A stretch of DNA of 64,000 nt. Source: Asterias rubens. Its lineage: Eukaryota. Position numbers and translations under genes: made by a program. A model generated the notes under the pieces. It did not search any database and had not been told where the DNA came from. It saw only the letters and a list, made by a program, of their open reading frames with translations. Below, in pieces: positions 1-64,000 of the stretch (its first letter is position 1; each line of letters begins with the position of its first letter). Location of the stretch: the NCBI RefSeq assembly GCF_902459465.1, contig NC_047064.1, positions 2,976,001 to 3,040,000 on the forward strand. The letters are read 5' to 3'.

Positions 1-129
1 GTCTTGCGGTTGTTCAGCAAAAAAAAAAAAAAATCTCTTTTTTTGTGTTATTGCTCCTCTACTTTCCTGCCCCAGTTATATCAGCAGAGCAATGGGGCAG
101 CATTTTATTGCAGAGCGCGTTCTGTTTAG

Positions 130-504
130 TTAAAGGCACTATGGGAAATATTGGTAACACCCGAAATAATTTTTACCATAAAACTTACGTAGTAACGAGC
201 AATGGCGAGCTGTTTGTATAGAACATTGTGAGAAACAGCCCCCTCTGAAGTAACGTAGGTTTTGAGAAAGAAGTAATTTAGAACTTAAATAATATTCAAA
301 TACTTTAGGGCCTGAAGCCTTTTTAGACATGGAGGCACACAATGTGCAACATGTGTGTTTTTCTGTCATTTTACTCTCTTGTTACTTCGATGACCAATTG
401 GGTCAAAGTTTTCACAGATTTGTTAGTTTACACATTTTGTGGGATACACCAAGTGAGAATACTGGTCTTTTACAATATTAACAAAAGATGTCCAGTGCCT
501 TTAA
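130..504 (+). mobile_element. Kolobok-like non-autonomous MITE, family K1 (older subfamily)
   Basis: TTAA|AGGCAC... to ...GTCCAGTGCCT|TTAA. TTAA TSD with purine-purine termini is the Kolobok/T2-MITE signature. Confidence 0.8.
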
Positions 505-715
505 GTATAAGTGAGCGAACGTTTTGTCATCTCCTGAAACTTGATCCCTCTTTGGCTCGGTGCTCGTAACTGAACAAGATGGTGTAGTTGGTGAATAGTC
601 AACAGGCCCAGAATGTCAAGGGAGGGGTATCGGATTCACGAACTCAGTATTACCTTAAAAAACGGACGTCATTCCAAATGCTCGAATTCAGAAAGACAAT
701 CTGACAATCTGGTCT

Positions 716-1109
716 TTAAGGGCTGTGGACACTTTTGGTAATTACTCAAAATAATTACAAGAATAAGACCTTACTTGGTAATGAGTAATGGAGAGAGGTT
801 GACAGTATAAAACATTACGAGAAACGGCTTCCTCTGAAGTGACGTAGTTTTCGAGAAAGAAGTGATTTTCCAGTAATTTGATTTCGAGACCTCAGATTTA
901 TAATTTGAGGTCTCGAAATCAAGCATCTGAAAGCACACAACTTCGTGTGACACAGTTTTTTGTGTTTTTTTCCCCCACTATTTTCTCGCAATCTCGACGA
1001 CCGATTGAGCTCAAAACTTCACAGGTTTGTTGTATTATGTCTATTATGAGTTACACCAAGTGAGAAGACTGGTCTTTGACAATTACCAATAGTGTCCACT
1101 GTCTTTCAA
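716..1109 (+). mobile_element. K1 MITE (younger subfamily, internal GATTTCGAGACCTCA hairpin)
   Basis: TIR GGACACTTTTGGTAATT / AATTACCAATAGTGTCC; high similarity to the other K1 copies. Confidence 0.85.
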
Positions 1110-2487
1110 GTCACTCGACAGGTAATTGTAAAAAAAAACGGTATTCTCACTTTGTGGCTAAATTTTTCATCGAATTTGCAAAAGAATAATGACAACAACA
1201 AAATCACCCCCGTGATAACGATAATGGCAATAGAACGCTGTTCGAGTAAACCAAGGCTTGTGGGAACATGACTAACGATAAATAAAGTATGAAACATTTT
1301 AAGAGCAACAAAACTGACAAAAGAGATAGCAAATTGTAGGCCTATACCGGTTATAAAGCGTATTATACAATTTTTTTCCAAAGACTCTCTAAAATGGGAG
1401 GGATTTAAACGTTAATCAAAAGGATTATAATTACGGACCAACACATTAAGATTAAAAAAATAAATACTACGCATTTAAAACTTAAATCTAAAAGATTTAA
1501 TTCAAAATGTACAAATAGATTGTTAAATTACATTCCTTTGGATTAACTTTTAAATCTTTCCCATTAGAGTGATGAAAACATTAAAAACCAGCTATGGAGC
1601 AAAACACAAAAAAAGGAAAAAGCTGTTTATAACTCTAACTTTTTATATTTTCTGACACTATTTATGACAGCCCTACTTCAAAAGAAATTCTAATTCAGCC
1701 GTCTTTCCAAGTTAGCGCGGTTCAACGTGAATTGATATATATGTGTCACTTTATATGCATTTCAAATGATTGCTTCAGGCTTGAAATACATTTTTCATCA
1801 GCTACACTATGAAACAAAATCAAAATGACAAAAGAGGTGTTGGAAGTATATTAATGTTCTATTCACTCGCCAAGCTGTCTAAATTATGTTGTACTATTGC
1901 CGCTTATATTTTTCAACGTTCTTGTCAGAGGATGATGTATTTTGTGGCTTTCGCTTCAGAAATTGGGTTAACAGCTTTTAACACATTTTTCTCTGACCGC
2001 TTCTCAAAAATGTGCCACCAGACGGTACCGTTTAACTGCGTATAGCAGCATTATTAATCGCCTCCCAGAGGGCGTAACGAGTATCACTGTTATATGGAGC
2101 GGTTTTCTCTCCACAGATAATAGAAAAGAATTGGGTCCTAGCTCTCTGGATTAAGGGAAGATGCATGTGTATGGTGCCGTAAAGTAACACCCAGAAATCA
2201 GTATTTCGCCAAACCCTGGGGTACGGTACGGAACCCCCCGGAGTACCTCGCGTTTATAGGACGTGTGTTTAAGTCTAATTGAAATCGTGCCTTGTACAGG
2301 TTGAAGTAGGTAAGAGGTAGCTCCATTCCATGATCATGTGAAGCCAAGAGAAAGCACATAGCACATGGTTTGCACTTAAAGAGGCTGCGTCTTATCAGAT
2401 ATAAATCAGGAACATTTTGTATGGATTCGTGTCTGCACATAGACCGTTGGTCATGTGCCGAGGCTTTGCATGTACAACCAACATCAG

Positions 2488-2541
2488 TGGTCAGCAGTTG
2501 GTCATTGGTCAGCAGTTGGTCGTTGGTCAGCAGTTGGTCAG
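2488..2541. repeat. 18-bp tandem repeat x3 (TGGTCAGCAGTTGGTC..)
   Basis: Units at 2488, 2506 and 2524. Confidence 0.85.
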
Positions 2542-3440
2542 TGGAGTTTTAAGGCGTGGTTCAAGGGCGATTGCTCTTCATTTACGACAACCCTTCTCCG
2601 AAACCCCCTTTGTAGTTTACATGCTAAAATAAAACTACGGTTTCTTGGAACAGTGTATAATGTCAGGTACTGCGACAATCTCCACATTGTGTATAGTTGC
2701 AGGAGCAGCAGTTGCAAGAAAGAGGTGTCGGAACAGTATGGTACCGAGGGGTATTGAAACATAGATGTGTATAACCTGAAGCTGTACATGGACTTATCCA
2801 GTTACTGCAAACGTGCGTCCTCCCTATATACCATAGCTAGCCATGGGAAGGGCGCTCAAGTGTAGTAACTGGATCAGAGTTCATAATTCCATTTACAGCC
2901 ACAGGCCTGCTTTGACCGAGACGACACAACCCCTTTAATTTTACAATTCTCAAGGAGATTCGCCCAAAGTTTGTTGTACAGAAAGGGAGCACAAGTCAAA
3001 TCTCAGTGTTGATATAAAAGTTCCTGGTATTGCGTTGTACCAGCCTCCCCCCCCCCCCCCACGGGTCAGAATTGACCCGGATTCTGGGTACCATGGGGGC
3101 TGGCCCATTTTAGGTTCAGATAAGCTTTTGATTGGGATTATGCGTTAGTGTTATGCCTAGATTCCCAGTTGACCCCGAAATGAATCAGACCCCACGAGAC
3201 CCAGAACCAGATAAATTTCGACCGTGGAGTTTTAAGAATATATAGGTAGAGAAAATTACCATTTCACATAATCATGCTAAGTGTGGCCAGTGTAGGATTG
3301 TGCCTGTCGGTATATGCCCTGGAATGCACACTGTTACTCTTTGGGCAAACGATAAGTTTCTACGTTGTTGCATTCTTTAGTTTATTTGATTTGTCTTTAA
3401 CCATTTCGCCTTCCTTTTACTTTTTTTCCTCATTTCTCAG

Positions 3441-3609
3441 AAATCATCCAGAAAGTGCAGCAGGGTAACAAGCCACCTTTCAGACCCACCTTAGATCGAG
3501 CCACGTGTCCAGACGAGATATGCAATTTATGTAACAAGTGCTGGGCTGAGGACCCAGCCGAGAGACCGGACTTCGGCGGGCTCAGGGTCATTATGCGAAA
3601 ACTCAACAA
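3441..3609 (+). CDS. Guanylyl cyclase exon (169 nt): end of kinase-homology domain, [57 protein letters not shown]
   Basis: Acceptor tttcctcatttctcag|AA, donor CAA|gtatgt; phase 2 matches the next exon. Confidence 0.95.
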
Positions 3610-6600
3610 GTATGTCAAAAATAATTACATCATTTTGTAAACTTGCTGATTGTTTGCGAGTATGTTTTCATTTGCCGCGTCATATTGTTAAACTATCTTC
3701 TATATTACCCTCAATCACCAAGAATGGGCGTTAACCTCGCGACCACACAAATCACAACATCTACGGTTATGACATTCGACGTTACTATCTCTCTTGATTT
3801 CGCAAGAGGGCGCTATTCCACAATACGGCAAAATATTCGGACTACGGCTGTTGCATGTTTGAGTTTTTTTGACCTGTGCAGTTCGAACGAAGTTTCACGT
3901 CTTCGCCAGATAAAAAAGCCATCTTGTATTTTTTAACACGAACCAAATTTGTTGTCTTCTTCAATCTTCTCGTAATTTTTGTATACGAAGGTTTTTCGAT
4001 AGTCAACAGAAATACACGTTTAACAATGATTTATAAAAAAAGTTTCATTTGGCAAATAACTGGTTTCAGAAGTAGCCGTGTTGAAATTGATATAATTTAT
4101 TTGAATGTAATTTCGGGGGGGGGGACGAACAAGTCACAAGTAGCAGTATTCGTCTCTAAAAATATATTAATTCGGTTTTCGTTAAATTGTCGCTCTATTT
4201 CCAATTTGGAGATTTCTGCCGAAGGGCAAATGTACAGTCCTCATTCCTGTGGTAATCTCAACCTCGATCCCGCACGATAGGGAGCTCTATGCTTGTATCG
4301 CTACATATATTGTTCCCACTGACTTTCAAAAAAGGGGGGAAAGAGGTGGAAGGAATTACCCGGCCTGTGATTAGGTTTGCCTTTCCGAGTTCTTGCGAAA
4401 TTAATTCCAACGAAAAGTCTTGGGGCAGTATTATTGGATTGGAAAGTTGCAAACCTTTAAGCATTTGATCACCTTGGCGCTGATTACTTTCATTCTAAAG
4501 GGGAATGAGACAAAAAAAAAAGGAAAAACGTTGCCATGGCAATGCTGGCGTGGTTATTCAGTTTGTGCTCAGGAAATGTGAATGGACATGCGTTGCTGCT
4601 AAAAAGGGTATTTTGCCTGCGACATTCAAGGGTTGTAGCATCAGTTTTTCTGCTAAGATGCTTGCGGTTTATTGATAGAAGTTAAATGTCACACAACAAC
4701 AAGACAACATGTTATTCTAGTTTGTTTGCCCTACTACAAGATCAACGCAAACGTTTAAATCATTGCGCTGCTTGCACTTTATCGCATAGTGTTAAAGGAA
4801 CAATACAGAGTTGGTTTTGCTAGCAAAAAGGTTGCTGGCAGTTTAAGCACTTTATGTAATCCAACATATACATAAACTGACAAACCTGTAGAAGTTTGAC
4901 ATTGATCGGCCTTTTGGGTCACGAGAGAATAGTGAAAAACCGATGACAAATTTTGCATTGCATCGATGCCAAAACAAATATGAATGAAACGCTCACTGAG
5001 CGATAAACTCCAAATGCGAAATTATATTATTTATTTCTTATCAAATATGAAATTCCATACAGCAATATTACAAGGGATGTTTTTACTATGATCATCATTA
5101 GACCGTGTACGTTTTATGTAAATCTGTGACCTTCATGATTTTTGTTTCTTCAGATTCTGTAACGTTCCTTATTTTTTGTTTCTCTCTCATTCTTTATCAA
5201 GAGAGATTAGACGTAGTTTTGTTGATTTTTTAATTTTTATTAATTGTCATTACTTTTATTTTTATGATCGAATTGAAGTTTGTGGAACATTTCGCAGAAC
5301 AACGAAATCTGCTCGTGTGCTATGGGGAACTCAAAATCTTTGCATAAAATGAATACAACACAAAGTTGTGGTATCGTACATGCAATTTTATACAAACTGC
5401 CTGCCTAGTTGGAGTACATGCAGCTTGCTGAGTGAAAAGGGGATGCAGTATTGTATAAAAAGTCCTACGATATAAGGTTGCAGGTTTCAGATAGTACACA
5501 CGAGATTCAATGTCCATAAATCTAATTTGTTTAAATGGTACAATGAAATATAGGAATATTACGAGTGGAAGATATCAGATGTTGCTAAAATTTGAAAATG
5601 TATCCGTGGGTTGTCTAGACTACTAGGTTTCAGCCCCTTTGAACAGAGGAATGTTTTGGGTTTTAGTGAAAAAAGGAAGAAAATAATTCGTCGTGCAACA
5701 CTCACGGAATTGAAAAGTACATATTTATTAAGTTAGATTATTTTGTGCGTGTACTGTTGCATTTCGTGTAGTTGCATTTCGTGTAAAGCCCTTTTCACAT
5801 GACAGCAAATTAGCGGGGGGTCCCTTGCCTAATTTGGGCATGGTTGTGAAATTTTACAAACTGCACTTCGTGTGAAAGGACAACAATATTTGGACTGTCC
5901 TTCTTGGACAGTATAAACATTGTTTTCCATTCACATGAGGTGCATTACATGTATGTGAACAATTTGCAACCATGTTAAAAAACAAAGAAGGGACCCTTGC
6001 TAACTGCTGTCGTCAAAAAATCGTTGTCCTGTTTTGATTCCTGTCGTTGTTTTGACTCACGGGGACAGCATCTCTAACATTAGTGGTTAATATTCGTGGA
6101 CAACGATTACGAATCACCACGGTAATTCTGAAGATAAGAACAGCCATGCCCTCGTTAAACTGTCACCGTTACCGAGATTTATGGCTTGCTTAATTAATCT
6201 AGGATCCTCGTTTGGCCGTAGAGTTTGTTCGCCAGATGGCTGTGTCATAAAAGTCGATTAGTGAGCACAACTGTCGACATCCCAATGCAGCGAGTGACGG
6301 CTCTATTGCCGTCGATTTATGATCTTTATAAATTGTTTCTGTTCTTTGGCGTTCAAGGGGAACAGACGATGGATTTCTATATCCGTAAAAGTTGAGAAAG
6401 CGAGGGAGGAAATGTCAAATATTGTTGTTGTGGCATAACAGGTGCAGATTTGAGTGAATGTGTAAATTAATAGCTCAGTCCGGTTTGATAACAGACACAA
6501 AATATTTGAGATTAATTGGGCGCCTTCCGAGGTAATAGCACCACACAAATTATACATACGCTGGAAAGAGCCACAGTTGCTAGACGTACATACATCATCT

Positions 6601-9600
6601 AACATAATTATAAAATTATAATTTGCCATTTCTAAAAATAACAAATGGTTCAACTTTTATCACATTACGGTCGTTCGTAGAGACTAAAATTAGACTTGAC
6701 CTAGCCCTGTCGGCCTTTCACTTTCGTATTATACTATGTCTGTGTACAAACTTAGAAAGAGTCCTATAATACAGGACTAGACTTGACCTAGCCCAGATCG
6801 TAGCAAGTTTCCAAGTTGTGTTTACCAGGCGGCCGTTTACGCAGACTACAATAATTAGAAAGGCATTTGAGGCGCTCTATTAACTTCTAGGTCAGATTTG
6901 ACCAATATCCATGGGGCCTGACCCACTATTGTGTCAGTCTGAGCCATTTCATGGTCAGGATTACCCATAATCAGTATCAAAATCACCCAGAAATGTGTCT
7001 AACTGTCACAAAATCCGAGTTAAAAATCTTGTCCTACTTTGTTTGTGAACACTTTCCAGGTCACACTGATGAGGTTTTTGGTCAACATTTTAAAATGGAA
7101 TACATCTTGTAACACCACAATAAAGTGGTATCATAAAATAAACTTGAAAAGAATATTATGTTCACACTATTTCAACCCATTTCTTGATTGATACTGGACT
7201 ATGGATTCAATCCAGATCGTGTCAATGGATTAGGTCTATATAGGCCTAGCCCTCCCCCCGGTCTTTTTAAGCGCTTAGAATAAATTGTGGGTTAAATTTC
7301 CTGGTGTAACTTCATGAAGCCCCTTCTATTCATGTGTAAATGATCACATACTCATCTCCCATGATTTAACAACTCAACTTTTGTTATTGGATTGTTTCCT
7401 CAGACAAAACGAGGGGCGGAGTCTAGTTGATAATCTACTCTCTCGTATGGAGCAATACGCAACAAACTTAGAGGCCCTAGTCCAGGAGAGAACTGAGGCA
7501 TTCTACGAAGAGAAGAGGAAGGCAGAAGAACTTCTTTATCAGATTCTACCTAGGTAAGATCCTCGTCAGAGTTTCTGGTACCATAGAGAGGTTTCGCACA
7601 TCTACGGATACACATACACATACCGGTACGTCAGACACCTCGTGTGTTCGGGCATAGAGTAAGGACAGAGAGGTTCGGGTGACACGTATCAGCGTATTAT
7701 TTGCACACACATGAGCAATGGATGCAGGAGCTCATACACGTCTTAGAAAGAGGGATACTGTTTCGCTATTCCTATTGGTGGAGAGTGAATCGAGTGGGGG
7801 TGTTTAAACGGATAATAAAGACCAGTGCCCAATTTCATGGCATAGCTTACTGTCAGCACAGAATCGGCGCTTACGGAAGGAGGGAATTCTGTGCTCACAG
7901 CAAGCGTATTTCACGGGCTAGCGGCGAATTGTGGCTTCTGCGCATGCGTTAGTGTTCTCTGCGATAGGCATTCTACGCTTACAAGGCTAGCGCAGAAATT
8001 TGGCGCTTGCAAGTAAGCGGGGAATCGTGATCACAAGCAGAGCCATGAAATTAGGCCCAGTTTACAACCTGTTTTTTTGCGGATATGTTAAGATGCATAC
8101 TACGCGCTAGTCTTGGTGCAAGACAGTTCTTGTTACGGCGATGCGGGCACTGTTGGTGAGTTGACCACACTGTGTGTGAAAGGAAAACGAGAAACGACTT
8201 GAACCAAGACTAACTACTCACACAATGCATTTCTGAAAAATGGGAACAAAGGAGTAGTGACTCGTTCTTAAACTGCCGTTTGAAGCCGTACAGGGTCGTG
8301 GCCTTGCGATAACAACCCTCGCCTTCGACTCGGGCCTTTATCGCACGTCCACGACCCCGATTTTAAACGGCAGTTTAAGAGCCCGTCGCTACCTTTTTAT
8401 TACCTTAGTAAAATGATAACTTTTTGTATTACTAGTTTAAAAAAACATTCTTGGGGTCCGGGCAATGTCTCCCACTCCCAAGATGCTCATATGTCTCGGG
8501 TTTCTTTTTGCGGCGGTGCTTAGGCAAATAGAAGGTATTTTCCTTTCTCTGAATGGAGCATTGAGTGTCACTGCTGTGGTTCAATAGATCTTTTCATCTG
8601 GGCCAAAATATCTGTAAACAGTAGAGCACTCATTAAACTGATTTAAACTCCCTTGTGCTTAAGAATGCCCGGCATTTCCGTGAGTGCAAAGTCATGTATA
8701 TAGGGCACATCTCACCTTCAAAGAAAATCTACAAAGAATATTGTGGATTTGTTGTAAATAATAATGTTTTTCGAGCCTGTAGTTTGTGTCACAAAGCAAA
8801 TAGAAATGCAACGTGCCACACATTGTCCACGCATAACAATGAGGGGTATGATGTGAAGGCAATACGATATGTTTCCCCAGCGACGAGTACTTTTACACAA
8901 AAAGAGAGCGACACACCTAAGTACACAGCCGCGGTAGACAATTATTTGTGAAGATTTCAACAATGAATATAATTATTTGTTTAATGCTACTGTTTTTGTT
9001 TTCTTTCGTCTATGCCATATTGGAGGCTATATTTGTCTAACAAATAAATTGAAATAAAAGGGTGCTGCAATTCAACTCTTTCTCGAATTTCCTTCACAGA
9101 CCGCGCTGAAAAACTGGCTCAAAGTGTTACATTTGGGTAGCCAGAGGGCACCGTCTTTGATAACAATAAAATGAAACAGGTTTGCTCACTTTGAAATTAA
9201 AGATTCAAATCCGACTTTACTGCCCGAGCGGGCGAAATTTTGCATTATTTCAAGAAAATGTTCGTTATATTATTTCACATGGGAAATCGCTTGCATTGTT
9301 GTGACATTGTTCTGCGAGAAGCTGTTAAAGCGGTAGATTTTGTATTAAGGCTTGTGTGTTGCCGGGAAAGTGAATTGGGTGACTTACTCCAAAAACAAAC
9401 CCGAAGCAGTGTACGAGATCAATGGTTTCACAGACACCTACTCGTCCTTTCCTCACCTATACCAGCAACTGTTGTACAGTTAAAGTCTACCAAAGGGTGA
9501 CAACTCGTTTGACACACACTAACATTATGGCCGGTTCGTACTCGTTGCGACTGTATGTACGCGCGTACCCGGCGATTTGAAGTTGGATTTAAAGTTCATA

Positions 9601-12600
9601 CTTCATCAAAATAAAAATAATACAAAATCTTCAAATCAACCGCGGTTGCGCTCGTGCTCTTTGGATCAACCGTTGTTAACCCGGAAGCTTAAAAACAGCT
9701 CAACAAATTGTCAATATTATGTCAGAAAACCCTAATCTTCCGTCGATGTGTCGCGTCATGGCTGATCGTGTCATGGAACTGACTAGGTTCTTGCCTGCAT
9801 GATTGTTAAAGGGAGTGTAGTGTATAATACTTAGTAAATACTCAACACGTTAATGAACTTAGTAAAGAATATTTGAAAGCTAGCTGTTGATTTAATAACA
9901 TTGTGAGAATCGACTCCTTTGAAGTAGTTTAGTTTTAGAGAAATGGAAGAAGAATTTCCCCTGAACATTTTTAGTCCGAGAAATGCTCCATCTAACGCAT
10001 CTGAAAACACACAATTCTAAGCAGCAAGAGTATTTTTTTCTTGAATAATTCAAGAAAAAATACTATATGCTGCTTAGAATTGCAATTCGATGGCCAATTG
10101 AACCCAAGTGTTCACAGGTTTGTTATTTATGCATAGTTGGGATATACCAAGTGAGGATACCTCTCTTAAAAATTACCAAGGTGTATCCTGCTTTTAACAA
10201 CATTTCTTGATGCAAACCAGTTGCTGTTTTTATTATAGGCCCTCTATCAACAGCTACTTTGACACATTTTTCTACTGAAGACGATCACAGCATACTGATT
10301 GAAACGTAGAATTGTTACACTCTTATTCAGTACCGCCACAATCCAAGAGCGAAAATGGTACCGCGGCAAACCCAAGTTTTTTAAATTGTTGCATATTAAC
10401 TGAAGACGATCGTTACATACTGATTTATACTTTAAATCGTTGAACCCTTTTCCATAATCCAAATGAGCGAAAATGTACCGCGATAGATCCCAAACTCTAG
10501 AATTGCAAGGGTCGTGGGTTCGAACCCCACCCGAGTAACATGCCTGTGATATTTTTTTCACGTGGCTAGGGAAAGTACTGAGTATACAGTGCTAACACAC
10601 ATCGGTGTATGGGTAAAAACCAAAATTAATATTCTTTATCCCCGATGCAAATTTAACATCTATTAGATCCCAAACTGTTTAAATTATTGCATATTTACCC
10701 TTATGTTTGTTCTTTTAAAACAGAGCAGTTGCTGAGGAACTGAAGAAAGGTAAACCTGTGACGGCTGAAACGTTTGAGAGTGTCACCATTTACTTTAGTG
10801 ATATCGTTGGTTTTACAAGTCTCTCTTCAGAAAGTACACCGTTACAGGTGAGTATCATAAGGCGGTCGAGTAAATTACAGGGAAACATTGCCTTCAGACC
10901 CGGTGCTTTTGTCTATAAAAGTATTTGCTTTTAAATGAACAGGCTGTGGTTGGAAAAACATTCCAAAAGTAGAATACAATTATCCACATAAATATCACTT
11001 GAAATTGTGTGATTTTTGGTCTGCTTTTTTGTAGAACCAACTCTTATAAGCTCACAAATTGTGTGGCCTTATCCTGACAAAAGTAAACCTGACAAAGGTA
11101 TTGGTAAATAATAATAACTTGTTTTCTTTGTTCCATCGTATAGGTGGTTGATCTGTTGAACGATCTGTACACCTGTTTTGATTCTATCGTCATGAACTAC
11201 GACGTTTACAAGGTGAGGGAACACTTTCGAATTTTTAAGGCACTGGACACTATTGGTGGTCACTGTTAGCATGTTAGTATATAACGTTGTGAGAAACGGC
11301 TCCCTCTGAAGTAACGTAGTTTTCGAGAAAGAAGTAATTATCCACGAATTTGATGTCGAGACCTCAGAATTAGATTTTGAGGTCTCGAAATCAAGCATCT
11401 GAAATCACACAACTTCGTGTGACAAGGGTGTTTTTTCTTCCATTATTATCTCGCAACTTGGACGACCAATTGAGTTCAAATTTTCACAGGTTTGTTATGT
11501 TATTCGTCTGTTGAGATACACCAAGTGAGAAAACTGATCTTTGACAATTACCAAAGGTGTGCAGTGCCTTTAAGCAACTTGATTCATCTTGTGTTCAGCT
11601 ACCATTTTAGGATTTATCAAAAGAGAGGTTTATACATCAGCCGCTGCGCAGCCATTTTTGTTTATTTCCCATTGACACCAGTGACATGAAACCGAGACTT
11701 GGTGGTGAAAATAGGAAATAGGTCGGTTCTTTTCTCTCGCTAGAATGGGTATCAGTATTCATAATAGCAACGTCATAATGTGAACACGCCAAAGAAATAC
11801 TGTCAGTAGACTTGGACCTAATGTGCTGAAAACTTCTCTGCAACTATGCACTACTTGCTTTGAAAATTGCATTGCATTGGAAATTAATCACCACTGCAAG
11901 TGGTTGTTGAAGTCAATCATCTGCCTGGTTAACACCGTTAGAGGTCGAGCAGCAAGGCGTTGAGGCCGGGTATTTTATTACAATTAGGTGACTATTTCAG
12001 TGATAAAAACGAGTTAAGAATCCACCAACCGTGCAGGGATGGTGCCAGCAAATCCCACACCGAAACGGCCCTGGAACAAGTATCAATTTTCTTGCCTATA
12101 TACAAAAATGGCTGATCCCGATGAGCTACGCATCAATCCCATTACAGTTTAAGGTCATCTTCCTCTATTGCGTGTGCTGCTAAGATATTATTAACAGGAC
12201 ACCTGCGTTCGGCTGATATTCGGTGGTCGTTAGTAGTTAATTCAGAGACAATATCCTGTCAAACGTTAACACTATTCGGTGAGTGATCCCCGGTGGATTG
12301 CAAGACTTGATCACTATCGTGATACCGGGTTGCGGTGCCTGTATCCGGCGGCGGGTCTAGATCGAGGCGGTCTGCTCCACCCCTAGAGACCCCGTACTTT
12401 CTGTAGATTGAATTACAAGATAGATCGAATATGGGTGATGATATCCAAAGTGGTTTGTTTCGCTATTTTTGGTTGGGAACTAGAGAGAATTACTGAATCG
12501 ATCCGTTTTCTTAAGATTGTTTTTAAAGGTATTATAATTGATTGGTATAAGGATAAGACAAGACTAGTCTTTGACAATTACCAATAGTGTCCAGTGTCTT

Positions 12601-15600
12601 TGAGTCTGAAAGCTTGCTGATTATGAAGTTCATACTACAACCATTGTTTCTGTGAAATGAAGTCTGAAGTCATTCGAGAAAACTGTTTAAGTCACCTGGA
12701 AGTGGTATTTTGTCAAATAAAGCTTTTGTCGCTAAAATATGTGTTTTGATGAGTGGAATATGAATAAACAATTAACTAAGGTTTTGAAAAACTAGTTTCC
12801 ATGTTATTTACAAACTTGAAACTAAGCCCGACCCGAGAGGGCGCTGTTCGTGACGTCAATCGAGGCGCGATGAATCGCATTCAGTGCCAACACAAGATAG
12901 TGACGCTTGGCGCAAGCTGAAAACATGCCCTCAAAGTTGAACAATACCTGATTTTGTTCACGTTAAGCAAATGCTCCTTCAGGTTCGTTACGTCTTGCAG
13001 GTACCTTCTTCGACTTCCCACTTGCTGGGAAAATTGTTGGGATGGCTTCATGTTTTAGAACAGAACGTTTCTCTTCATGTCAAAATGTGTAGTGTATTCC
13101 GGATTCTCGAAGCACGACGGCTCGAAGTGTTTGCTGCACAGCGCTGGGAAAGACGTCGGACCGGACCACTTTGCAAACTGACCCCATCTTTAGTTGTTTT
13201 GCTGCATCCAGCAGCTATACACATGGTCGACATTGCCGGAAAAATGCAAGAGAAAACCTTTTTCGAAACGTACAAAATCTTGAATGTACATGTACTAGCA
13301 CGTACGTGTGTTCGATGTTCGATCGAGGCAAAGTCTGCCACACATCTTTATTTATTTTGTGTGTAATGAAGAATTGTTTAGGAGTTGTAGAGGCATATTT
13401 TCTCATTCAAAGTTGCACTTGACAATGTCTACTTGTCTCCAATAATAATATTAAAATAATAATATACACGCATGCTTCCTTTAGATTGGAAAAGGTTCAA
13501 TATTTTTTGATAGACGCGCAAACGCCCTTTTGAAAGTACACAGTACCAGCGAGAAAACATGTCTCTGGGGAAGAGGTTGAATCTCCTTTAAGTGCATCTG
13601 TTCTAATCAATACTCGCTGCGTTATTTTTACACGGACCTCGTAATGAAACGAGATATGCATGTATTCGATGGGGTCCCATTGCGGGTTCTTCAACAAACG
13701 TTATTCTGTCACCCACCCTCAATACGTTAGTGACAGTGTAAACACATCTATACGCGGGAATAAGGTTTCAAACGGTAATTTTATCGTCTGTTTGCATTGG
13801 GCAAACAAAAATATGTTTTCGGATATAAATTTAGAAAATGTCTGTATTGCAAACATTTAAAAAGCAATTCAGTTGCAACAGTGAGTCAGTGGTAAGGGGC
13901 ATATCTTGTGTCACCTATTGTATTTTATGAGCTGTGCTTCTTTTGTTCTGTATGTTGATCGAAAATACAAGAGCCTGAACGGTTCTCGAAACCTTTAGCT
14001 GTCGTTCAGAGTTCGGCAAGATATTTCTTGTCTTTTGGGATTCACATGGGGAGCAATGTTTTGATTGCATTGTAAAACACACCAATATTTGTTGTTATAA
14101 GTAAGCTGTTGTTGGTCTTTCAACAACATTTACGAATTGAATACCTTAATAAATCAGTGGAACAGAACTTCAAAACCCTTAGAGGGCAGGTACACGTTTG
14201 GTGATTGTCAAAGACCAGTACTCCCCCTTGGTGTATCCCAACATCAGCATAAAATAATAATCCTGTGAACGCTTGAGCTAAATTGGTCATCGAAGCTGCG
14301 AGAAAATAATGAGAGAGAAAACACCTTTGTTGGACGAATTTATGTGCTTTCAGATAGGAATAATAGACTTTTGGCTAGAAGTCTTTTCGTGAGAAATTAC
14401 CTCTTTCTCAAAATCTTTGCTACTTCAGAGGGAGTCGTTTCTCACAATGTTTTATACTATCAACAGCTCTCCAATGCTCTTCACCAAGTCAGTTTTTAAG
14501 TTAGTTATGTTTTGAGTAATTACCAAACATGTACCTTCCATTTAAGGGGTAACTATAGTGTACTCGAATGAATTTATTTTACTGGAGACGAGCAGAGCAT
14601 ATACGAAACGTTGAGATTTGTAAATGCGGATGGTCAGGTTATTAGCGTAGTGATATCTTCCCTCGCCTTCAATCTTTATAGGACCCGGTTCGAGTCACGC
14701 CGGGGGCACTATATACGTGAATTGGGTTTTCAGTCCCTACCTGATTGGTTTGGTTTCCCTAGTTAAATACTCTTGGGTTTTTCTTCTCATAAACTAAAAC
14801 TCACTTCCTTACTTCTTGGCGTATAAAGTTATTTAAGTTCGCTTTTCTGTTAGTCATTGGCTTCACAACAGAGTAGTTGAAAAAACAATGAAGTGAAAAT
14901 TATTCAAACCATTAAACAAAAAGTGTCTACAATCGGATTTTAAATCACCATATATGTTATTATGTAAATGGTTGATCACACAGAACATGACCACTGTCTG
15001 CGACTATTTGGTGAGCTCTACCAATCCTTTACAGAGCTTTAACTCCAACTTCAACGTTTCTTTGATGGATCGACCGAGTTTGTCTTTAAAACTGTTTGTG
15101 TTTGTTTGGTTTCAGGTTGAGACGATAGGTGATGCGTACATGGTGGCATCTGGCTTACCTGTACGGAATGGGGACTTCCATGCCAGAGAGATTGCCCGCA
15201 TGTCTCTCGCTCTTCTGAATGCTATCAAAAGCTTCAAGATTCGACATAAACCAGACAAAACGCTCATGCTGCGAATTGGTTTGCATTCAGGTAGGTTTAA
15301 TGAGTGGTAGTTAACCCTCTCCATCATGACCCCGCCACCACCACAAACAGCAGCTACAACAACAACAACAAAAGCAACAGTAACAACAACAACACTGAAT
15401 ACATATTGATAACATCTATATCAGTGCAAATCCTTCAGAGAAATAATGTCACATTGAATCAACTAGCTTTTACCAGGACCACCACCACCAACAACAACAA
15501 CAACAAAAACATCAACAACTTTAAATACTGATCAATAAAAATGTGTACCAGTACCAATCCTTTAGAGAAATTAATATCGTCAAATTAGATCAACTAGCTT

Positions 15601-18600
15601 TTACAGACCCACATTTATCTCCGAAGGTTTTTTTTTTTCGATTGTCTCTTTCCCACCTTAGGGCAGCCTCTGTTTGTTCTTCTTTGATTTTGTTGTTGTA
15701 AATGTTCCAGATTACTGATGATAGTTTGTTTACTGCTTTGCAGAAGAATGGGACACCAAAAGCCATTTTGAGGTATGATGGACACTAAACTGTAAGGTTG
15801 GGGTAAATCTGTCTGTATACACCCAACCCACACAGTGCACTCCGATAGTGTCCACCCTATCTCAAAAGGCTAATTGTCTCTCTGCTCAACTGTCGGAAAT
15901 ACAGTCCAATCAGTCACTAAGCTGTGCAGGAAACAAACCGTGATGTCATACAGCGGTCTATTGCTATTGCTTTCTTGTATTAATGTATCTCAAAAAGGAG
16001 GATTGACATTGCAACGTGGCAACCAGCTAGTTATCTGAATCACACTAATTTATTTCGTTCTATGGTTATCAACCTTTCGACATTTTACCCTCAAGTACAA
16101 AGTGGCTGCTGGTTTTTTGTATATGTGCTCACAAAGTTCGCCTAACCATATTACTCAAACGAGATCTTTATCTCTTTATGCACTTTAGACTTGACTCAAG
16201 TCCCAATCCCGTGCCGTCCCCAGAAAACTACTGTTTTGTGATGTTCTGCATTCCCAAATCTGTCCGGCATTCTCGGGACAGCGCGCACTGTAATGCTTAT
16301 TACGGGTTGTATCATAGTATAAGATGACGTGATATTATGCTTAGGGACCTCTCACGTGAGAATGGGACTTGAATCAAGTCTATAATATGACTTGTACTTT
16401 TGGCAACTCAACACGTGCCGATGTTGTTTAATTTACCATGGTGATCGTGATGCCAGCTTGTTTCCTTCAGCCACCCACTCGAAACACGATTGCTTTTCTT
16501 AGAGTGGGTAGTGGTTCGTGTTTGATTAATCCCTGGTAATAACACAAACAAAATGTTCAAGTTTAATAACGACTTTCTCCTAGGTGATGTTTTAAGGTGT
16601 TCTCTTTAAGGATGCGGTTTATTGACGAATGACTCTTGGGGCAGTCAAGCAATCCAAAGAGCAATATTGGAGTCAGGAACCCATAATATTGAGACCCTTA
16701 AAATGCACGAAACACTAAATTAAATTTGTTGGTTGATTACTATTAGATTTAAGGGCAGTTACTTAGTTTTCTTAGAAGCGACTGCTTCTTCTTGGGCAAG
16801 ACATTTTTGTATGGAGAAAATCGATTTCATGCGCTGAAAAATATCGACATGCAAAATGTTATTGTCTATTGTCTGAGTGTCCTGTTTATGTTGTTTGATA
16901 GTCCATCAGGTATCTCAAAACAAGCCTAGGCTTCTAGATGATGCCTTCATTAACTGTATTAATATACTATTCTTTACCTTGTAAAATAGCACTGTTTATT
17001 GATTACTCCTTTATTATAAATTATTGTTTCTATTGTTTTCATGAAGTATGGAAATAAGAGTGAATCGAAACATGTCTTATAGGCCTACATGGATACATTT
17101 TTTTCTGCAGCCTTTAAAAATAGCTAGTCATCAAAAATTTGAGGCCTATCATTAACAAATACTGTATTTTTCATTGGATTTTTTTTGATATTAGCCTCTA
17201 GTTATATTATATAAATCATGTCCCCATAATGTAATATTATGTACAGTTCATTAATATAGAGCAATGGCTCACTGGACAAAGTGACACAAACTACCGGCAT
17301 TCACCATAATGTCATTAATATGTTTTCCTTCATGACCTTTACGTCAAAACTCGTTTTCCGCTAGGTTAGGCTTCGATGGGAATAAGATTGGTTGTTGATG
17401 ATGTCCATAGGTTAGATGTTCAGTTCAAACTTTGACATCAAGAACATGCTAGTTGTCGGGCCTGGAGTAACATATTGGCCACGAAGATGCCATATGTTGC
17501 CCCTGTGTGGCCCTTGTTGCCCTTGAAAAGTTTCCCATAATTTTATAGACTTTAAGATTTTTCTAATGGAAGTGCCCTTTGTAAAATAAAAACGACCTTG
17601 CCCCTTCCAAGATGTAAATTCCAGGCCTGAGTTGCAATTAAATTTCTCGATGTCACTCAAAATTAGAATTGATTTTTGTTGCGCGATGTTTCTTTCTGCA
17701 GGTCCTGTGGTGGCTGGAGTGGTTGGTTTAAAGATGCCCAGATACTGTCTTTTCGGAGACACAGTAAACACAGCATCACGTATGGAATCAAATGGAGAAG
17801 GTTAGCATCAACCTCTTGCTCTTTTTCCAGTCCTTTCCCTAACCCCCCTTAATAGCAAACGTGTGCAGATTTAATTTGCTGAATCGTTTTGATAATCACA
17901 GAGTGTATAAAATACAAGGTTTTTGTGAGAATCGACGACCAGATAGTTGTTATAAAAGCTGACAAATAATCACCATAGAAAGTTCCAGTGGCCAATTCTC
18001 TCTCTCGTAAACCACATTCCTCAGAAGGGAATTGCTTCTCAAAATTAGGCCTTTATGTTCATGGAATGTTGGAGCAAAGGTAGGCCCAACACACTGTGGA
18101 ATATATATTTAACAGATAAAACAAACAAACTTTCAGAGACTGTTCATCATAGTGTGTTTATTGAAAACAAGCAAATTTGGAAACAATACTTTATTACTAC
18201 ATATCACAAAGCTCTACTTTCCACTTAAACTGTGTCATCAATATTTTTGTGCACAGTTGCACATTATCTGGTATCTCCATTCTGACGGTCAGGGTTGGAG
18301 ATCTGACCATGGTGTTTTTCGCTGTACATTGTTTCACATGAGCATCTACAAATGCAATCTGTTTGCATTTCTACACACATGTAATTTTCAACTCCGCCCC
18401 TATGCCCCGCACGTTATTTGTCTCACAGCTACAAAGATGTTCATTTTATTACCGTCTACACATTCATGTTTACGAGGCGTGTGCTAAAGGTCGACTGCGG
18501 TGGTGACAACCTCCAAAAAATATGCAATTTAATTTCGTCCTGCCTTGCTCAATTTCAAAAAATTACGACTTTCATTGCAAAGTTAATTATGGTTGCTCAA

Positions 18601-20809
18601 TCCGATAACCGTACCTCGTGCGTAACGTAGCCACTCGTACGTGACTTTCACAAACACCTAAGGGTGCCGCGTTATACAGGGTTGCCGGGTGTATAGGCTT
18701 CAAACTGCCGAATGTGGTGTGGAGCTCAGGCTCATTGACAGGCTTCCAGAAGACCTGAGACTAATTTCACTGGCAGGATATAGCGACGGATGCACCTCCA
18801 AATTGGCTAGTTTGATGGTCATTGTCAGCCAAGGCCGAATAGACTTTGCCTGCGGGGTGATGTCGTTCGTGCCGTCACCTGCCCCGAGTTTCCGGCAGGT
18901 TGCGAGGCCTGAGAGGCGGTGATATGCCGCCCCGGGATTTTGACAGTTGCTGAAATGGTCACGGTCTTTCTCTCTACTGATAGATGACAACAATGGGTTT
19001 CTACGATTTGAAATGAAGCCTTCTTTGGTTTATAATTAGGCTTCCCCCGTAGGCAATCTTAGATCCTCCTAGACTATACCTGTTCCCAATCACAGCAACT
19101 GGTGTCAGTATTTTTTAAAGGGGACGTTAACTTTGCTTGCGGAACCATTCGATTGATTTAATCCTGTATAACTTTATAAAATACAACTTGCTAAACATTT
19201 AACTTCAAAATGTGATAACGTTTTTTAGAGATATCGCCCAAATAAAATGGAGCGGTGGGAATCCGTCATTGTAAACAAAATCTTAGTCAAACGTGTTATG
19301 TAGAAGTCTTTCTCATATTGAAATGTTTTTGAATCCCTCTCTCTAAAATCACATTCCTTTGAAGGGAATCGTTTCTCAAAATAATATACATTATCAACAT
19401 CTGCAGTGCTTATTACTGGAGGATGTTATGGTCATTAATTTTCTGTAAATTGTCACAGGTAAACATCACAGGTATACCTCCCTTTAACCAAGGTTTTTCT
19501 AATTCACCAGTAAACAGGAAAATATACATGTACTGTTATTTTATTGGTTTAATAATTTTGTTATTTTATTTCCACAGCTATGAAGATTCATATGAGCTCC
19601 TACATCAAGAAAATCCTCGATCTGTTTGGCACTTTCGTGATCGAACTCAGGGGTGAAGTTGAAATGAAGGTAAAATATTGTTACATCCAACCTCGTCCCC
19701 CATCACCACATTTACATACTATTTTCAAATTTATAGTCACTCTTTAGATATGATTTTGAAAATAGTAATGATTTTAAACACACTTTTGGGTGGCTTAGTG
19801 GACTGTTTTGTAACTGTCTCGTCTGTCCTCAGTGATAGATATTTTTTAGCACTTGTTTTACAAAGACATTTTAGAAAATGCATTTGTTAAAAATAGATGC
19901 AATTTCAGATGTGGGATCTCCATTAAAATTGTTGGCTTCTTTTGTGTGTTATTCACGAATGAATTGGCGAGAGAAAATAGATTTGACCTTTTGGGATTAT
20001 ATCGATTTTCAAAATAGAATTGCTTGAATATTAAATGACTCTTTATCCTGCATTGTCGAGAAGACGTTCAGAGCGCAATGACCTAAACGTTGAGCAGTAC
20101 GAACCGGCTCTTCTGAGAGCCATCACTACTCACAAAAGAGACTTTACATAGTCACTGTAAACCAAAGATCGGCGCTATACGATCTTTGCTGTAAAACCTT
20201 ACTTAAAGACCTGCTTGAACGAAAATGTCAAGTCGTGAACTTTGCTGAATTCCACTTAAAATGTTTTCGATGAATAAGGAAATCGAATCATATGATTCTA
20301 AATAGGTTTCAATTGTGTAAAAAAACAATCATTTTGTATGCCCTTGTCCAGAGCTTTTCTGCGAGATTTGCGAAAAGCCCCGTTACGTAATCACTCTCAA
20401 AACGTCATAAGTAGATAAAGCCGCTTTGTTGCAGCGTGGATGTATAACAAAGCAAACTCCCACAAATGACGTCAGCGGCATTGTCCTTTGACGCCCGCTC
20501 TCAACGGCAGAAGTGTTTTTAGTTTTTCAAAAAACCTTTAGGTAGGGGCCTGATTTTTACTCGATAATTACGAAAAGTTCAGAAGTGTACACATATCAAA
20601 ATTACATTAAAATGGTGAACAAGTGCATTATAAACAAGTAAAAATACCATTTCTGTTGAAAACATTCCGCTCAGGTAGCTGTTTAATTGGCTTTTTATCC
20701 GCTGTTCTTATTCCAGGGGAAGGGTAAACAGACGACGTATTGGCTGAAAGGAGAGCTGAAAGACAAGAACGGATTATGCGATTTTAAATATCAGGAAATT
20801 TCCGTGTAA
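3441..20809 (+). CDS. Receptor-type (membrane) guanylyl cyclase, NPR1/NPR2-like; 3' part of gene (8 coding exons, 5' exons outside window)
   Basis: Eight exons join in frame with GT..AG introns. They give the kinase-homology end ([12 protein letters not shown]), coiled coil ([24 protein letters not shown]), and cyclase motifs [46 protein letters not shown]. The Glu in ETIGD and Cys in YCLFGD are the established guanylyl-specificity residues. Confidence 0.96.
4792..5172. mobile_element. Kolobok-like MITE, unrelated interior
   Basis: TTAA|AGGAACAATACAGAGTTG ... CAGATTCTGTAACGTTCCT|TA imperfect TIRs. Confidence 0.55.
7404..7553 (+). CDS. Guanylyl cyclase exon (150 nt): coiled-coil/signalling helix, [50 protein letters not shown]
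   Basis: Acceptor tttcctcag|A, donor TAG|gtaaga; typical receptor-GC dimerisation helix. Confidence 0.96.
7826..8057. mobile_element. Harbinger-type MITE with CAG TSD
   Basis: cag|TGCCCAATTTCATGGC ... GCCATGAAATTAGGCC|cag. Confidence 0.7.
8248..8398. mobile_element. Palindromic MITE
   Basis: CTTAAACTGCCGTTT / AAACGGCAGTTTAAG and further paired arms. Confidence 0.65.
9806..10197 (+). mobile_element. K1 MITE, degenerate
   Basis: Diverged but alignable, ending aattaccaaggtgtatcctgcttttaa. Confidence 0.65.
10270..10700 (+). repeat. ~125-bp tandem repeat with degenerate hammerhead-like motifs (CTGAAGAC at 10275 and 10400), interrupted by the tRNA-containing element
   Basis: TTCTA-CTGAAGA-C-GATCA-CAGCATAC-TGATT-GAAAC-G-TAGAA; repeated GAGCGAAAATG(G)TACCGCG and TTAAATT.TTGCATATT. 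Confidence 0.65.
10497..10663 (+). mobile_element. 5'-truncated copy of the 258-bp tRNA-containing retroelement with 13-bp TSD
   Basis: TAGATCCCAAACT at 10484-10496 and 10664-10676; body nearly identical to the 49.3-49.8 kb units. Confidence 0.85.
10724..10847 (+). CDS. Guanylyl cyclase exon (124 nt): [41 protein letters not shown]
   Basis: Acceptor ttcttttaaaacag|A, donor CAG|gtgagt; contains the first metal-binding Asp (FSDIVG). Confidence 0.97.
11144..11212 (+). CDS. Guanylyl cyclase exon (69 nt): [23 protein letters not shown]
   Basis: Acceptor ttccatcgtatag|G, donor AAG|gtgagg. Confidence 0.97.
11235..11573 (+). mobile_element. K1 MITE, 22 bp downstream of a cyclase exon
   Basis: TTAA|GGCACTGGACACTATTGGT ... 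GTGCAGTGCCT|TTAA. Confidence 0.85.
12687..13345 (-). mobile_element. Truncated DNA-transposon remnant carrying the THAP pseudo-exon
   Basis: Left end TTAAGTCACCTGGAAGTGG resembles a TTAA-flanked terminus; internal GAGGGCGC and TGACGTCA motifs; second terminus not found. Confidence 0.5.
12948..13233 (-). pseudogene. THAP zinc-finger pseudo-exon, probably the N-terminus of a Kolobok- or P-type transposase
   Basis: [20 protein letters not shown] / (frameshift) [22 protein letters not shown]... / (frameshift) [11 protein letters not shown]...GAFA*REQNQ|gtattg. This is a C-x4-C...C-x2-H plus AVPTIF-type THAP signature, disrupted. Confidence 0.8.
14179..14545 (-). mobile_element. K1 MITE, reverse orientation
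   Basis: Reverse complement of the K1 internal sequence; TIR-like ends with TTAA at right. Confidence 0.8.
14631..14880 (+). mobile_element. tRNA-derived SINE, family S1 (V-core-like centre)
   Basis: Shared GGACCC.GGTTCGA and GATTGGGTTTTCAGTCCCTACCTGA with copies at 56170, 57405 and 62622. Confidence 0.6.
15116..15290 (+). CDS. Guanylyl cyclase exon (175 nt): [58 protein letters not shown]
   Basis: Acceptor tttggtttcag|G, donor CAG|gtaggt; second metal-binding Asp and guanine-specifying Glu. Confidence 0.97.
15330..15610. repeat. (AAC)n/(ACC)n microsatellite inside a ~130-bp tandem duplication
   Basis: Two AAC tracts, each followed by CAGT.CAA.TCCTT.AGAGAAAT...ATCAACTAGCTTTTAC. Confidence 0.75.
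16186..16382. mobile_element. MITE with 20-bp TIR
   Basis: TAGACTTGACTCAAGTCCCA ... TGGGACTTGAATCAAGTCTA. Confidence 0.7.
17702..17800 (+). CDS. Guanylyl cyclase exon (99 nt): [33 protein letters not shown]
   Basis: Acceptor tttctttctgcag|GT, donor AAG|gttagc; catalytic N/R and GC-specific Cys. Confidence 0.97.
19578..19669 (+). CDS. Guanylyl cyclase exon (92 nt): [31 protein letters not shown]
   Basis: Acceptor ttatttccacag|CT, donor AAG|gtaaaa. Confidence 0.96.
20203..20686. mobile_element. Kolobok-like MITE in the last cyclase intron
   Basis: TTAA|AGACCTGCTTGAACGAAAATGT vs ACATTCCGCTCAGGTAGCTGT|TTAA imperfect TIRs; internal TGACGTCA. Confidence 0.6.
20717..20809 (+). CDS. Guanylyl cyclase terminal coding exon: [30 protein letters not shown]
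   Basis: Acceptor gttcttattccag|GGG; GKG...TYWL motif; TAA stop at 20807-20809. Confidence 0.95.
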   Translation, partial: GKGKQTTYWLKGELKDKNGLCDFKYQEISV

Positions 20810-22240
20810 TCTTGGGGGAAAACAGTGTTAAGGGACTCCAGTGTATAAAAAACAAATGTCTTAGAAGAAGAAAAATTCCAAATAAATACATGCCTTCCTT
20901 TGAGATTTGCATTTTAACAAAAATTCATATTATGTGTACATGTAAATACATTACAAAAGACTAACTGTGACGCGACTGGACCAACGTGTTGACCTGCAAA
21001 CTGTGACAGTGACCTTTTATTGAATATTCATGACGACAGGCGCGTGCACTGCGATAGACACGCCCACATTTCTTTTCTGACTCACGGACAGTGACTTTAA
21101 TTAAAGAGACATTCACATAATGTTTACAGACAAACGTTCGACTAGACTACAACTTCTGGAACTGAACTCTTAACTTTTTACTGACCACAGACCGTCGTGA
21201 AACCACTGTTAGTCGTATTATGAGGACGTGGGACAGAGGACGGTGACAAGGGTGACAAACGCAAGCAAGTTGACGAGACATTTGACTGTGACAACATGCA
21301 CATCTGCCATATTAGGGTCTCATACTTAAAACCAAAGCACCAAAAGTCTCCAAACCGTTAATGACAACGTGCATCTTGTGTCATGGTGAAATCTGTAAGC
21401 CGGAGATGCTGTCTCCATTATTGGAAATTATCATTAGCTGAAGGAGGATGATACAAAAGAGGGCGCTGTCAGAAGAAGTTTGCGCACAGTTCGCCGTATG
21501 ATGGGGACAGCAGAATATCCGGGGGACACAGAATCTCATGAGACACCGGGAACCAACATAGACAACTAACTGACGGACCTGACTCATGTATCATGAAGAA
21601 TTGGTTTTTTTTTTAAAGTCGATGTTTATGATGTGGTCATCTGTTGTAGGTGTCCTGTATATACAATGATTGTGAGTGTACTAACCCACGGTGTGGGTCC
21701 CAACTATTTCACTTCCAGCCTCAATTTGGTCATAATTATTTGAATGGACGAAGGGGCAAGATGGCTCAAATGGTCAGGTTCTATCTGAGCCAATTTGGAC
21801 GAACGTTATAGTCAGACCATGCATGCACGGACGACAGACTACAACTTTGTAACACTGAGTGGATATGAAGCACAGATACACATTGGTTTAACCTCGAAAG
21901 AATTAAGAGTGACTGTCGCATGATTTTAGTCTAGATTTTAGTCTAGATACAAACTGTTGCCCAGTCCAATCGATATTAATCACACACAAAAACTATCTTG
22001 TGAATGAGCGAAGCCCGCCCTGTGCTTCATATCCGATCATTCATTTCGACACAATCTCTTGGAAACGAGGTTGTTTTTGGCTGACTAACGTCATTACTGG
22101 AGACGTGACGTATCTTGTACAGTGACAGACAAGTCAAGTTTGACACAAATACTGACGTCTGACGTTAACTTTGTAAATTGTAGTGTAGTTTTGATGTTCA
22201 TGTTTCCGGTGAATAAAATTTCAGCATCGTAAAGAGAAAC
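20810..22240 (+). other. Probable 3' UTR of the guanylyl cyclase gene
   Basis: Follows the stop codon. AATAAA at 20881, 22212, 22656 and 22711. Strand-biased GAC enrichment ends just before the 22212 signal. The true 3' end is not determinable from sequence. Confidence 0.55.
22212..22217 (+). terminator. Candidate distal polyadenylation signal AATAAA
   Basis: Hexamer just after the end of the GAC-rich UTR block; alternatives at 20881, 22656, 22711. Confidence 0.4.
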
Positions 22241-23066
22241 AAATATAAGAATTCAAAAGCTGACAAAATCTCCATCATTCAGTACAATATAAATTATATA
22301 GGTAATTGAGATCACAGTCTTTTGTTTTCTTTAGTCCCAATGTAGGAGATCTGTTTTGTTTTCCTAAATTTACAAAGGAAGGCTGAATAACAATTCCTGA
22401 AATGAAAGAAGGATATTTGGAATTTGGAATTTTTTTCTCAAGGACTGTGTTGTGAATAATAGTCATACATATATTTAACGAGACTTTGGCAGTGGGATTT
22501 TTATTGCATGAAATTGTATTAAATGTGATTATGTAATCGGTCAAACCTTTCAACGTCATCGTTGGTGATGTATGTTGGGAAATGTAACAAGTGCTGTCAC
22601 CTTTGACCTCCACCGTGAATGTCGACTTTATAAAGACACAATATTAAAAGCTGTAAATAAAAATGCTCTTTCTGACTCTATGGCTGTACTTTCAAAATTA
22701 ATACATTTGGAATAAAAAAGTAATAATGATGAATACAAATTTTCAACATTTCCTGAACATGCATCCTGTTAATTTTACAGGCATGTTTAAATGGGGTAAT
22801 TAAAATAACGTGTGTATAGTACAAAGTTTATTATAGATATATGACTGACAATACTAGACTCGAAACGTCGAATCTGTTTTCGAGACAACGACGTACAATA
22901 TCCTTCCATTATCCTAGAAAGAGAACAACTCTCTGTAAAACGAACAGGTTACAAGTTTGACTAAACTAAACGTTGGTGGCAGGAACATCTGATTTATTAA
23001 TGTACATGTAGTATTTTTTATTAGCTTAAGGGGCCAATGCTTAATTTTCACCTGCTCTTGATACTA

Positions 23067-23194
23067 GGCCGTGTCCGAAACGACGACTTCGGCTACAGCT
23101 ACGTCTAGATCAGCGCGTCTACCAGTGTTGAAGAATAGCAGACGCGCGCGATCTAGCCGTAGCTGTAGCCGAAGTCGCCAATTCGGACGCGGCC
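23067..23194. mobile_element. Palindromic Harbinger-type MITE with CTA TSD
   Basis: cta|GGCCGTGTCCGAA...TTCGGACGCGGCC|cta; arms GACTTCGGCTACAGCTAC / GTAGCTGTAGCCGAAGTC. Confidence 0.8.
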
Positions 23195-26048
23195 CTATAC
23201 TACACTGGTACATGTTGTACCGCAAGCTCCTCATCTTTTATGCCCTTGTCCAAAAATGGAATCTTGTCAAGTGGGCTATTGTGACCATTACTAAATCTGT
23301 TCAGTCTAAAACGGGAAAATTGAAATTTGAATCCCACCCGCCATTGATGTAATGCAACTTAAAAACATGTTAGTCTTCTTCACAAAAGGATGTAGAGTTA
23401 ATAATAGCAACTACCCACCCACCCACCCAGCTAAATGCGTTGTTTAAAGCGTCGCAAAGGCGTGGGTTTTGATGCTAAAAAAAAGCTGCGTGCTCAAATC
23501 AAAACAAGAGAGACATCTTCTTTTTGTGTTTGTATATTTTTGAAAAACGAACTATAGAGTCTGTCTTGCTTGCAAGTTGTAACGCGTTGGCTTTGACAAC
23601 CTTTTGAAAATCGGGGTGCCCCAAGCATGTTTTGTTGCTGTTTCTTACATTTTGTGCGAAGACACAATGACTTTTTACTCTTCTGCAAAGTGGTAAACAA
23701 CCTGTGACGTCATCAGAACTGTGACGTCATCAGCACTAGGCCCTAAAGGTCTGTTAAATGAGGTATTTTGGGGCACAGCGACCTCGATGCTTTGTCCTAC
23801 TGCAGCCGTTATGAAAACGCTTCATGTTAATAAGAAGGACTAGTTGACTGCAAGTGCTATAGTCTAGTTTAGCAATGAGATTGGGTTCTCTCACAGTATT
23901 CATACTTTATTAACTCAACGTGTTTTTAATTGCCATTTTAGACAATTAGAAATCATGATAATCAACAAGTTGGGAGAGTAATTTTGTGCAACATGATAGA
24001 CTGTCAACGACGCTGTGTCCAGAATAGTCATGAATTATTTTTTATTTTTTAAACGAGAAAACATTATAATTTAAAAGGCTGCAAATAATGTTTTCTTTCT
24101 ATAATTTTAAAAAATTGTTTAATTTCTGTGTCAATTTAAATAAAGGTGAAATTGTAATATATGTGTATAATTAATTATAATGTAAATACTAAAGAAAATT
24201 GCGTTTGTGTGACTAAAACAGATTTAAGTGGTGATATGTGAAGTCAAGGTGTAAGACCTACACTGACCAGACCTTTATGTTTTTATCTGGTGTGGGGATG
24301 TTGCAATTTTTCGTAATGATTTCTTCGGATGGTTTCTTAATAATGTCGTGTATTTTTTTATGTTGAAAGCGTCAGATACTGGGTTTGACATTATAATCAT
24401 AACATTGATCATCAGAATATTGGGGCTAATAATATAATTAAAAATGGATTCATCTTTATATTCAGGAAAGATCTTTTCGAGTGAATGAAACGATCGAGGC
24501 GGCCGTTTATTTTCAAGGAAGTTCTTTCCGTTTTCTGCTCTTTTTCCCCATCACTCACAGACATCACTTCTACAGACGTTTATTTTAAGACGTTTGTTTT
24601 ACCCCCCCCCCCCCCTCCCTCGAAAATGATGTCACGTGACTGAAGAATTTCCTGCCCTTGTCACCAATATGTTTTAACGGAACATCAACAAAAACAATAA
24701 CGCCTGAGGCAAATTAAAACTACGTTTTGTTACTTTTGAAAAAAAAAACTTCTTTTGATATATACGTTTGTACAAAAAAACACATGTAATGTATTATGAA
24801 AGTAATTGAGTCTCTTTTTAGTTCAAACCTTGTTCAAGAAAGCAAAACGAAATACTCGTGGTCATTTGACAAAATCTCAAATATCTGTGAAAGTTCTCGA
24901 GTGACCCGGTTTATAATAACAGGGAAGGTTAACGGCTTTTACTTTTTAGTACGATGTAAAATCACTTGATAGTCTCCGTTCTCAAGCATTGTGAGTTATG
25001 TTTGGGTGGGGGCTAGAAACCATCAATTCTTTTGTCGCCATTTTCATAAAAAGTGAGAAGAATAATTGAAGCATCAAAATGTTATCTTTTATCTATAGAT
25101 ACAGAATGTATTGACAGGGAAAAGTGTAGCCTATAGGTGTGGTCTAGAAGAGAGTAGAAACGGCTTGCTCGCAACTTGGTAAAACTAGAGTCGATCATTG
25201 TGGTGCTAAAAACAAAACAAAACAAAAAAAAAGAGAGATGTGAATAAAAAAAACTATGTGGTTTTCTTCGGTTTAGGCCAACACGACGTAACAAATAAAC
25301 CGATTAATGGCTAGGTTGACGTGTCCAAAGTGGCTCAAACTGGTTTGAACTAGTTTGAACCGGCTTACCAAGCCAGATACAGGCCAGACTAGGCCATGTT
25401 TTTTTATACGCAGTGTTAACTGTTCTCTGTAGAAGACCCTTTGTATAAAATAAACCTGTGTATAGTTTGCTAACAATTATAGACAAAGCCATGTAGATTG
25501 CACTGTCCGAACCCTTACTTTGTATACAGTTATCATTATCCAGTGGTATTTAGCTTCGCTCTGTCACTTTCGTAAGTGACAATTTAATGGATACTTTATC
25601 TGTTTTGTAAAAAAAAAAAAAAAAAAATACTACAAAATAAAATAAAAGTTAGATTGGATCGTTTTCACTTCCGGGTTATCGTTAAAACAAATGTGTAGGT
25701 CTCTTTTAATATACATTGGTCTTTAAATACTCTAGATTTAATAAACGGTTTAAATTAGGATTATAACTTAGTAGGGTTGAACGTGTGAACTACCTTTACG
25801 TCTTCTATAGGTCATTATAGCGAGATCATTCTATAAATAAACTCGTGTTTTCCGTAGCTGATTGATTTTTTTTTAAACAAAACTTTGGGTCCGTTTCATG
25901 TAACATTTTGTAAACCTTTGTATTCAGTGGACCAATAATGCTTTGAAGAACCTCACAAATTCATTTTTCTGCGAAATGACAAAACCGTTCAAGGAGTATT
26001 GTGGATGTTACCCGACTATTGTAGATATGACGTTCTGTTTAATATCGA

Positions 26049-26158
26049 TGCAAGTCTCGCGAAATTCAAATCTTGAGACCCGTGAAAGTGCGTGAGTTTC
26101 TTTCCTTCAAAATGTAAAGCTATAAAGGGGAGACGCGCGGGGTCGAGCGAGACTTGCA
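26049..26158. mobile_element. Small MITE-like inverted repeat
   Basis: TGCAAGTCTCGC ... GCGAGACTTGCA. Confidence 0.5.
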
Positions 26159-26535
26159 CAGTCTTTTGTTTCATCTACCGCCACATTTTGGAACGGTTGT
26201 AAAACATTCTTTAATATTTGACGATAAACAGTATGTCCAATATGGGTCCATGTTTAATCCGTCAATATTAATGTACCTTTAATTATACCTTCGATCATAT
26301 TCGACCGTTCCATCTTAAAGTGGAAATTGAAATTGAAATTGAATTTTAAAACTGGTAAAGCAAAACAGCAATATCAACATGGTTAAGTTGTTTACTTGAC
26401 GTAGACGTTGCTAACGGTATGATTTTTATTGTCAGTCTTTTGACATGACATTGTTGCAGTTGCATATTATGATATTATAAATGTACGATCTTCAAGGTAA
26501 CTTTACTCAATGTAAACCAGCTCGGAGGGTTGTAA

Positions 26536-26726
26536 TTAAAGGAGCACTCTCGTCAAGATCAAAGCAGGCCTGTAGCTGTTCATGGGATTGTTAACTCTCA
26601 CCTAGATGCGCACGTGCCCTCAATGATACAGAGGGAGTGTGCGTGGGTGTTGTTACTGGGATAAGAGTACATAATTCAACGCACAGCCAAATGCCTGATT
26701 TAATCCTGACGACACAGCCCCTTTAA
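26536..26726. mobile_element. Kolobok-like MITE
   Basis: TTAA|AGGAGCACTCTCGTCAAGAT ... ATCCTGACGACACAGCCCCT|TTAA. Confidence 0.65.
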
Positions 26727-28306
26727 GCAAACCGGACCGTGAAGGACATAAGTCAGACGTATTCTATATTCATCAATATGGCAGTATTATAAATGATTTC
26801 GGTGTGTAAATTATTACTGTTGAACAAAAATCAATTTGTGTTTTTGTTTTTCGAAAAATAAAATGGTTTAATAACTTATAGTCTTGGGAATGATTTTTAA
26901 AACATTGGTAATATTTAGATGGTGATAATATTGTGTATTCACGATTTATGTATTATGTTGATAAATGACAAAAAGTAAATACATTTTAAAAAACCAGTCC
27001 AGGTAAAAGGTAAACAGAACGTGGTGTCGATGTCTTTTCTTTCTTCTTGAGTCTTTCTTCTCCTCTCTCACCAGCTAAATTTTCCTCTTTCATCGTATTT
27101 TTAAAACACCCTTCATGGCAGTTACAGGGTTCTCTCATTGTTGTTCTATTATTCCCTTTTCTTGAGAAATATTCTCTGTGGGGTACCACCGTAACAAAGA
27201 AAACCTTACAGACAAGCATTGTTCCATTCTTAAAAGTACCCCGAAAGTTGAAGACGTGTGAAAGGGCACATACGCGCAACCTTCGGATCGGGTTGGTGGG
27301 GTCCTGTTGTTGATCTAGTATTCCCTTGTCCGAGTTGAAAAACTTGGTGGTGATTACTGTTCCATTGTGTGAAAGACCCACTTGGGCTCTACTGTAAGTC
27401 CACAGCTAGCTCTCTGTTGCAGTCACTCTGTGGACATTCATTTATACATTCATTGATTTATTCACTCTCTAAAAAACTCTGTGGGACGCGGGTAAGTCCA
27501 CATAACGTTTTCGGACCGTGAAACCTCTTTTGTTCTCAGTCCACACGTCGCATGACACATGAATCTTAAGCAGCAATCTCAAGCGTTGCCGTTTTTAACT
27601 ACTGTAGGCCTAAGTGCGTCAAACTATTTTACTAAAATTGACGTTTGTCACCGATTATTTTGAATGGCTGCATCAAATTTGACTTCGACTGTGCAAAAGT
27701 GCGATGTGTAGCGCAGGCATATCTTTTAACGTCAGTTAAACATTGAATCCTCTAGCATCGTCGATGTTGCTAATTGTCGGCGCCTTCCTTTACCTATACA
27801 TGGGGGTCATGCTCTCCTGGTGCTCAGGCCTTCATTAGGGTTTCAAAACGAGCATTAAGTGTCCGTTATTAGCTCAGAACAATTAGGGCTGCTTAGAATG
27901 ACTCGTCTGGGACCATTTATCTTCTAATTTCATTGTTTAAATTTCCCTGTGGATTCTGTATATTAGATTGGTGGTTATTGATACCGGTAATTATTATTGT
28001 CACACCATTGGGGCCCACTATAGCGACCATATAATACACATCAAGAACTGCCTTTTATTTAATTATGAACTCCAAAGATACTCAAATCAACTGTGTGTAA
28101 TTTTCCTGGGAATAAGAATACTTAGACAGTAGTGTGCTGTCAAACAGAAGCCATGGTTACCCCATTTTCACTGGTCCGTTTAAATGTCCATATAAACAAG
28201 GTTATACGATGTCAACCCACTCCACCAAATTTATTTCCCAATGGCACCAAGCGCAAACTTTTAATTGACGAAACTTATCTGCTTAGCTGGGAGTAGCGGA
28301 GTATAC

Positions 28307-28678
28307 TTAAAGGCAGTGGACACTATTGGTATAATTACTACAAATAATTATCATCATAAAACCTTTCTTGATTACAAGTAATGGGGAGAGGTTGATAGTA
28401 TAAAACATTGTGACAAACAGCTCCCTCTGAAGTGACGTATAGTTTACGAATTTGATTTTGAGACCTCAAGTTTAGAATTTGAGGTCTCGAAATCAAGCAT
28501 AGAAAGCACACGACTTGGTGTGACGAGGGTGTTTTTGTTTTTTTTCATTATTATCTCGCAACTTCGACGACCGATTGAGCTCAAATTTTCACAGGTTTGT
28601 TATTTTATGCATATGTTGAGATACACCAAGTGAGGAGACTGGTCTTTGACAATTACCAATAGTGGCCACTGTCTTTAA
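28307..28678 (+). mobile_element. K1 MITE
   Basis: TTAA|AGGCAGTGGACACTATTGG ... GGCCACTGTCT|TTAA. Confidence 0.88.
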
Positions 28679-28761
28679 GTGAAACTTGAAGTTTTGCATG
28701 GTTTGAGTATAAATATTGTGAGGTATAAATATGTGTAATTCTCTTTCAGGTATAGTAGGCC

Positions 28762-28975
28762 TAGTGTTGGTTCTGAGAGGCGGTTGATAATTCAACAATT
28801 CGATCAGTATGCTCCGATCGTCTTCAGGTGACAACCCACAGTTTCGATAAGTCTGCTCTTGATGTCTTCAGGAGGAAGACTGGAGACGATCAGAGCAAAT
28901 TGATCGAAACATTGAGTTGTCATCCACATGTTCTTCTCAGAACCAGCACTACACATGGTGCTACCGCAAACCTCA
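28762..28975. repeat. Inverted arrangement of three degenerate hammerhead-like units (two on -, one on +)
   Basis: Minus: CTGAAGAC-GATCGG-AGCATA-CTGATC-GAA and CTGAAGAC-ATCAAG-AGCAGA-CTTATC-GAAAC. Plus: CTGGAGAC-GATCAG-AGCAAA-TTGATC-GAAAC. Outer inverted repeat TAGTGTTGGTTCTGAGA / TCTCAGAACCAGCACTA. Confidence 0.7.
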
Positions 28976-28978
28976 CCC

Positions 28979-29359
28979 TTAAAGGGTCTATGTACTTTTT
29001 GTAGGACAAAAAAACACCATGTCCACAGATTTACATTAAACTTACACAGTTTGAAGATAATGATAGCAAAAAAAGCTTTACTGAGAATATTACTTGCTGA
29101 GGTGATGTAGTTTTTGAGAAATGAGTAAAACAATGTCATTAAAATAATTTTCGTCTCGTGATCATAAGACGAAAATTATTTTAGCATAAAAGGTATTTTC
29201 ATGACATTGTTTTACTCATTTCTAAAAGAAACTAACAGCAGCTTAGCAAGTAATATTCTCAGGGAAGCTTTCTACTATCAATATTTTCAAACGGTGTAAC
29301 TTTAATGTAAATCTGTGGACATTGTGTTTTGTGTTACAAAAAGTACCCCAATCCTTTAA
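28979..29359. mobile_element. Fold-back Kolobok-like MITE (almost entirely palindromic)
   Basis: TTAA|AGGG...CCT|TTAA. The two arms (e.g. TGTCCACAGATTTACATTAAA / TTTAATGTAAATCTGTGGACA) pair over roughly 170 bp, centred on AATAATTTTCGTCT...AGACGAAAATTATT. Confidence 0.8.
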
Positions 29360-30253
29360 GGCAATAACCTGTTCACCTGAGCAAAATACATGTTGTGAGC
29401 AATACATCACACACTGTTTTGTGGATGTAAAACTGTTTTGGCTTAGCAAAATTGGTCTTTGCTTATTACACAAATACTCCCTAAAAACAGAGTGAATGAA
29501 GGTCCGGTCCATAGAGGATAACCACTGAAGCTGAATAAATTTTAGTATGAATACAGGATGAGATAACCCACGAAATCTGTGACATCACAAGTTCCTTTGT
29601 TCGCATCCATTGTGGAGATGCTGTGCGTTTTCCCTTTATTCCTGTACATGTCGTCCTACCATCTATACCTTGGGCACAAAACTCTTTGAAGAGCACACCA
29701 GTCTTTATAATTCCCCTAAAATGGAGACATTTCGTTTTCACTTTTTTGTTTAATTCTCGGTTTCCATAAGATTTTGAATATTTTAACCTTTTACAAAAGA
29801 GCCACAGAGCCGGGACTTTCTTCAGGCAAACAGCCCAAAATATTTGAATCAATTATTAAATAGTATATATGAAGGCGACATCACTGTCTAATATATATCA
29901 ACTGTGGACAAAGGATGCGCATGATTTCTCAGGAGATCAGATTAATCGGCGAAGAAAGGATTTTGACTGGTTTAAAAAATACACTTTTTCATCGAGGGTG
30001 ACATTTTCGTCAGGAAACATCTCAAAAACATTTGGTAACAAAAGCAATTAAGAAGTTACAGACGTCAACACTTTGTACCCGGAATAGTCACCCAAACTAT
30101 TATCAACAGGTTCATTAACGCTCGTGAGACGCTATGTGACACTAAACAGTGAGACTTTTGAAGGATGCTTTTACTGTATATATAGTTCAAATGAAAACTG
30201 ACCGGGTTTATTTACATGTCATTTAGGGCAGGTTAACAGAGATATTGAACCTG

Positions 30254-30400
30254 GGGTGGATTTCACAAAGAGTTAGGACTAGTCTTATCTCGAGTTAGGA
30301 CCAGTTACTCGTCCTAACTTAGGACTATCTATGCAATTTGTATATCTCCTAGGACTAGTCCTAAGTTAGGACTAGTCCTAACTCTTTGTGAAATCGACTC
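30254..30400. mobile_element. Harbinger-type MITE with CTG TSD and internal TTAGGACTAGTCCTAA-type repeats
   Basis: ctg|GGGTGGATTTCACAAAGAG ... CTCTTTGTGAAATCGACTC|ctg. Confidence 0.8.
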
Positions 30401-30639
30401 CTGGTGCAGCAGCAAAGGTGCATGGGCTATATAACAGTATTGGTTTCTGAATGGTTAACCGTGTTGATTTCTACCCTACAGTACCTTATACACAAAACAA
30501 CCTTATGAAAGATTCATCAAACTCGGTGGCTACGTTTTCGTCCCCTGTTCACATCTGGATTAGTTCGATTGCGTCAATCGAAAGAAACAATTTAGTATTT
30601 CAGACGGAATTTCTTTGGAGATTGGTGTTCTATGAACCT

Positions 30640-31265
30640 TTCAGAGGGAATATTTCTCTGGAGGATTGGTACCGGTACGAACTTTATAATCAGTGCGCTG
30701 TAACATTCAAGACTGGTCCCGGTTTCAAGTTGGTCATCAGTGAATTTTCAGATTCAGACTGGTATACATTTGATAATCGGTCAGCATTCTGACTCATTAT
30801 TTGGTACTGCGTTGTTTGAGCTTTTGTTATCAATGAGTTTTCATAACAATGATTGGTTGTTGTATGAACTTCATAATCAGTGAGTTTTCGGATTCAGGAT
30901 TAGGTACTGGCATGAGCTTTATTCAGTGAGTTTTCAGACTCAGGATTGGTACTGGTATGAACTTTATTATTAGTGAGTGTGCTTTCATATTCTGGATTCT
31001 TGGTGAGCTGTCAGTTTCAGGAGACTCAGGATTGGTACTGGTATGAATTTATCAGTGTGAGCTTTCATGTTCAGAATTGGTTCAAGTATGAATTTTATCA
31101 TAAGTCAGCTTTTAGATTCAGGATTGGTACCCGTATGAACTTTATTATCAGCAAGCTTCCATATTCTGGATTGGTACTGGAACTTTACAATCGGTGAGCT
31201 GTCAGTTTCAGGAATGGTACTGGTATGAACTTTATATTCAGTGAGTTTTCAGATTCAAGATTGGT
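30640..31265. repeat. Degenerate ~47-bp minisatellite
   Basis: Recurring GGATTGGTACTGGTATGAACTTTATT.CAGTGAGTTTTCAGA.TCA units. Confidence 0.8.
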
Positions 31266-31734
31266 AGACCTATCTATATTGAAAAGTTTTAATAAAATAA
31301 TTTCGTATTATTACCCTTTATATCTATTATAATACCGCAAGTTGTCTTAAACTTTAAGCTAGGATAAAGAGACAATTTGAACTTCAAGAAAGTCCTACAT
31401 TCTGAAATAATTTGTTGCACGAAATAGGACTTGAGCTGACCTTTGTGCTCGGTAAGAAAAAAAAAAAAAAATCGTTTTTAGTTATCAGCTGTGAAACAAC
31501 GTTCGTGACAATTTTTTTTATTATATTGAAAGCGTTCATAGGTGATGGTAGTTGACCGCTGAAGGACTTTGACCTTTATGGCGCTCTTTTGTTTTCCCAA
31601 CGAAGAGCAGTGAGTCTATTGACGATGATTGACAGTTATCCACTCGCGTTGCATGATTTGCCATTTGAAGCTGCGTCCTCTCATGCAAACACAAGAGGGC
31701 TTCGAGATAACCTGCAGGTCGTCGTCTGTGGCTC

Positions 31735-32055
31735 TTAAAGGCACTGGAAACTTTGGGTAATAATGGTTAAAGACCAGTATTCTCACTTGGTGCATCCTCT
31801 GTGAAAACTTTGACTCAATTGGTCATATCGAAGTTGCGAGAGAATCATGAAAGAAAAACAAAATCACCCTTATTGTTTGAGTTTGTGTGCTTTCAAAAGC
31901 TTAATAAAAGGCTTCAGGCCTGAAGTATTTTAACAATTATTTTGAGTGAGAAATTACCTGGTTTCTCAAAACGACGTTACTTCATAGGAAGCTATTTCTC
32001 ACAATGTTTTACATTATCAACAGCTCTCCAATTGTTCGTTACCAGATGCCTTTAA
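31735..32055 (-). mobile_element. K1 MITE, reverse orientation, internally deleted
   Basis: TTAA|AGGCACTGG start, ...GATGCCT|TTAA end. Confidence 0.8.
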
Positions 32056-32807
32056 CCGTTTCATCAGAGTGTGGTAACCAAATCTGTGCCAGTGTTCCCG
32101 CCATATCGATCCCAGTAGGATTATAACCACTGGTTAGGTGCGCTTAAACTTGCCGATGGCCACGTGTTTAGGCCGATCGCTCTGCATCCACTTTCCGTAC
32201 TCGAGGGTAAGCGATTGAGATTTTGAAGATTGCTCCGTAAGGTCGGTGTACTACAGATCTGTGGCTCTGATCATGTGGAATCATAGATCCTTCAGTAGCA
32301 TAATGGAGCACCAAGGGATATTGGCCTGGCGAGACCGTTCCCAGGACCTCTGTGCTTCTGTACTTTTAGATTATACCATGACAACCGGATGGATTAGATT
32401 GACCTGCGAATAATAGACATTAATAGCCTATTATAGTTTGAATGTTTCAGCTCATGTGAAATCTGTCCCTGTCATCGAGACGAATTAATTTTGAGCCCCC
32501 GCGGAAAACGGAAAGTTGGTGTTCCCCTGAGTATTACGTGCTATAGTAAGACGGGGAACAGATTGGTTGATTTGGAGATTTGCCTTACGGCTCAATGAAC
32601 CCGATACATCTCTAAATTTATTTGTGACAAAACAGAAAAGTTATTAATTTCACTGGTTAATTTCACCAATAAAGGATAAACACAGTGTCTGTGCTGTCAC
32701 TATAACTAAAAAAGATAATCAATTTTACACCGCAGTTTTTGCACCGCGTGGTTCCATTATTCTTGAAGCCTTGTCTTAGCTCGATTTTAAGAATTTGACT
32801 CTTTCTA

Positions 32808-33173
32808 TAGTACTATTGGTAATTATTCAAAATAATTATTAGCATAAAACTTTACTTGGTAACGAGTAATGGCGAGAGGTTGATAGTAAAAACATTGTTA
32901 GAAACGGCTCCCTCTGTAGTGACGTAGTTTTCGAGAAGGAAGTAATTTTCCACGAATTTGATTTCGAGACCTCAGATTTAGAATTTGAGGTCTCGAAATC
33001 AAGCATCTGAAAGCACACAACTTCGTGTGACAAGGTGTTTTTCTTTCATTATTATCTCACAACTTCGACGACCAATTGAGCTCACATTTTCACAGGTTTG
33101 TTATTTTATGCATATGTTGAGATACATCAAGTGAGAAGACTGGTCTAGGACAATTACCAATAGTGTACAGTGT
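32808..33173 (+). mobile_element. K1 MITE with eroded termini
   Basis: Internal sequence nearly identical to the young K1 copies. Confidence 0.82.
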
Positions 33174-36100
33174 CAGAGAAATAGTGAAAAACCATGCATG
33201 TAACTAAAACACATTGTCCTAAATTTTGGTGAACATATCAGAAAGCAAATGTTGATGGTGTTTTTGTTTGTTTTGGGGGGTTGTCAGATGCAGTTTCCTC
33301 GAATAAGATTTCAATTCATAGGAAATAATTTCACCAAAAAAAAAGTTAGGGTAGGGGATTGACCACTGAATCTACGGTACTTTCAACTGCATTGAAAGTG
33401 TTGACCTTTTTGATCTCTTTCACCTTTTTTGTAATATCGTATGACAATGGATTGACTAAAGAAAACCTCGCTTTGCACTCCGACTATCTTCGTTGCGCAA
33501 ATGGGATACTTCCGGGTACCAGTTCAAATATATATTTTGTTTATTGGGCAAACAGTAAACTTTACAAAGAGGGCAGGTTTTTTTTTTAACACCGTTTGAG
33601 GTTTTTTTCTGGACAGAAACAAAAACTAGCCGCTGGCATTTTGCATTGTATATTTTTGGCTGGATGAAATCTAACGCCACTTGCAATGGTCAACCCCTTA
33701 AAACGGATATTTTTTGTTCGAGTATCCAATACGTCGTTGCGATAAAGATTCTTTGCAACTGTCCTTTCACTATTCTGGTGAGCCTACAACGGTTTTACAG
33801 AAAGTAACAACTTTCTCAAGGTTTTCTGTGATCACACGTAGAGGTATTACCGACTTGGAAGGAGACTTTGTCCCCGGTGATTCTGTCTCCATAAGGCGAA
33901 CTGTGTAGAAATTTATTCTGATAGCGCCCTCTTTTGAATCAACCTTCTTCAGTCCATGTTAACGAGGGAAAGGTAATTATAATATTATTCTAGATGGAAC
34001 TTCATTACAAAACTCCACCCAATACACTCTTACACACACACAACGTTCAGGCTCTTCTTTGATCTCTCTTCGTTTGGACTTGATGGTTTTGTGGGGTTTG
34101 TTGGGGACTTTTTGCAAGTCTATTATTTTCATTCGGCTCAGATCACATGGGGGCGCGCTAGCCCCATTTCCCAAAAAGGCAACTGATGTCTAAACATAAT
34201 TTGATGTTGATGTGTTCTGTTTGATTCGGTGTTATTTCTCTGACAGACTCGAACATTAAGTTGAAGACATTAAATCTAGATTGTTGGCTTATTATTATGG
34301 CTCATCTTTTCTTTCAAGAAAATGCCCGAGTACAAGCAAGTTCTATGATCATCAGCATTGTAAATGATATTAACTCGGTGTGGCCAAAGACCATTATCTT
34401 TAAATTACCAGCGCTAAGACAGTGCATTTGTTTTACATCCTCACCCACATCAGACTATTCTCAACTTAATGGTAAAAATAATAAATTAATATTACAAGCG
34501 CACCAAGAAGGTGGGCTAATTCAAGAAGGGTCCAAACAGAAGCTACAGGTCACCCGTTAAAGAATTGTGCACAACCGTTTGGTTGATGTTTTACCGATAA
34601 CAACAATTCAATTCGACTCTAGTAAACATTTATTTCAAACTACACTCTTCTCAAGGTAAAACATACAAAGTATTTACATAGATAAGCAAAATCATAAGCA
34701 CGGCGGGTGAACACTTTGCATGAATGTGATTACACGGCAGCCGTAGTATGGTTTGTCCAATCAATGACAACCACCCCCTCCCCACCCCTCTACCTCCTCA
34801 AGGAATGAAGGGAAATCCGTAACAACCAACCCCTCATGTTTGAACTTCAAGCCTTTTTCGGAGTTTGAAAAGTAAAACACAAGTTGTAACCGGTGTTATG
34901 AAACCCAAGAAGTAAGAACTTCTCGTCTGGGTTTGTTAGTAAGACTTATAAAAGTGTTAAGGCGCCCTCTGTTGAATCAACAGCTATGGCAACGCACAAT
35001 ATTATTTTTATGATGACCATGTGGCTGTGAGTGCGCCACCGTTGACTAAAGCGATAGTTCTCGAAAGTTTCTTGGTTAGAAGTCTGCAGTAGCTTTCGAT
35101 AAAATAAAAAATAAAAGTATTTTTTTTAGAACCGTTCACTTCGAAGTAGTGTGATTATGGGAATAAATATATGTAGTTATCTCCCCAAAAAATAATTTGG
35201 GAAAGTTTACTGTCAGAATCAGAACGCTATTCAAATACTTTATTAGTCTTCCAGCGTGGACTAAACGGTTTAAACCGCTCCGTTTTTTTCGGCGACATTT
35301 TAAAGAAATGACGCCATCACCTTTGGAGATGAAATTTTGCATAAGTTATGTTTGTTTTATTTACATTTTGTAGGTTAAGAACAATCGAACGGTAAAAAAA
35401 AAAAGGGACGGTAAACTTTCAAATAAAGTAATATTTTTGGCCGCGTTTTGCATTTGCTCGTTCCCGGCGCATATCCAAATTTGCTAGGATGGGCTGACGT
35501 ATTGAACCAATGCACCATTCCCGACCTAAACAGCATTATGATGTAGGTATTTTTTTTATTTTTTTTTATTCTTCCAACAGTGGAAACCGCGCACAGCCAG
35601 CACTGTACTCACCTGTCACACCTGTTTTTACGAAATTATTGTAAAAGCTCTATGCCTGTTGTCAAAACCCATGCATATCGTCAATTTTTTCTTAGATACT
35701 GAAAAAGCCTCAATATCGCAACACTCTTCTAATATTTTTGTTTTAAAAGAATCAAATTACTATGAAGCCTCTATGCTTCATTATACCGTTGGTGTTCGTG
35801 TTGTGATTGTTCCGACTACATCTTCCTTTGAGCAATACAAATAAGTTTCTTTCTTTCACTTCTTTATTTACTTCTAAGCCGCTATCCAGTCTCGGCCTTA
35901 TAAACTCTCTTGGCTCTACTTCTGGGAGGTAGTCAAATTATATTTCCATCATTATAAGTACTACTAGGCCCGAGGCCTAGAAACTATGACCCATCCCCCG
36001 TCGTAAAGGATAAAAACCTTCTGCTTAACTTAACTGTCTTGGGTTGTTGTTTGTTTTCCTTCCATTTATTACTTTCTCCTCTTCTATTATCTTCCTTCTT

Positions 36101-38689
36101 CACAGTGAAGTTCACTTTTCCATTCTACATTTTTCCTCCTGCTTGCAGCTGTGATCGGTGATAGCCTAGTTATTGCCCTTTATCGAAACTAAAGCTTGAC
36201 CCTACCCTAAGCTCCGGTAGCATTTTTAAAAATGTGTGCTTCTGGTACGAATTAGCTTCAGACGGAGACGGGCAGAGAGCCTGTACTGAGCCTAATAATC
36301 GTAGTTTCGAAAACAAAATCGAAGCGTGCGCTGAACGCAATTGTGTTTGCCGCCCTCATGTGGTGAAGATATGCCATCGTCTTATTGCCGCTGATGTACA
36401 AAACATTCCCGCAGGAAAGTCACATTGTTTGTTTATACAAATTTAACTCAAACTCAGTGAATGGATATTTCAACAAGGGTTTCCAACATTTAGGACACGG
36501 CTGTCGGTTGATATTCACACCTACCCACCTTTTGGAGGCATTTCAAATACCGGTAAGTAGGCTTATATTTATTTTATTTTACTTTTGTTTTGCCTTTCGC
36601 AGTGTGATCTCAAGTTGATGCGTGCAGATTGGCATGTCACGAGTGACATGTCACACTCACGTCACAGACTGCTTGTGGTTGTCAAACTTATCTGGGTCGG
36701 GCTTACTTTCATGTGTAAATATTAAGTGTCAATAAAGTATACTTATGACCATCTTAAGGCCTCCACTCCAGTCAAAACTTTTTCAAGGAGCATTTCGCAG
36801 AAAAATAACCAAGAACTTGGGCTTATCGGATCGGCGAGTTTCCCTGTGTCTCCACTGGACTGAGTGTAGTCTGCACTGCCAAAAAGGGATATATCATATA
36901 TCATTGAGGTAAATTAGATACTATATTATTTCATATAGAATGAAAAAGTGGTGGCGCCATACGGAAACTTTTCCCTTATTTGAAATGGAATAAAATTAAA
37001 TGGCTATCTAGCCAGAACCGTAGCTAGATGCAGTAACTGGTGTGCCGTACTCCTGATCCTGTCATTGTGACAGGATAAATCGTTCCATCTCTGTATATAC
37101 TGGCATGTTATATAGCGCCCTCTTTGACAGCCATGTTTCAAAGAGGAAACAATCCCAGTTACCCAGGCGACATGATCTGAAATAAAATCCTGCCCTTAAA
37201 AAACAAAAACAAAATTCAAAAGAAAAGTTATTCTTCCTTCAATATTATTTTAATTGACTCCTACCTACATATTGAAATAGATTTTTAAAACCTTTTTTTC
37301 TTTCTCTGATCTGTTTGGCTCTGGCAGAGAGATTGTGTTTTAAAAGGATAATATTTGTAATGTCAAATTGATTCCCATCTTGTGAAATACGAAATCACAA
37401 TGATATATACATTATTTGTTGGTGCAGAACAGAACTTGTTTTCATGTTTAAGTATATTATAATGGATTAATTATTCATAATATTTAAAGGTGACAGTGAA
37501 TAAAATAGAAAACTTCATCTGTGTGGCTTTGAGTCATTGTCTTCCACAATCCCTCATAAATTCCAAATCCCACCAAAACTTCAAAAGTAGTTACATTCAC
37601 AATCTTGGCCTAAACGACAACAACATAAAACCGAATTAGACGACGCTCTCCTGACCTCCTTGTTAAGTTCCCCAGCGGAAGCTTCAGGAGAAAAACCTAC
37701 CAAGTACCAAGTTAGGGTGAATGACTGTAGAGCAGTAAAATTGTAATGTTTTATTATTATACTGTAGGGCTACAAACTGATAATAAAACCATGGCTGCCT
37801 AATAAGTGCACTCCTGTAACTCGCTAGCCTGAGGAAACCTTTAAACAAAGGTGCTTGCTATGTGAATCAGAAGCACTTGGGGTTAACCCAGGCTACCCTT
37901 CCTCAATATGTTTTCTGTGTTCTATGTGCACGGCCAATCCTAGTACTTACATTGAACTAAAGGACAACAATGGTTTGTTCAAGGACACAAGTGCCACATC
38001 CTGGACATCCTCGAACCCACACTCTGTCTTATCAGTAACACTAGAGCTTGAGACTGGTGCTTGGCCATGTCACACAATAAGGTGTGGATTAAAGAGACAA
38101 AAGACAGAATGAATAGCTAATTAGTCAGGCCATTTGATTTTTTGTTTTGTTTTTGTGATGTAACAGTTTTCTTTGTCCATCTATATTAAATGCTTCATGA
38201 ACATTTTGAACTTTGAATTGAGCATGCCCCTTTAATGTTGTTTGATTAAAGGCCTGAGACAGTCATCCCATAATTATTTATGCAACATCACGTCTGTGCA
38301 TGACAAAAAGCTTGATCCTTGGGCTTGACAAACGTGACCCTCTGACCACTATTCATCACCTCGAATCTTTAGAGCAGTGCTGCCCAGCGGCCAAGGGTGG
38401 CTGCCACTGTCATCGAGGTGGTACAGACAATTGAAGACAATGAAGGGTTTTTAAGATGATTGGAAGATGGTCAGAGGGTCCTTCTTTAAGATAATAAAGA
38501 AATAAGCCTGATGGGGTAGAGTAATTCTGCATGGCCTTTCTTTTCTTTATTTATTATGCACAGACATGTTCATTATGGCCTCCCAGTTACATATTTACTT
38601 ACTTAGGCCATGGAGGAAAATTAGACCTCTGCTGACACCTCTTCCCACCTTCCTTGTCTATTGTTCCTTTCTCCACCATTTGTAATGAA

Positions 38690-38935
38690 TGTCTTGGATG
38701 TCCTTGAGGTGTACAATTGTATAGAGCAGTCACATCTGCAGGTCAGTAGTTCATTGTCCAGCAGCTCTATAATGTGAGTTTTTCTTTGATAGATTCCTTC
38801 AAGGTTAGGATACAAATTTGCTTCTCTGACCACTTGTATGCCCTCTTTGCTAGTATTGTTGTCAAGTTTGTGTTCAATAAAAACCAGCACCCCTGTCAGC
38901 AGGTTTACTCACTGGCTGCCCTCTGTCCCCCCCCC
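38690..38935 (-). pseudogene. Probable Penelope-like (PLE) reverse transcriptase relic
   Basis: With two frameshifts: RGQPVS...VFIEHKL...GIYQRKTHIIELLDNELL-TADVTALY. This resembles the PLE RT motif order GRPIVS..S.F.D..L..SY.KDT.H.L..L..LVT.DVTSLYT. Confidence 0.5.
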
Positions 38936-39289
38936 ATGGGTTACTCAATAAACATCCACTGTCTCTGCCCTCTTGATGGTCCATCTTTATGTCATTAAAT
39001 TCAATTTAATTCAAAATTAGTTTATTTTCATATAAAAAAACAACATCAAATAAAAAGTCACAGACTATTGGCATTTGGTTACCTCCAAAATATGTACTTC
39101 GTATATTACAAATAAATACAATACTAAAAATATTACTTGAATTAAACAGACAGCACTAAAAAGGGTGACAACAAAATTGTGGACACAAAACTAAAAGCAT
39201 AACATGCCATCATTACAAATGTGAACATTCTTTGAGATCAACACAACTGCCCCTCCCTCCTTACTGTACTAACACCATCATAGTCCACA

Positions 39290-39715
39290 CCCTTCTCCCA
39301 GTAGCCCCTTCCCCTCCCAGAAGTTAACCCAGTAATCGTCTGGCATTGAGGTCCCCCTCCCTCCTCCTCTTTCACAACGACCCGCTCTCCTCCATCATAG
39401 CCCACCCCCTGCCCCCTCCCTCCCCCAAAGTTAACCTCTTCGTAGTAAGTGTCCTGTGACTGTCTACGTGGCCATGTTAAAATGTCCATGTTTTTTCCTC
39501 AAACCCAATCATCTGGAATTGATGGGTTAAACAAGTACCCTTGATGTCCCCCTCCTCCTCCTCTTACCCAACTACCCACTCTCCTCCACCATAGCCCACC
39601 TCCTTGTCCCCTCCCTCCCCAAAGTTCCCCTTTGTAATGAGCGTCTTGTGACTCTGTACGTGTTTTTTTTTCTCCAAACCCAATCATCTGGAATTGATGG
39701 GTTTAATAAGTAACG
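39290..39715. repeat. ~175-bp degenerate tandem with C-rich tracts
   Basis: AAACCCAATCATCTGGAATTGATGGGTT at ~39501 and ~39676; repeated CCATCATAGCCCACC. Confidence 0.7.
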
Positions 39716-40410
39716 CGGCTACCCCCTTTCAAGTGTTGACACACACTGCTCCACGTGTTTGGTCTACTCTCCTACTACAGTGACTCTTTAGTCAAAATTG
39801 TAATCATTTTCTCTGAACTACACCGATTACCTGCCAAGTCCCAGAGAACCAGAGTCTATTTAAACAGTAAATTATGTTTGCTGGAAATTGTTGATTTATT
39901 ACCACCCAGCTACAGTTACAATTGCGCAAAGGAAAAATGTGTTAAATGAGACTAAGATGTTGTCTGTTTAATGTCAAGTTATGCAGCACTTGACGTCTGC
40001 ATCAGTCTGCTTACGTAGTCCGGGCTGAGGTACAAACAACGAGAAGTCATTTTAATTATTTATAATGGAACATTCCATATTCATTGTGAAGCCGGAAGTA
40101 ATGAATTCTACAATTCAGTTTCCACTGTCTAAACAACCAGGCTAATCAGGCTTTGGATGTCGATTTATAAAGGGGAATCGTTTTCATTCTGCAAAGGACA
40201 CTTCCATTTGACACTCTTAGGAAACTATGAATGGGCACCAAGGCCAAGACCAGGGGCCACAAAGCCATGGCCTCTGTGGCCCTCAGGTAATTCCAGGCGT
40301 GGCCAATCAGGACTCAAATGCCCGAGGACAGTAGTTTTAATGTCGAGCCTAGTGTAAACTCATGACTGTATCAGCACAATTACGTACGTACAGCTCAGTC
40401 TTGTGTTTTT

Positions 40411-40558
40411 CAATGGGAGACTTTTGGAAGGTTGGTGGCAGCAGACTTAGCAGGTAAATCCATTGTTCTCGGTCATGTGCGCACGCTCAGAACTACGTTA
40501 AAAATGGAAATGTATCTGTTAAGTCTGCTGCCACCTAGCATCCCAAAGTCTCCCATTG
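40411..40558. mobile_element. Palindromic MITE (second copy at 52195-52345)
   Basis: CAATGGGAGACTTT...GGTGGCAGCAGACTT / AAGTCTGCTGCCACC...AAAGTCTCCCATTG. Confidence 0.75.
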
Positions 40559-43500
40559 AATATATGAGAACCTCACTCTGTCTTATATATCTCAAACATT
40601 TAAGTAAGGTATGTTGAAACGTTGACTTTGAGATTGATCATAAACACCTTACAATTCTATTGAGTAGTGAAGTATGTAAACCCATGATGAATCTTCTCTT
40701 GTAACGCGTGTCATATAGAGAGTGCTTGTTGAAATATAAAAAGTATGCATGTTTAAACTGCTCTGCTGGTCCTGTTAGAAACATTCTGAGCCCTTACAAA
40801 TGTACTGATGAGCAAACGAGCCTGTTTGGTCTTGTGGGTTTGTTTTCCAAAAATCGAGCCCTGTCCACTGTTTTTGTAAAAAGTTAAGGAATTTCTTTCG
40901 GAGTGTGTTTTGCAGTGTAGTAAGTCGATGTTGATAACAGCCTTGTCCTGTGTGGATAAACTCCATGGCAATGCCCCCCACCACACCCACCCGACACCTT
41001 CGGATGAATCCTAAACCAGACAAGCATTATTTCACCTTCAAAATATCACCCATAACTGGAGAATTCTTAGTCAGTTCACCCATAGCGCGAGATGCTGCAC
41101 TGTAAAAGCACAGTGCACCATGCCAAGTTGACGTCCAGTGCAGTCATAGGTGAGATTTGCATCAATAATCAACAGAAATCAGGTGAGACATTGAAGTGCA
41201 TGGCACGGTGAGATCTTTGTGTATAGTGCAGCCTTAAGAGTGTACAGTCACCTTGACAAGACAGCCTTGCATGAAAGTTTCCAGATTTCATTTCAAATTC
41301 GACCTTTAGATTTTATATGAAATTTTTGTGTGTGTTTCCGTCAGTTTTTTCATTTGTAGGGGTGGGTTTCATCAGTTGTAGTGTTTGGAAGTGCACTATC
41401 CTTTTTGGTTGAAATCAAGTAGATTTATTGGATTTTTTCATTTCAAAAAGTGTTTTTATTTTATGTAGTTAAAAATATAATATCTATATCTGTGTTGTTA
41501 TTAAAAAGCCAAAGAGTGGATGTAGGTGGGTTGAAAATAATATTATTATTTGTAGGGCGCACTTTATCTGTTCATTCTAAATTCTCAGATGTGTACATTA
41601 CATGTAGGTCAATCTGACAAGAAGTGTTTACAGAGATTGTTGGAAGCAGTAAAGAGTTCCAGAAGCAATAACAGAAATTCACAGCTAACCTGTGAATGTG
41701 CTTGACGTTACTGGGGAATTCCCTGCTTCAATAAGACCGCAGATTCTATATTTACAGTAAGCAGAGCCATAACTTAGCCAGTGCCAGTGAATGTTCACTG
41801 GTGTTCCAAGGCTTCTCCCACGCATACTAGAGTCAAAACACCCTTCACTCCCAAGACAATGCACGAACGGAGCTCAGTGGGGGAGGAAGGGGGTATTATG
41901 TTCACTTGCTTGTGTTTTCCTGATAATCATGCGCTAGTTTTTTAGCCAGCTTGCCTGATTACGCTCTGGCATAAAGCAGTGTCTTCATTCCTTTGCAAAA
42001 CTGGGGCAGATGAGCGTAAAGAGCTTAACCTTTAATTATTCCTCTCTTTACCCCTTGCTTCTTATACTCTCCTCTGTCATTTTTAACAATTCGTCATCGG
42101 GTCATATCATTTCTGCTCATTCATCTGACTCATAATTTATATTCCAAAGTCAAGGGTAACCCTACGCCATCCCCTTGGGTATTATTAATAATTACTGGGG
42201 ATAAGACGCACAATAATAATGCAAACAATATTATGAGATTTAACGACAGACGTTTGTCTGTCTCTGAAGGACACGCTACCATGAAAGCATTCAGGTCCAA
42301 TGCCGATTTTGAGGGGTGGAATTTAATAGTGGAGTTAAAGTCACAGTCTAGATGAACCCAATTACCTTTATTACCTAACCCGGATCAAGAGCGGTCAGCT
42401 GCACAGGCCGGAAAAGAATTTGTTTGCGAGGGAGCGGAGAATTGATTTAGACTGGCTGGGAGGAAGCGACCTGCCCATTGCAAGTAAACAAACGGTAATT
42501 TTGTTGAATTCGTTGTCTTTTATTTGTTCAGGTTCATGGATATGTAGAACAAAATGCATGATTTTTTAAATGTCAGCTGCATAAATCTGACTTATGTTCT
42601 CTTATTCTGGGACTATTTCAACTTGATATCAAAGAAAATGTTTTGACTATATTTTGAAACAAAAAAATGATGCGTTTGAATTTTTGAAGTAGAGACGGAG
42701 GATTTGTAGATTTACAACATTTTAGGCCTACATTAAAGATGAAAAGCTAAGCCTATTGGTTATTTATGTTGCATCTTGTGTAAAATTATTTGGATATGTA
42801 ATTATTTTGGGCCTAATGATTTGGTTGAGCTGTGAATTTGAATTTTAATGTGAAAACACCTGTTTCATCGAAAGGCTTGAGAAGGAAATTGTGATTACCG
42901 GTCGCAATTTTCTGCTAAGCAAAAAGTAGAAGGGAACCAGTCACAGATGGCATTACACCATGGTATTTTCGGCAATTAACCTTGTTCTGGCAGACAGATT
43001 TTATTTGTGTTCAGCAACTTTAGGAAACAGTGTCCAGGGAAAAAAACCCAGAATCGGCTAAATAAAAATATTTTTAAAAGATGGTAACATTTTTTATCCT
43101 TTCCTCATACACTTGTCCTAGTCAGAAGAAGCTAAATAAAAACATCTGAAGTCAAAATTCTCTGTAAGTGGTCTTGCTTGCAACTGTACATTGTATTGTT
43201 AAAATGCGGCCCCAGTTAAATATGGATGAGTCTAAAAGCTGACTGATTAGTGACATGGCTTAACAAACTGGTCTCATTGGCTGCTGATTAAGCGTAAACA
43301 CGCAGTACTAGATTGCAATCAGAGCGGTACCAATTTTGTACCTTTATCTAACAATCATTTTTAGTATCTAATTTTCCACTATACATTGTACATGTATGTA
43401 CATGAGTTTTGAGTATCAAGCCATGAGCTACCACCCACATTTGTCTGACTGAACTTGAAGTAATTTGTTGATATGCTCATTCCAGTTATCCTACATACTA

Positions 43501-44032
43501 AAGTGTGTGATTTATCTCTCTTCAACAAACTCTTCTCCTTTAATTTTGTTTCCATTACACACATACATCATGTACACCAAAACATGAGTAATATGAGCCT
43601 GATGAACTTTTTTTCATGATTTTCATGAGTGATACACTGTTACCTTTTTCATGTACCAAAAATAATTGCAACAACTTGCAACTCAAGAAAAAAAACACCT
43701 GAAACATTACTGGCATAGAAGCAGGATCACCCCCCCCCCCTTCAAAAGTAATAGGAACAACTATTACCGTTTAAATGCTGTTTTCAATGATCTGCTTTTA
43801 TGTTGACATTATTTAATGATTTTAAAAACATTGCCAAGAAGTTGCTCTATTGATGGCACACTACATCGTTTAGTGGACACAAAAACATGATGCATATTTA
43901 CCGCTTGGCCCAAATGCTTCATATGCACTTGTCCATGAATTTGACCAGAAGAAATATCATGTATTGATCTTGTCTTGTATTGATTGATGCATGTAAAATC
44001 TACAATTGCTCGAAGGAGCAGCAGCACTACAC

Positions 44033-44306
44033 AAATACCCGATGTGTTTAGTTTGAACTTTACATGCATGCTTTTTAAAAATCTCTGCGATTTGCAGGAA
44101 TGCTTCGTGAGAATTCAGCACATTTCAGCTGCTTGAATTATGTGATGTGCCTCGCTTTTTAGTCAAGGAAATACCCGATGTGTTTAGTTTGAACTTTACA
44201 TGCATGCTTTTTTAAAATCTCTGCTATTTGCGGGAATGCTTCATGAGAACTCAGCACATTTCAGCTGCTTGAATTATGTGATGTGCCTCACTTTTTAGTC
44301 AAGGAA
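44033..44306. repeat. 136-bp tandem duplication (2 copies)
   Basis: AAATACCCGATGTGTTTAG...TAGTCAAGGAA repeated with few differences. Confidence 0.9.
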
Positions 44307-44429
44307 CCTAAACAAGATTAACATCTGGGAAAATATTTAGATCAAAAATTGATGTTGTAAATGTATGTGAAGAATGGACAACATTGACAGCAAGGTGAGC
44401 TAATAACACTTGTTTGTTTATATATTTAA

Positions 44430-44730
44430 AACAGATGTTAAATTTGCATCAGGTATACAAGGAATATTATTTGGTTTTAACCTTGCACCAATGTGTGGAA
44501 GTATACTCAGTAGTATTTTCCCAGAGTCCTGTGAAAAAAATCCATAATCACCCGGTTGGGATTCGAACCCCACGAACTTTGCCACTGATATTGCCAGCAG
44601 CCCGAGGCAGCCTGAATCCTATTTTAACAGGGGGTACCGCAACAATGTTATTTTACATCAATGTTAAATTTGCATCTGGAAAAAGAATATTTTTTGGGTT
44701 TTTACCCATACACTGTGTGTAAAGCACACT
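44430..44730 (-). mobile_element. Older partial-tandem copy (~1.3 units) of the 258-bp element
   Basis: ATGTTAAATTTGCATC occurs twice; GGGATTCGAACCCCACG is the reverse-strand B box. Confidence 0.7.
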
Positions 44731-45651
44731 TACGTGTAACACCAGCAGCGAAGTCTTTGCTGCTCAGGCTGTGCTGAGTGCCTTCTTTGCCCCCCGAAGA
44801 TTGAGAAAGTCAAGTCACAGCGCAAGATAACGGATTTCTTCCATGAACATACTTTTCTGAGACATGTGAAGGAATAAATGGCTTCAATTGTTTATTCTTT
44901 ATATTTTGTTGTTTAAGCTTCAAATTTTCAAATTTACAACTAATTTTGTTTGTATAGTTTGTCCAATTTAAAGCGTTATATCTTTGCAAAGTACTCCAAA
45001 ACCACCTCATACATGTATGGTTTTTTTTGTCGCTCTTGTTTGAAATGATTGGCAATCCAAAAGTGCAAGGGCCATGTCACTCCAGGCAATTTACAGGCAA
45101 CCGTGGTTCCAGGCAATCTCGAAAAAGAAAACATTCATAGTTTCAATCTTGATTAAAGTTTGTTGCAGGAATAAATAAGAAAGTGCCAGAAGAATCACTG
45201 TTCTACTGAAAGTGTTGTTTTTTTTGCATCCAGTGCAGTTCGTTGCCTCTTAAATCGCCCTGTGTGACGTGGCCTTAGTACAATGAATAAGGATTCCTTC
45301 ATGAAAAATTTAACTATTGACCGTATGAAAGCAACAAAGGACAAATAGGAAGATAGATAATAGGAAAGATGAGAAAATTCAGACTTTTATCTGTATTCAG
45401 ACTTTTTTATGCCTGCCTGACGAAAAAAAAATTGCTGTTTTTTTCTTCAGAAATAAGAAATCCTGCTTTTTGATCTACCCAGTACTTCTCAGCACTGTGG
45501 ATACTGTTCCCAAAAACTAAATCAAATCTTTTCCTTTGCGCCCCTTCAAAAGTTTCCCAGTAATTTAAAGATTTTCCAATGGAAGTGCCCGTTCCTCACA
45601 GTGTGTTATACTATCAACAGCTCTCCATTGCTTATTACAATTTTTTTCCAG

Positions 45652-45820
45652 CCGTCGATTTCACCAAACTCTTCCTAACTTAGGATTTATCTTAGGACTT
45701 TAGGACGGGTTCAGATCCGTATCCAAATACGCAGGACGCTTTGAACCCATCCTAAGTTAGGACGCATTACTCGTCCTAACTCGAGTTAGGACTAATCCTA
45801 GAGTTTCGTGAAATCGGCTG
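45652..45820. mobile_element. Harbinger-type MITE (related to 30254) inserted in a K1 TIR, CAG TSD
   Basis: cag|CCGTCGATTTCAC ... GTGAAATCGGCTG|cag; the flanks rebuild the K1 end ttccagtgcctttaa. Confidence 0.78.
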
Positions 45821-46846
45821 CAGTGCCTTTAATTTGGATCTTAGTTTTAGACTTCTTTTTTTTTCAACAACGATTCTCACCCCTGATTTAAATAAATCTC
45901 TCCTCTGGTTTCTGTTGATTTAAAATATTTCCTCTTTTTCAATTGTAGATATAATTTTATGAAGTAAAGACTAAATGAACAACACTATCTTTAACAACAA
46001 ATAGTCAGCTGCTAAACAGTGGCGGCGGGGGGGGGGGAGGGGCTTTAAAATCGTAGACAGTCCGTTATCCTTCAAATCTTGTTCAGGAAGTTGCAAGAGT
46101 AAATCGCCAATTACAACTGAATTATCATTGAAACAGGCATACCAATCATATCAAGTCTAAGCATTTTGGTGTTGAGTTACCAGAGAGTGCAGTAGTTTGG
46201 TAGATAAGGGAGGGCGAGCAAATAATGAGGCCCAGAAAACACAGATGTAAAATGCTGAAATAACTTCCAGAATTAGATAAACCCAAGCTATTATTAGTAA
46301 CTCGAACACTTGAAATCGGCGTGAGGAATTTCTTGATGATACAAAACGAGGCTGGTAATGTGGTCATATGGAGCACAGATTGTGACCAAGTTAAGCCGAC
46401 TTCCATGTCAACTCAAGTATGTGGTCATGAAATGCAAGTATTTTGAGCATAAGCTATTTGGCTTGCACATGCAAACTATTTAATGTGTACATTTGAAATA
46501 CATGAATGTTTTGTGCACCAATTTTGACATTAACTGGGTTTTGTTTTGGTTTTGTTTTATATTTTTTGGCAAAAAGAGAGCTCACTATTAAAAGCCATTG
46601 CCAAATTTGATAAAGCACAATGATTGTCTAAGCACCAAACAATTTTGGTTACTGGAAAAGGGTAACCAGCCAAAATAATGTCATGTGCACAATTTGTGTC
46701 TGGGTAAGCATAAATTGTTTAATGCACTGTTTCTGCCTGAAGTTGCTCTATAAAGTTTAGTCCAGATTAAAACACTTGACAAATAATTGACCACAAAAAA
46801 TCATGTTCAAAAAGTCAAAAAGTTATTATCCAAAGCAACCCACCAG

Positions 46847-47103
46847 GGGCCAATTTCTTGGTGTGCTTAATGGTAAGCAGATTTTCGTGCTTGCTTTAAC
46901 AGAAAAAATTGCTTAAGCATTCACAGGTTAGCAACAAAATAAGGCAGCCAGCATGCGCTTTAACCATGCATTTGCATGGCTACGTCATTCATTTTCATAC
47001 AGTAAGCACCGGAAGGTAAGCTTTCCTTTTCGTGTGCTGATGGAACGGAAACTCGCGCATTAAGCAAAAAATCAGCCGTTAAGCAGCTCGTTGAAATTGG
47101 GCC
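46847..47103. mobile_element. Harbinger-type MITE with CAG TSD
   Basis: cag|GGGCCAATTTC ... GAAATTGGGCC|cag. Confidence 0.72.
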
Positions 47104-47949
47104 CAGCCCAACCACAGATGGGGACTTGTCTTGAAGCACTGAGTATGGAGGGTTTTCCTTCCTCCCTGAACTACAAGCTAAAAGGCATCGTGCATGCCTT
47201 ACAGACGTGGTGGGCTTTTAAGTGGAAAGTCCATTGTGTGGATTAATTCCAGTTTTAACCATAATTTATTGTGTTATTAATAAAGCAGCCTGGAAGTCCC
47301 CATCAGGTGAGTCACCCACTTAGCTTTGTTAAATGTTTTCGTTTCATTCCCTGAATTGTCAGCAATCTTGAGTACAATAACAGGCCCCGAAGACATCTCA
47401 TCTCTTTCATCCCCACCATCGCCACCGAATCCCCAAATATTATTCCGTTCTGTGGTGCTAATCCTTGCCCCATCGGATGAGGAGACTTTCCCCTTTGGAT
47501 CTCTTAGATTGAAAGACGAAGGGTGACCGGAGCAAATTTCCCCCGGTATGTGGCCGGGTATTGTTATGCAGATGAGCTATCAGCCCCAAGAGTCCTCTGC
47601 TTATGGACTCATTTTCCGATGAGCGTGTGTGCGTTAGAGGTCTTAACTTAGGCTAATTGCCTTAATCCATGTTCTAAATCAAACAGGCTAAGCGTGATTG
47701 TTTACCCCCTCTAGCAGGGATTTTATTCCGTCAAAGCAGTGCGCATTTCAATGAGAACATTACCATACTTATTAAAAAAAGTTTCATCATGGACTATGTG
47801 GAGCTCACTCTTGATGTTGGGCGCTTTTCTTTGTGTACAAATTTCCTTGAAATTGGACTCTCAAAGATGTGCAATTCACACAATAGAACATCATGATAAG
47901 TTTCAGACAAAAGATGCTTGTAATTTAGAAGATATCAGTAGAACTACCA

Positions 47950-48260
47950 GTAGACCAGGTCAAGGTATGCGTATGGATTCAAGCTCTGGTGTTTCTGATC
48001 AGCAGAGTGTAGGTTTGGGTCCCAGTGAGTCTTGACACTTGAAGGAAGACTGTCCTCAAGCAATTAGACATTTTAACATTATTGCTTCTCCTGATCCTTT
48101 GGATGGGAGGTTCGATGTACGGCCACAGACCCTATGTGTTGTGTGATGCAAGTAAAAGAACCCAGTTACACTTATCACCATTAGAGAAGAGGTTTCCCTT
48201 CTTCATTTTTGGCAGTGGCTGCTAATTGCTGCAGCATCTTATAAACCCTCAGAAGTTTCT
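47950..48260 (+). mobile_element. Second SINE family S2 (Deu-domain-like centre); related pieces at ~37900-38070 (-) and 52113-52190
   Basis: Shared CAAGCTCT.GTGTT.CTGAT..G.AGAGTGT.GG head and TGTGTTGTGT.ATGCA core. The Deu assignment is by recollected similarity only. Confidence 0.5.
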
Positions 48261-48326
48261 ACATAAATGTGTCTCGTAATACAAAACATAGCTCGTGTTA
48301 TCCTGTTGAAAAAACAAATAAGCGCC

Positions 48327-48580
48327 TTAAAGGAACACGTTGCCTTGAATCGGACGAGTTAAAGCGTTTGTAACCATTTGTTATAAAATGCATACTGGTA
48401 GAAAGATGTTTTAAGAATAGTCGGCCATATATGTTTTGACTCCCATAATTGGCCGACTGTTTGTTCGCAGAGTAAAAGGAAAACCATGCAATTTCGAGGC
48501 AAGTTTGTTTGGATCATTGTACTGTTACAAACGCTTTACAAAGTCCAACCTGTCTGATCCAAGGCAACGTATTCCTTTAA
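48327..48580. mobile_element. Kolobok-like MITE
   Basis: TTAA|AGGAACACGTTGCCTTG ... CAAGGCAACGTATTCCT|TTAA. Confidence 0.8.
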
Positions 48581-49334
48581 TATGCCCCTAGTGGTGTAAT
48601 AAAGCGCTTGATAAGAGCGCAGTTTTACTATTATTAACTGTTGTACACAGAACGTACAAATTCATTTAATAAAACCATGGTATACTCAAGTGTACAATAC
48701 CGAAAGGGCAATAAGTAAAAGGGACTGCCCTGGCTGACATGTGAACCAACCAAACAATAAACCATAAGTGCGCTGTGCGTTAGCCTCCTCCTCAGCCACT
48801 TCAAACAAATCACATGATTAAAATCTATAAAAAGGAAGTGATTTCCAGCAAAGGATCTCGTAATCTTTTTCGAGCAGCATTACTCGCTCGTACAGTCACC
48901 CCTATTTCTTTGTTATACTCCTAACTCTGATGCAGCGTTAAGCAAGAGCTCACTTCGATGAACATGTACATGTACAGTATTGCATCAATAATCAGAATGA
49001 AAAATACATTGTGTACCGGGCGAGACAGTATATTCAGTTAACGGTAGCAAATTAGATATCAAATACTAACTCTTCAGATTTCTTGCTCGTTGTTGTCAGT
49101 TTGGTCACGTAAGACTTAACAATGTTCGGTATTCATGCTATAATCTGAAGTTGTTCTGAGTGCTGCTTTGCATGGAGAAGAATTTTATACAGGTACGTGC
49201 ATCGTACAATTGCTCAGATGTATCCCAAGTGCTTTATTAAACATCGGTGAAAGATTTAAGGCCCGGTCCCACTGCAGCGATAACGAAAACAATAAAGATT
49301 ATAGGATTCATAAAGCGGATTCATAGGAAAGATC

Positions 49335-49795
49335 AAACATAGGATTCGAACTGCCTCTAGCTGCCGGGCAATCTCGGTAGTCTAGTTGGTAAGACACTGC
49401 TCTAGAATTGCAAGGGTCGTGGGTTCGAATCCCACCCGAGTAACATGCCTGTGATATTTTTTCACAGGACTCGGGAAGTACTGAGTATACAGTGCTAACA
49501 CACATCGGTGTATGGGTAAAAAACCAAAATTAATATTCTTTATCCCCGATGCAAATTTAACATCTATTATATCGTTGTGGTACCCGCTGCCAAAACATAG
49601 GATTCGAACTGCCTCTAGCTGCCGGGCAATCTCGGTAGTCTAGTTGGTAAGACACTGCTCTAGAATTGCAAGGGTCGTGGGTTCGAATCCCACCCGAGTA
49701 ACATGCCTGTGATATTTTTTCACAGGACTCGGGAAGTACTGAGTATACAGTGCTAACACACAACGGTGTATGGGTAAAAAAAAAACAAAATTAAT
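49335..49795 (+). mobile_element. Near-perfect partial tandem (~1.8 units, period 258 bp) of the tRNA-containing element
   Basis: Two units almost identical; flanked by AATAAAGAT (49291-49299, 49796-49804). Confidence 0.88.
49371..49442 (+). pseudogene. tRNA-like Pol III cassette (anticodon position AGA, short variable loop); second copy at 49629-49700
   Basis: D stem GTCT/AGAC, T stem GTGGG/CCCAC, B box GGTTCGAATCC, acceptor stem 5/7, anticodon stem 3/5; T-run about 15 nt downstream. Not a functional tRNA-Ser (no long variable arm, broken stems). Confidence 0.65.
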
Positions 49796-50191
49796 AATAA
49801 AGATCATGACACAAAGACAACGCATTCTTTTGGTCGAATTGCTCCACTCAGAATACGCACACGCTCATTCAACCAATGGAGTGTGCGTTGTCTTTGCGTC
49901 GTTATCGTTATCGTTATCGTTCTGTTATCGCTGCAGTGGGAGCGGGTCTTTTTTACTTGATTGTCTTTCGGACTTGATGTTTTCCATAATTCAACCATTG
50001 TAGCTGTCATGAGATGTTTTCATTTGAAGAAAAAGCAAATAATGATGAAAGATTTGTTAAGACTTGAAATGTATTATTTGTCAGTCTTATAATGGATTCT
50101 GCCCAAAATACACTGAAGAAAAATTGTGTTTGATTTGAAAAGTATTATTTATCAGTCTTTAGGCATAGAAAGCAGAGTCATTCCATCTTAT

Positions 50192-50558
50192 TTAAAGACA
50201 CTGGACACTATTGGTAATTGTCAAATACCAGTCTTCTCACTTGGTGTACAGTTTGTTAACATATGCATAAAATAACAAACCTGTGAAAATTTGAGCTCAA
50301 TTGGTCGTCGAAGTTGCGAGAGAATAATGGAAGAAAAAAAACGCCCTTGCTGCACAAGTTGTGTGACCTCAAAATCTAATTCTGGGGTCTCGAAAACAAA
50401 TTCAAATAATGTTTTAGTGAGAAATTACTTCTTTCTCAAAAAATAACATAACTTCAGAGGGAGCTGTTTCTCACAATGTTTTATTCTATCAACAGCTCTC
50501 CATTACTCGTTACCAAGTAAGGTTTTATGCTAATAATATTTTTTTCCAGTGCCTTTAA
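50192..50558 (-). mobile_element. K1 MITE, reverse orientation
   Basis: TTAA|AGACACTGGACACTATTGG ... CCAGTGCCT|TTAA. Confidence 0.87.
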
Positions 50559-51494
50559 AGAACGTTCAATCCCACACGAAGTGAAACAAGATCTCAATTA
50601 ACAGCCTTTTCACATGAACTTGCTCAAAACATTGAGCCTTCCAGCCTTCTGTAAAAAAAATGAAAGATCGTTCAAAATCTCCTTCCAATCTGGGTCAACT
50701 CTCAATCCCCACTGATTTTTGATGGCATCGGGTTGCCCCCCACCCCCCTTAGGATACCGTTCAATTATTCAATAATTTTCCCGTTGCTCTTCTTTGTTTC
50801 ACGTGTTGAACGCATCAACCATTTACCAGAATGCATCGGCAAGACGTAGGTATTAGATTATACGTGTAATTGTTAATTTGAGACAGAGCCAGTGAACACA
50901 CGTGTAGCGTGTCAGATTTGTTTTTCCAGTGTGCCCTGTACTTTTTTCGGTGGACATAATTGTCGGATAGACTCGGGTTTACACAAAAAACATGTTTGAA
51001 TTTTCTGTTAATGAAGTACCTGGAGCACTAGTTTTGTGCACTAAATTGTGTTTTTCTCGTTCGGAATGGTTAGCGTCAACAAAGAAGGCTTATTTGCCGA
51101 GCACGGTCGCCTGGCGACGATTGCTGCCGCAGTGAACTCTTTTCATTGAAACTGCACTTTTTGAATTCCGTGCACAGATGGAAAATTCTCTCTGGATGTT
51201 TGGTATTTTTTTCCGGAGGTATTGCAAGGGAAAGATCGGACGTGTGCATTTGTAAACGTTTTAAATAACAGTCTTTTAGTGTGCTTTTATAGCAATTGGT
51301 TTTTTGTACCTAAGCAAGTGTCGCTTTCAAAAAAAACCTCTACTTGTAAACCTAAACCAATCAATATAACATTCCAGACACAAACATACAGGTTCCAATT
51401 TCATGCCATAAGAGAAAAAGCATTGACGACGCTAAGAGAAAAAGCCAAGATTTCATCGGCTGACAACAAATTTTTGCTTTACTTTTCTCTTCAA

Positions 51495-52118
51495 TTAAAG
51501 GCAGGGTAGGTATACTTTTGGTAATTGTCAAATACCACTATGCTCACTTGGTGTATCCCAACAAATGCATAAAATAACAAACCTGTGAAAATTTGAGCTC
51601 AAAAACACCCTTGTCACACAAAGTTGTCAGCGCTTTCAGATGCTTGATTTCAACCTCAAATTCTAATTATGAGGTCTCGAAATCAAATTCGTGGAAAATT
51701 ACTTCTTTCTCGAAAACTACGTTACTTCAGAGGGAGCCGTTTCTCACATTGTTTCATACTATCAACCTTACTCATTACCAAGTAAGGTTTTATGCTAATA
51801 ATTATTTTGAGTATTTACCAATAGTGTCCACTGCCTTTAATTGGTCATTGAAGTTGCAAGAAAATAATGCAAGAAAAGAAACCACCCTAGTTGAATTGTG
51901 TGCATTTCAGATGAATGAAAAAGGCATCATGCCTGAAGCCTTTCTCAGATCAAAATTTTTTTCGTGAAAAATAACCTCTTTCTCTAGAACTACATTACTT
52001 TAAAGGGGTTGTTACTAACAATGTTTTTATAATATCAACAGCCATTCCGTGCTCTTTACCAGTGCTTTTTTATGGTCACTAATTTGATGAGTAATTACCA
52101 AAGGTGTACCTTGCTTTG
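51495..52118 (-). mobile_element. Composite K1: old copy interrupted by a one-ended young K1 fragment (51601-51840)
   Basis: The old-subfamily sequence breaks at tttgagctc|... and resumes at ttggtcattgaag after a young-subfamily half element ending CACTGCCT|TTAA. Confidence 0.7.
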
Positions 52119-52194
52119 TCCTTCAGAGGGGACATACAAAGTCGTTGGTCCCAAGTGTTGTGTAATGCACATACAAGAGATAAATTATGATAAG

Positions 52195-52345
52195 CAATAG
52201 GAGACTTTCCAACGCTAGGTGGCAGCAGACATACCAGGTAAATTTCCATTGTTTACGTAGTTTTGAACATGCGCATAATTCTGAGAACAATGGATTTACC
52301 CGGTAAGTCTGCTGCCCTCTATCGTCCCACAAAAGTCTCCCATTG
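52195..52345. mobile_element. Palindromic MITE, same family as 40411
   Basis: CAATAGGAGACTTT ... AAAGTCTCCCATTG. Confidence 0.75.
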
Positions 52346-52350
52346 TGAGA

Positions 52351-53030
52351 TTTCATTTCATTTCATTTCATTTATTCATTTCACAGGCAAAAATTCAAGC
52401 ACAGACAATAAGAACAGAAGAAAACAAAAACAAGAACATACAATACAATAACATAAAAAGCAGCACCCCTGAAGGATTTTAAAAGAGTAAACTAAATTAC
52501 TATCGAGTTAATCTCCTGATGCCACAATTTACGAAGAGACAAAAAGGGACATTACAGATGGACATTATTAAAACATGGCATACAGTATAAACATATACAA
52601 GCAGTTAAAACTATAAAAGCACTAATGGGCATTAAAAATACAAAATCGTTAAAAGAGAGATTCTAGTTAATTATGCAAAAGGCACTATAAATTTGAGAAA
52701 TAAAAAACAGCAGCAAGGTGTTTGAATGGGCAAGGCAACTAGAAAGTTAAACTGTTTTGGTCAAGGGGACCTCCTCGCCAGGGACTAATAAATGATTCCT
52801 GAGGGAATTTGTGAAGGAGGATAAACTATGGATAATTGTATCTTTAATGCAGGCCGGTAGTTCGTCCCATAATCTAGGGAATCTGTGAAAAAGAGAATGA
52901 TGGGCAGCATTGGAACGCGCCCGATGATGGACAAATTTAACAGATTCGATATGTCTACAATTAATGGGAATTAGAGTGTCCGTGTCAATGTCAAATTTGT
53001 TATATAAACATTTAATAACAAACGTAATTG
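52351..53030 (-). mobile_element. 5'-truncated L2/CR1-type LINE 3' end
   Basis: Minus frame 53022-52747 reads ...HHSLFHRFPRLWDELPACIKDTIIHSLSSFTNSLRNHLL..., a typical CR1/L2 ORF2 C-terminus. It is followed by a 3' UTR and a (GAAAT)n tail at 52351-52385. Confidence 0.78.
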
Positions 53031-53927
53031 AAAGGAAACGCCTCTCAAGCCTGTAGATAAAGCGCTATATAAAAAAAAAGTTATTATTATTTTTTATTAA
53101 GAGAGGTATTGTTTTATTAATTGAACTTGATGTCATTTGCAGGAAAACTCATGTTGGACCTACATGTACATTAATGTACCCATTATGACAAGTGAGATAA
53201 ATTTTCTCCTAGTGCTCGTTGCTTGGTGCCGTAAACTTGTCCTCAATGTGATTCTGGTATTGTACAACAACAAATTGTCCAGTAAACATTTTGAGCTTCA
53301 AGCCCTTCGGTCTTGTGGATTTTGCCCCCGCATTCCAGCCTTGCATCATGCTGCATAATAAAACGTAGTTGTTTTGAAGTTTCTTCAATACATCATCAGA
53401 CAAATACAAGAATGACACTAGAAATGTTTATCGGCAAACATTATTAACTGACGCTCTTCTTGTTTGAACAGTGACAGCTTTTCATGACTCATGTTATGCT
53501 TCCTTGTAAAATGAGTCTTTTCTGAATAACATAGAAGGGCCATTAATCAAGTTATTAAAGATACATCATTTAATTTGGACATCTGGAAAGTACGCGTGAT
53601 ACACAAATTTGTTATTAAGATACATACCTTTTTTTTAAGGGAGACAAAGCTCAATGACACTAAAGGATGGACTTTGTATTATCTTCACATAAAAAGATGA
53701 ATCAAAAGACTTTTTTTTTTTACAGTAATTACTCAAACCTTAGTCCACCCTCTGTTTATGTTATTTGTTTATTAATTTAATAATTCATGCTATAAAGTGT
53801 CATGGTGTTGATAAACAAACAGTCACCATGTACTATGTGATATCACATACATGTTTACAAAAGAGCCACAGGACTTCCTACAGGCTCAGTTTGAACAAAA
53901 AGAAATGTGAAAGTGCAAAAACATTAA

Positions 53928-53969
53928 TCTCCTGAAGACTAGCAGAGTATACTGTTTGAAACGTTGAGA
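53928..53969 (+). ncRNA. Minimal type I hammerhead ribozyme motif 1 (GUU site at 53965)
   Basis: Stem I TCTC/GAGA, core CTGAAGA + extra C, stem II AGCAG/CTGTT with G10.1 mutated to T, palindromic stem III AACGTT. Confidence 0.5.
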
Positions 53970-54119
53970 CCAAACCGGCTCTTTTCAGAGCCACCACTCC
54001 TTCAAAAGAGATTTTACTCATGGTTGTACCCGCAAGTTTACTATTCATATTTATATTTATAGTTCCTCTTATGCAGAAACATTTGAACAAAAAGAAATGT
54101 GAAAGTGCAAAAACATTAT

Positions 54120-54161
54120 TTTCCTGAAGACGAGCAGAGTATACTGTTTGAAACGTCGAGA
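54120..54161 (+). ncRNA. Minimal type I hammerhead ribozyme motif 2 (GUC site at 54157)
   Basis: Stem I TTTC/GAGA, core CTGAAGA + extra C, stem II GAGCAG/CTGTTT (G-U pairs), GAAAC-GTC. Confidence 0.6.
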
Positions 54162-56169
54162 CCCAACCGGCTCTTTTCAGAGCCAACACTCCTTCAAAAG
54201 AGATTTTACCCTTGGTTGTTCCCGCAAGTTTACTATTCATATTTGTATTTATACATGTACATGTAGTTACTCTTATGCAGAAACATTGTGTCTCTTATAA
54301 AAATAGCACCTACATACGTTACCCTCGAATTTGAAATTGTTTTAAAAAGAATGTACAGTACCTTGCTTAAGAATTGCCCGGATGTACACACAAAACAAGA
54401 TACATGTACAGCGTTTATGGTTGGAGCCCCGTTCGTGCAAAAATAGAACATTTTTGCAAAATCAAGATACAATGTTTTTGCACCAACACAACGATATCCT
54501 TGCCACATGTTCACTAAGTGAAGACTAATTTGATCAATCATTTGAGTGATGGAAAATAATTGCTACTTACATTCTATTTTTGGTTTGATTCGTTATAATG
54601 TATGACCTGAGACAATAATTCTGCGAGTCATTACTTTAAGGGGAAGCAGACAAAGGAATAACATTGCCAAAAACTTGGTTTATTATAAACAAAATATTTC
54701 CATTTTTGTTATGAAAGTTTCATTCTTTATACCCATCATTATTTTGTACATGTATTTTATAAACTTCCTTCTAAGATTACATATTGCTCACATTTTTATT
54801 ACGTATATACAATTAGGAAAAAAAAAATCCTAAAAAATGATGGTGCAACGCAAGTTGGTAACACTTCAGATTAGATTTGAAATCATACCTGCTGGCGCTA
54901 TTAGCACGGAACGTGACATGGTTACAACTCAAAGTATTGTACGTGTGTGATCCCTGTCACACATTTTCCAAACTAAAAAATCTCAACCCTTGATTGGCAC
55001 ATCCTTTATTATTATTTGTTCAAAATATTAGCCAACTATCAAGTTGAAATAATAGCCAGGCAACCTATTATTTTCCGAGCCAGTAAACTCTCTTCCTTTC
55101 CCTAGTGATTACAATCTACCCCTCTCTCTCTCTCTGCCGCTCTTTTCTATATTAATGTTGCCAAGTGTACAATTCCCCCGTTGCCACCAAGGACCAGCTG
55201 TACACCTCTGCAGGCGAGGCGAAGCCCTCCCAATAAAAACAGCCAAAGCAAATACAATATGAATAAGGAGACCCCCCCTAGGACGCCTAGAAAGCCGTCT
55301 CTTATCCGTGCTGTCATCTCAAAGAGGAAAAGAAATCGTCCAGTGACATCTAACACACTCGGATGGGTTTCCCTCCCTTTGTTCTGAGAGTCTGGAGCTA
55401 CCTCATCAAGATGACAATGAACCGTCTCGGTTAAGATGATCATAAAAAAAAATAGGAAATTGATTTTGCAGTTTGTCTGGTGCGCCCGCCCACCGCATCT
55501 AAGGAGCTGTTACCACGTAATTGCATTACAGCGAGACGGGGGTATAGCTCCTTGCTTTATAATTAGGCAGTATGGTTAGCACCAGTGGAATTGGTAAGAA
55601 ACCAGTGGGGGACACACAAGGAGGCTCCTGAACGTATCCGGATGCGGTTGTCGGAGCAAAGCCGAGGGACCAACCACCTCGTCTACAGAGGAGTCAAATA
55701 AGACTGAGGACTGGCTCCTGTGGGTCTGGTTGTCATAAGTGATTCCGACGCCCATTTATCATTGACTTAATTTCTGGGACATTCAATGTCTCTTTTTGTC
55801 TGACTCTGGTGGAGGTGCAAAAATAAAAACAATGCAATGCCAGTATCTATTACCATTGTCATGGCTGGTGTATATATTGTGCTTTTAGCGAGGTGGGGAA
55901 AGTGTTATAGGCCCTTCCAGTTTCATTAAATCAGAACTTACGTCACTATATTGTGGATCAAATGAACCATCAAATGGTCTTTACATTGTAAGTCAAGTTT
56001 GTGAATTGTTATATTGCATTGTATGCAGGGTACTACAACTGTACATTACATGCACATAAACATTACTGTGAAAATTTGATATGTTTGTATTTATCTTTCT
56101 ATTTTGTAGGAATTAATTAGTGTAAACTGGTTAGCCTACCAACCGAAATGAACAGTGACTCTTAACAAG

Positions 56170-56640
56170 TGGTGATTGCCTACGATCGGGCTGACTCTGT
56201 GGGTTAATTACTTGTCTTTCACCTGTTTGGACCCCGATTCAAATCCTACCTCAAACAGGAGCCTTGCATGTTGATTGGGTTTTCAGTCTCTACCTGATTG
56301 CATGGGTTTACCCCAATGGGGTATTCCACACAATTCTAAAACTGACGGTTTCTTTTCGATTAGCTTCCCTGGGTCGACCCCGTGGTGCTCACTCGGGTGA
56401 GCCCCTGACAAGAGCTAACCGAACGATCGCCCTCTCGTGGTAATGTCATGCACCTCGGGTCACCCCAAGTGACCCACTCCACAAGCAGGGCACTGGGGGC
56501 TGACCCGGGTGAGCCCCTGGAATGAAGTCAAAGCTATTCGAACGACCCAGGGAAGCTAAACGAATGCACCCATACATCCCTCTATGTAAACTAATTGTGC
56601 TGTTGGATGTGTAATAAATAATAAAATAATAACAAATAAA
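56170..56640 (+). mobile_element. SINE S1 interrupted by a MITE
   Basis: Core GCCTTGCATGTTGATTGGGTTTTCAGTCTCTACCTGA; 3' part GTGCTGTTGGATGTGTAATAA matches the 62.8 kb copy. Confidence 0.6.
56355..56564. mobile_element. MITE nested in a SINE
   Basis: TTCGATTAGCTTCCCTGGGTCG ... CGACCCAGGGAAGCTAAACGAA; internal direct repeat CGGGTGAGCCCCTG. Confidence 0.72.
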
Positions 56641-56766
56641 CTTATTTGTCATTGTAAAGTTACATTGTACATTTATTTTAATACAGTGAGCAATAACCAA
56701 CATAATTAAATAGCAACTTGCACATTTTTGTAAAATTAAATCTGGTGAGAAATGTGTGTGAGATAA

Positions 56767-57155
56767 TTAAAGGCAGTGGACACTATTGGTAATTACTCAA
56801 AATAATTATTATCATAAAACCTTACTTGGTGACGAGTAATGGGGAGAGGGTAATGGTATAAAACATTGTGAGAAAAGGCTCCCTCTGAAGTGCCATAGTT
56901 TTCGAGAAAGAAGCAATTTTCCACGAATTTGATTTCGAGACCTCAAGTTTAGAATTTGAGGTCTCAAATCAACTAACTAAACGCACACAACTTCGTGTGA
57001 CAAGGGTATTTTTTTCTTTCATTATTATCTCGCAAATTCGATGACCGATAGAGCTCAATTTTTCACAGGTTTGTTATTATTATATGCATATGTTGAGATA
57101 CACCAAGTGAGAAGGCTAGTTTTTGACAATTACCAATAGTGTCCACTGCCTTTAA
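56767..57155 (+). mobile_element. K1 MITE (young, complete)
   Basis: TIRs AGGCAGTGGACACTATTGGTAATT / AATTACCAATAGTGTCCACTGCCT match perfectly; TTAA on both sides. Confidence 0.9.
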
Positions 57156-57404
57156 GCTTCTGTTTGTGACAGGATCGTCCATACATTTTAAGAAAGATTG
57201 ATTTCTCTAGATGTCATCTTAATGGGAACATCTGGACATCTTAGACATATCAATTTGATTCCATACTAATCTCAGAAGGTGATATATTGCAAATGAGATG
57301 TTGAGTAGTTCATCAGACTGAAGTTTATGCATGGTATACTTCAAAATACTTCAAAATGGGACTTTTTTTTATATTGGTCTTTGGGTTTGCTAGATGGGAA
57401 TCAC

Positions 57405-57709
57405 GGGGTGGTCAGGTTGGCATAGTGGTATCTTTCCTTGCCTTCCACCTCAAGGACCCCCTGTTCGAACCACATTTCGGGCACTATGTGGATTGGGATT
57501 TCAGAACCTACCTGACTTTGTGGGTTTTTCCTTGAAAATTCTCTGGAATTTCCCTACCACATCTAATTAACTGAAACTTCCTTTGCTTGTCTTTTCTGTC
57601 CATTGTGTTCTTGGATAGTACAGGGATTAATTGTTCGCTTTTCTGAGAGTCCTTCGCTTCACAACCAGAATAAAATATATTTGAAATGAAGTGAAATGAG
57701 ATGAAATGA
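57405..57709 (+). mobile_element. SINE S1 with (GAAAT)n-like tail
   Basis: A/B-box-like head, shared core, tail TGAAATGAAGTGAAATGAGATGAAATGA. Confidence 0.65.
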
Positions 57710-58444
57710 TATTAGCTAAAACAAAATTTTAATTAATAGTGATATCCAAATGTGGAAAGGGAAATGTACCATGAGTGAAACTTGTAATAATTGTTGCTGT
57801 TTACTATATCCGTTTACTTAGTGTAGCTGTGTGCATGATACATGTATAATTATAATAAAAATAGTACACAGTTTTTATGTAGTTCCTTATCACACCCTAT
57901 GGCATCCCTTAGCACTCATTATTTAATTTAAGACCCATTGATTAACAAAGCACCATGTTGGTTTCAAAAAAATGATAAACAACCAAACCTGTTTTTTGTC
58001 TTTATAAGCATCTTATGTAACCAGAGCTCATTCTCTCTCCATCTTGATGCATCTCACTCATCCAGCCTTACATCATCAGTGACCCATCCTCATCTCTTAA
58101 TGAGCACCCAGAGGAGACTCCTTCCTCGCTGGTGTCTCAAGACGAAGAATAAGATGATGATGATGATGATGCCCTTGGGTCTCTGAAGATGATGCCCATC
58201 TATTGACAGGTTTGTCCGCCTCTGCTCTTTGACGCTTTCTAATTTTTTATTCCGTTTTATATTTTCATCTTTTTATAGACTATGATTCAGTTCAAATCAA
58301 AAATCAATATTACGTCTATTTCCTTGGGAGCAATATGTGAGGAATATACTCAAGATGTATGGTTGTTCTTCAGTTTGTCTCGGAGACTCAGACAGGTTTA
58401 CAGTATAATTCTTGCCAAAAATCTAGGGTCCAATACTACATGTA

Positions 58445-58806
58445 TTAAAGCCACTGGACTAGTTACTCAAAATAAGTGTATATGTAAGCATTAAAACTTA
58501 CTTGGTATAACAAGCATTGGAGAGCTGTTGATAGTATAAAACATTGTGAGGAACCGCTCCCTCTGAAGTAATGTAGTTTTTGAGAAAGGGGTTCTTTCTC
58601 ACTCAAAATAATGATAGACTTTAGGCCTGAAGCGCTTTATTAGGCACACAAATTTGTGCAACAAGGTTTTTCTTTCTTTCATTATTCCCATGCAACTTGG
58701 ATGACCATTTGAGTCAAAATTTTCACAGATTTATTGTATACATTTGTCGGGATACAGTAAGTAAGAATGGTCTTTGACAATTACCAAATGTTTCCAGTAC
58801 CTTTAA
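58445..58806 (+). mobile_element. K1 MITE (older subfamily)
   Basis: TTAA|AGCCACTGGAC ... TTCCAGTACCT|TTAA. Confidence 0.8.
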
Positions 58807-61800
58807 GTCTTTTGGGGTGATGGGGGTTTTGTTCATTGTTGGGTCAAGTCCCAATATCTGTATAAAATTAACAAAGATTGGCAAAGCAATCCAAACACAT
58901 AAAGGGAAGGAACTGTTTTATCGTAGAGAGTAATAAAGAAACAAGCGAGCACACTTCTACCAGGTCATATATGGTCAATAAAAGTAATTTCCTCCTGCTG
59001 TTTCTCCACTTCAGAAGCACTTGAGTTATACCAGGGAGTCAACAATGCACAAAACTACTTATTGATGTAATTTCTTTGTCTTACTGTGCTCATATGAAAT
59101 CTCTGATTTCATTTCTATCTGATCAGTTGTTATCAACAACTTGAATCACTTGATTAAAAGCATACAAATGTCAGACAGGTCTGTATATCTAAGTATATGG
59201 TACATGTAGCTAGGAAATTAATATCAAAGGAACATCGAAGTGGCAAAGTATCAAATATTCTTGTAAGCAAAATTGATGAGGGGAAACTACATCACCTACA
59301 TTGTAAAATCCTGGTAAAAACAAATGCTTCGGCCACCTGACAATAGCCCCCCCCCCTTCCCCCTCCCCATGTACAATAAAAGACCAGACAAACCATCCTC
59401 AAAGGGATGTGCATTATCCACTATTAAGCCAAGCTGGGAAACTCGGAAAAAGAAGTGTATATGAAACAGTACAAAATTTGAGTTAAATCTGAAACTGCCA
59501 GCTGATTTCCTTATGGACTGTTGAATGGAAAATTCAACATATGTTCTGGTTAATGTATGTACTGCATATTATAGTGTACTGTATCTAAGTCATAAAGGTC
59601 TTATCATAGTCATATCCAGCCCCACAGTAAAAAAAAAAGGGGGCAAAATTGAATCTAATATGGCAGATTTATGTTTGTGTGTTACACAATTTAATTAGCC
59701 GTTGAAACATCGATGACAACCAGTACTCCTTAACTACTACAACCACACTACACCACACCGTTACCAACCGACCATTGTAATCCTAATAAAGGAAGATTTA
59801 TATTGCAGGCGTATGGTAAATCTGATCATCTCATCAGCGGGACCAGGGGCTATATGAGAGTAAACATTATTTATTGATTTATAGCAGTGACGAGATTTAC
59901 AACCTATGTCCCGACCATTTGCTGGATATTTTATTAGAATTGCCAATTAATTGGTCACCTTGCTTTCCATCTGCGTTTCTTCCCCCTCTTTTTTTCCTTT
60001 TTTTTTTTCGTGATGCTCATCTGTTTCTGTTGTTGTCGTCGTCAGAGATGGCCTGTCTCAGGAGAGACTATGAGTAATGGATTTGGACATCATTAGCACA
60101 TGAGGTAACATCGGACCCTGCTGGCAGAGCCTGGCAAGGCCAGGAGGGGAAAAAAAAGATGCAAAGCACAAAATAATTTGATGGTCAGCCCAAGCAACCC
60201 AGCGATGCTGAGTTGTGGATCATTACTCCAAACTCGACAGTTCCTCCTTATTAAGTGTGATTGAAAAACAAGAAAAGTTACTGCTTCCATTGCCATGGTA
60301 ACCTGTGGAGCGCAACTTTTTTTGTTGGGGTCATGTTTGATTCCAAAACACAATACATCCTTGCTATACCCTGGTTTTTAGGAGTTTACATGTAGATGTA
60401 CAGTATATAGAAAACAAGTTAGAAACAACTGATTGATGCACATCACGTTTTAAGATGCCTCGTAAGTCAGCCAAATGACCAATTAATGTCATCATATCTC
60501 GCTTTATGAATCCACTCGCTACAGAAATCGGCACCGTCTTCACAGAGATAAGTCATTAAAGGAACAAAACTGACCCCTGCCCGTTGCTAAGGTAAAGCCG
60601 TTGACCAAAAGTTGCCGCTAACTGCTCTCATTTGATGATCCCAAATCTTTTGTTTGCATTTTTAGACCAAGTACTCATCTTCACCCGCTAGTAATTAATG
60701 AAACGTGAAATGACGGAAACTTCAGATGGAAATACATGTAGGTCGTCTTCTACACGTTCTGATTTCAAACAAAGCATGCATTGATTTGTGATGGAAAATT
60801 TCCCTTGCAATGAAAGGTCAAAAAATCAAATGACTTTTACCATTTTATGACACAATGATAGTAGAAAATACTCAAATTAGCATTTTATTGCAGTGAATTT
60901 GCAAAACCTTTTTATCAATCCTCAGCAGCCAGTTCTGTTGTTCCTACAGTTTACTACACACAAATCAATCGCATAATTACATCACTCGTTTTTATACAGT
61001 AACCACAGGAAGGTTAGCATGCCTTTTCATAAGCTATGAAATGGAAACTTGCCAGTTGGCACAAAATAGGCCGCTCAGCAGCACTATGAAATTGGACCCT
61101 CAATTTCATAGTGCTGCTAAGCTAAAAAAGTATTGCTTATCCAAAATAGTTTACCAGCCAAACTTACACTAAGTTTGCTTTGGTGTGACTGGTGACAAGC
61201 AGAGAAATTTGCTAAGCGGAATTTTTTGCTTAACAGATTTGTTGACATTGGACCCAGATCTATTCCCTCAAAGAAAAGTAAATAAACAAATACATGTACA
61301 TAAGTGATGCTCTGTGCCAAAATCAGGCCGTTCTCAGAAGTAGTGAAATGGCATTATCAACTTCAACCACGATTTTTCTCCAAACACAAGATTTTTGGCT
61401 GTGGTTCACCATAGGTCACTTTGTCACACGTCTGACAACGTTTAGGGCTGAATGTGTACTTTTCTGGATTCATTTAAAATTATCAATTAGTTCTAAGCTT
61501 CCTTCCAGCCTTCTCTTACATCTTATCTTTGAAGTTTCTTGCAGATTTAAGATGAGTTTTTACTTCCTGAAAAGCTCAACAGATTTTCTTCCGCTGAGTT
61601 TTTGTTTATATTGATGCAAGCCTTAAAGGCAAAGTTACCTCTGCGTTTTTTTAACCATTCATTCATTTTGATTCTATATGTTTTAAAATGTAGATCATAT
61701 GCAAAACAAAAACTAACTTTAATACAAATTATATTTCAAAAGGTGGTAGTGTTTTTGAGGTATTGCCACAAATCTGGAGAGGTTTTGTAATTGGAATACA

Positions 61801-62621
61801 CAATTTGAGTAATTTTTCATGCATGAAACATTTCTTGAAATTTGCTTGAATCCCTTTTCTTGCATACATGTAGCCTTCGGCTTGGTCCTTTATCGACTGG
61901 CCACGACCCTGCCAGGTTTAAACAACCTCTTAAGACCTCCTCGCCTACTCTTTTATTCCCTTGTCATTGGTCTTTGAATGAGTAAACTCAGTGCCATTAA
62001 TGTTCAATAAACACACCATTAACCAACCCATCCATGAAAAACATCAAAACCATTGATGTTTTGTTGGGAACGCAGTTTTGGTTTATTTCAATTGAGGTCA
62101 TCAAACCTCACAGAGAGTCGTTCCCCCATCCCCCACCCCCCTTGCGATGGTTCTTGCTCAATGATCAAAGAGTAAAGCATTGGTGATTTACTTGGGTGTT
62201 CAAGTGCTACATTGTCATCTCTGACTGTATTTAAGACAGAAATATTTCTCTGGAGTATTGGCACTGGTCTGAACTTTTTAATGAGTGAGCTTTAAGAATG
62301 AGGCTAATCAAGTTATATAAAAGATAATTACCAACTTTAACTGTGTCTTTAAATGAAAATAACAGTGCGTACAGTAAGATGATGTTTGCCAGCAGCTGTT
62401 GTAATGACGGGTTTAATACTGCGCAGCTGTAGTAGGGAATCTGCATGATACTGAAGACCCTACTACTATAGTACAGACCCTTTCCTCTTTCCAATTTTAA
62501 AAGAAAAGAAGAATCTTTGGGCCATCAATTATGTAGAATAGAGAAATGTTACAGGAGCATTTCTTATGTTGCTACATGTATACATTTCATGTTCATTGTT
62601 AACATTTAATAGTATTTGTAA

Positions 62622-62850
62622 GGGATTAGGTTGGCTCAGTGGTTTCTTTGCCTGCCTTTCACCTCTGTGGACCCTGGTTCGAATTCCACCTTAGACCAGA
62701 GCCTTGCATGTGGATTGGGTATTCAGTCCCTACCTGATTGCATGGCGGTTCCTCCCACATTTAAATCTGAACACCTCTTCTCATTCCTTTTCATACTGTT
62801 ATTGGCGCTAGTTGTGCTGATGGATGTGTAATAACATAAATAGTAAAATA
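62622..62850 (+). mobile_element. SINE S1
   Basis: TGGCTCAGTGG (A box), GGTTCGAATTCC (B box), core and AT-rich tail. Confidence 0.68.
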
Positions 62851-63928
62851 AATAGTTATTTTATTCACTGAAAAGTAGGAAATTGGGGAAATATGCCTTT
62901 GACAATACAGTAATGACAATTCTTACTTTTGGTAAGAAGAAATCAGCACATTTTTTATAAATTATGTGTACAGTTGATGTACATATAAATGTTATTAATA
63001 ATTGATTTTGGAGAAAGTGTCAAGGTTCTAGCTCATAATTTTAGTCTAAAAATAATGGCCTCGTCATAGGTTGAATAGCAATTTGAAACTTTTTTGTAAG
63101 GCCACAATTCTATGTAATTCGGCATTGTACACAAATGCCATGTGGATGACAAGATGAAACCCAATATCCGAGTCGCTTTTTCCAGACCTGGAAATTGTTG
63201 TTGGTTTTGCCCAAATAAGTACTTGTGCCAAAATGTTAAAAACTTGTAGCTCCAGAGGACAAGATGTCTAGAGCAGATGCAAACAGTCCACTCTCTCAGA
63301 TCACTCTGACGACATTCCTCCAGACCGAATATCTCTTTCCTGGACAACTGTGCCCCAAGATGCTACAATGTAGAAGACTTTGATTAAACTCGGGGGAAGA
63401 AACTGAAGTGAAATCTGAGTAATCGTCAGCATCCTTAAAAGATCGAGGACAGAGGAACTTAAGAAGGGAAAAAAAGAGGGAAAAAAATGCAATAGATGTA
63501 AGTATGACTACAAAAGAGAATAGCGTCTCTTGGAGATAGTATATAGGCCCTTAAGCAGCGGCCTTTTCAGAATAAAGTGTTACTGAAACCTTATCTAGAT
63601 TAGGCTTGTCTTGTGGCTGTAATACCCCGGTGTCAGCCAAAAGTGATGTAACCCTAGCTGTCTGTAATCATTAGCGAAATGTCATCTCTAGTTGATGATG
63701 CGGGGCCTAGTCAGTATCTAAGATTCCACGAGACTCCAATCTTGAGGTTTGTTGGCAACTCTTTACTTGTTCAGTGGATGGCTTAGTGATGTTTCACTGT
63801 CGTTGTGTGTATGATATGAGCACTCTGGATATTGACTTGAGGGGGTTTGTTTTCTACGACTGTTGTCTGTGCTTGGAAAAAAAACTTATTTTTTTTCAGG
63901 GCTAGGTGTTGTAAGTTTTAAATTGGAT

Positions 63929-64000
63929 TTAAAGACAGGGGACACTATTGGTAATTGTCCTAGACCAGTCTTCTCACTGTATCTCAACATGCATAAAATA
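63929..64000 (-). mobile_element. K1 MITE, cut by window end
   Basis: TTAA|AGACAGGGGACACTATTGGTAATTGTCC... Confidence 0.75.

What the first reader, a model, noticed from the sequence alone, without database searches (positions are those of the whole stretch)
20941..22170. Strand-specific GAC/DRACH hyper-cluster in the cyclase 3' UTR
Seen (manual count): 28 GAC versus 2 GTC and about 26 DRACH pentamers in 20941-21300 (uniform expectation roughly 6). Further tight clusters occur at 21505-21585, 21795-21840 and 22082-22165. The flanks of each GAC are non-repetitive, so this is not a tandem repeat. Established: m6A is deposited on DRACH, enriched near stop codons and in long last exons. Inference: selection on the RNA for a dense m6A or GAC-binding-protein platform controlling cyclase mRNA stability or translation.
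Basis: partly seen in the sequence, partly recalled or inferred. Interest (0 to 1): 0.72.

Follow-up and report, generated by a model that had tools for sequence, protein, structure and literature searches.

The report
Conserved GAC array in starfish cyclase 3'UTR
Just after the stop codon of a starfish receptor guanylate cyclase gene, the mRNA carries about 28 copies of the three-letter word GAC on one strand only; distantly related starfish keep this density even where the surrounding sequence no longer aligns, so it is probably a selected RNA docking platform whose reader is unknown.

Summary
The window average is 4.2 GAC per 360 nt, and no dinucleotide shuffle reaches 28.

The window is Asterias rubens. 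The gene is an NPR1-like receptor guanylate cyclase (XP_033624202.1) with its stop codon at 20807-20809. RNA contigs from four runs of two species join the last two exons and run on through the array, so it lies in the 3'UTR.

The array is not a tandem repeat and has no other copy in the sequence available.

- **Another sea star, 82% identical:** 24 of 28 GAC are intact, against 15.5 expected by chance (p=1.5e-4). There are 4 losses and 5 gains.
- **Patiria miniata:** the UTR gives no blastn alignment. Even so, the same place holds 41 GAC against 8 GTC, the highest GAC density in a 107-kb locus.
- **Other echinoderms:** the sea urchin, sea cucumber and crinoid orthologues have no array.

Selection on an RNA-level GAC platform is therefore supported. 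The m6A reading is not tested, and the evidence does not favour it over direct GAC binders such as FMRP/FXR. DRACH flanks are no commoner than base composition predicts, and AAC is not enriched.

The scan's earlier notes record no other GAC array in this genome.

The parts
20715..20809 (+). Last coding exon of the NPR1-like receptor guanylate cyclase; stop codon TAA at 20807-20809
   Evidence: Translation. The GT..AG joint 19667->20715 is present in RNA contigs of all 4 runs. The CDS of P0166 ends at L001 102614, which is window 20809.
20881..20902 (+). AATAAA (20881-20886) followed by the conserved word ATGCCTTCCTTTG (20890-20902), between the stop codon and the array; possibly a proximal poly(A) site
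   Evidence: It lies in a block of about 45 nt that is invariant between Asterias and L002. Patiria has ATGCCTTCCCTTG at the matching distance but no canonical AATAAA. Use as a poly(A) site was not tested.
20959..21292 (+). Main GAC array: 28 GAC and 2 GTC, irregular spacing (mostly 5-7 nt or 10-22 nt), unique flanks
   Evidence: It is contiguous with spliced exons in RNA contigs. 24 of 28 sites are intact in L002. The fold z-score is +0.76, so it is not structured.
21506..21583 (+). Second GAC island (7 GAC, 0 GTC); contains ACTAACTGACGGAC, a 14-mer shared exactly with the start of the Patiria array
21798..21839 (+). Third GAC island (5 GAC)
   Evidence: It lies in the 5' arm of a predicted structured domain, 21790-22180 (z=-3.48).
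22083..22163 (+). Fourth GAC island (8 GAC, 3 GTC); several sites are TGACGT
   Evidence: It lies in the 3' arm of the same predicted structured domain.
22591..22900 (+). Weaker GAC-enriched stretch (9 GAC, 3 GTC)
20810..25610 (+). Likely extent of the long 3'UTR. RNA contigs cover 20715-21479, then 21454-23094, and in organism D run on to about 25605, next to a genomic A18 run
   Evidence: pieces table; sequence. Assembly breaks at two repeats and the contigs carry no strand, so continuity beyond about 21470 is inferred.

Best explanation
The block is a selected, RNA-level array of GAC words in the 3'UTR of a sea-star receptor guanylate cyclase mRNA. It starts about 150 nt after the stop codon. 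About 28 GACs, one every 13 nt on average, sit in a stretch that is predicted to be largely unpaired. Smaller islands follow downstream.

The proposed mechanism is a multivalent docking platform. Many weak three-letter sites together give high avidity for an activity that recognises single-stranded GAC. This activity would then set the fate of the long-UTR mRNA: storage, translation or decay.

My split of the possible readers within this explanation:
- about 0.35: the m6A writer complex followed by YTH-type readers
- about 0.3: direct KH-type GAC binders of the FMRP/FXR family, which are also reported as m6A readers
- about 0.1: an SR protein of the SRSF7/9 type
- the rest: an unknown protein

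Shown: the enrichment, its strand, its presence in the mRNA, and its conservation. Inferred: that a protein or writer binds it, and what that does.
For: 1. The enrichment is extreme and strand-specific. 28:2 in Asterias, 29:2 over the 497-nt UTR piece of L002, and 43:8 in Patiria 97591-98300. No dinucleotide shuffle reaches the observed count.
2. It is in the sense mRNA. In four RNA runs of two species, contigs carrying the exon-exon joint 19667->20715 continue to about 21470. L002 is a cDNA-like contig from another sea star with joined exons and the array.
3. Purifying selection acts on the words. In the Asterias-L002 alignment (82% identity), 24 of 28 GAC are intact, against 15.5 +/- 2.3 if the 63 changed sites were scattered at random (p=1.5e-4). 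Four losses and five gains leave the totals at 28 and 29. Of the 19 organism-D substitutions listed in 20941-21300, one falls in a GAC.
4. Density is conserved without alignable sequence. In Patiria miniata, blastn aligns only the coding exons and a distal block. Yet 97601-98300 holds 41 GAC and 8 GTC, and the densest GAC window of the 107-kb locus (24 per 360 nt, mean 4.0, sd 2.5) lies within 250-610 nt of the stop.
5. The two species share GAC-bearing words with no reverse complements: GACA 19 and 16 (rc 0 and 0), GACAG 7 and 9 (rc 0 and 0), ACTAACTGACGGAC, ACAGTGACAGAC.
6. The arrays are no more structured than shuffles. The z-score is +0.76 in Asterias and +1.55 in Patiria, as expected for a single-stranded platform.
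7. Readers of GAC exist. RNAcompete and CLIP give GAC for the FMRP/FXR KH domains, and the authors note the overlap with RRACH (PMC5001617). SRSF7 binds GAY triplets and SRSF9 binds GACGAC (PMC9022966).
Against: No binding, methylation or reporter data exist for this array.

The contigs carry no strand. An antisense transcript is not formally excluded, and downstream contig depth is 3.4 times the CDS contig depth in run X12.

Only three sea-star lineages could be examined. The Acanthaster and A. amurensis loci could not be fetched. Part of the Asterias-L002 similarity is plain shared ancestry.

The third and fourth islands lie in a predicted structured domain (z=-3.48). Not all GACs are therefore likely to be single-stranded.

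I could not scan the genome, so I do not know whether such arrays are rare among sea-star UTRs. The only indication is that no other GAC note exists among 2100 notes on 782 windows.
Confidence: 0.68

Rival explanations
1. Specifically an m6A hyper-methylation platform. Each GAC is a METTL3/14 target in a long last exon, and the many m6A marks recruit YTH readers to control decay or translation.
For: GAC is the core of DRACH, and there are 26 DRACH in 360 nt. The array lies near the stop codon in a long last exon. In mammals that is where m6A is deposited (established knowledge, not tested here). The main array is unstructured.
Against: DRACH flanks are not selected: D-GAC-H is 20 vs 17.1 expected in Asterias and 22 vs 26.4 in Patiria. 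GACG, which is not DRACH, makes up 13 of 43 sites in Patiria. UGAC is the commonest context in Asterias (13 of 28), not GGAC (5). The other RAC word, AAC, is not enriched. A sea cucumber MeRIP study reports RRAAACW-type motifs (PMC11987279).
Confidence: 0.25
2. A DNA-level cluster of transcription-factor half-sites downstream of the gene, acting as an enhancer. Candidates are TGACAG (Meis/TGIF type), TGACG (CRE/bZIP type) and TGACC (nuclear-receptor half-site).
For: TGAC is the commonest four-letter context (13 in the main array). TGACG, GACAG and TGACTCA all occur. Conservation of site density with sequence turnover is also typical of enhancers.
Against: Binding sites in enhancers work in either orientation. 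Here the reverse complements are almost absent (2 of 30, 2 of 31 and 8 of 51), and GACA, GGAC and GACAG have none in either species. All four bases precede GAC, so the unit is not TGAC. The block is inside the mature mRNA.
Confidence: 0.1
3. A neutral relic: a decayed microsatellite or minisatellite (for example GACAGT-like units), a transposon fragment or a local mutational bias, with no function.
For: Short related words recur: GACAGTGAC twice, CTGTGAC three times and GTGACAA three times. Other parts of this UTR do contain inserted repeats (21376-21509 and 23062-23195).
Against: TRF finds no array even at score 30, and the GACs show no phase or period. Contig depth over the array is flat and matches the flanking transcript. 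There is no other copy in 280 kb of sea-star sequence. GACs are kept more than their surroundings (p=1.5e-4). Patiria holds the same density at the same place after the flanks have diverged beyond blastn detection, which a decaying relic would not do.
Confidence: 0.05
4. An SR-protein (SRSF7/9-like) element of GAC triplets that controls the choice between the proximal poly(A) site at about 20881 and the distal site about 4.8 kb downstream.
For: SRSF7 binds GAY triplets and regulates proximal poly(A) site use, and SRSF9 has a GACGAC motif (PMC9022966). The array starts about 70 nt after a conserved AATAAA.
Against: GAU is not enriched in Asterias (1 against 28 GAC), although the motif is GAY. 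From memory, the Schwich et al. 2021 paper cited there places SRSF7 sites upstream of the proximal site, whereas this array is downstream. I did not check this in the text I read. Patiria lacks a canonical AATAAA at that place.
Confidence: 0.1

Closest known systems
Clusters of m6A consensus sites (DRACH) in long last exons and 3'UTRs
   Same: The core word is GAC. The array lies just after the stop codon in a long terminal exon, with many sites close together on the RNA strand.
   Different: The flanks are not DRACH-biased and AAC is not enriched. The density, about one site per 13 nt over 330 nt, is far above ordinary UTRs. No methylation data exist for this array, and MeRIP in another echinoderm gave an AAAC-type motif (PMC11987279).
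FMRP/FXR KH-domain GAC motif (RNAcompete and CLIP; PMC5001617)
   Same: It is a three-letter GAC recognition unit, for which one word alone gives little specificity and many together could. GACA is the top four-letter word in both sea stars.
   Different: Reported FMRP sites are scattered, mostly in coding regions. No dense array of this kind is described, and binding by the echinoderm homologue is untested.
Homotypic short-motif arrays read by RNA-binding proteins, such as Nova YCAY clusters (recalled from memory) and the GGAU array downstream of starfish SRSF1/9
   Same: The architecture matches: many copies of a 3-4-letter word at irregular spacing, on one strand only, with unique flanks. 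The density is conserved more than the exact sequence.
   Different: The word is different (GAC) and the gene class is different (a membrane receptor, not a splicing factor regulating itself). The location is the 3'UTR, not an intron or a poison exon.
SRSF7 (9G8) GAY-triplet elements (PMC9022966)
   Same: GAC triplets, including GACGAC at 21032 and 21830. There is a link to alternative polyadenylation.
   Different: GAU is not co-enriched, and the array lies downstream of the candidate proximal site.

Membership tests
m6A DRACH site cluster | Sites conform to DRACH (D before the R, H after the C) more often than chance allows | tested here: not met
   D-GAC-H is 20 vs 17.1 expected (Asterias), 19 vs 17.7 (L002) and 22 vs 26.4 (Patiria). 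GACG makes up 30% of the Patiria sites.
m6A DRACH site cluster | Location in a long internal or terminal exon, near the stop codon or in the 3'UTR | tested here: met
   The array starts 150 nt after the stop, inside a terminal exon that RNA contigs show to extend at least 660 nt and probably about 4.8 kb past the stop.
m6A DRACH site cluster | The adenosines are actually N6-methylated | not testable with these tools
   This needs direct RNA sequencing, GLORI or miCLIP.
FMRP/FXR KH-domain GAC sites | Single-stranded GAC core | tested here: met
   GAC is the only enriched trinucleotide core. The main array is predicted to be unstructured.
FMRP/FXR KH-domain GAC sites | Bound by the FMRP/FXR homologue | not testable with these tools
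   This needs CLIP or a pull-down in sea-star tissue.
SRSF7 GAY-triplet element | Both GAC and GAU triplets, often adjacent | tested here: not met
   GAU 1 against GAC 28 in the main array. Only two adjacent GACGAC pairs in 20941-22170.
Tandem repeat, minisatellite or transposon fragment | A repeat unit with a period, or other copies in the genome | tested here: not met
   TRF finds none at score 30. There are no long direct repeats. Contig depth over the array is flat and matches the flanking transcript, unlike the repeats beside it. No other copy turned up in the window, L001 or L003.
Transcription-factor site cluster (enhancer) | Sites occur in both orientations | tested here: not met
   28:2, 29:2 and 43:8; binomial p below 1e-6 for the core arrays.

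The most novel reading that the evidence does not exclude
Sea stars evolved a regulatory device specific to their class. It is a multivalent GAC array in the long 3'UTR of a receptor guanylate cyclase mRNA, and it nucleates a GAC-reading assembly (FMRP/FXR-type, m6A-dependent or not) that stores or silences the mRNA until it is needed. The array has been kept by turnover of individual sites since the sea-star orders split. That split is roughly 200 million years old by my recollection, which I did not check here. If such arrays mark a set of co-regulated mRNAs, this would be a new kind of 3'UTR code.
Probability: 0.2. Interest if true: 0.8.

Novelty: new variant of a known kind. Interest (0 to 1): 0.62.

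Why it matters
Most 3'UTR elements are known as single sites of 6-8 letters. Arrays of a three-letter word, where density is conserved but sequence is not, are hard to find by alignment and are rarely described. A full-text search for 'GAC-rich' together with UTR returned only two papers, neither describing such an array.

This array is clean: about 14:1 strand bias, unique flanks, and presence in two sea-star orders but not in urchin, sea cucumber or crinoid orthologues. Patiria oocytes and embryos can be injected, to my knowledge. It is therefore a practical test case for a wider question. GAC is shared by the m6A consensus and by the FMRP/FXR motif, and this array could show which of the two actually reads GAC in an invertebrate deuterostome.

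The gene belongs to the receptor cyclase family that includes echinoderm sperm chemoreceptors. I did not test whether it is one of them.

Tried and rejected
**Rejected readings**
- Coding sequence or an Asp-rich alternative exon: GAC starts show no frame bias (9/7/12), and only short ORFs occur.
- Known RNA family: an Rfam E-value scan of 19000-27000 finds nothing in the array.
- A miRNA site cluster: ACTGTGA occurs 3 times and GTGACAA 3 times. The enrichment holds for GAC with every flank, so a single seed cannot explain it. I did not trust seeds recalled from memory.
- Pairing of GAC islands with the GUC-rich spacers: 21495-21794 has z=+0.57. Only 21790-22180 is structured.

**Searches that led nowhere**
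- The first homologue search used a crinoid representative and did not list the window's own protein. tblastn of the hits against the window then identified Asterias.
- The Acanthaster and A. amurensis loci could not be fetched. Isoforms were not on record, or the gene ranges of 254 kb and 380 kb were too long.
- P0348 turned out to be an N-terminal short isoform, so one look-up was wasted.
- The species behind assembly GCA_014845345.1 (L002) could not be named.
- ORFs of 110 aa or more in 26-64 kb have no Pfam match, so no second 3'UTR was available in the window for comparison.
- The read laying list of substitutions is truncated, so the test with organism D is only indicative.

Full report
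**What the window is.** The stretch 19500-26000 is 100% identical to locus L001, a piece of the Asterias rubens assembly GCA_902459465.3 that the look-up of encoding contigs returned for protein P0166. P0166 is XP_033624202.1, 'atrial natriuretic peptide receptor 1-like'. Its kinase-homology, dimerisation and cyclase exons lie at about 3440-3610, 7399-7554, 10722-10850, 11120-11218, 15101-15292, 17653-17799, 19576-19667 and 20715-20809. The stop codon TAA is at 20807-20809.

**The observation.**
- In 360-nt windows across the 64 kb, the mean is 4.15 GAC (sd 2.6). The next highest count on either strand is 12.
- Across the 112.6-kb locus L001, which holds the 92-kb gene, the next highest GAC count is 13.
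- Mononucleotide shuffles give 5.4 GAC. Dinucleotide shuffles give 16.5 with a maximum of 25 in 2000, even though the GA and AC dinucleotides are themselves inflated by the motif.
- GAC is the core. It is by far the most enriched trinucleotide (p about 1e-14). All four bases occur before and after it. GAU (1), AAC (11) and GAG (4) are not enriched.
- The further clusters are real: 7:0 in 21501-21590, 5:1 in 21791-21845 and 8:3 in 22079-22170. A weaker one, 9:3, lies in 22591-22900.
- The spacers between the islands are GAC-poor and rather GTC-rich: 4 GAC against 15 GTC in 633 nt. The feature is therefore a main array followed by islands, not one 1.2-kb block.

**Not a repeat and not coding.**
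- Tandem Repeats Finder finds nothing in the array at score 30.
- The direct repeats found are words of 10-26 nt.
- GAC spacing is irregular and GAC starts have no codon phase.
- No other copy exists in the window, L001 or the Patiria locus.
- Contig depth over the array is flat and equals that of the coding contig. Real interspersed repeats beside it stand out by a hundredfold: 20170-20705 in the intron, 21376-21509 and 22984-23251 in the UTR.

**It is in the mRNA.** In four RNA runs from two related species, a contig carries the GT..AG joint 19667->20715 and continues without a break to 21466-21479. There the assembly stops at the repeat. Further contigs of similar depth cover 21454-23094. 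In organism D they run on to about 25605, beside a genomic A18 run. The 3'UTR is therefore at least 660 nt long and probably about 4.8 kb.

Contigs carry no strand, and in run X12 the downstream contigs are 3.4 times deeper than the coding contig. An overlapping second transcript beyond about 21.5 kb is therefore not excluded.

An AATAAA at 20881-20886 lies in a block of about 45 nt that is invariant between Asterias and L002. It may be a proximal poly(A) site, which would make the array specific to the long isoform. Its use was not tested, and Patiria has no canonical hexamer there.

**Conservation in another, unnamed sea star.** Protein P0275 led to L002, a 1295-nt contig of assembly GCA_014845345.1. 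It has joined exons, so it looks like cDNA, and it carries 497 nt of UTR. Its UTR holds 29 GAC and 2 GTC.

In a pairwise alignment of the array, 82% of Asterias positions are unchanged. Of the 28 Asterias GACs, 24 are intact. If the 63 changed positions were scattered at random, 15.5 +/- 2.3 would be intact (p=1.5e-4). Four GACs are private to Asterias and five to L002, which leaves the totals at 28 and 29.

Of the 19 organism-D substitutions that read laying listed within 20941-21300, one falls in a GAC, although GACs cover 23% of the positions. That list is truncated, so this is only indicative.

**Conservation in a different order.** The Patiria miniata orthologue is P0340, at locus L003, with its stop codon ending at 97471.
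- blastn aligns it to Asterias only over the coding exons and over a distal block.
- Even so, 97601-98300 holds 41 GAC and 8 GTC.
- The densest GAC window of the whole 107-kb locus (24 per 360 nt; mean 4.0, sd 2.5) starts 250 nt after the stop.
- Dinucleotide shuffles of 97591-98300, which holds 43 GAC and 8 GTC, never reach the observed 43 (mean 28.1, maximum 40).
- The two species share GAC-bearing words far beyond expectation, with no reverse complements: GACA (19 and 16), GACAG (7 and 9), GACAGA, ACGGAC, the 14-mer ACTAACTGACGGAC and the 12-mer ACAGTGACAGAC.
- Both arrays open with GACTAACTG(T)GACG, at 128 nt after the stop in Patiria and 149 nt in Asterias.

**Absent outside sea stars.** A sea urchin mRNA contig (L008, 1139 nt of UTR) has 14 GAC and 8 GTC, which is unremarkable. 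A holothurian mRNA contig (L011, 527 nt) and the crinoid Anneissia locus (L012, 3 kb after the stop) show no array at all. The array is therefore specific to sea stars, as far as I could sample.

**What it probably does.** The strand bias, the position inside the mRNA and the preferential retention of the words point to selection on the RNA, not on the DNA. So does the maintenance of density after the flanks have diverged. The main arrays are no more structured than shuffles (z=+0.76 in Asterias, +1.55 in Patiria), which suits a single-stranded platform. A three-letter word gives little affinity or specificity alone, so the array most likely works through many sites acting together.

**Which reader.**
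- *m6A.* GAC is the core of DRACH, and the position near the stop in a long last exon fits m6A. Against it, DRACH flanks are no commoner than composition predicts. GACG is frequent in Patiria. UGAC is the leading context in Asterias, not GGAC. AAC is not enriched. A sea cucumber MeRIP study reports RRAAACW-type motifs (PMC11987279).
- *FMRP/FXR.* Their KH domains bind GAC in RNAcompete and CLIP, and the authors themselves note the overlap with the m6A consensus (PMC5001617). This fits a flank-free GAC core.
- *SRSF7/9.* SRSF7 binds GAY triplets and affects proximal poly(A) choice, and SRSF9 has a GACGAC motif (PMC9022966). But GAU is not enriched here, and the array lies downstream of the candidate site.

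**Rivals.**
- An enhancer built of TGAC-type half-sites is disfavoured by the near absence of reverse complements and by the lack of a fixed base before GAC.
- A decaying repeat is disfavoured by the tests above and by Patiria.

**Novelty.** Arrays of short RNA motifs are a known kind of element. The scan has already noted a GGAU array downstream of SRSF1/9 in this genome (s1-150251, not tested here). I found no description of a GAC array of this density with its density conserved across sea-star orders. No other GAC note exists among the scan's 2100 notes on this genome. I file it as a new variant of a known kind. Its function remains to be shown.

Noticed in passing
window 20101-20145 (+), with 20170-20705: A histone 3' stem-loop-like match (Rfam RF00032, 29.8 bits, below the gathering score of 34) lies in the last intron, next to a repeat whose RNA contig depth is 100-1000 times that of the gene.
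   Followed up: no
window 21376-21509: An interspersed repeat sits inside the 3'UTR, with contig depth 900-7000 against about 16. A 63-nt copy lies on the other strand at 33890-33952. It breaks all transcript assemblies at this point.
   Followed up: partly
window 23062-23195: A palindromic MITE-like insertion in the 3'UTR. It is absent from organism D's RNA contigs (clean joint 23061->23196) and highly repeated in all runs.
   Followed up: partly
window 25262-25742, matching L003 100964-101444: A non-coding block about 4.5 kb after the stop is conserved between Asterias and Patiria (67% by blastn, with long invariant words such as AGGTTGACGTGTCCAAAGTGGCTC and CACTTCCGGGT). It could be the distal end of the long 3'UTR or a promoter-like element. 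RNA contigs of organism D end beside the A18 run at 25611.
   Followed up: partly
window 21790-22180: A predicted structured domain (z=-3.48). A closing helix pairs 21791-21817 with 22155-22180, and an inner 20-nt inverted repeat pairs 21856-21875 with 22020-22039. It holds the third and fourth GAC islands. It may be an old inverted-repeat element or a folded RNA domain.
   Followed up: partly
window 20890-20902; L003 about 97543-97555: The word ATGCCTTCCYTTG is conserved between the stop codon and the GAC array in Asterias, L002 and Patiria. Its function is unknown.
   Followed up: no
L002 (GCA_014845345.1, contig JACSEG010030388.1): This genome-assembly contig has three exon-exon junctions already joined, plus part of one intron upstream. 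It is either a processed retrocopy or cDNA carried into the assembly.
   Followed up: no
upstream of the window (gene models): The A. rubens model has 829 aa. A separate 262-aa 'NPR3-like' A. rubens protein (P0272) clusters with the 1092-aa A. amurensis protein, whose gene spans 380 kb. The A. rubens annotation probably splits one very long gene in two.
   Followed up: no
window 20941-22170: ACTAAC, the STAR/SF1-type word, occurs 4 times against 0.29 expected. Three of the four sit at or inside a GAC island (20960, 21566, 22086); the fourth lies in a spacer (about 21682). Patiria has one at the start of its array.
   Followed up: partly

Follow-up and report, generated by a model that had tools for sequence, protein, structure and literature searches.

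A young 258-bp tandem retroposon family with an internal tRNA-like gene in a sea-star genome bears the insertion scars of Penelope-like elements

Insertions of Penelope-like elements (PLEs) are highly 5′-truncated, often form partial tandems, often carry an inverted 5′-truncated copy at their 5′ end, and show a 30-40-bp 'tail' at one end only (PMC8557442). PLE integration is still undefined, and the published tandem and inverted structures and the 'tail' come without a mechanism. Animal non-LTR retrozymes are thought to be mobilised by PLEs, from an RNA that either exceeds the length of a single unit or is such a unit closed into a circle (Cervera and de la Pena 2020, PMC7229834; Li et al. 2026 preprint, 10.64898/2026.07.22.740005). 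In two further reports (PMC2770079, PMC8490949), the schistosome repeats Sm-alpha and Sj-alpha (Ferbeyre et al. 1998) are described as SINE-like, about 335 bp long, dispersed as well as satellite-like, and equipped with a tRNA-Gln-like part; Sm-alpha also has a hammerhead. Here we compare with these systems a 258-bp repeat family of the sea star Asterias rubens. Because the family is short, very young and abundant, each of its insertions can be read from end to end.

The window analysed is a stretch of 64,000 nucleotides of contig NC_047064.1 (positions 2,976,001 to 3,040,000, forward strand). An earlier note, made from its letters alone, had described three loci of a 258-bp mobile unit with an internal tRNA-like gene. 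All three are present, at the adjusted coordinates given in the first three lines below, and the unit length is borne out by the family consensus. The features in the window are as follows, with positions on the unit written as q.

49336-49798, plus strand: partial tandem of 1.79 units, from about q2 to q201 of the second unit (blastn against the consensus, 98.5% and 96% identity)
10497-10663, plus strand: 5′-truncated monomer of 167 bp, from about q66 to q234-239 (blastn, 96% identity)
44427-44720, minus strand: old partial tandem of 1.3 units in two pieces, q165-255 and q76-237 (blastn, 76-78% identity)
49371-49443, plus strand: tRNA-like cassette of the first unit (Rfam RF00005, 48 bits, E 3.3e-9; ARAGORN cloverleaf)
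49629-49701, plus strand: second copy of this cassette, in the second unit (likewise significant in Rfam)
49448-49468, plus strand: 7-bp hairpin CCTGTGA/TCACAGG with a T6 run in its loop (49457-49462), read directly
49706-49726, plus strand: second copy of the CCTGTGA/TCACAGG hairpin
49503-49571, plus strand: 3′ module, a stem-loop (q169-216) and a 36-nt 'tail' up to site B (from arm 3′ ends, the MFE hairpin and RNA reads)
49572-49628, plus strand: linker from the canonical 3′ end to the next tRNA-like cassette (q238-258 and q1-36), found only in copies longer than one unit

The monomer begins inside the anticodon arm of the tRNA-like part, ends at site B, and is bracketed by an exact 13-bp target-site duplication (TSD), TAGATCCCAAACT, at 10484-10496 and 10664-10676. 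The old copy, in which the tRNA-like part is internally deleted, also ends at site B (tail ...AATTTAACATCT) and is about 69% identical to other old genomic copies. The earlier note had reported a common fixed 3′ end for two of the three loci and partial tandems at two. The tandem at 49336-49798 terminates at an alternative site A (q201, ...AAAATTAATA), 36 nt upstream of the shared tail, within an 8-bp TSD, AAAGATCA, at 49328-49335 and 49799-49806. Of the 13-bp and 9-bp duplications claimed earlier, the first therefore stands and the second is 8 bp long.

Two other repeats lie near family copies. A 47-bp fragment at 10264-10310, 190 bp upstream of the monomer, is 83% identical to the part of a Penelope tail repeat (53890-54275) that contains the hammerhead. 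The fragment is an element of its own and does not belong to the 258-bp family, and Rfam reports no hammerhead there at E up to 5. A 136-bp unit, present twice with 95% identity, occupies 44033-44306, 120 bp away from the old family copy.

Exact 21-22-mers of the 258-bp unit occur 1,446-1,825 times in the genome, far above chance, compared with 0 occurrences for reversed controls, and the family has about 2,000 copies, well over 1,500, in the 417.6-Mb assembly. A one-unit genome search returned 2,686 candidates; 170 matches were scored, and most of these were 92-100% identical. Many of the 68 complete units taken from 40 arrays had 0/258 differences from the consensus, and thus the family has been active very recently; the mean pairwise difference between units was 2.4 within arrays and 5.0 between arrays. 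31-mers of the element also occur in sequencing runs labelled as at least three related organisms and in marine metatranscriptomes. The 21-mer of the tRNA-like T-arm (1,825 copies) outnumbers the tail words, and many of its sites are without tail words (for example G000:C1:1217925, 1240565, 1246851 and 1260546), so the tRNA-like head may be common to another repeat family or to subfamilies with a different 3′ part. Array L071:339-1161 contains one unit 99% identical to the consensus, in register among units of 83-93%, which could mean either that a young copy converted an old array or that a unit was inserted in register.

Insertion ends were taken from two samples. The array sample comprised 40 distinct arrays with 58 arms and was picked by full-unit matches, so that multimers are over-represented; an unselected census of exact-motif coordinates over 20 Mb of contig 1, which rests on exact words, corrects this bias. 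The 3′ ends of 21 of the 58 arms fell at q197-209 (site A) and those of 29 at q230-242 (site B), placing 50 ends inside two 13-nt windows where 5.8 were expected. Site A corresponds to q201 (window position 49535) and site B to q235-237 (window 49569-49571, ...CATCTATTATA), 36 nt apart. The 5′ starts were scattered over q1-232, with no excess at the tRNA head (5 of 58 in q20-45, 5.8 expected) and a moderate excess in the A-rich stretch q166-207 (19 against 9.4 expected). An apparent preference for starts at q1-5 was set aside as a selection artefact of choosing full units; several such copies reach a few nt further upstream. Plotted on the 258-nt unit, as the earlier note had proposed, the 58 arms thus show varied starts and ends at two sites, and the pattern of an ordinary SINE, with starts at the tRNA head, was not seen.

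Of 39 arrays, 27 are flanked by direct repeats of 8 bp or more and 24 by direct repeats of 10 bp or more; mismatched-flank controls gave 3.1% and 0.27%, respectively. The TSDs are roughly 8-13 bp long, and the arrays that they bracket range from 1.3 to 8 units. Since the duplications enclose whole arrays of non-integer length, the tandems were made at insertion, which speaks against the alternative named in the earlier note, post-insertion unequal crossing-over only. A second, inverted and 5′-truncated arm, placed head-to-head, was found in 18 of the 40 sampled arrays. Around 15 of these 18 complexes a single duplication of at least 11 bp encloses the whole two-armed structure, which indicates that tandem and inversion arose in one insertion event. 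Wherever a complex had two canonical ends, one arm ended at site A and the other at site B (14/14, p ~4e-5), and the census gave the same pairing in 10-11 of 12 classifiable cases. Two simple routes to the inverted arm were considered and rejected: L1-style twin priming on one RNA, as the arm junction positions are unrelated to the start site of the other arm, and snap-back copying between arms, as the shorter arm of L065 has 63 junction nt that are absent from the longer arm.

The census covered 142 loci, of which 23 (16%) carry both strands, 22 of these 23 being head-to-head (p ~3e-6), and 17 (12%) are multi-unit. Genome-wide, 389 of 1,657 exact tail 22-mers (23%) continue into a next unit; the corresponding share of exact words is 55% for site A and 70% for a control site inside the unit. 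According to these rates, most insertions stop at site B, and about one fifth to one third run into another unit. The spread as partial tandems claimed earlier is therefore real but not the rule: tandems account for a considerable minority (12-25%), and roughly three in four loci have one unit or less.

We consider it likely that the 258-bp unit is a non-autonomous retroposon inserted by target-primed reverse transcription with a PLE enzyme (a reverse transcriptase, RT, with a GIY-YIG nuclease), and not with that of a LINE. This assignment is based mainly on the presence of all four published PLE scars (PMC8557442), namely 5′ truncation with a fixed 3′ end, a partial, pseudo-LTR-like tandem made at insertion, an inverted 5′-truncated copy directly at the 5′ end (18/40 arrays, 23/142 census loci), and a 30-40-bp tail at one end, seen here as two end sites 36 nt apart, one of each in two-armed insertions. 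The suggestion that PLE-type copying drives the family is in agreement with these scars, from which the PLE itself is inferred. TSDs, 5′ truncation and clusters of A>G changes, described below, indicate an RNA copy. Two further traits were looked for and not found: a 3′ end in common with an autonomous PLE of the same genome, for which two PLE families were compared, and the hammerhead in the repeat that is a trait of canonical Penelope/Neptune-type PLEs.

Two internal sites serve as starts of synthesis, A at the 3′ edge of an A-rich loop and B 21 nt after the stem-loop. Two-armed insertions have one arm begun at A and the other at B, which corresponds to the PLE 'tail at one end only'. According to the mechanism we propose, both nicked target strands would prime cDNA synthesis on the element RNA, and the RNA template would be longer than one unit, whether as a linear multimer, as a unit-length circle that is recopied, or through repeated template jumps.

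The MFE fold of the consensus contains the CCTGTGA/TCACAGG hairpin and the stem-loop at q169-216, whose A-rich loop ends exactly at site A and whose stem is followed 21 nt later by site B. As modelled, this stem-loop is a natural candidate for the RT recognition element. The old window copy appears to keep the hairpin of the 3′ module with different paired bases, which, with few diverged copies available, is only suggestive. RNA-seq data from 3 runs covered the family equally on both strands, with read numbers in the hundreds to thousands, compared with 0-25 in the flanks. Read depth increased toward the 3′ part and most reads passed into unrelated sequence, as expected for 5′-truncated copies inside host transcripts, and RNA reads from many loci diverged past 49569/49570.

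Ribozymes were searched for in several ways. Rfam cmscan of the 1.79 units, on both strands and with E up to 10, gave no hammerhead, twister, HDV-like or other ribozyme; at the gathering threshold over the window there was none within the element, and the region 10100-10900 likewise had none at E up to 10. Hand-checked CUGANGA/GAAA words were rejected, as the nearest ones, CUGAGUA and CCGAUGC, break the invariant core of the hammerhead.

The cassette at 49371-49443 has the A box TAGTCTAGTTGG, a perfect B box, GGTTCGAATCC, and the nominal anticodon AGA (ARAGORN). The A box, the perfect B box and an acceptor stem of 5 bp are all retained in the consensus, and the hairpin and the T6 run come after them. 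The earlier note had placed the cassette about 60 nt inside the unit and a T-run in the hairpin loop within about 15 nt of it. We found that the cassette starts 57 nt after the canonical 3′ end, that the unit extends 57 nt upstream of the tRNA head in every multimer, and that the T6 run starts 14 nt after the tRNA-like part; a T6-T7 run at this distance is kept in young, monomer and old copies. From its sequence, the T6 hairpin is a predicted Pol III terminator, and a Pol III product of about 95 nt from the cassette is plausible. Such a transcript would end before the 3′ end of the unit, as had been supposed, 75 nt short of site A and 110 nt short of site B. The element does differ from a conventional SINE in the way first proposed, as it does not start at the tRNA head and its T6 run lies 75-110 nt before the true 3′ ends.

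The cassette would thus be an intact Pol III gene with its own terminator, and its RNA of about 95 nt alone could not supply the template; it may give only rare read-through transcripts, or have another role. Many 5′-truncated copies are missing the cassette. Two arms, those of L016 and L079, terminate exactly at the T-run, which hints weakly at the existence and occasional copying of Pol III-terminated RNAs. Separately, the reverse complement of the B box, GGATTCGAAC, is present in the linker upstream of the cassette (window 49342-49352, q8-18), and the minus strand of the anticodon arm (q62-72) resembles an A box, TAGAGCAGTGT. The 258-bp unit may therefore have a second, antisense Pol III promoter-like pair, and pairing of the antisense box makes the predicted unit fold very stable (z about -6).

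A source of the enzyme appears to be at hand. The genome has an abundant, dominant resident PLE with many uninterrupted 921-aa ORFs and a tandem period of about 4.4 kb (L031-L060, e.g. L056; G000:C2:24069341-24074039), which is apparently active. It carries a minimal hammerhead (CTGAAGA...GAAA) about 20 nt before its 3′ end, ...CATTATAT, and strongly prefers (TA)n microsatellites as targets. A second tandem-forming family has a unit of about 316 bp in which a T5 run comes after a tRNA-Asn(GTT)-like cassette, forms partial tandems, and ends in ...TTATTTGATAT (L035:2372-2906, L035:103-374, L045:320-810, L059 and L057). This family abuts the 3′ ends of the 921-aa PLE within TA microsatellites, in direct and inverted orientation, a position that likewise speaks for an available enzyme. 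Its existence shows that a tRNA-like gene inside a tandem-forming unit is a recurrent design in this genome. One copy of the 316-bp family has itself been the target of a 258-bp array, whose insertion left a 10-bp duplication (L069:347-401 and 1364-1488).

Several points count against the PLE-type reading. Multimers are over-represented in the array sample, and RNA-seq gave no direct sign of a multimeric or circular transcript. The targets of the 258-bp family are not TA repeats, unlike those of the resident 921-aa PLE, and no autonomous element with the same 3′ module was found among two PLE families. Comparison of the unit with 30 PLE loci (blastn, word size 7) gave matches at chance level, as did Smith-Waterman alignment with shuffles against the tails of the two families, the 921-aa PLE and the repeat at window 53890-54275. 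The only sequence common to the unit and the 921-aa PLE was a gapped terminal word of about 14 nt, CATCTA..TATT..ATAT, and the arrays showed no systematic adjacency to PLE tails. The comparison of 3′ ends with candidate PLEs that the earlier note had called for thus yielded no match in the two families, and the PLE partner is assigned from the scars only.

Sequence variants within arrays give some indication of how the template is made. In array L068, 15 of 20 differences are A>G, with a sense-strand cluster of 7-8 changes; at L068:440-1260 (minus strand), two neighbouring units have 7 identical sense-strand A>G changes at q164-201, of which the upstream unit has none. The cluster has the signature of A-to-I edited RNA copied into DNA, and its repetition suggests that one edited unit-length sequence may have been copied twice. 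The same array jumps directly from q201 to q228, and a matching q202-to-q228 junction is present inside array L030. Array-specific variants are found in all units and both arms, such as 21C>A in 10 units of L065, and unit-specific variants occur in L064, L065 and L073. In both arms of L065, the unit second from the junction has a TG insertion, which could stem from one multimeric template common to the arms or from their conversion at a later time. Three observations favour reiterative copying of a single unit, by a circle or by template jumps: the family forms arrays of up to 8 units although most of its loci have one unit or less, private variants are common to all units of an array, and L068 has a duplicated edited unit. 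Linear heterogeneous multimers are favoured by the unit-specific variants and by the unedited upstream unit of L068.

One special case of the PLE-type reading, which corresponds to the 'circular' half of the idea in the earlier note, is a retrozyme without a ribozyme, in which the tRNA-processing machinery would free a unit RNA that is ligated into a circle and copied by a PLE RT in rolling-circle fashion. We regard it as possible but rather doubtful. The three observations that favour reiterative copying speak for it, above all the pair of neighbouring units with the same 7 A>G changes, which looks like the double copying of a single edited template of unit length. The ends left by RNase P and RNase Z, however, are not joined by RtcB. 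Further points against it are that Rfam found no ribozyme, that the tRNA itself is kept in every unit, that the 3′ ends are not at the tRNA borders, and that the upstream unit of L068 is free of edits while L065 and L064 have unit-specific variants. RNA-seq gave no specific circle signal, although short reads cannot separate circles from tandem or host read-through, nor reveal an RNA of about 95 nt. In its favour, animal retrozymes of similar size and GC content work via circles (PMC7229834). A stronger version of this scheme, that the tRNA-like module has replaced the hammerhead, so that host tRNA-processing or splicing and ligation enzymes would cut array transcripts at each tRNA mimic and circularise the pieces for rolling-circle copying by a Penelope-type RT, seems to us improbable.

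More unlikely still is a tRNA-derived SINE mobilised by a LINE, whose tandems would have formed later by unequal crossing-over or replication slippage and whose inverted arms would come from L1-type twin priming. Its tRNA-derived Pol III promoter, TSDs, 5′ truncation and fixed 3′ tail without poly(A) do resemble those of stringent-type SINEs, and most loci are of one unit or less. However, copies do not begin at the tRNA head and the T6 terminator lies inside the element, and TSDs surround non-integer arrays whose units still match the consensus exactly, so that there was no time for the arrays to expand after insertion. Twin priming on a single RNA does not account for the strict A/B pairing or for the positions of the arm junctions, and about 260 kb of examined sequence contained no match to a LINE tail. 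Least probable of all is spread at the DNA level, by re-integration of satellite or eccDNA or as cargo of a Helitron-type or other DNA transposon, for which the tandem organisation and a few arrays near whole unit numbers (L062, L067, L068, L065 and L079) could be cited, but whole-number lengths, considered as a sign of circular DNA or RNA, are not in significant excess (7 against 3.8 expected), neither terminal inverted repeats nor Helitron ends were found at the array borders, and the fixed 3′ and variable 5′ ends, the variable-length duplications and the sense-strand A>G clusters point to an RNA copy.

With two precise initiation sites, a rule of one of each, and TSDs around the whole structure, the 258-bp family is well suited as a natural, minimal substrate for in vitro tests of PLE reverse transcription. 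The family also indicates that retrozyme-like tandem retroposons can dispense with a ribozyme. Hundreds of intact Pol III promoter cassettes have been spread through host introns, many of them within head-to-head arrays from which hairpin RNA would arise. If the tRNA-like module did take the place of the hammerhead, the family would be a protein-processed, ribozyme-free counterpart of retrozymes, and the two sites 36 nt apart would reveal the priming of both target strands in PLE integration.

Among the papers covered by our literature search, none describes a tandem retroposon that is ribozyme-free, tRNA-bearing and of PLE type. Like SINE2/tRNA families, the 258-bp family has tRNA-derived A and B boxes, TSDs and a 3′ tail without poly(A), and it is unlike them in that the head is not at the 5′ end, the Pol III terminator is internal, the tandems are circularly permuted, and there are inverted arms and two 3′ ends. 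Among published repeats, Sm-alpha, which we set beside it by description, comes closest to joining a tRNA module to a retrozyme-type repeat; Sm-alpha bears an active hammerhead, whereas the 258-bp family is without one. Animal non-LTR retrozymes are similar in that their low-GC units are short (150-450 bp), occur in tandem, are dispersed in the genome and have duplications of more than 4 bp, and they are defined by a type I hammerhead in each unit, in place of which the 258-bp unit (no hammerhead by Rfam at E up to 10) has a tRNA-like cassette. In comparison with non-autonomous PLEs, such as MRC1 and other Chlamys elements (Craig et al. 2021, PMC8557442), the family shares the 5′ truncation, head-to-tail tandems, inverted copy and one-end tail, and, like Naiad and Chlamys PLEs, it is without a canonical hammerhead. 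Non-autonomous Chlamys PLEs have clear 3′ similarity to an autonomous family, whereas none was found here in the two PLE families compared. The non-autonomous PLEs in PMC8557442 are not reported to have a tRNA-like Pol III gene; the family described here carries one within a unit of only 258 bp.

Follow-up and report, generated by a model that had tools for sequence, protein, structure and literature searches.

Within the 64,000-nucleotide stretch of Asterias rubens DNA that was analysed (hereafter the window), a two-unit tandem repeat was found which is very probably the duplicated tail of a Penelope-like element (PLE), each unit carrying a minimal hammerhead motif together with a histone-type 3′ processing signal. 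Minimal hammerheads in PLE termini are already known; for the fused histone stem-loop and downstream element no report was found in the literature searched (a search with subscription journals outside its scope, in which no histone stem-loop in a PLE or a retrozyme came up). The hammerhead placed directly before a faithful histone mRNA-end signal is the unusual part of the element. Taken by itself, the window locus is an ordinary, decayed and silent copy.

A truncated insertion duplicated in place

The repeat lies at 53890-54285 and is made of two direct tandem units, of 192 and 204 bp (Table 1). Tandem Repeats Finder (TRF) reported a period of 192, 1.9 copies and 94% matches over 53890-54253, and pairwise alignment carried the second unit on to 54285, across a 12-bp insertion. 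The first-pass annotation had described two units of about 192 bp bearing paired minimal hammerheads. This observation is confirmed, with unit 2 longer by its insertion.

Table 1. Features of the tandem repeat, in window coordinates (TSD, target-site duplication; E1 and E2, the two element copies).
Feature	Position	Strand	Description	Evidence
Tandem unit 1	53890..54081	+	192 bp: 23-bp unique flank, 11-bp TSD copy, AA, E1, TSD copy	TRF, alignment, motif positions, spacer uniqueness
Tandem unit 2	54082..54285	+	204 bp: layout as in unit 1, plus 12-bp insertion at 54252-54263	TRF, alignment
Element copy E1	53928..54072	+	145-nt 3′-terminal PLE region; 5 differences from the family consensus; without the 33-nt tail	
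Element copy E2	54120..54276	+	Second copy of the element in E1; 7 differences from the consensus plus the 12-bp insertion	
TSD, upstream form GCAAAAACATT	53915..53925, again 54107-54117	+		
TSD, downstream form GCAGAAACATT	54073-54083 and 54277-54287	+		
Minimal type I hammerhead motif 1	53928..53969	+	Predicted cut after 53965 (GTT); 10.1-11.1 is T-T	
Minimal type I hammerhead motif 2	54120..54161	+	Predicted cut after 54157 (GTC); 10.1-11.1 is G-T; stem I TTTC/GAGA	
Histone-type signal 1	53972..54018	+	Stem-loop 53977-53992, ACCA 53993-53996, purine-rich downstream element CAAAAGAGAT 54003-54012	Rfam RF00032, 36.7 bits
Histone-type signal 2	54164..54208	+	Stem-loop 54169-54184, downstream element 54195-54204	Rfam RF00032, 32.2 bits

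Twice over, the sequence reads as a 23-bp flank beginning with TGAAC, the upstream form of the target-site duplication (TSD), the dinucleotide AA, the element copy, and the downstream form of the TSD. When one unit was compared with its own assembly, only unit positions 39-183 recurred elsewhere; this repeat core of about 145 nt is called E below. The unit contains 38 bp that are absent from the rest of the genome; its 23-bp flank is unique, and it also holds the 11-bp TSD. A search of the whole genome with the 34-nt spacer core returned the window locus as its sole occurrence. The upstream and downstream TSD copies differ from each other by A/G, and this difference is common to both units, with the two variants alternating along the repeat. 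A 2-bp TT microhomology is present at the duplication junction.

The locus is a single, extremely 5′-truncated PLE insertion, consisting of the last ~145 nt only and surrounded by an 11-bp TSD, and the dimer arose by a later, local tandem duplication, at the DNA level, of the segment made of the 23-bp flank, TSD, element and TSD. The order of the two events, insertion first and DNA-level duplication second, follows from the shared A/G difference in the TSD copies and from the TT microhomology. As one derived difference from the consensus, and no more, is common to both units, the duplication came soon after the insertion. A 120-aa open reading frame (ORF) on the minus strand (53878-54240) was rejected as a gene and considered an artefact of the repeat.

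E copies display the insertion hallmarks of PLEs

A genome search with one unit gave 2055 first-look candidates, the top copies being 92-96% identical. Near-intact E copies number ~1,000; a sister family has ~1,300 copies. Many E copies are solitary; about half of the copies form head-to-head inverted pairs of ~145 bp, always minus then plus, with the inner end variably truncated. A constant 33-nt tail is found 3′ of only one copy per insertion (475 tails genome-wide, all with the same end base). Exact TSDs of 9-16 bp surrounded 11 of 43 insertion units, and several of these were whole inverted-pair units. An inverted, 5′-truncated partner, a tail of 30-40 bp at one end and a variable TSD are the published hallmarks of PLE insertion (PMC8557442), and the E family displays them.

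Most copies begin exactly at the first base of the hammerhead, which random truncation does not explain, and no pile-up of copy 5′ ends was seen at the hammerhead cleavage site. Head-to-tail junctions between E copies were absent genome-wide, at up to 3 mismatches.

E follows a Penelope-like ORF

A tblastn search with the protein of a resident PLE gave a match in a metagenome contig, upstream of an E-like copy. In this contig, an ORF (1341-2261) with a Pfam GIY-YIG match is followed by a stop codon, a 26-nt linker, E and the 33-nt tail, and the same ORF-to-E arrangement was present in five further contigs. Within the genome of the window, four copies have kept, upstream of E, 24 to 98 nt made up of ORF end and linker. 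The lineage is represented there at 90-93% amino-acid identity, mostly by stop-bearing or fragmentary sequences; on contig 4, the ORF end (20848539-20849454) has, by coordinates, a tail after it at 20849631. The ORF of the parent element carries the C-terminal part of the reverse transcriptase (RT) and the GIY-YIG endonuclease. This collinearity identifies E, which starts 26 nt past the stop codon, as the 3′ UTR and end of a PLE whose endonuclease is C-terminal. First among its segments comes the minimal type I hammerhead; 11 nt further on lies the host-type histone stem-loop with the downstream element, and then ~75 nt of terminal sequence and, optionally, the 33-nt tail. Genomic E copies are mostly restricted to the 3′ UTR.

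The genome also harbours an abundant PLE family whose ORF is 921 aa long. It has the canonical order of RT then GIY-YIG, and the minimal hammerhead in which it ends is built in the same way (GCCU, CUGAAGA, an extra A, a 5-bp stem II, GAAA, an AGCU palindrome and AGGC). Its protein is nevertheless only ~39% identical to that of the tail-bearing lineage, and in its 3′ region neither E nor a histone stem-loop was found. A 20/24 match between the tail and the antisense strand of the endonuclease-coding region of this family was weak and was judged to be due to chance.

The hammerhead motif

Both units contain the CTGAAGA and GAAA boxes and an NUH triplet (GTT in unit 1, GTC in unit 2), along with a short open helix I, a single unpaired nucleotide separating A9 from 10.1, and a helix III of palindromic sequence ACGU. 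In unit 1, stem I pairs TCTC (53928-53931) with GAGA (53966-53969), the core CTGAAGA occupies 53932-53938 and is followed by the extra C after A9 (53939), and the 6-bp stem II joins 53940-53945 to 53952-53957; then come GAAA (53958-53961), the palindrome ACGT (53961-53964) and H17, a T at 53965. Unit 2 follows this scheme, with its extra C at 54131 and the GTC ending at 54157. The extra C, the palindromic stem III and the GUU or GUC ends had all been recognised in the first-pass annotation, which had also placed the predicted cleavage positions correctly and pointed out the weakened 10.1-11.1 pair of both copies.

A genome-wide consensus, which had been put forward as a check, contains both G10.1-C11.1 and the GUC site, so that the window copies, T-T and G-T at 10.1-11.1, are decayed members of a large family. 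With up to 3 mismatches allowed, the 40-nt consensus hammerhead gave 979 matches genome-wide (91 without any mismatch) and its reversed control gave 0, which places the motif far beyond chance. The earlier proposal of a decayed member of an active family thus stands as regards decay and membership of a large family.

In the minimal hammerheads published for metazoan PLEs, helix I is open and 4 bp long, A9 and 10.1 are separated by one nucleotide, the consensus has G10.1-C11.1, 15.2-16.2 is palindromic, and a helix III hairpin is lacking (PMC4209133). The motif fits these traits, at 10.1-11.1 in its family consensus, and with the repeat core being a PLE terminal region, the Penelope origin initially proposed is supported. 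Rfam hammerhead models, which expect a hairpin on helix III, gave no match with E values up to 10, either in the two window copies or in a consensus copy. By its sequence the motif is a minimal hammerhead of the Penelope type, with cleavage that is predicted only. Minimal hammerheads published so far cleave poorly in vitro (PMC4209133), and core changes mostly cripple hammerheads (PMC3088659). In the predicted minimum-energy fold, the extra C is able to pair with G12, lengthening stem II.

A histone-type signal past the predicted cut

The signal begins 11 nt past the predicted hammerhead cut, and is made of a GGCTCT-TTTC-AGAGCC stem-loop, ACCA and, 6 nt on, CAAAAGAGAT. Its stem of 6 bp with a 4-nt loop fits the pattern GGYYYU-UHUN-ARRRCC. 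With the Rfam Histone3 model (RF00032, gathering score 34), unit 1 scored above the gathering score and unit 2 just below it (Table 1), and a consensus copy reached 35.4 bits. The stem-loop and the downstream element after the cleavage site had been overlooked in the first-pass annotation.

The real histone genes of the host were collected with Pfam PF00125 and Rfam. The 3′ ends of H2A, H2B and H3 match the element in flank (ACCA), stem-loop (GGCUCU-UUUC-AGAGCC in RNA form), spacing and purine-rich downstream element, giving a near-identical layout: CAAAAGAGAT lies 10 nt past the stem, and the histone genes carry TTCAAAAAAGAGAT at the equivalent place. The element differs from a replication-dependent histone mRNA 3′ end in that its signal trails a retrotransposon ORF and is dispersed in thousands of copies, and its processing by U7 and the stem-loop binding protein SLBP is putative. 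No histone ORF lies upstream of the element's stem-loop; the PLE ORF precedes it instead, and in the parent element the stem-loop starts ~76 nt past the stop codon of that ORF. A weak likeness to a histone H2A 3′ flank runs on beyond the downstream element. Genomic copies continue for ~75 nt beyond the histone cleavage site, meaning that the template for transposition was not a histone-processed RNA.

Subfamilies and conservation

The sister family, called F, has a stem II of GATCAG/CTGATC and a stem-loop of GGTTCT/AGAACC. Its hammerhead is found in 1,331 copies at up to 3 mismatches, and its stem-loop together with a conserved CATGGT in 943; compared to these 943, CTGANGA is retained alongside the GGTTCT stem-loop in just 77 copies. 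The large F1 and F2 subfamilies (roughly 850 or more copies) have the core CAGAAGA, that is, U4 changed to A. Since these subfamilies were amplified, canonical cleavage was not needed for spread, and catalysis seems dispensable in this respect.

Tails resembling E and F, and having canonical cores, were also present in a second assembly. In every subfamily and in this second genome, the downstream element has its AGAGA core at a fixed distance from the stem, and between subfamilies the modules are kept better than the linkers. In a covariation analysis of 28 sequences from the two genomes, 92.3% of cells were paired, versus 31-42% in slid controls. Both sides had changed in 8 pairs; most of the changes trace to a few subfamily splits. 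Compensatory changes were G-U to U-A in stem II and C-G to U-A in the stem-loop, where a C-A mismatch was never seen.

RNA data

Three raw RNA runs, which may come from a related species, were inspected. Depth was zero in all three on the unique flanks of the window locus. No pile-up of read starts or ends was seen at the hammerhead sites (53965, 54157) or at the stem-loop (53996), in runs that lose small RNAs, and circle-type or unit-length joints were likewise absent from these libraries, which are unsuited to RNAs of ~190 nt. The RNA reads on E stem from other copies. They were about equal in both orientations, and 93-97% of them run into unrelated flanks; this equal coverage of both strands suggests passive read-through. 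A loose-end consensus located upstream of E in RNA reads is not in the genome of the window.

Possible roles of the two motifs, and alternative explanations

A joint mechanism can be proposed, tentatively, for active elements, and we rate it as possible rather than probable. In multi-copy transcripts the hammerhead would work as a dimer, as has been proposed for PLEs, and would trim PLE RNA. The histone signal would give PLE transcripts a non-polyadenylated, SLBP/U7-dependent 3′ end ~76 nt past the stop codon, as in histone mRNAs, and unprocessed read-through RNA would be the template for target-primed reverse transcription. The scheme is weakened by genomic copies that extend ~75 nt past the histone site, by copy 5′ ends that do not accumulate at the hammerhead cut, and by the extra C that can pair with G12. 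An extended version, which we consider unlikely, would have the PLE lineage mimic replication-dependent histone mRNAs with an S-phase-coupled, non-polyadenylated transcript; the hammerhead might then detach the signal or free an SLBP-binding RNA of ~31 nt, and the dispersed tails might serve in host transcripts as ectopic processing sites or SLBP decoys.

Both motifs could also be inert passengers, if part of the 3′ flank of a histone gene had been captured by an ancestral PLE and the motifs had persisted by shared descent, with no RNA processing involved. The weak H2A likeness past the downstream element would be expected from such an origin. The success of the U4-to-A subfamilies, of PLE clades that thrive without hammerheads (PMC8557442), the poor in vitro cleavage of published minimal hammerheads and the lack of RNA ends at either site in the runs examined all favour this reading. 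Modules that outlast linkers between subfamilies, changes on both sides of stem II and of the stem-loop with no C-A mismatch, and an AGAGA core whose distance is constant in all subfamilies as well as in the second genome speak against it, and on balance we find it rather doubtful.

The first-pass annotation had proposed that a transcript of the dimer could self-cleave at 53965/54157 and release a ~192-nt monomer able to circularise. In a working non-LTR retrozyme, double-hammerhead cleavage at these two sites, followed by ligation, would yield a circle of ~192 nt propagating the family. Two same-strand motifs 192 nt apart, a palindromic ACGU that could form a 4-bp intermolecular helix III, and the thought that retrozymes derive from PLE terminal repeats speak for this reading. 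The analysis of the locus did not support it: a local duplication of DNA accounts for the 192-bp period, the spacer is unique, and the unit holds 38 bp that the rest of the genome lacks as well as the insertion's own TSD. Moreover, head-to-tail junctions are missing genome-wide, the 10.1-11.1 pair is damaged in both copies, stem I is open and devoid of the loop-loop contacts of retrozyme hammerheads, and in the three RNA runs the unique flanks had no depth and unit-length joints were not seen. This explanation is largely refuted, and we give it very little credence. A foldback or MITE-type DNA transposon, suggested by the frequent head-to-head inverted pairs, is more improbable still. The variably truncated inner ends, the TSDs of variable length, the tail at one end only, the many solitary copies and the collinearity with an RT/GIY-YIG ORF are all PLE traits and not transposase traits, for which reason a DNA transposon was rejected. 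An internal Pol III promoter was rejected as well, by sequence reasoning, as the TTTT run of the stem-loop would terminate Pol III.

For the role of hammerheads in endonuclease-bearing PLEs and for the origin of PLE transcript ends, the 3′ UTR described here, with its minimal hammerhead directly before a host-type histone signal, provides a concrete, testable model. Is the transcript end made by U7 and SLBP? Does the ribozyme remove that end? And can the element do without either of them, as the U4-to-A subfamilies suggest? The joint mechanism, if true, would be a previously unreported route by which a retroelement borrows a host RNA-processing pathway.

Relation to known hammerhead-bearing elements

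Metazoan non-LTR retrozymes (Cervera and de la Pena 2020, PMC7229834; Li et al. 2026 preprint) resemble the repeat by their short AT-rich units, their type I hammerheads and their kinship to PLE terminal regions, and the two same-strand window copies could likewise act as a double hammerhead. The starfish family differs by having neither head-to-tail arrays nor loop 1-loop 2 contacts, and the window dimer arose by segmental duplication, with unique flank included in the duplicated block; neither unit-length nor circular RNA was observed for it, in libraries unsuited to such ~190-nt RNAs.

The minimal hammerheads of metazoan PLE terminal repeats (Cervera and De la Pena 2014, PMC4209133) share the CUGANGA and GAAA boxes, the 4-bp open helix I and the unpaired nucleotide between A9 and 10.1, and are also found mostly as single or opposite-strand paired copies from truncated PLEs. 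To this arrangement the starfish element adds a complete histone stem-loop and downstream element, 11 nt past the predicted cut.

Termini of the hammerhead tails

In most copies of E, the hammerhead and stem-loop 3' tail of a Penelope-like element (PLE), the 5' end coincides exactly with the start of hammerhead stem I, on the first base of TCTCC (for example L003-L030, retrieved copies in which this base lies at 1501), and the same five bases open the 33-nt tail. This preferred 5' end is not explained by random 5' truncation.

The dominant resident PLE family, encoding a 921-aa protein, carries its own minimal hammerhead at its end, about 510-560 nt past the ORF stop codon, in the order GCCU, CUGAAGA, an extra A, a 5-bp stem II, GAAA, an AGCU palindrome and AGGC. 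No histone stem-loop was found near this terminal hammerhead in the retrieved sequences of the family (L066-L094).

Genome-wide, large subfamilies of the sister tail (F) have CAGAAGA in place of CTGAAGA, a U4 to A change in the hammerhead core, while stem II, GAAAC, GTC and the stem-loop are all retained.

Other features of the window

Two F-type tails are arranged head-to-head as an old, decayed inverted pair, and three further decayed relics belong to the same tail superfamily. The relic starting at 20058 still has the stem-loop GGCTCT-TCTG-AGAGCC, and also CAAAAGAGA. The two tRNA-like sequences, mutually identical and spaced by 258 bp, appear to be part of a tRNA-bearing unit in tandem arrangement.

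Coordinates of tail-related and tRNA-like features (window positions unless a genome contig is named)
Feature	Position	Strand	Remark
F-type hammerhead and stem-loop tail	28722-28830	-	inverted-pair arm
F-type hammerhead and stem-loop tail	28880-28952	+	inverted-pair arm
Decayed relic	20058-20148		
Decayed relic	10272-10339		
Decayed relic	14580-14616		
tRNA-like match	49371-49443	+	Rfam tRNA, 48 bits
tRNA-like match	49629-49701	+	Rfam tRNA, 48 bits
CAGAAGA sister-tail copy, example	G000:C1:76381-76422 (genome contig)		

Finally, in a contig of an unrelated metagenome (Ga0126343_10004469; L134, 7353-7452), a GGTTCT-TTTC-AGGACC stem-loop lies downstream of a CTGAAGA...GAAAC GTT motif; a different animal may thereby show the same pairing, or the combination may have arisen by chance.
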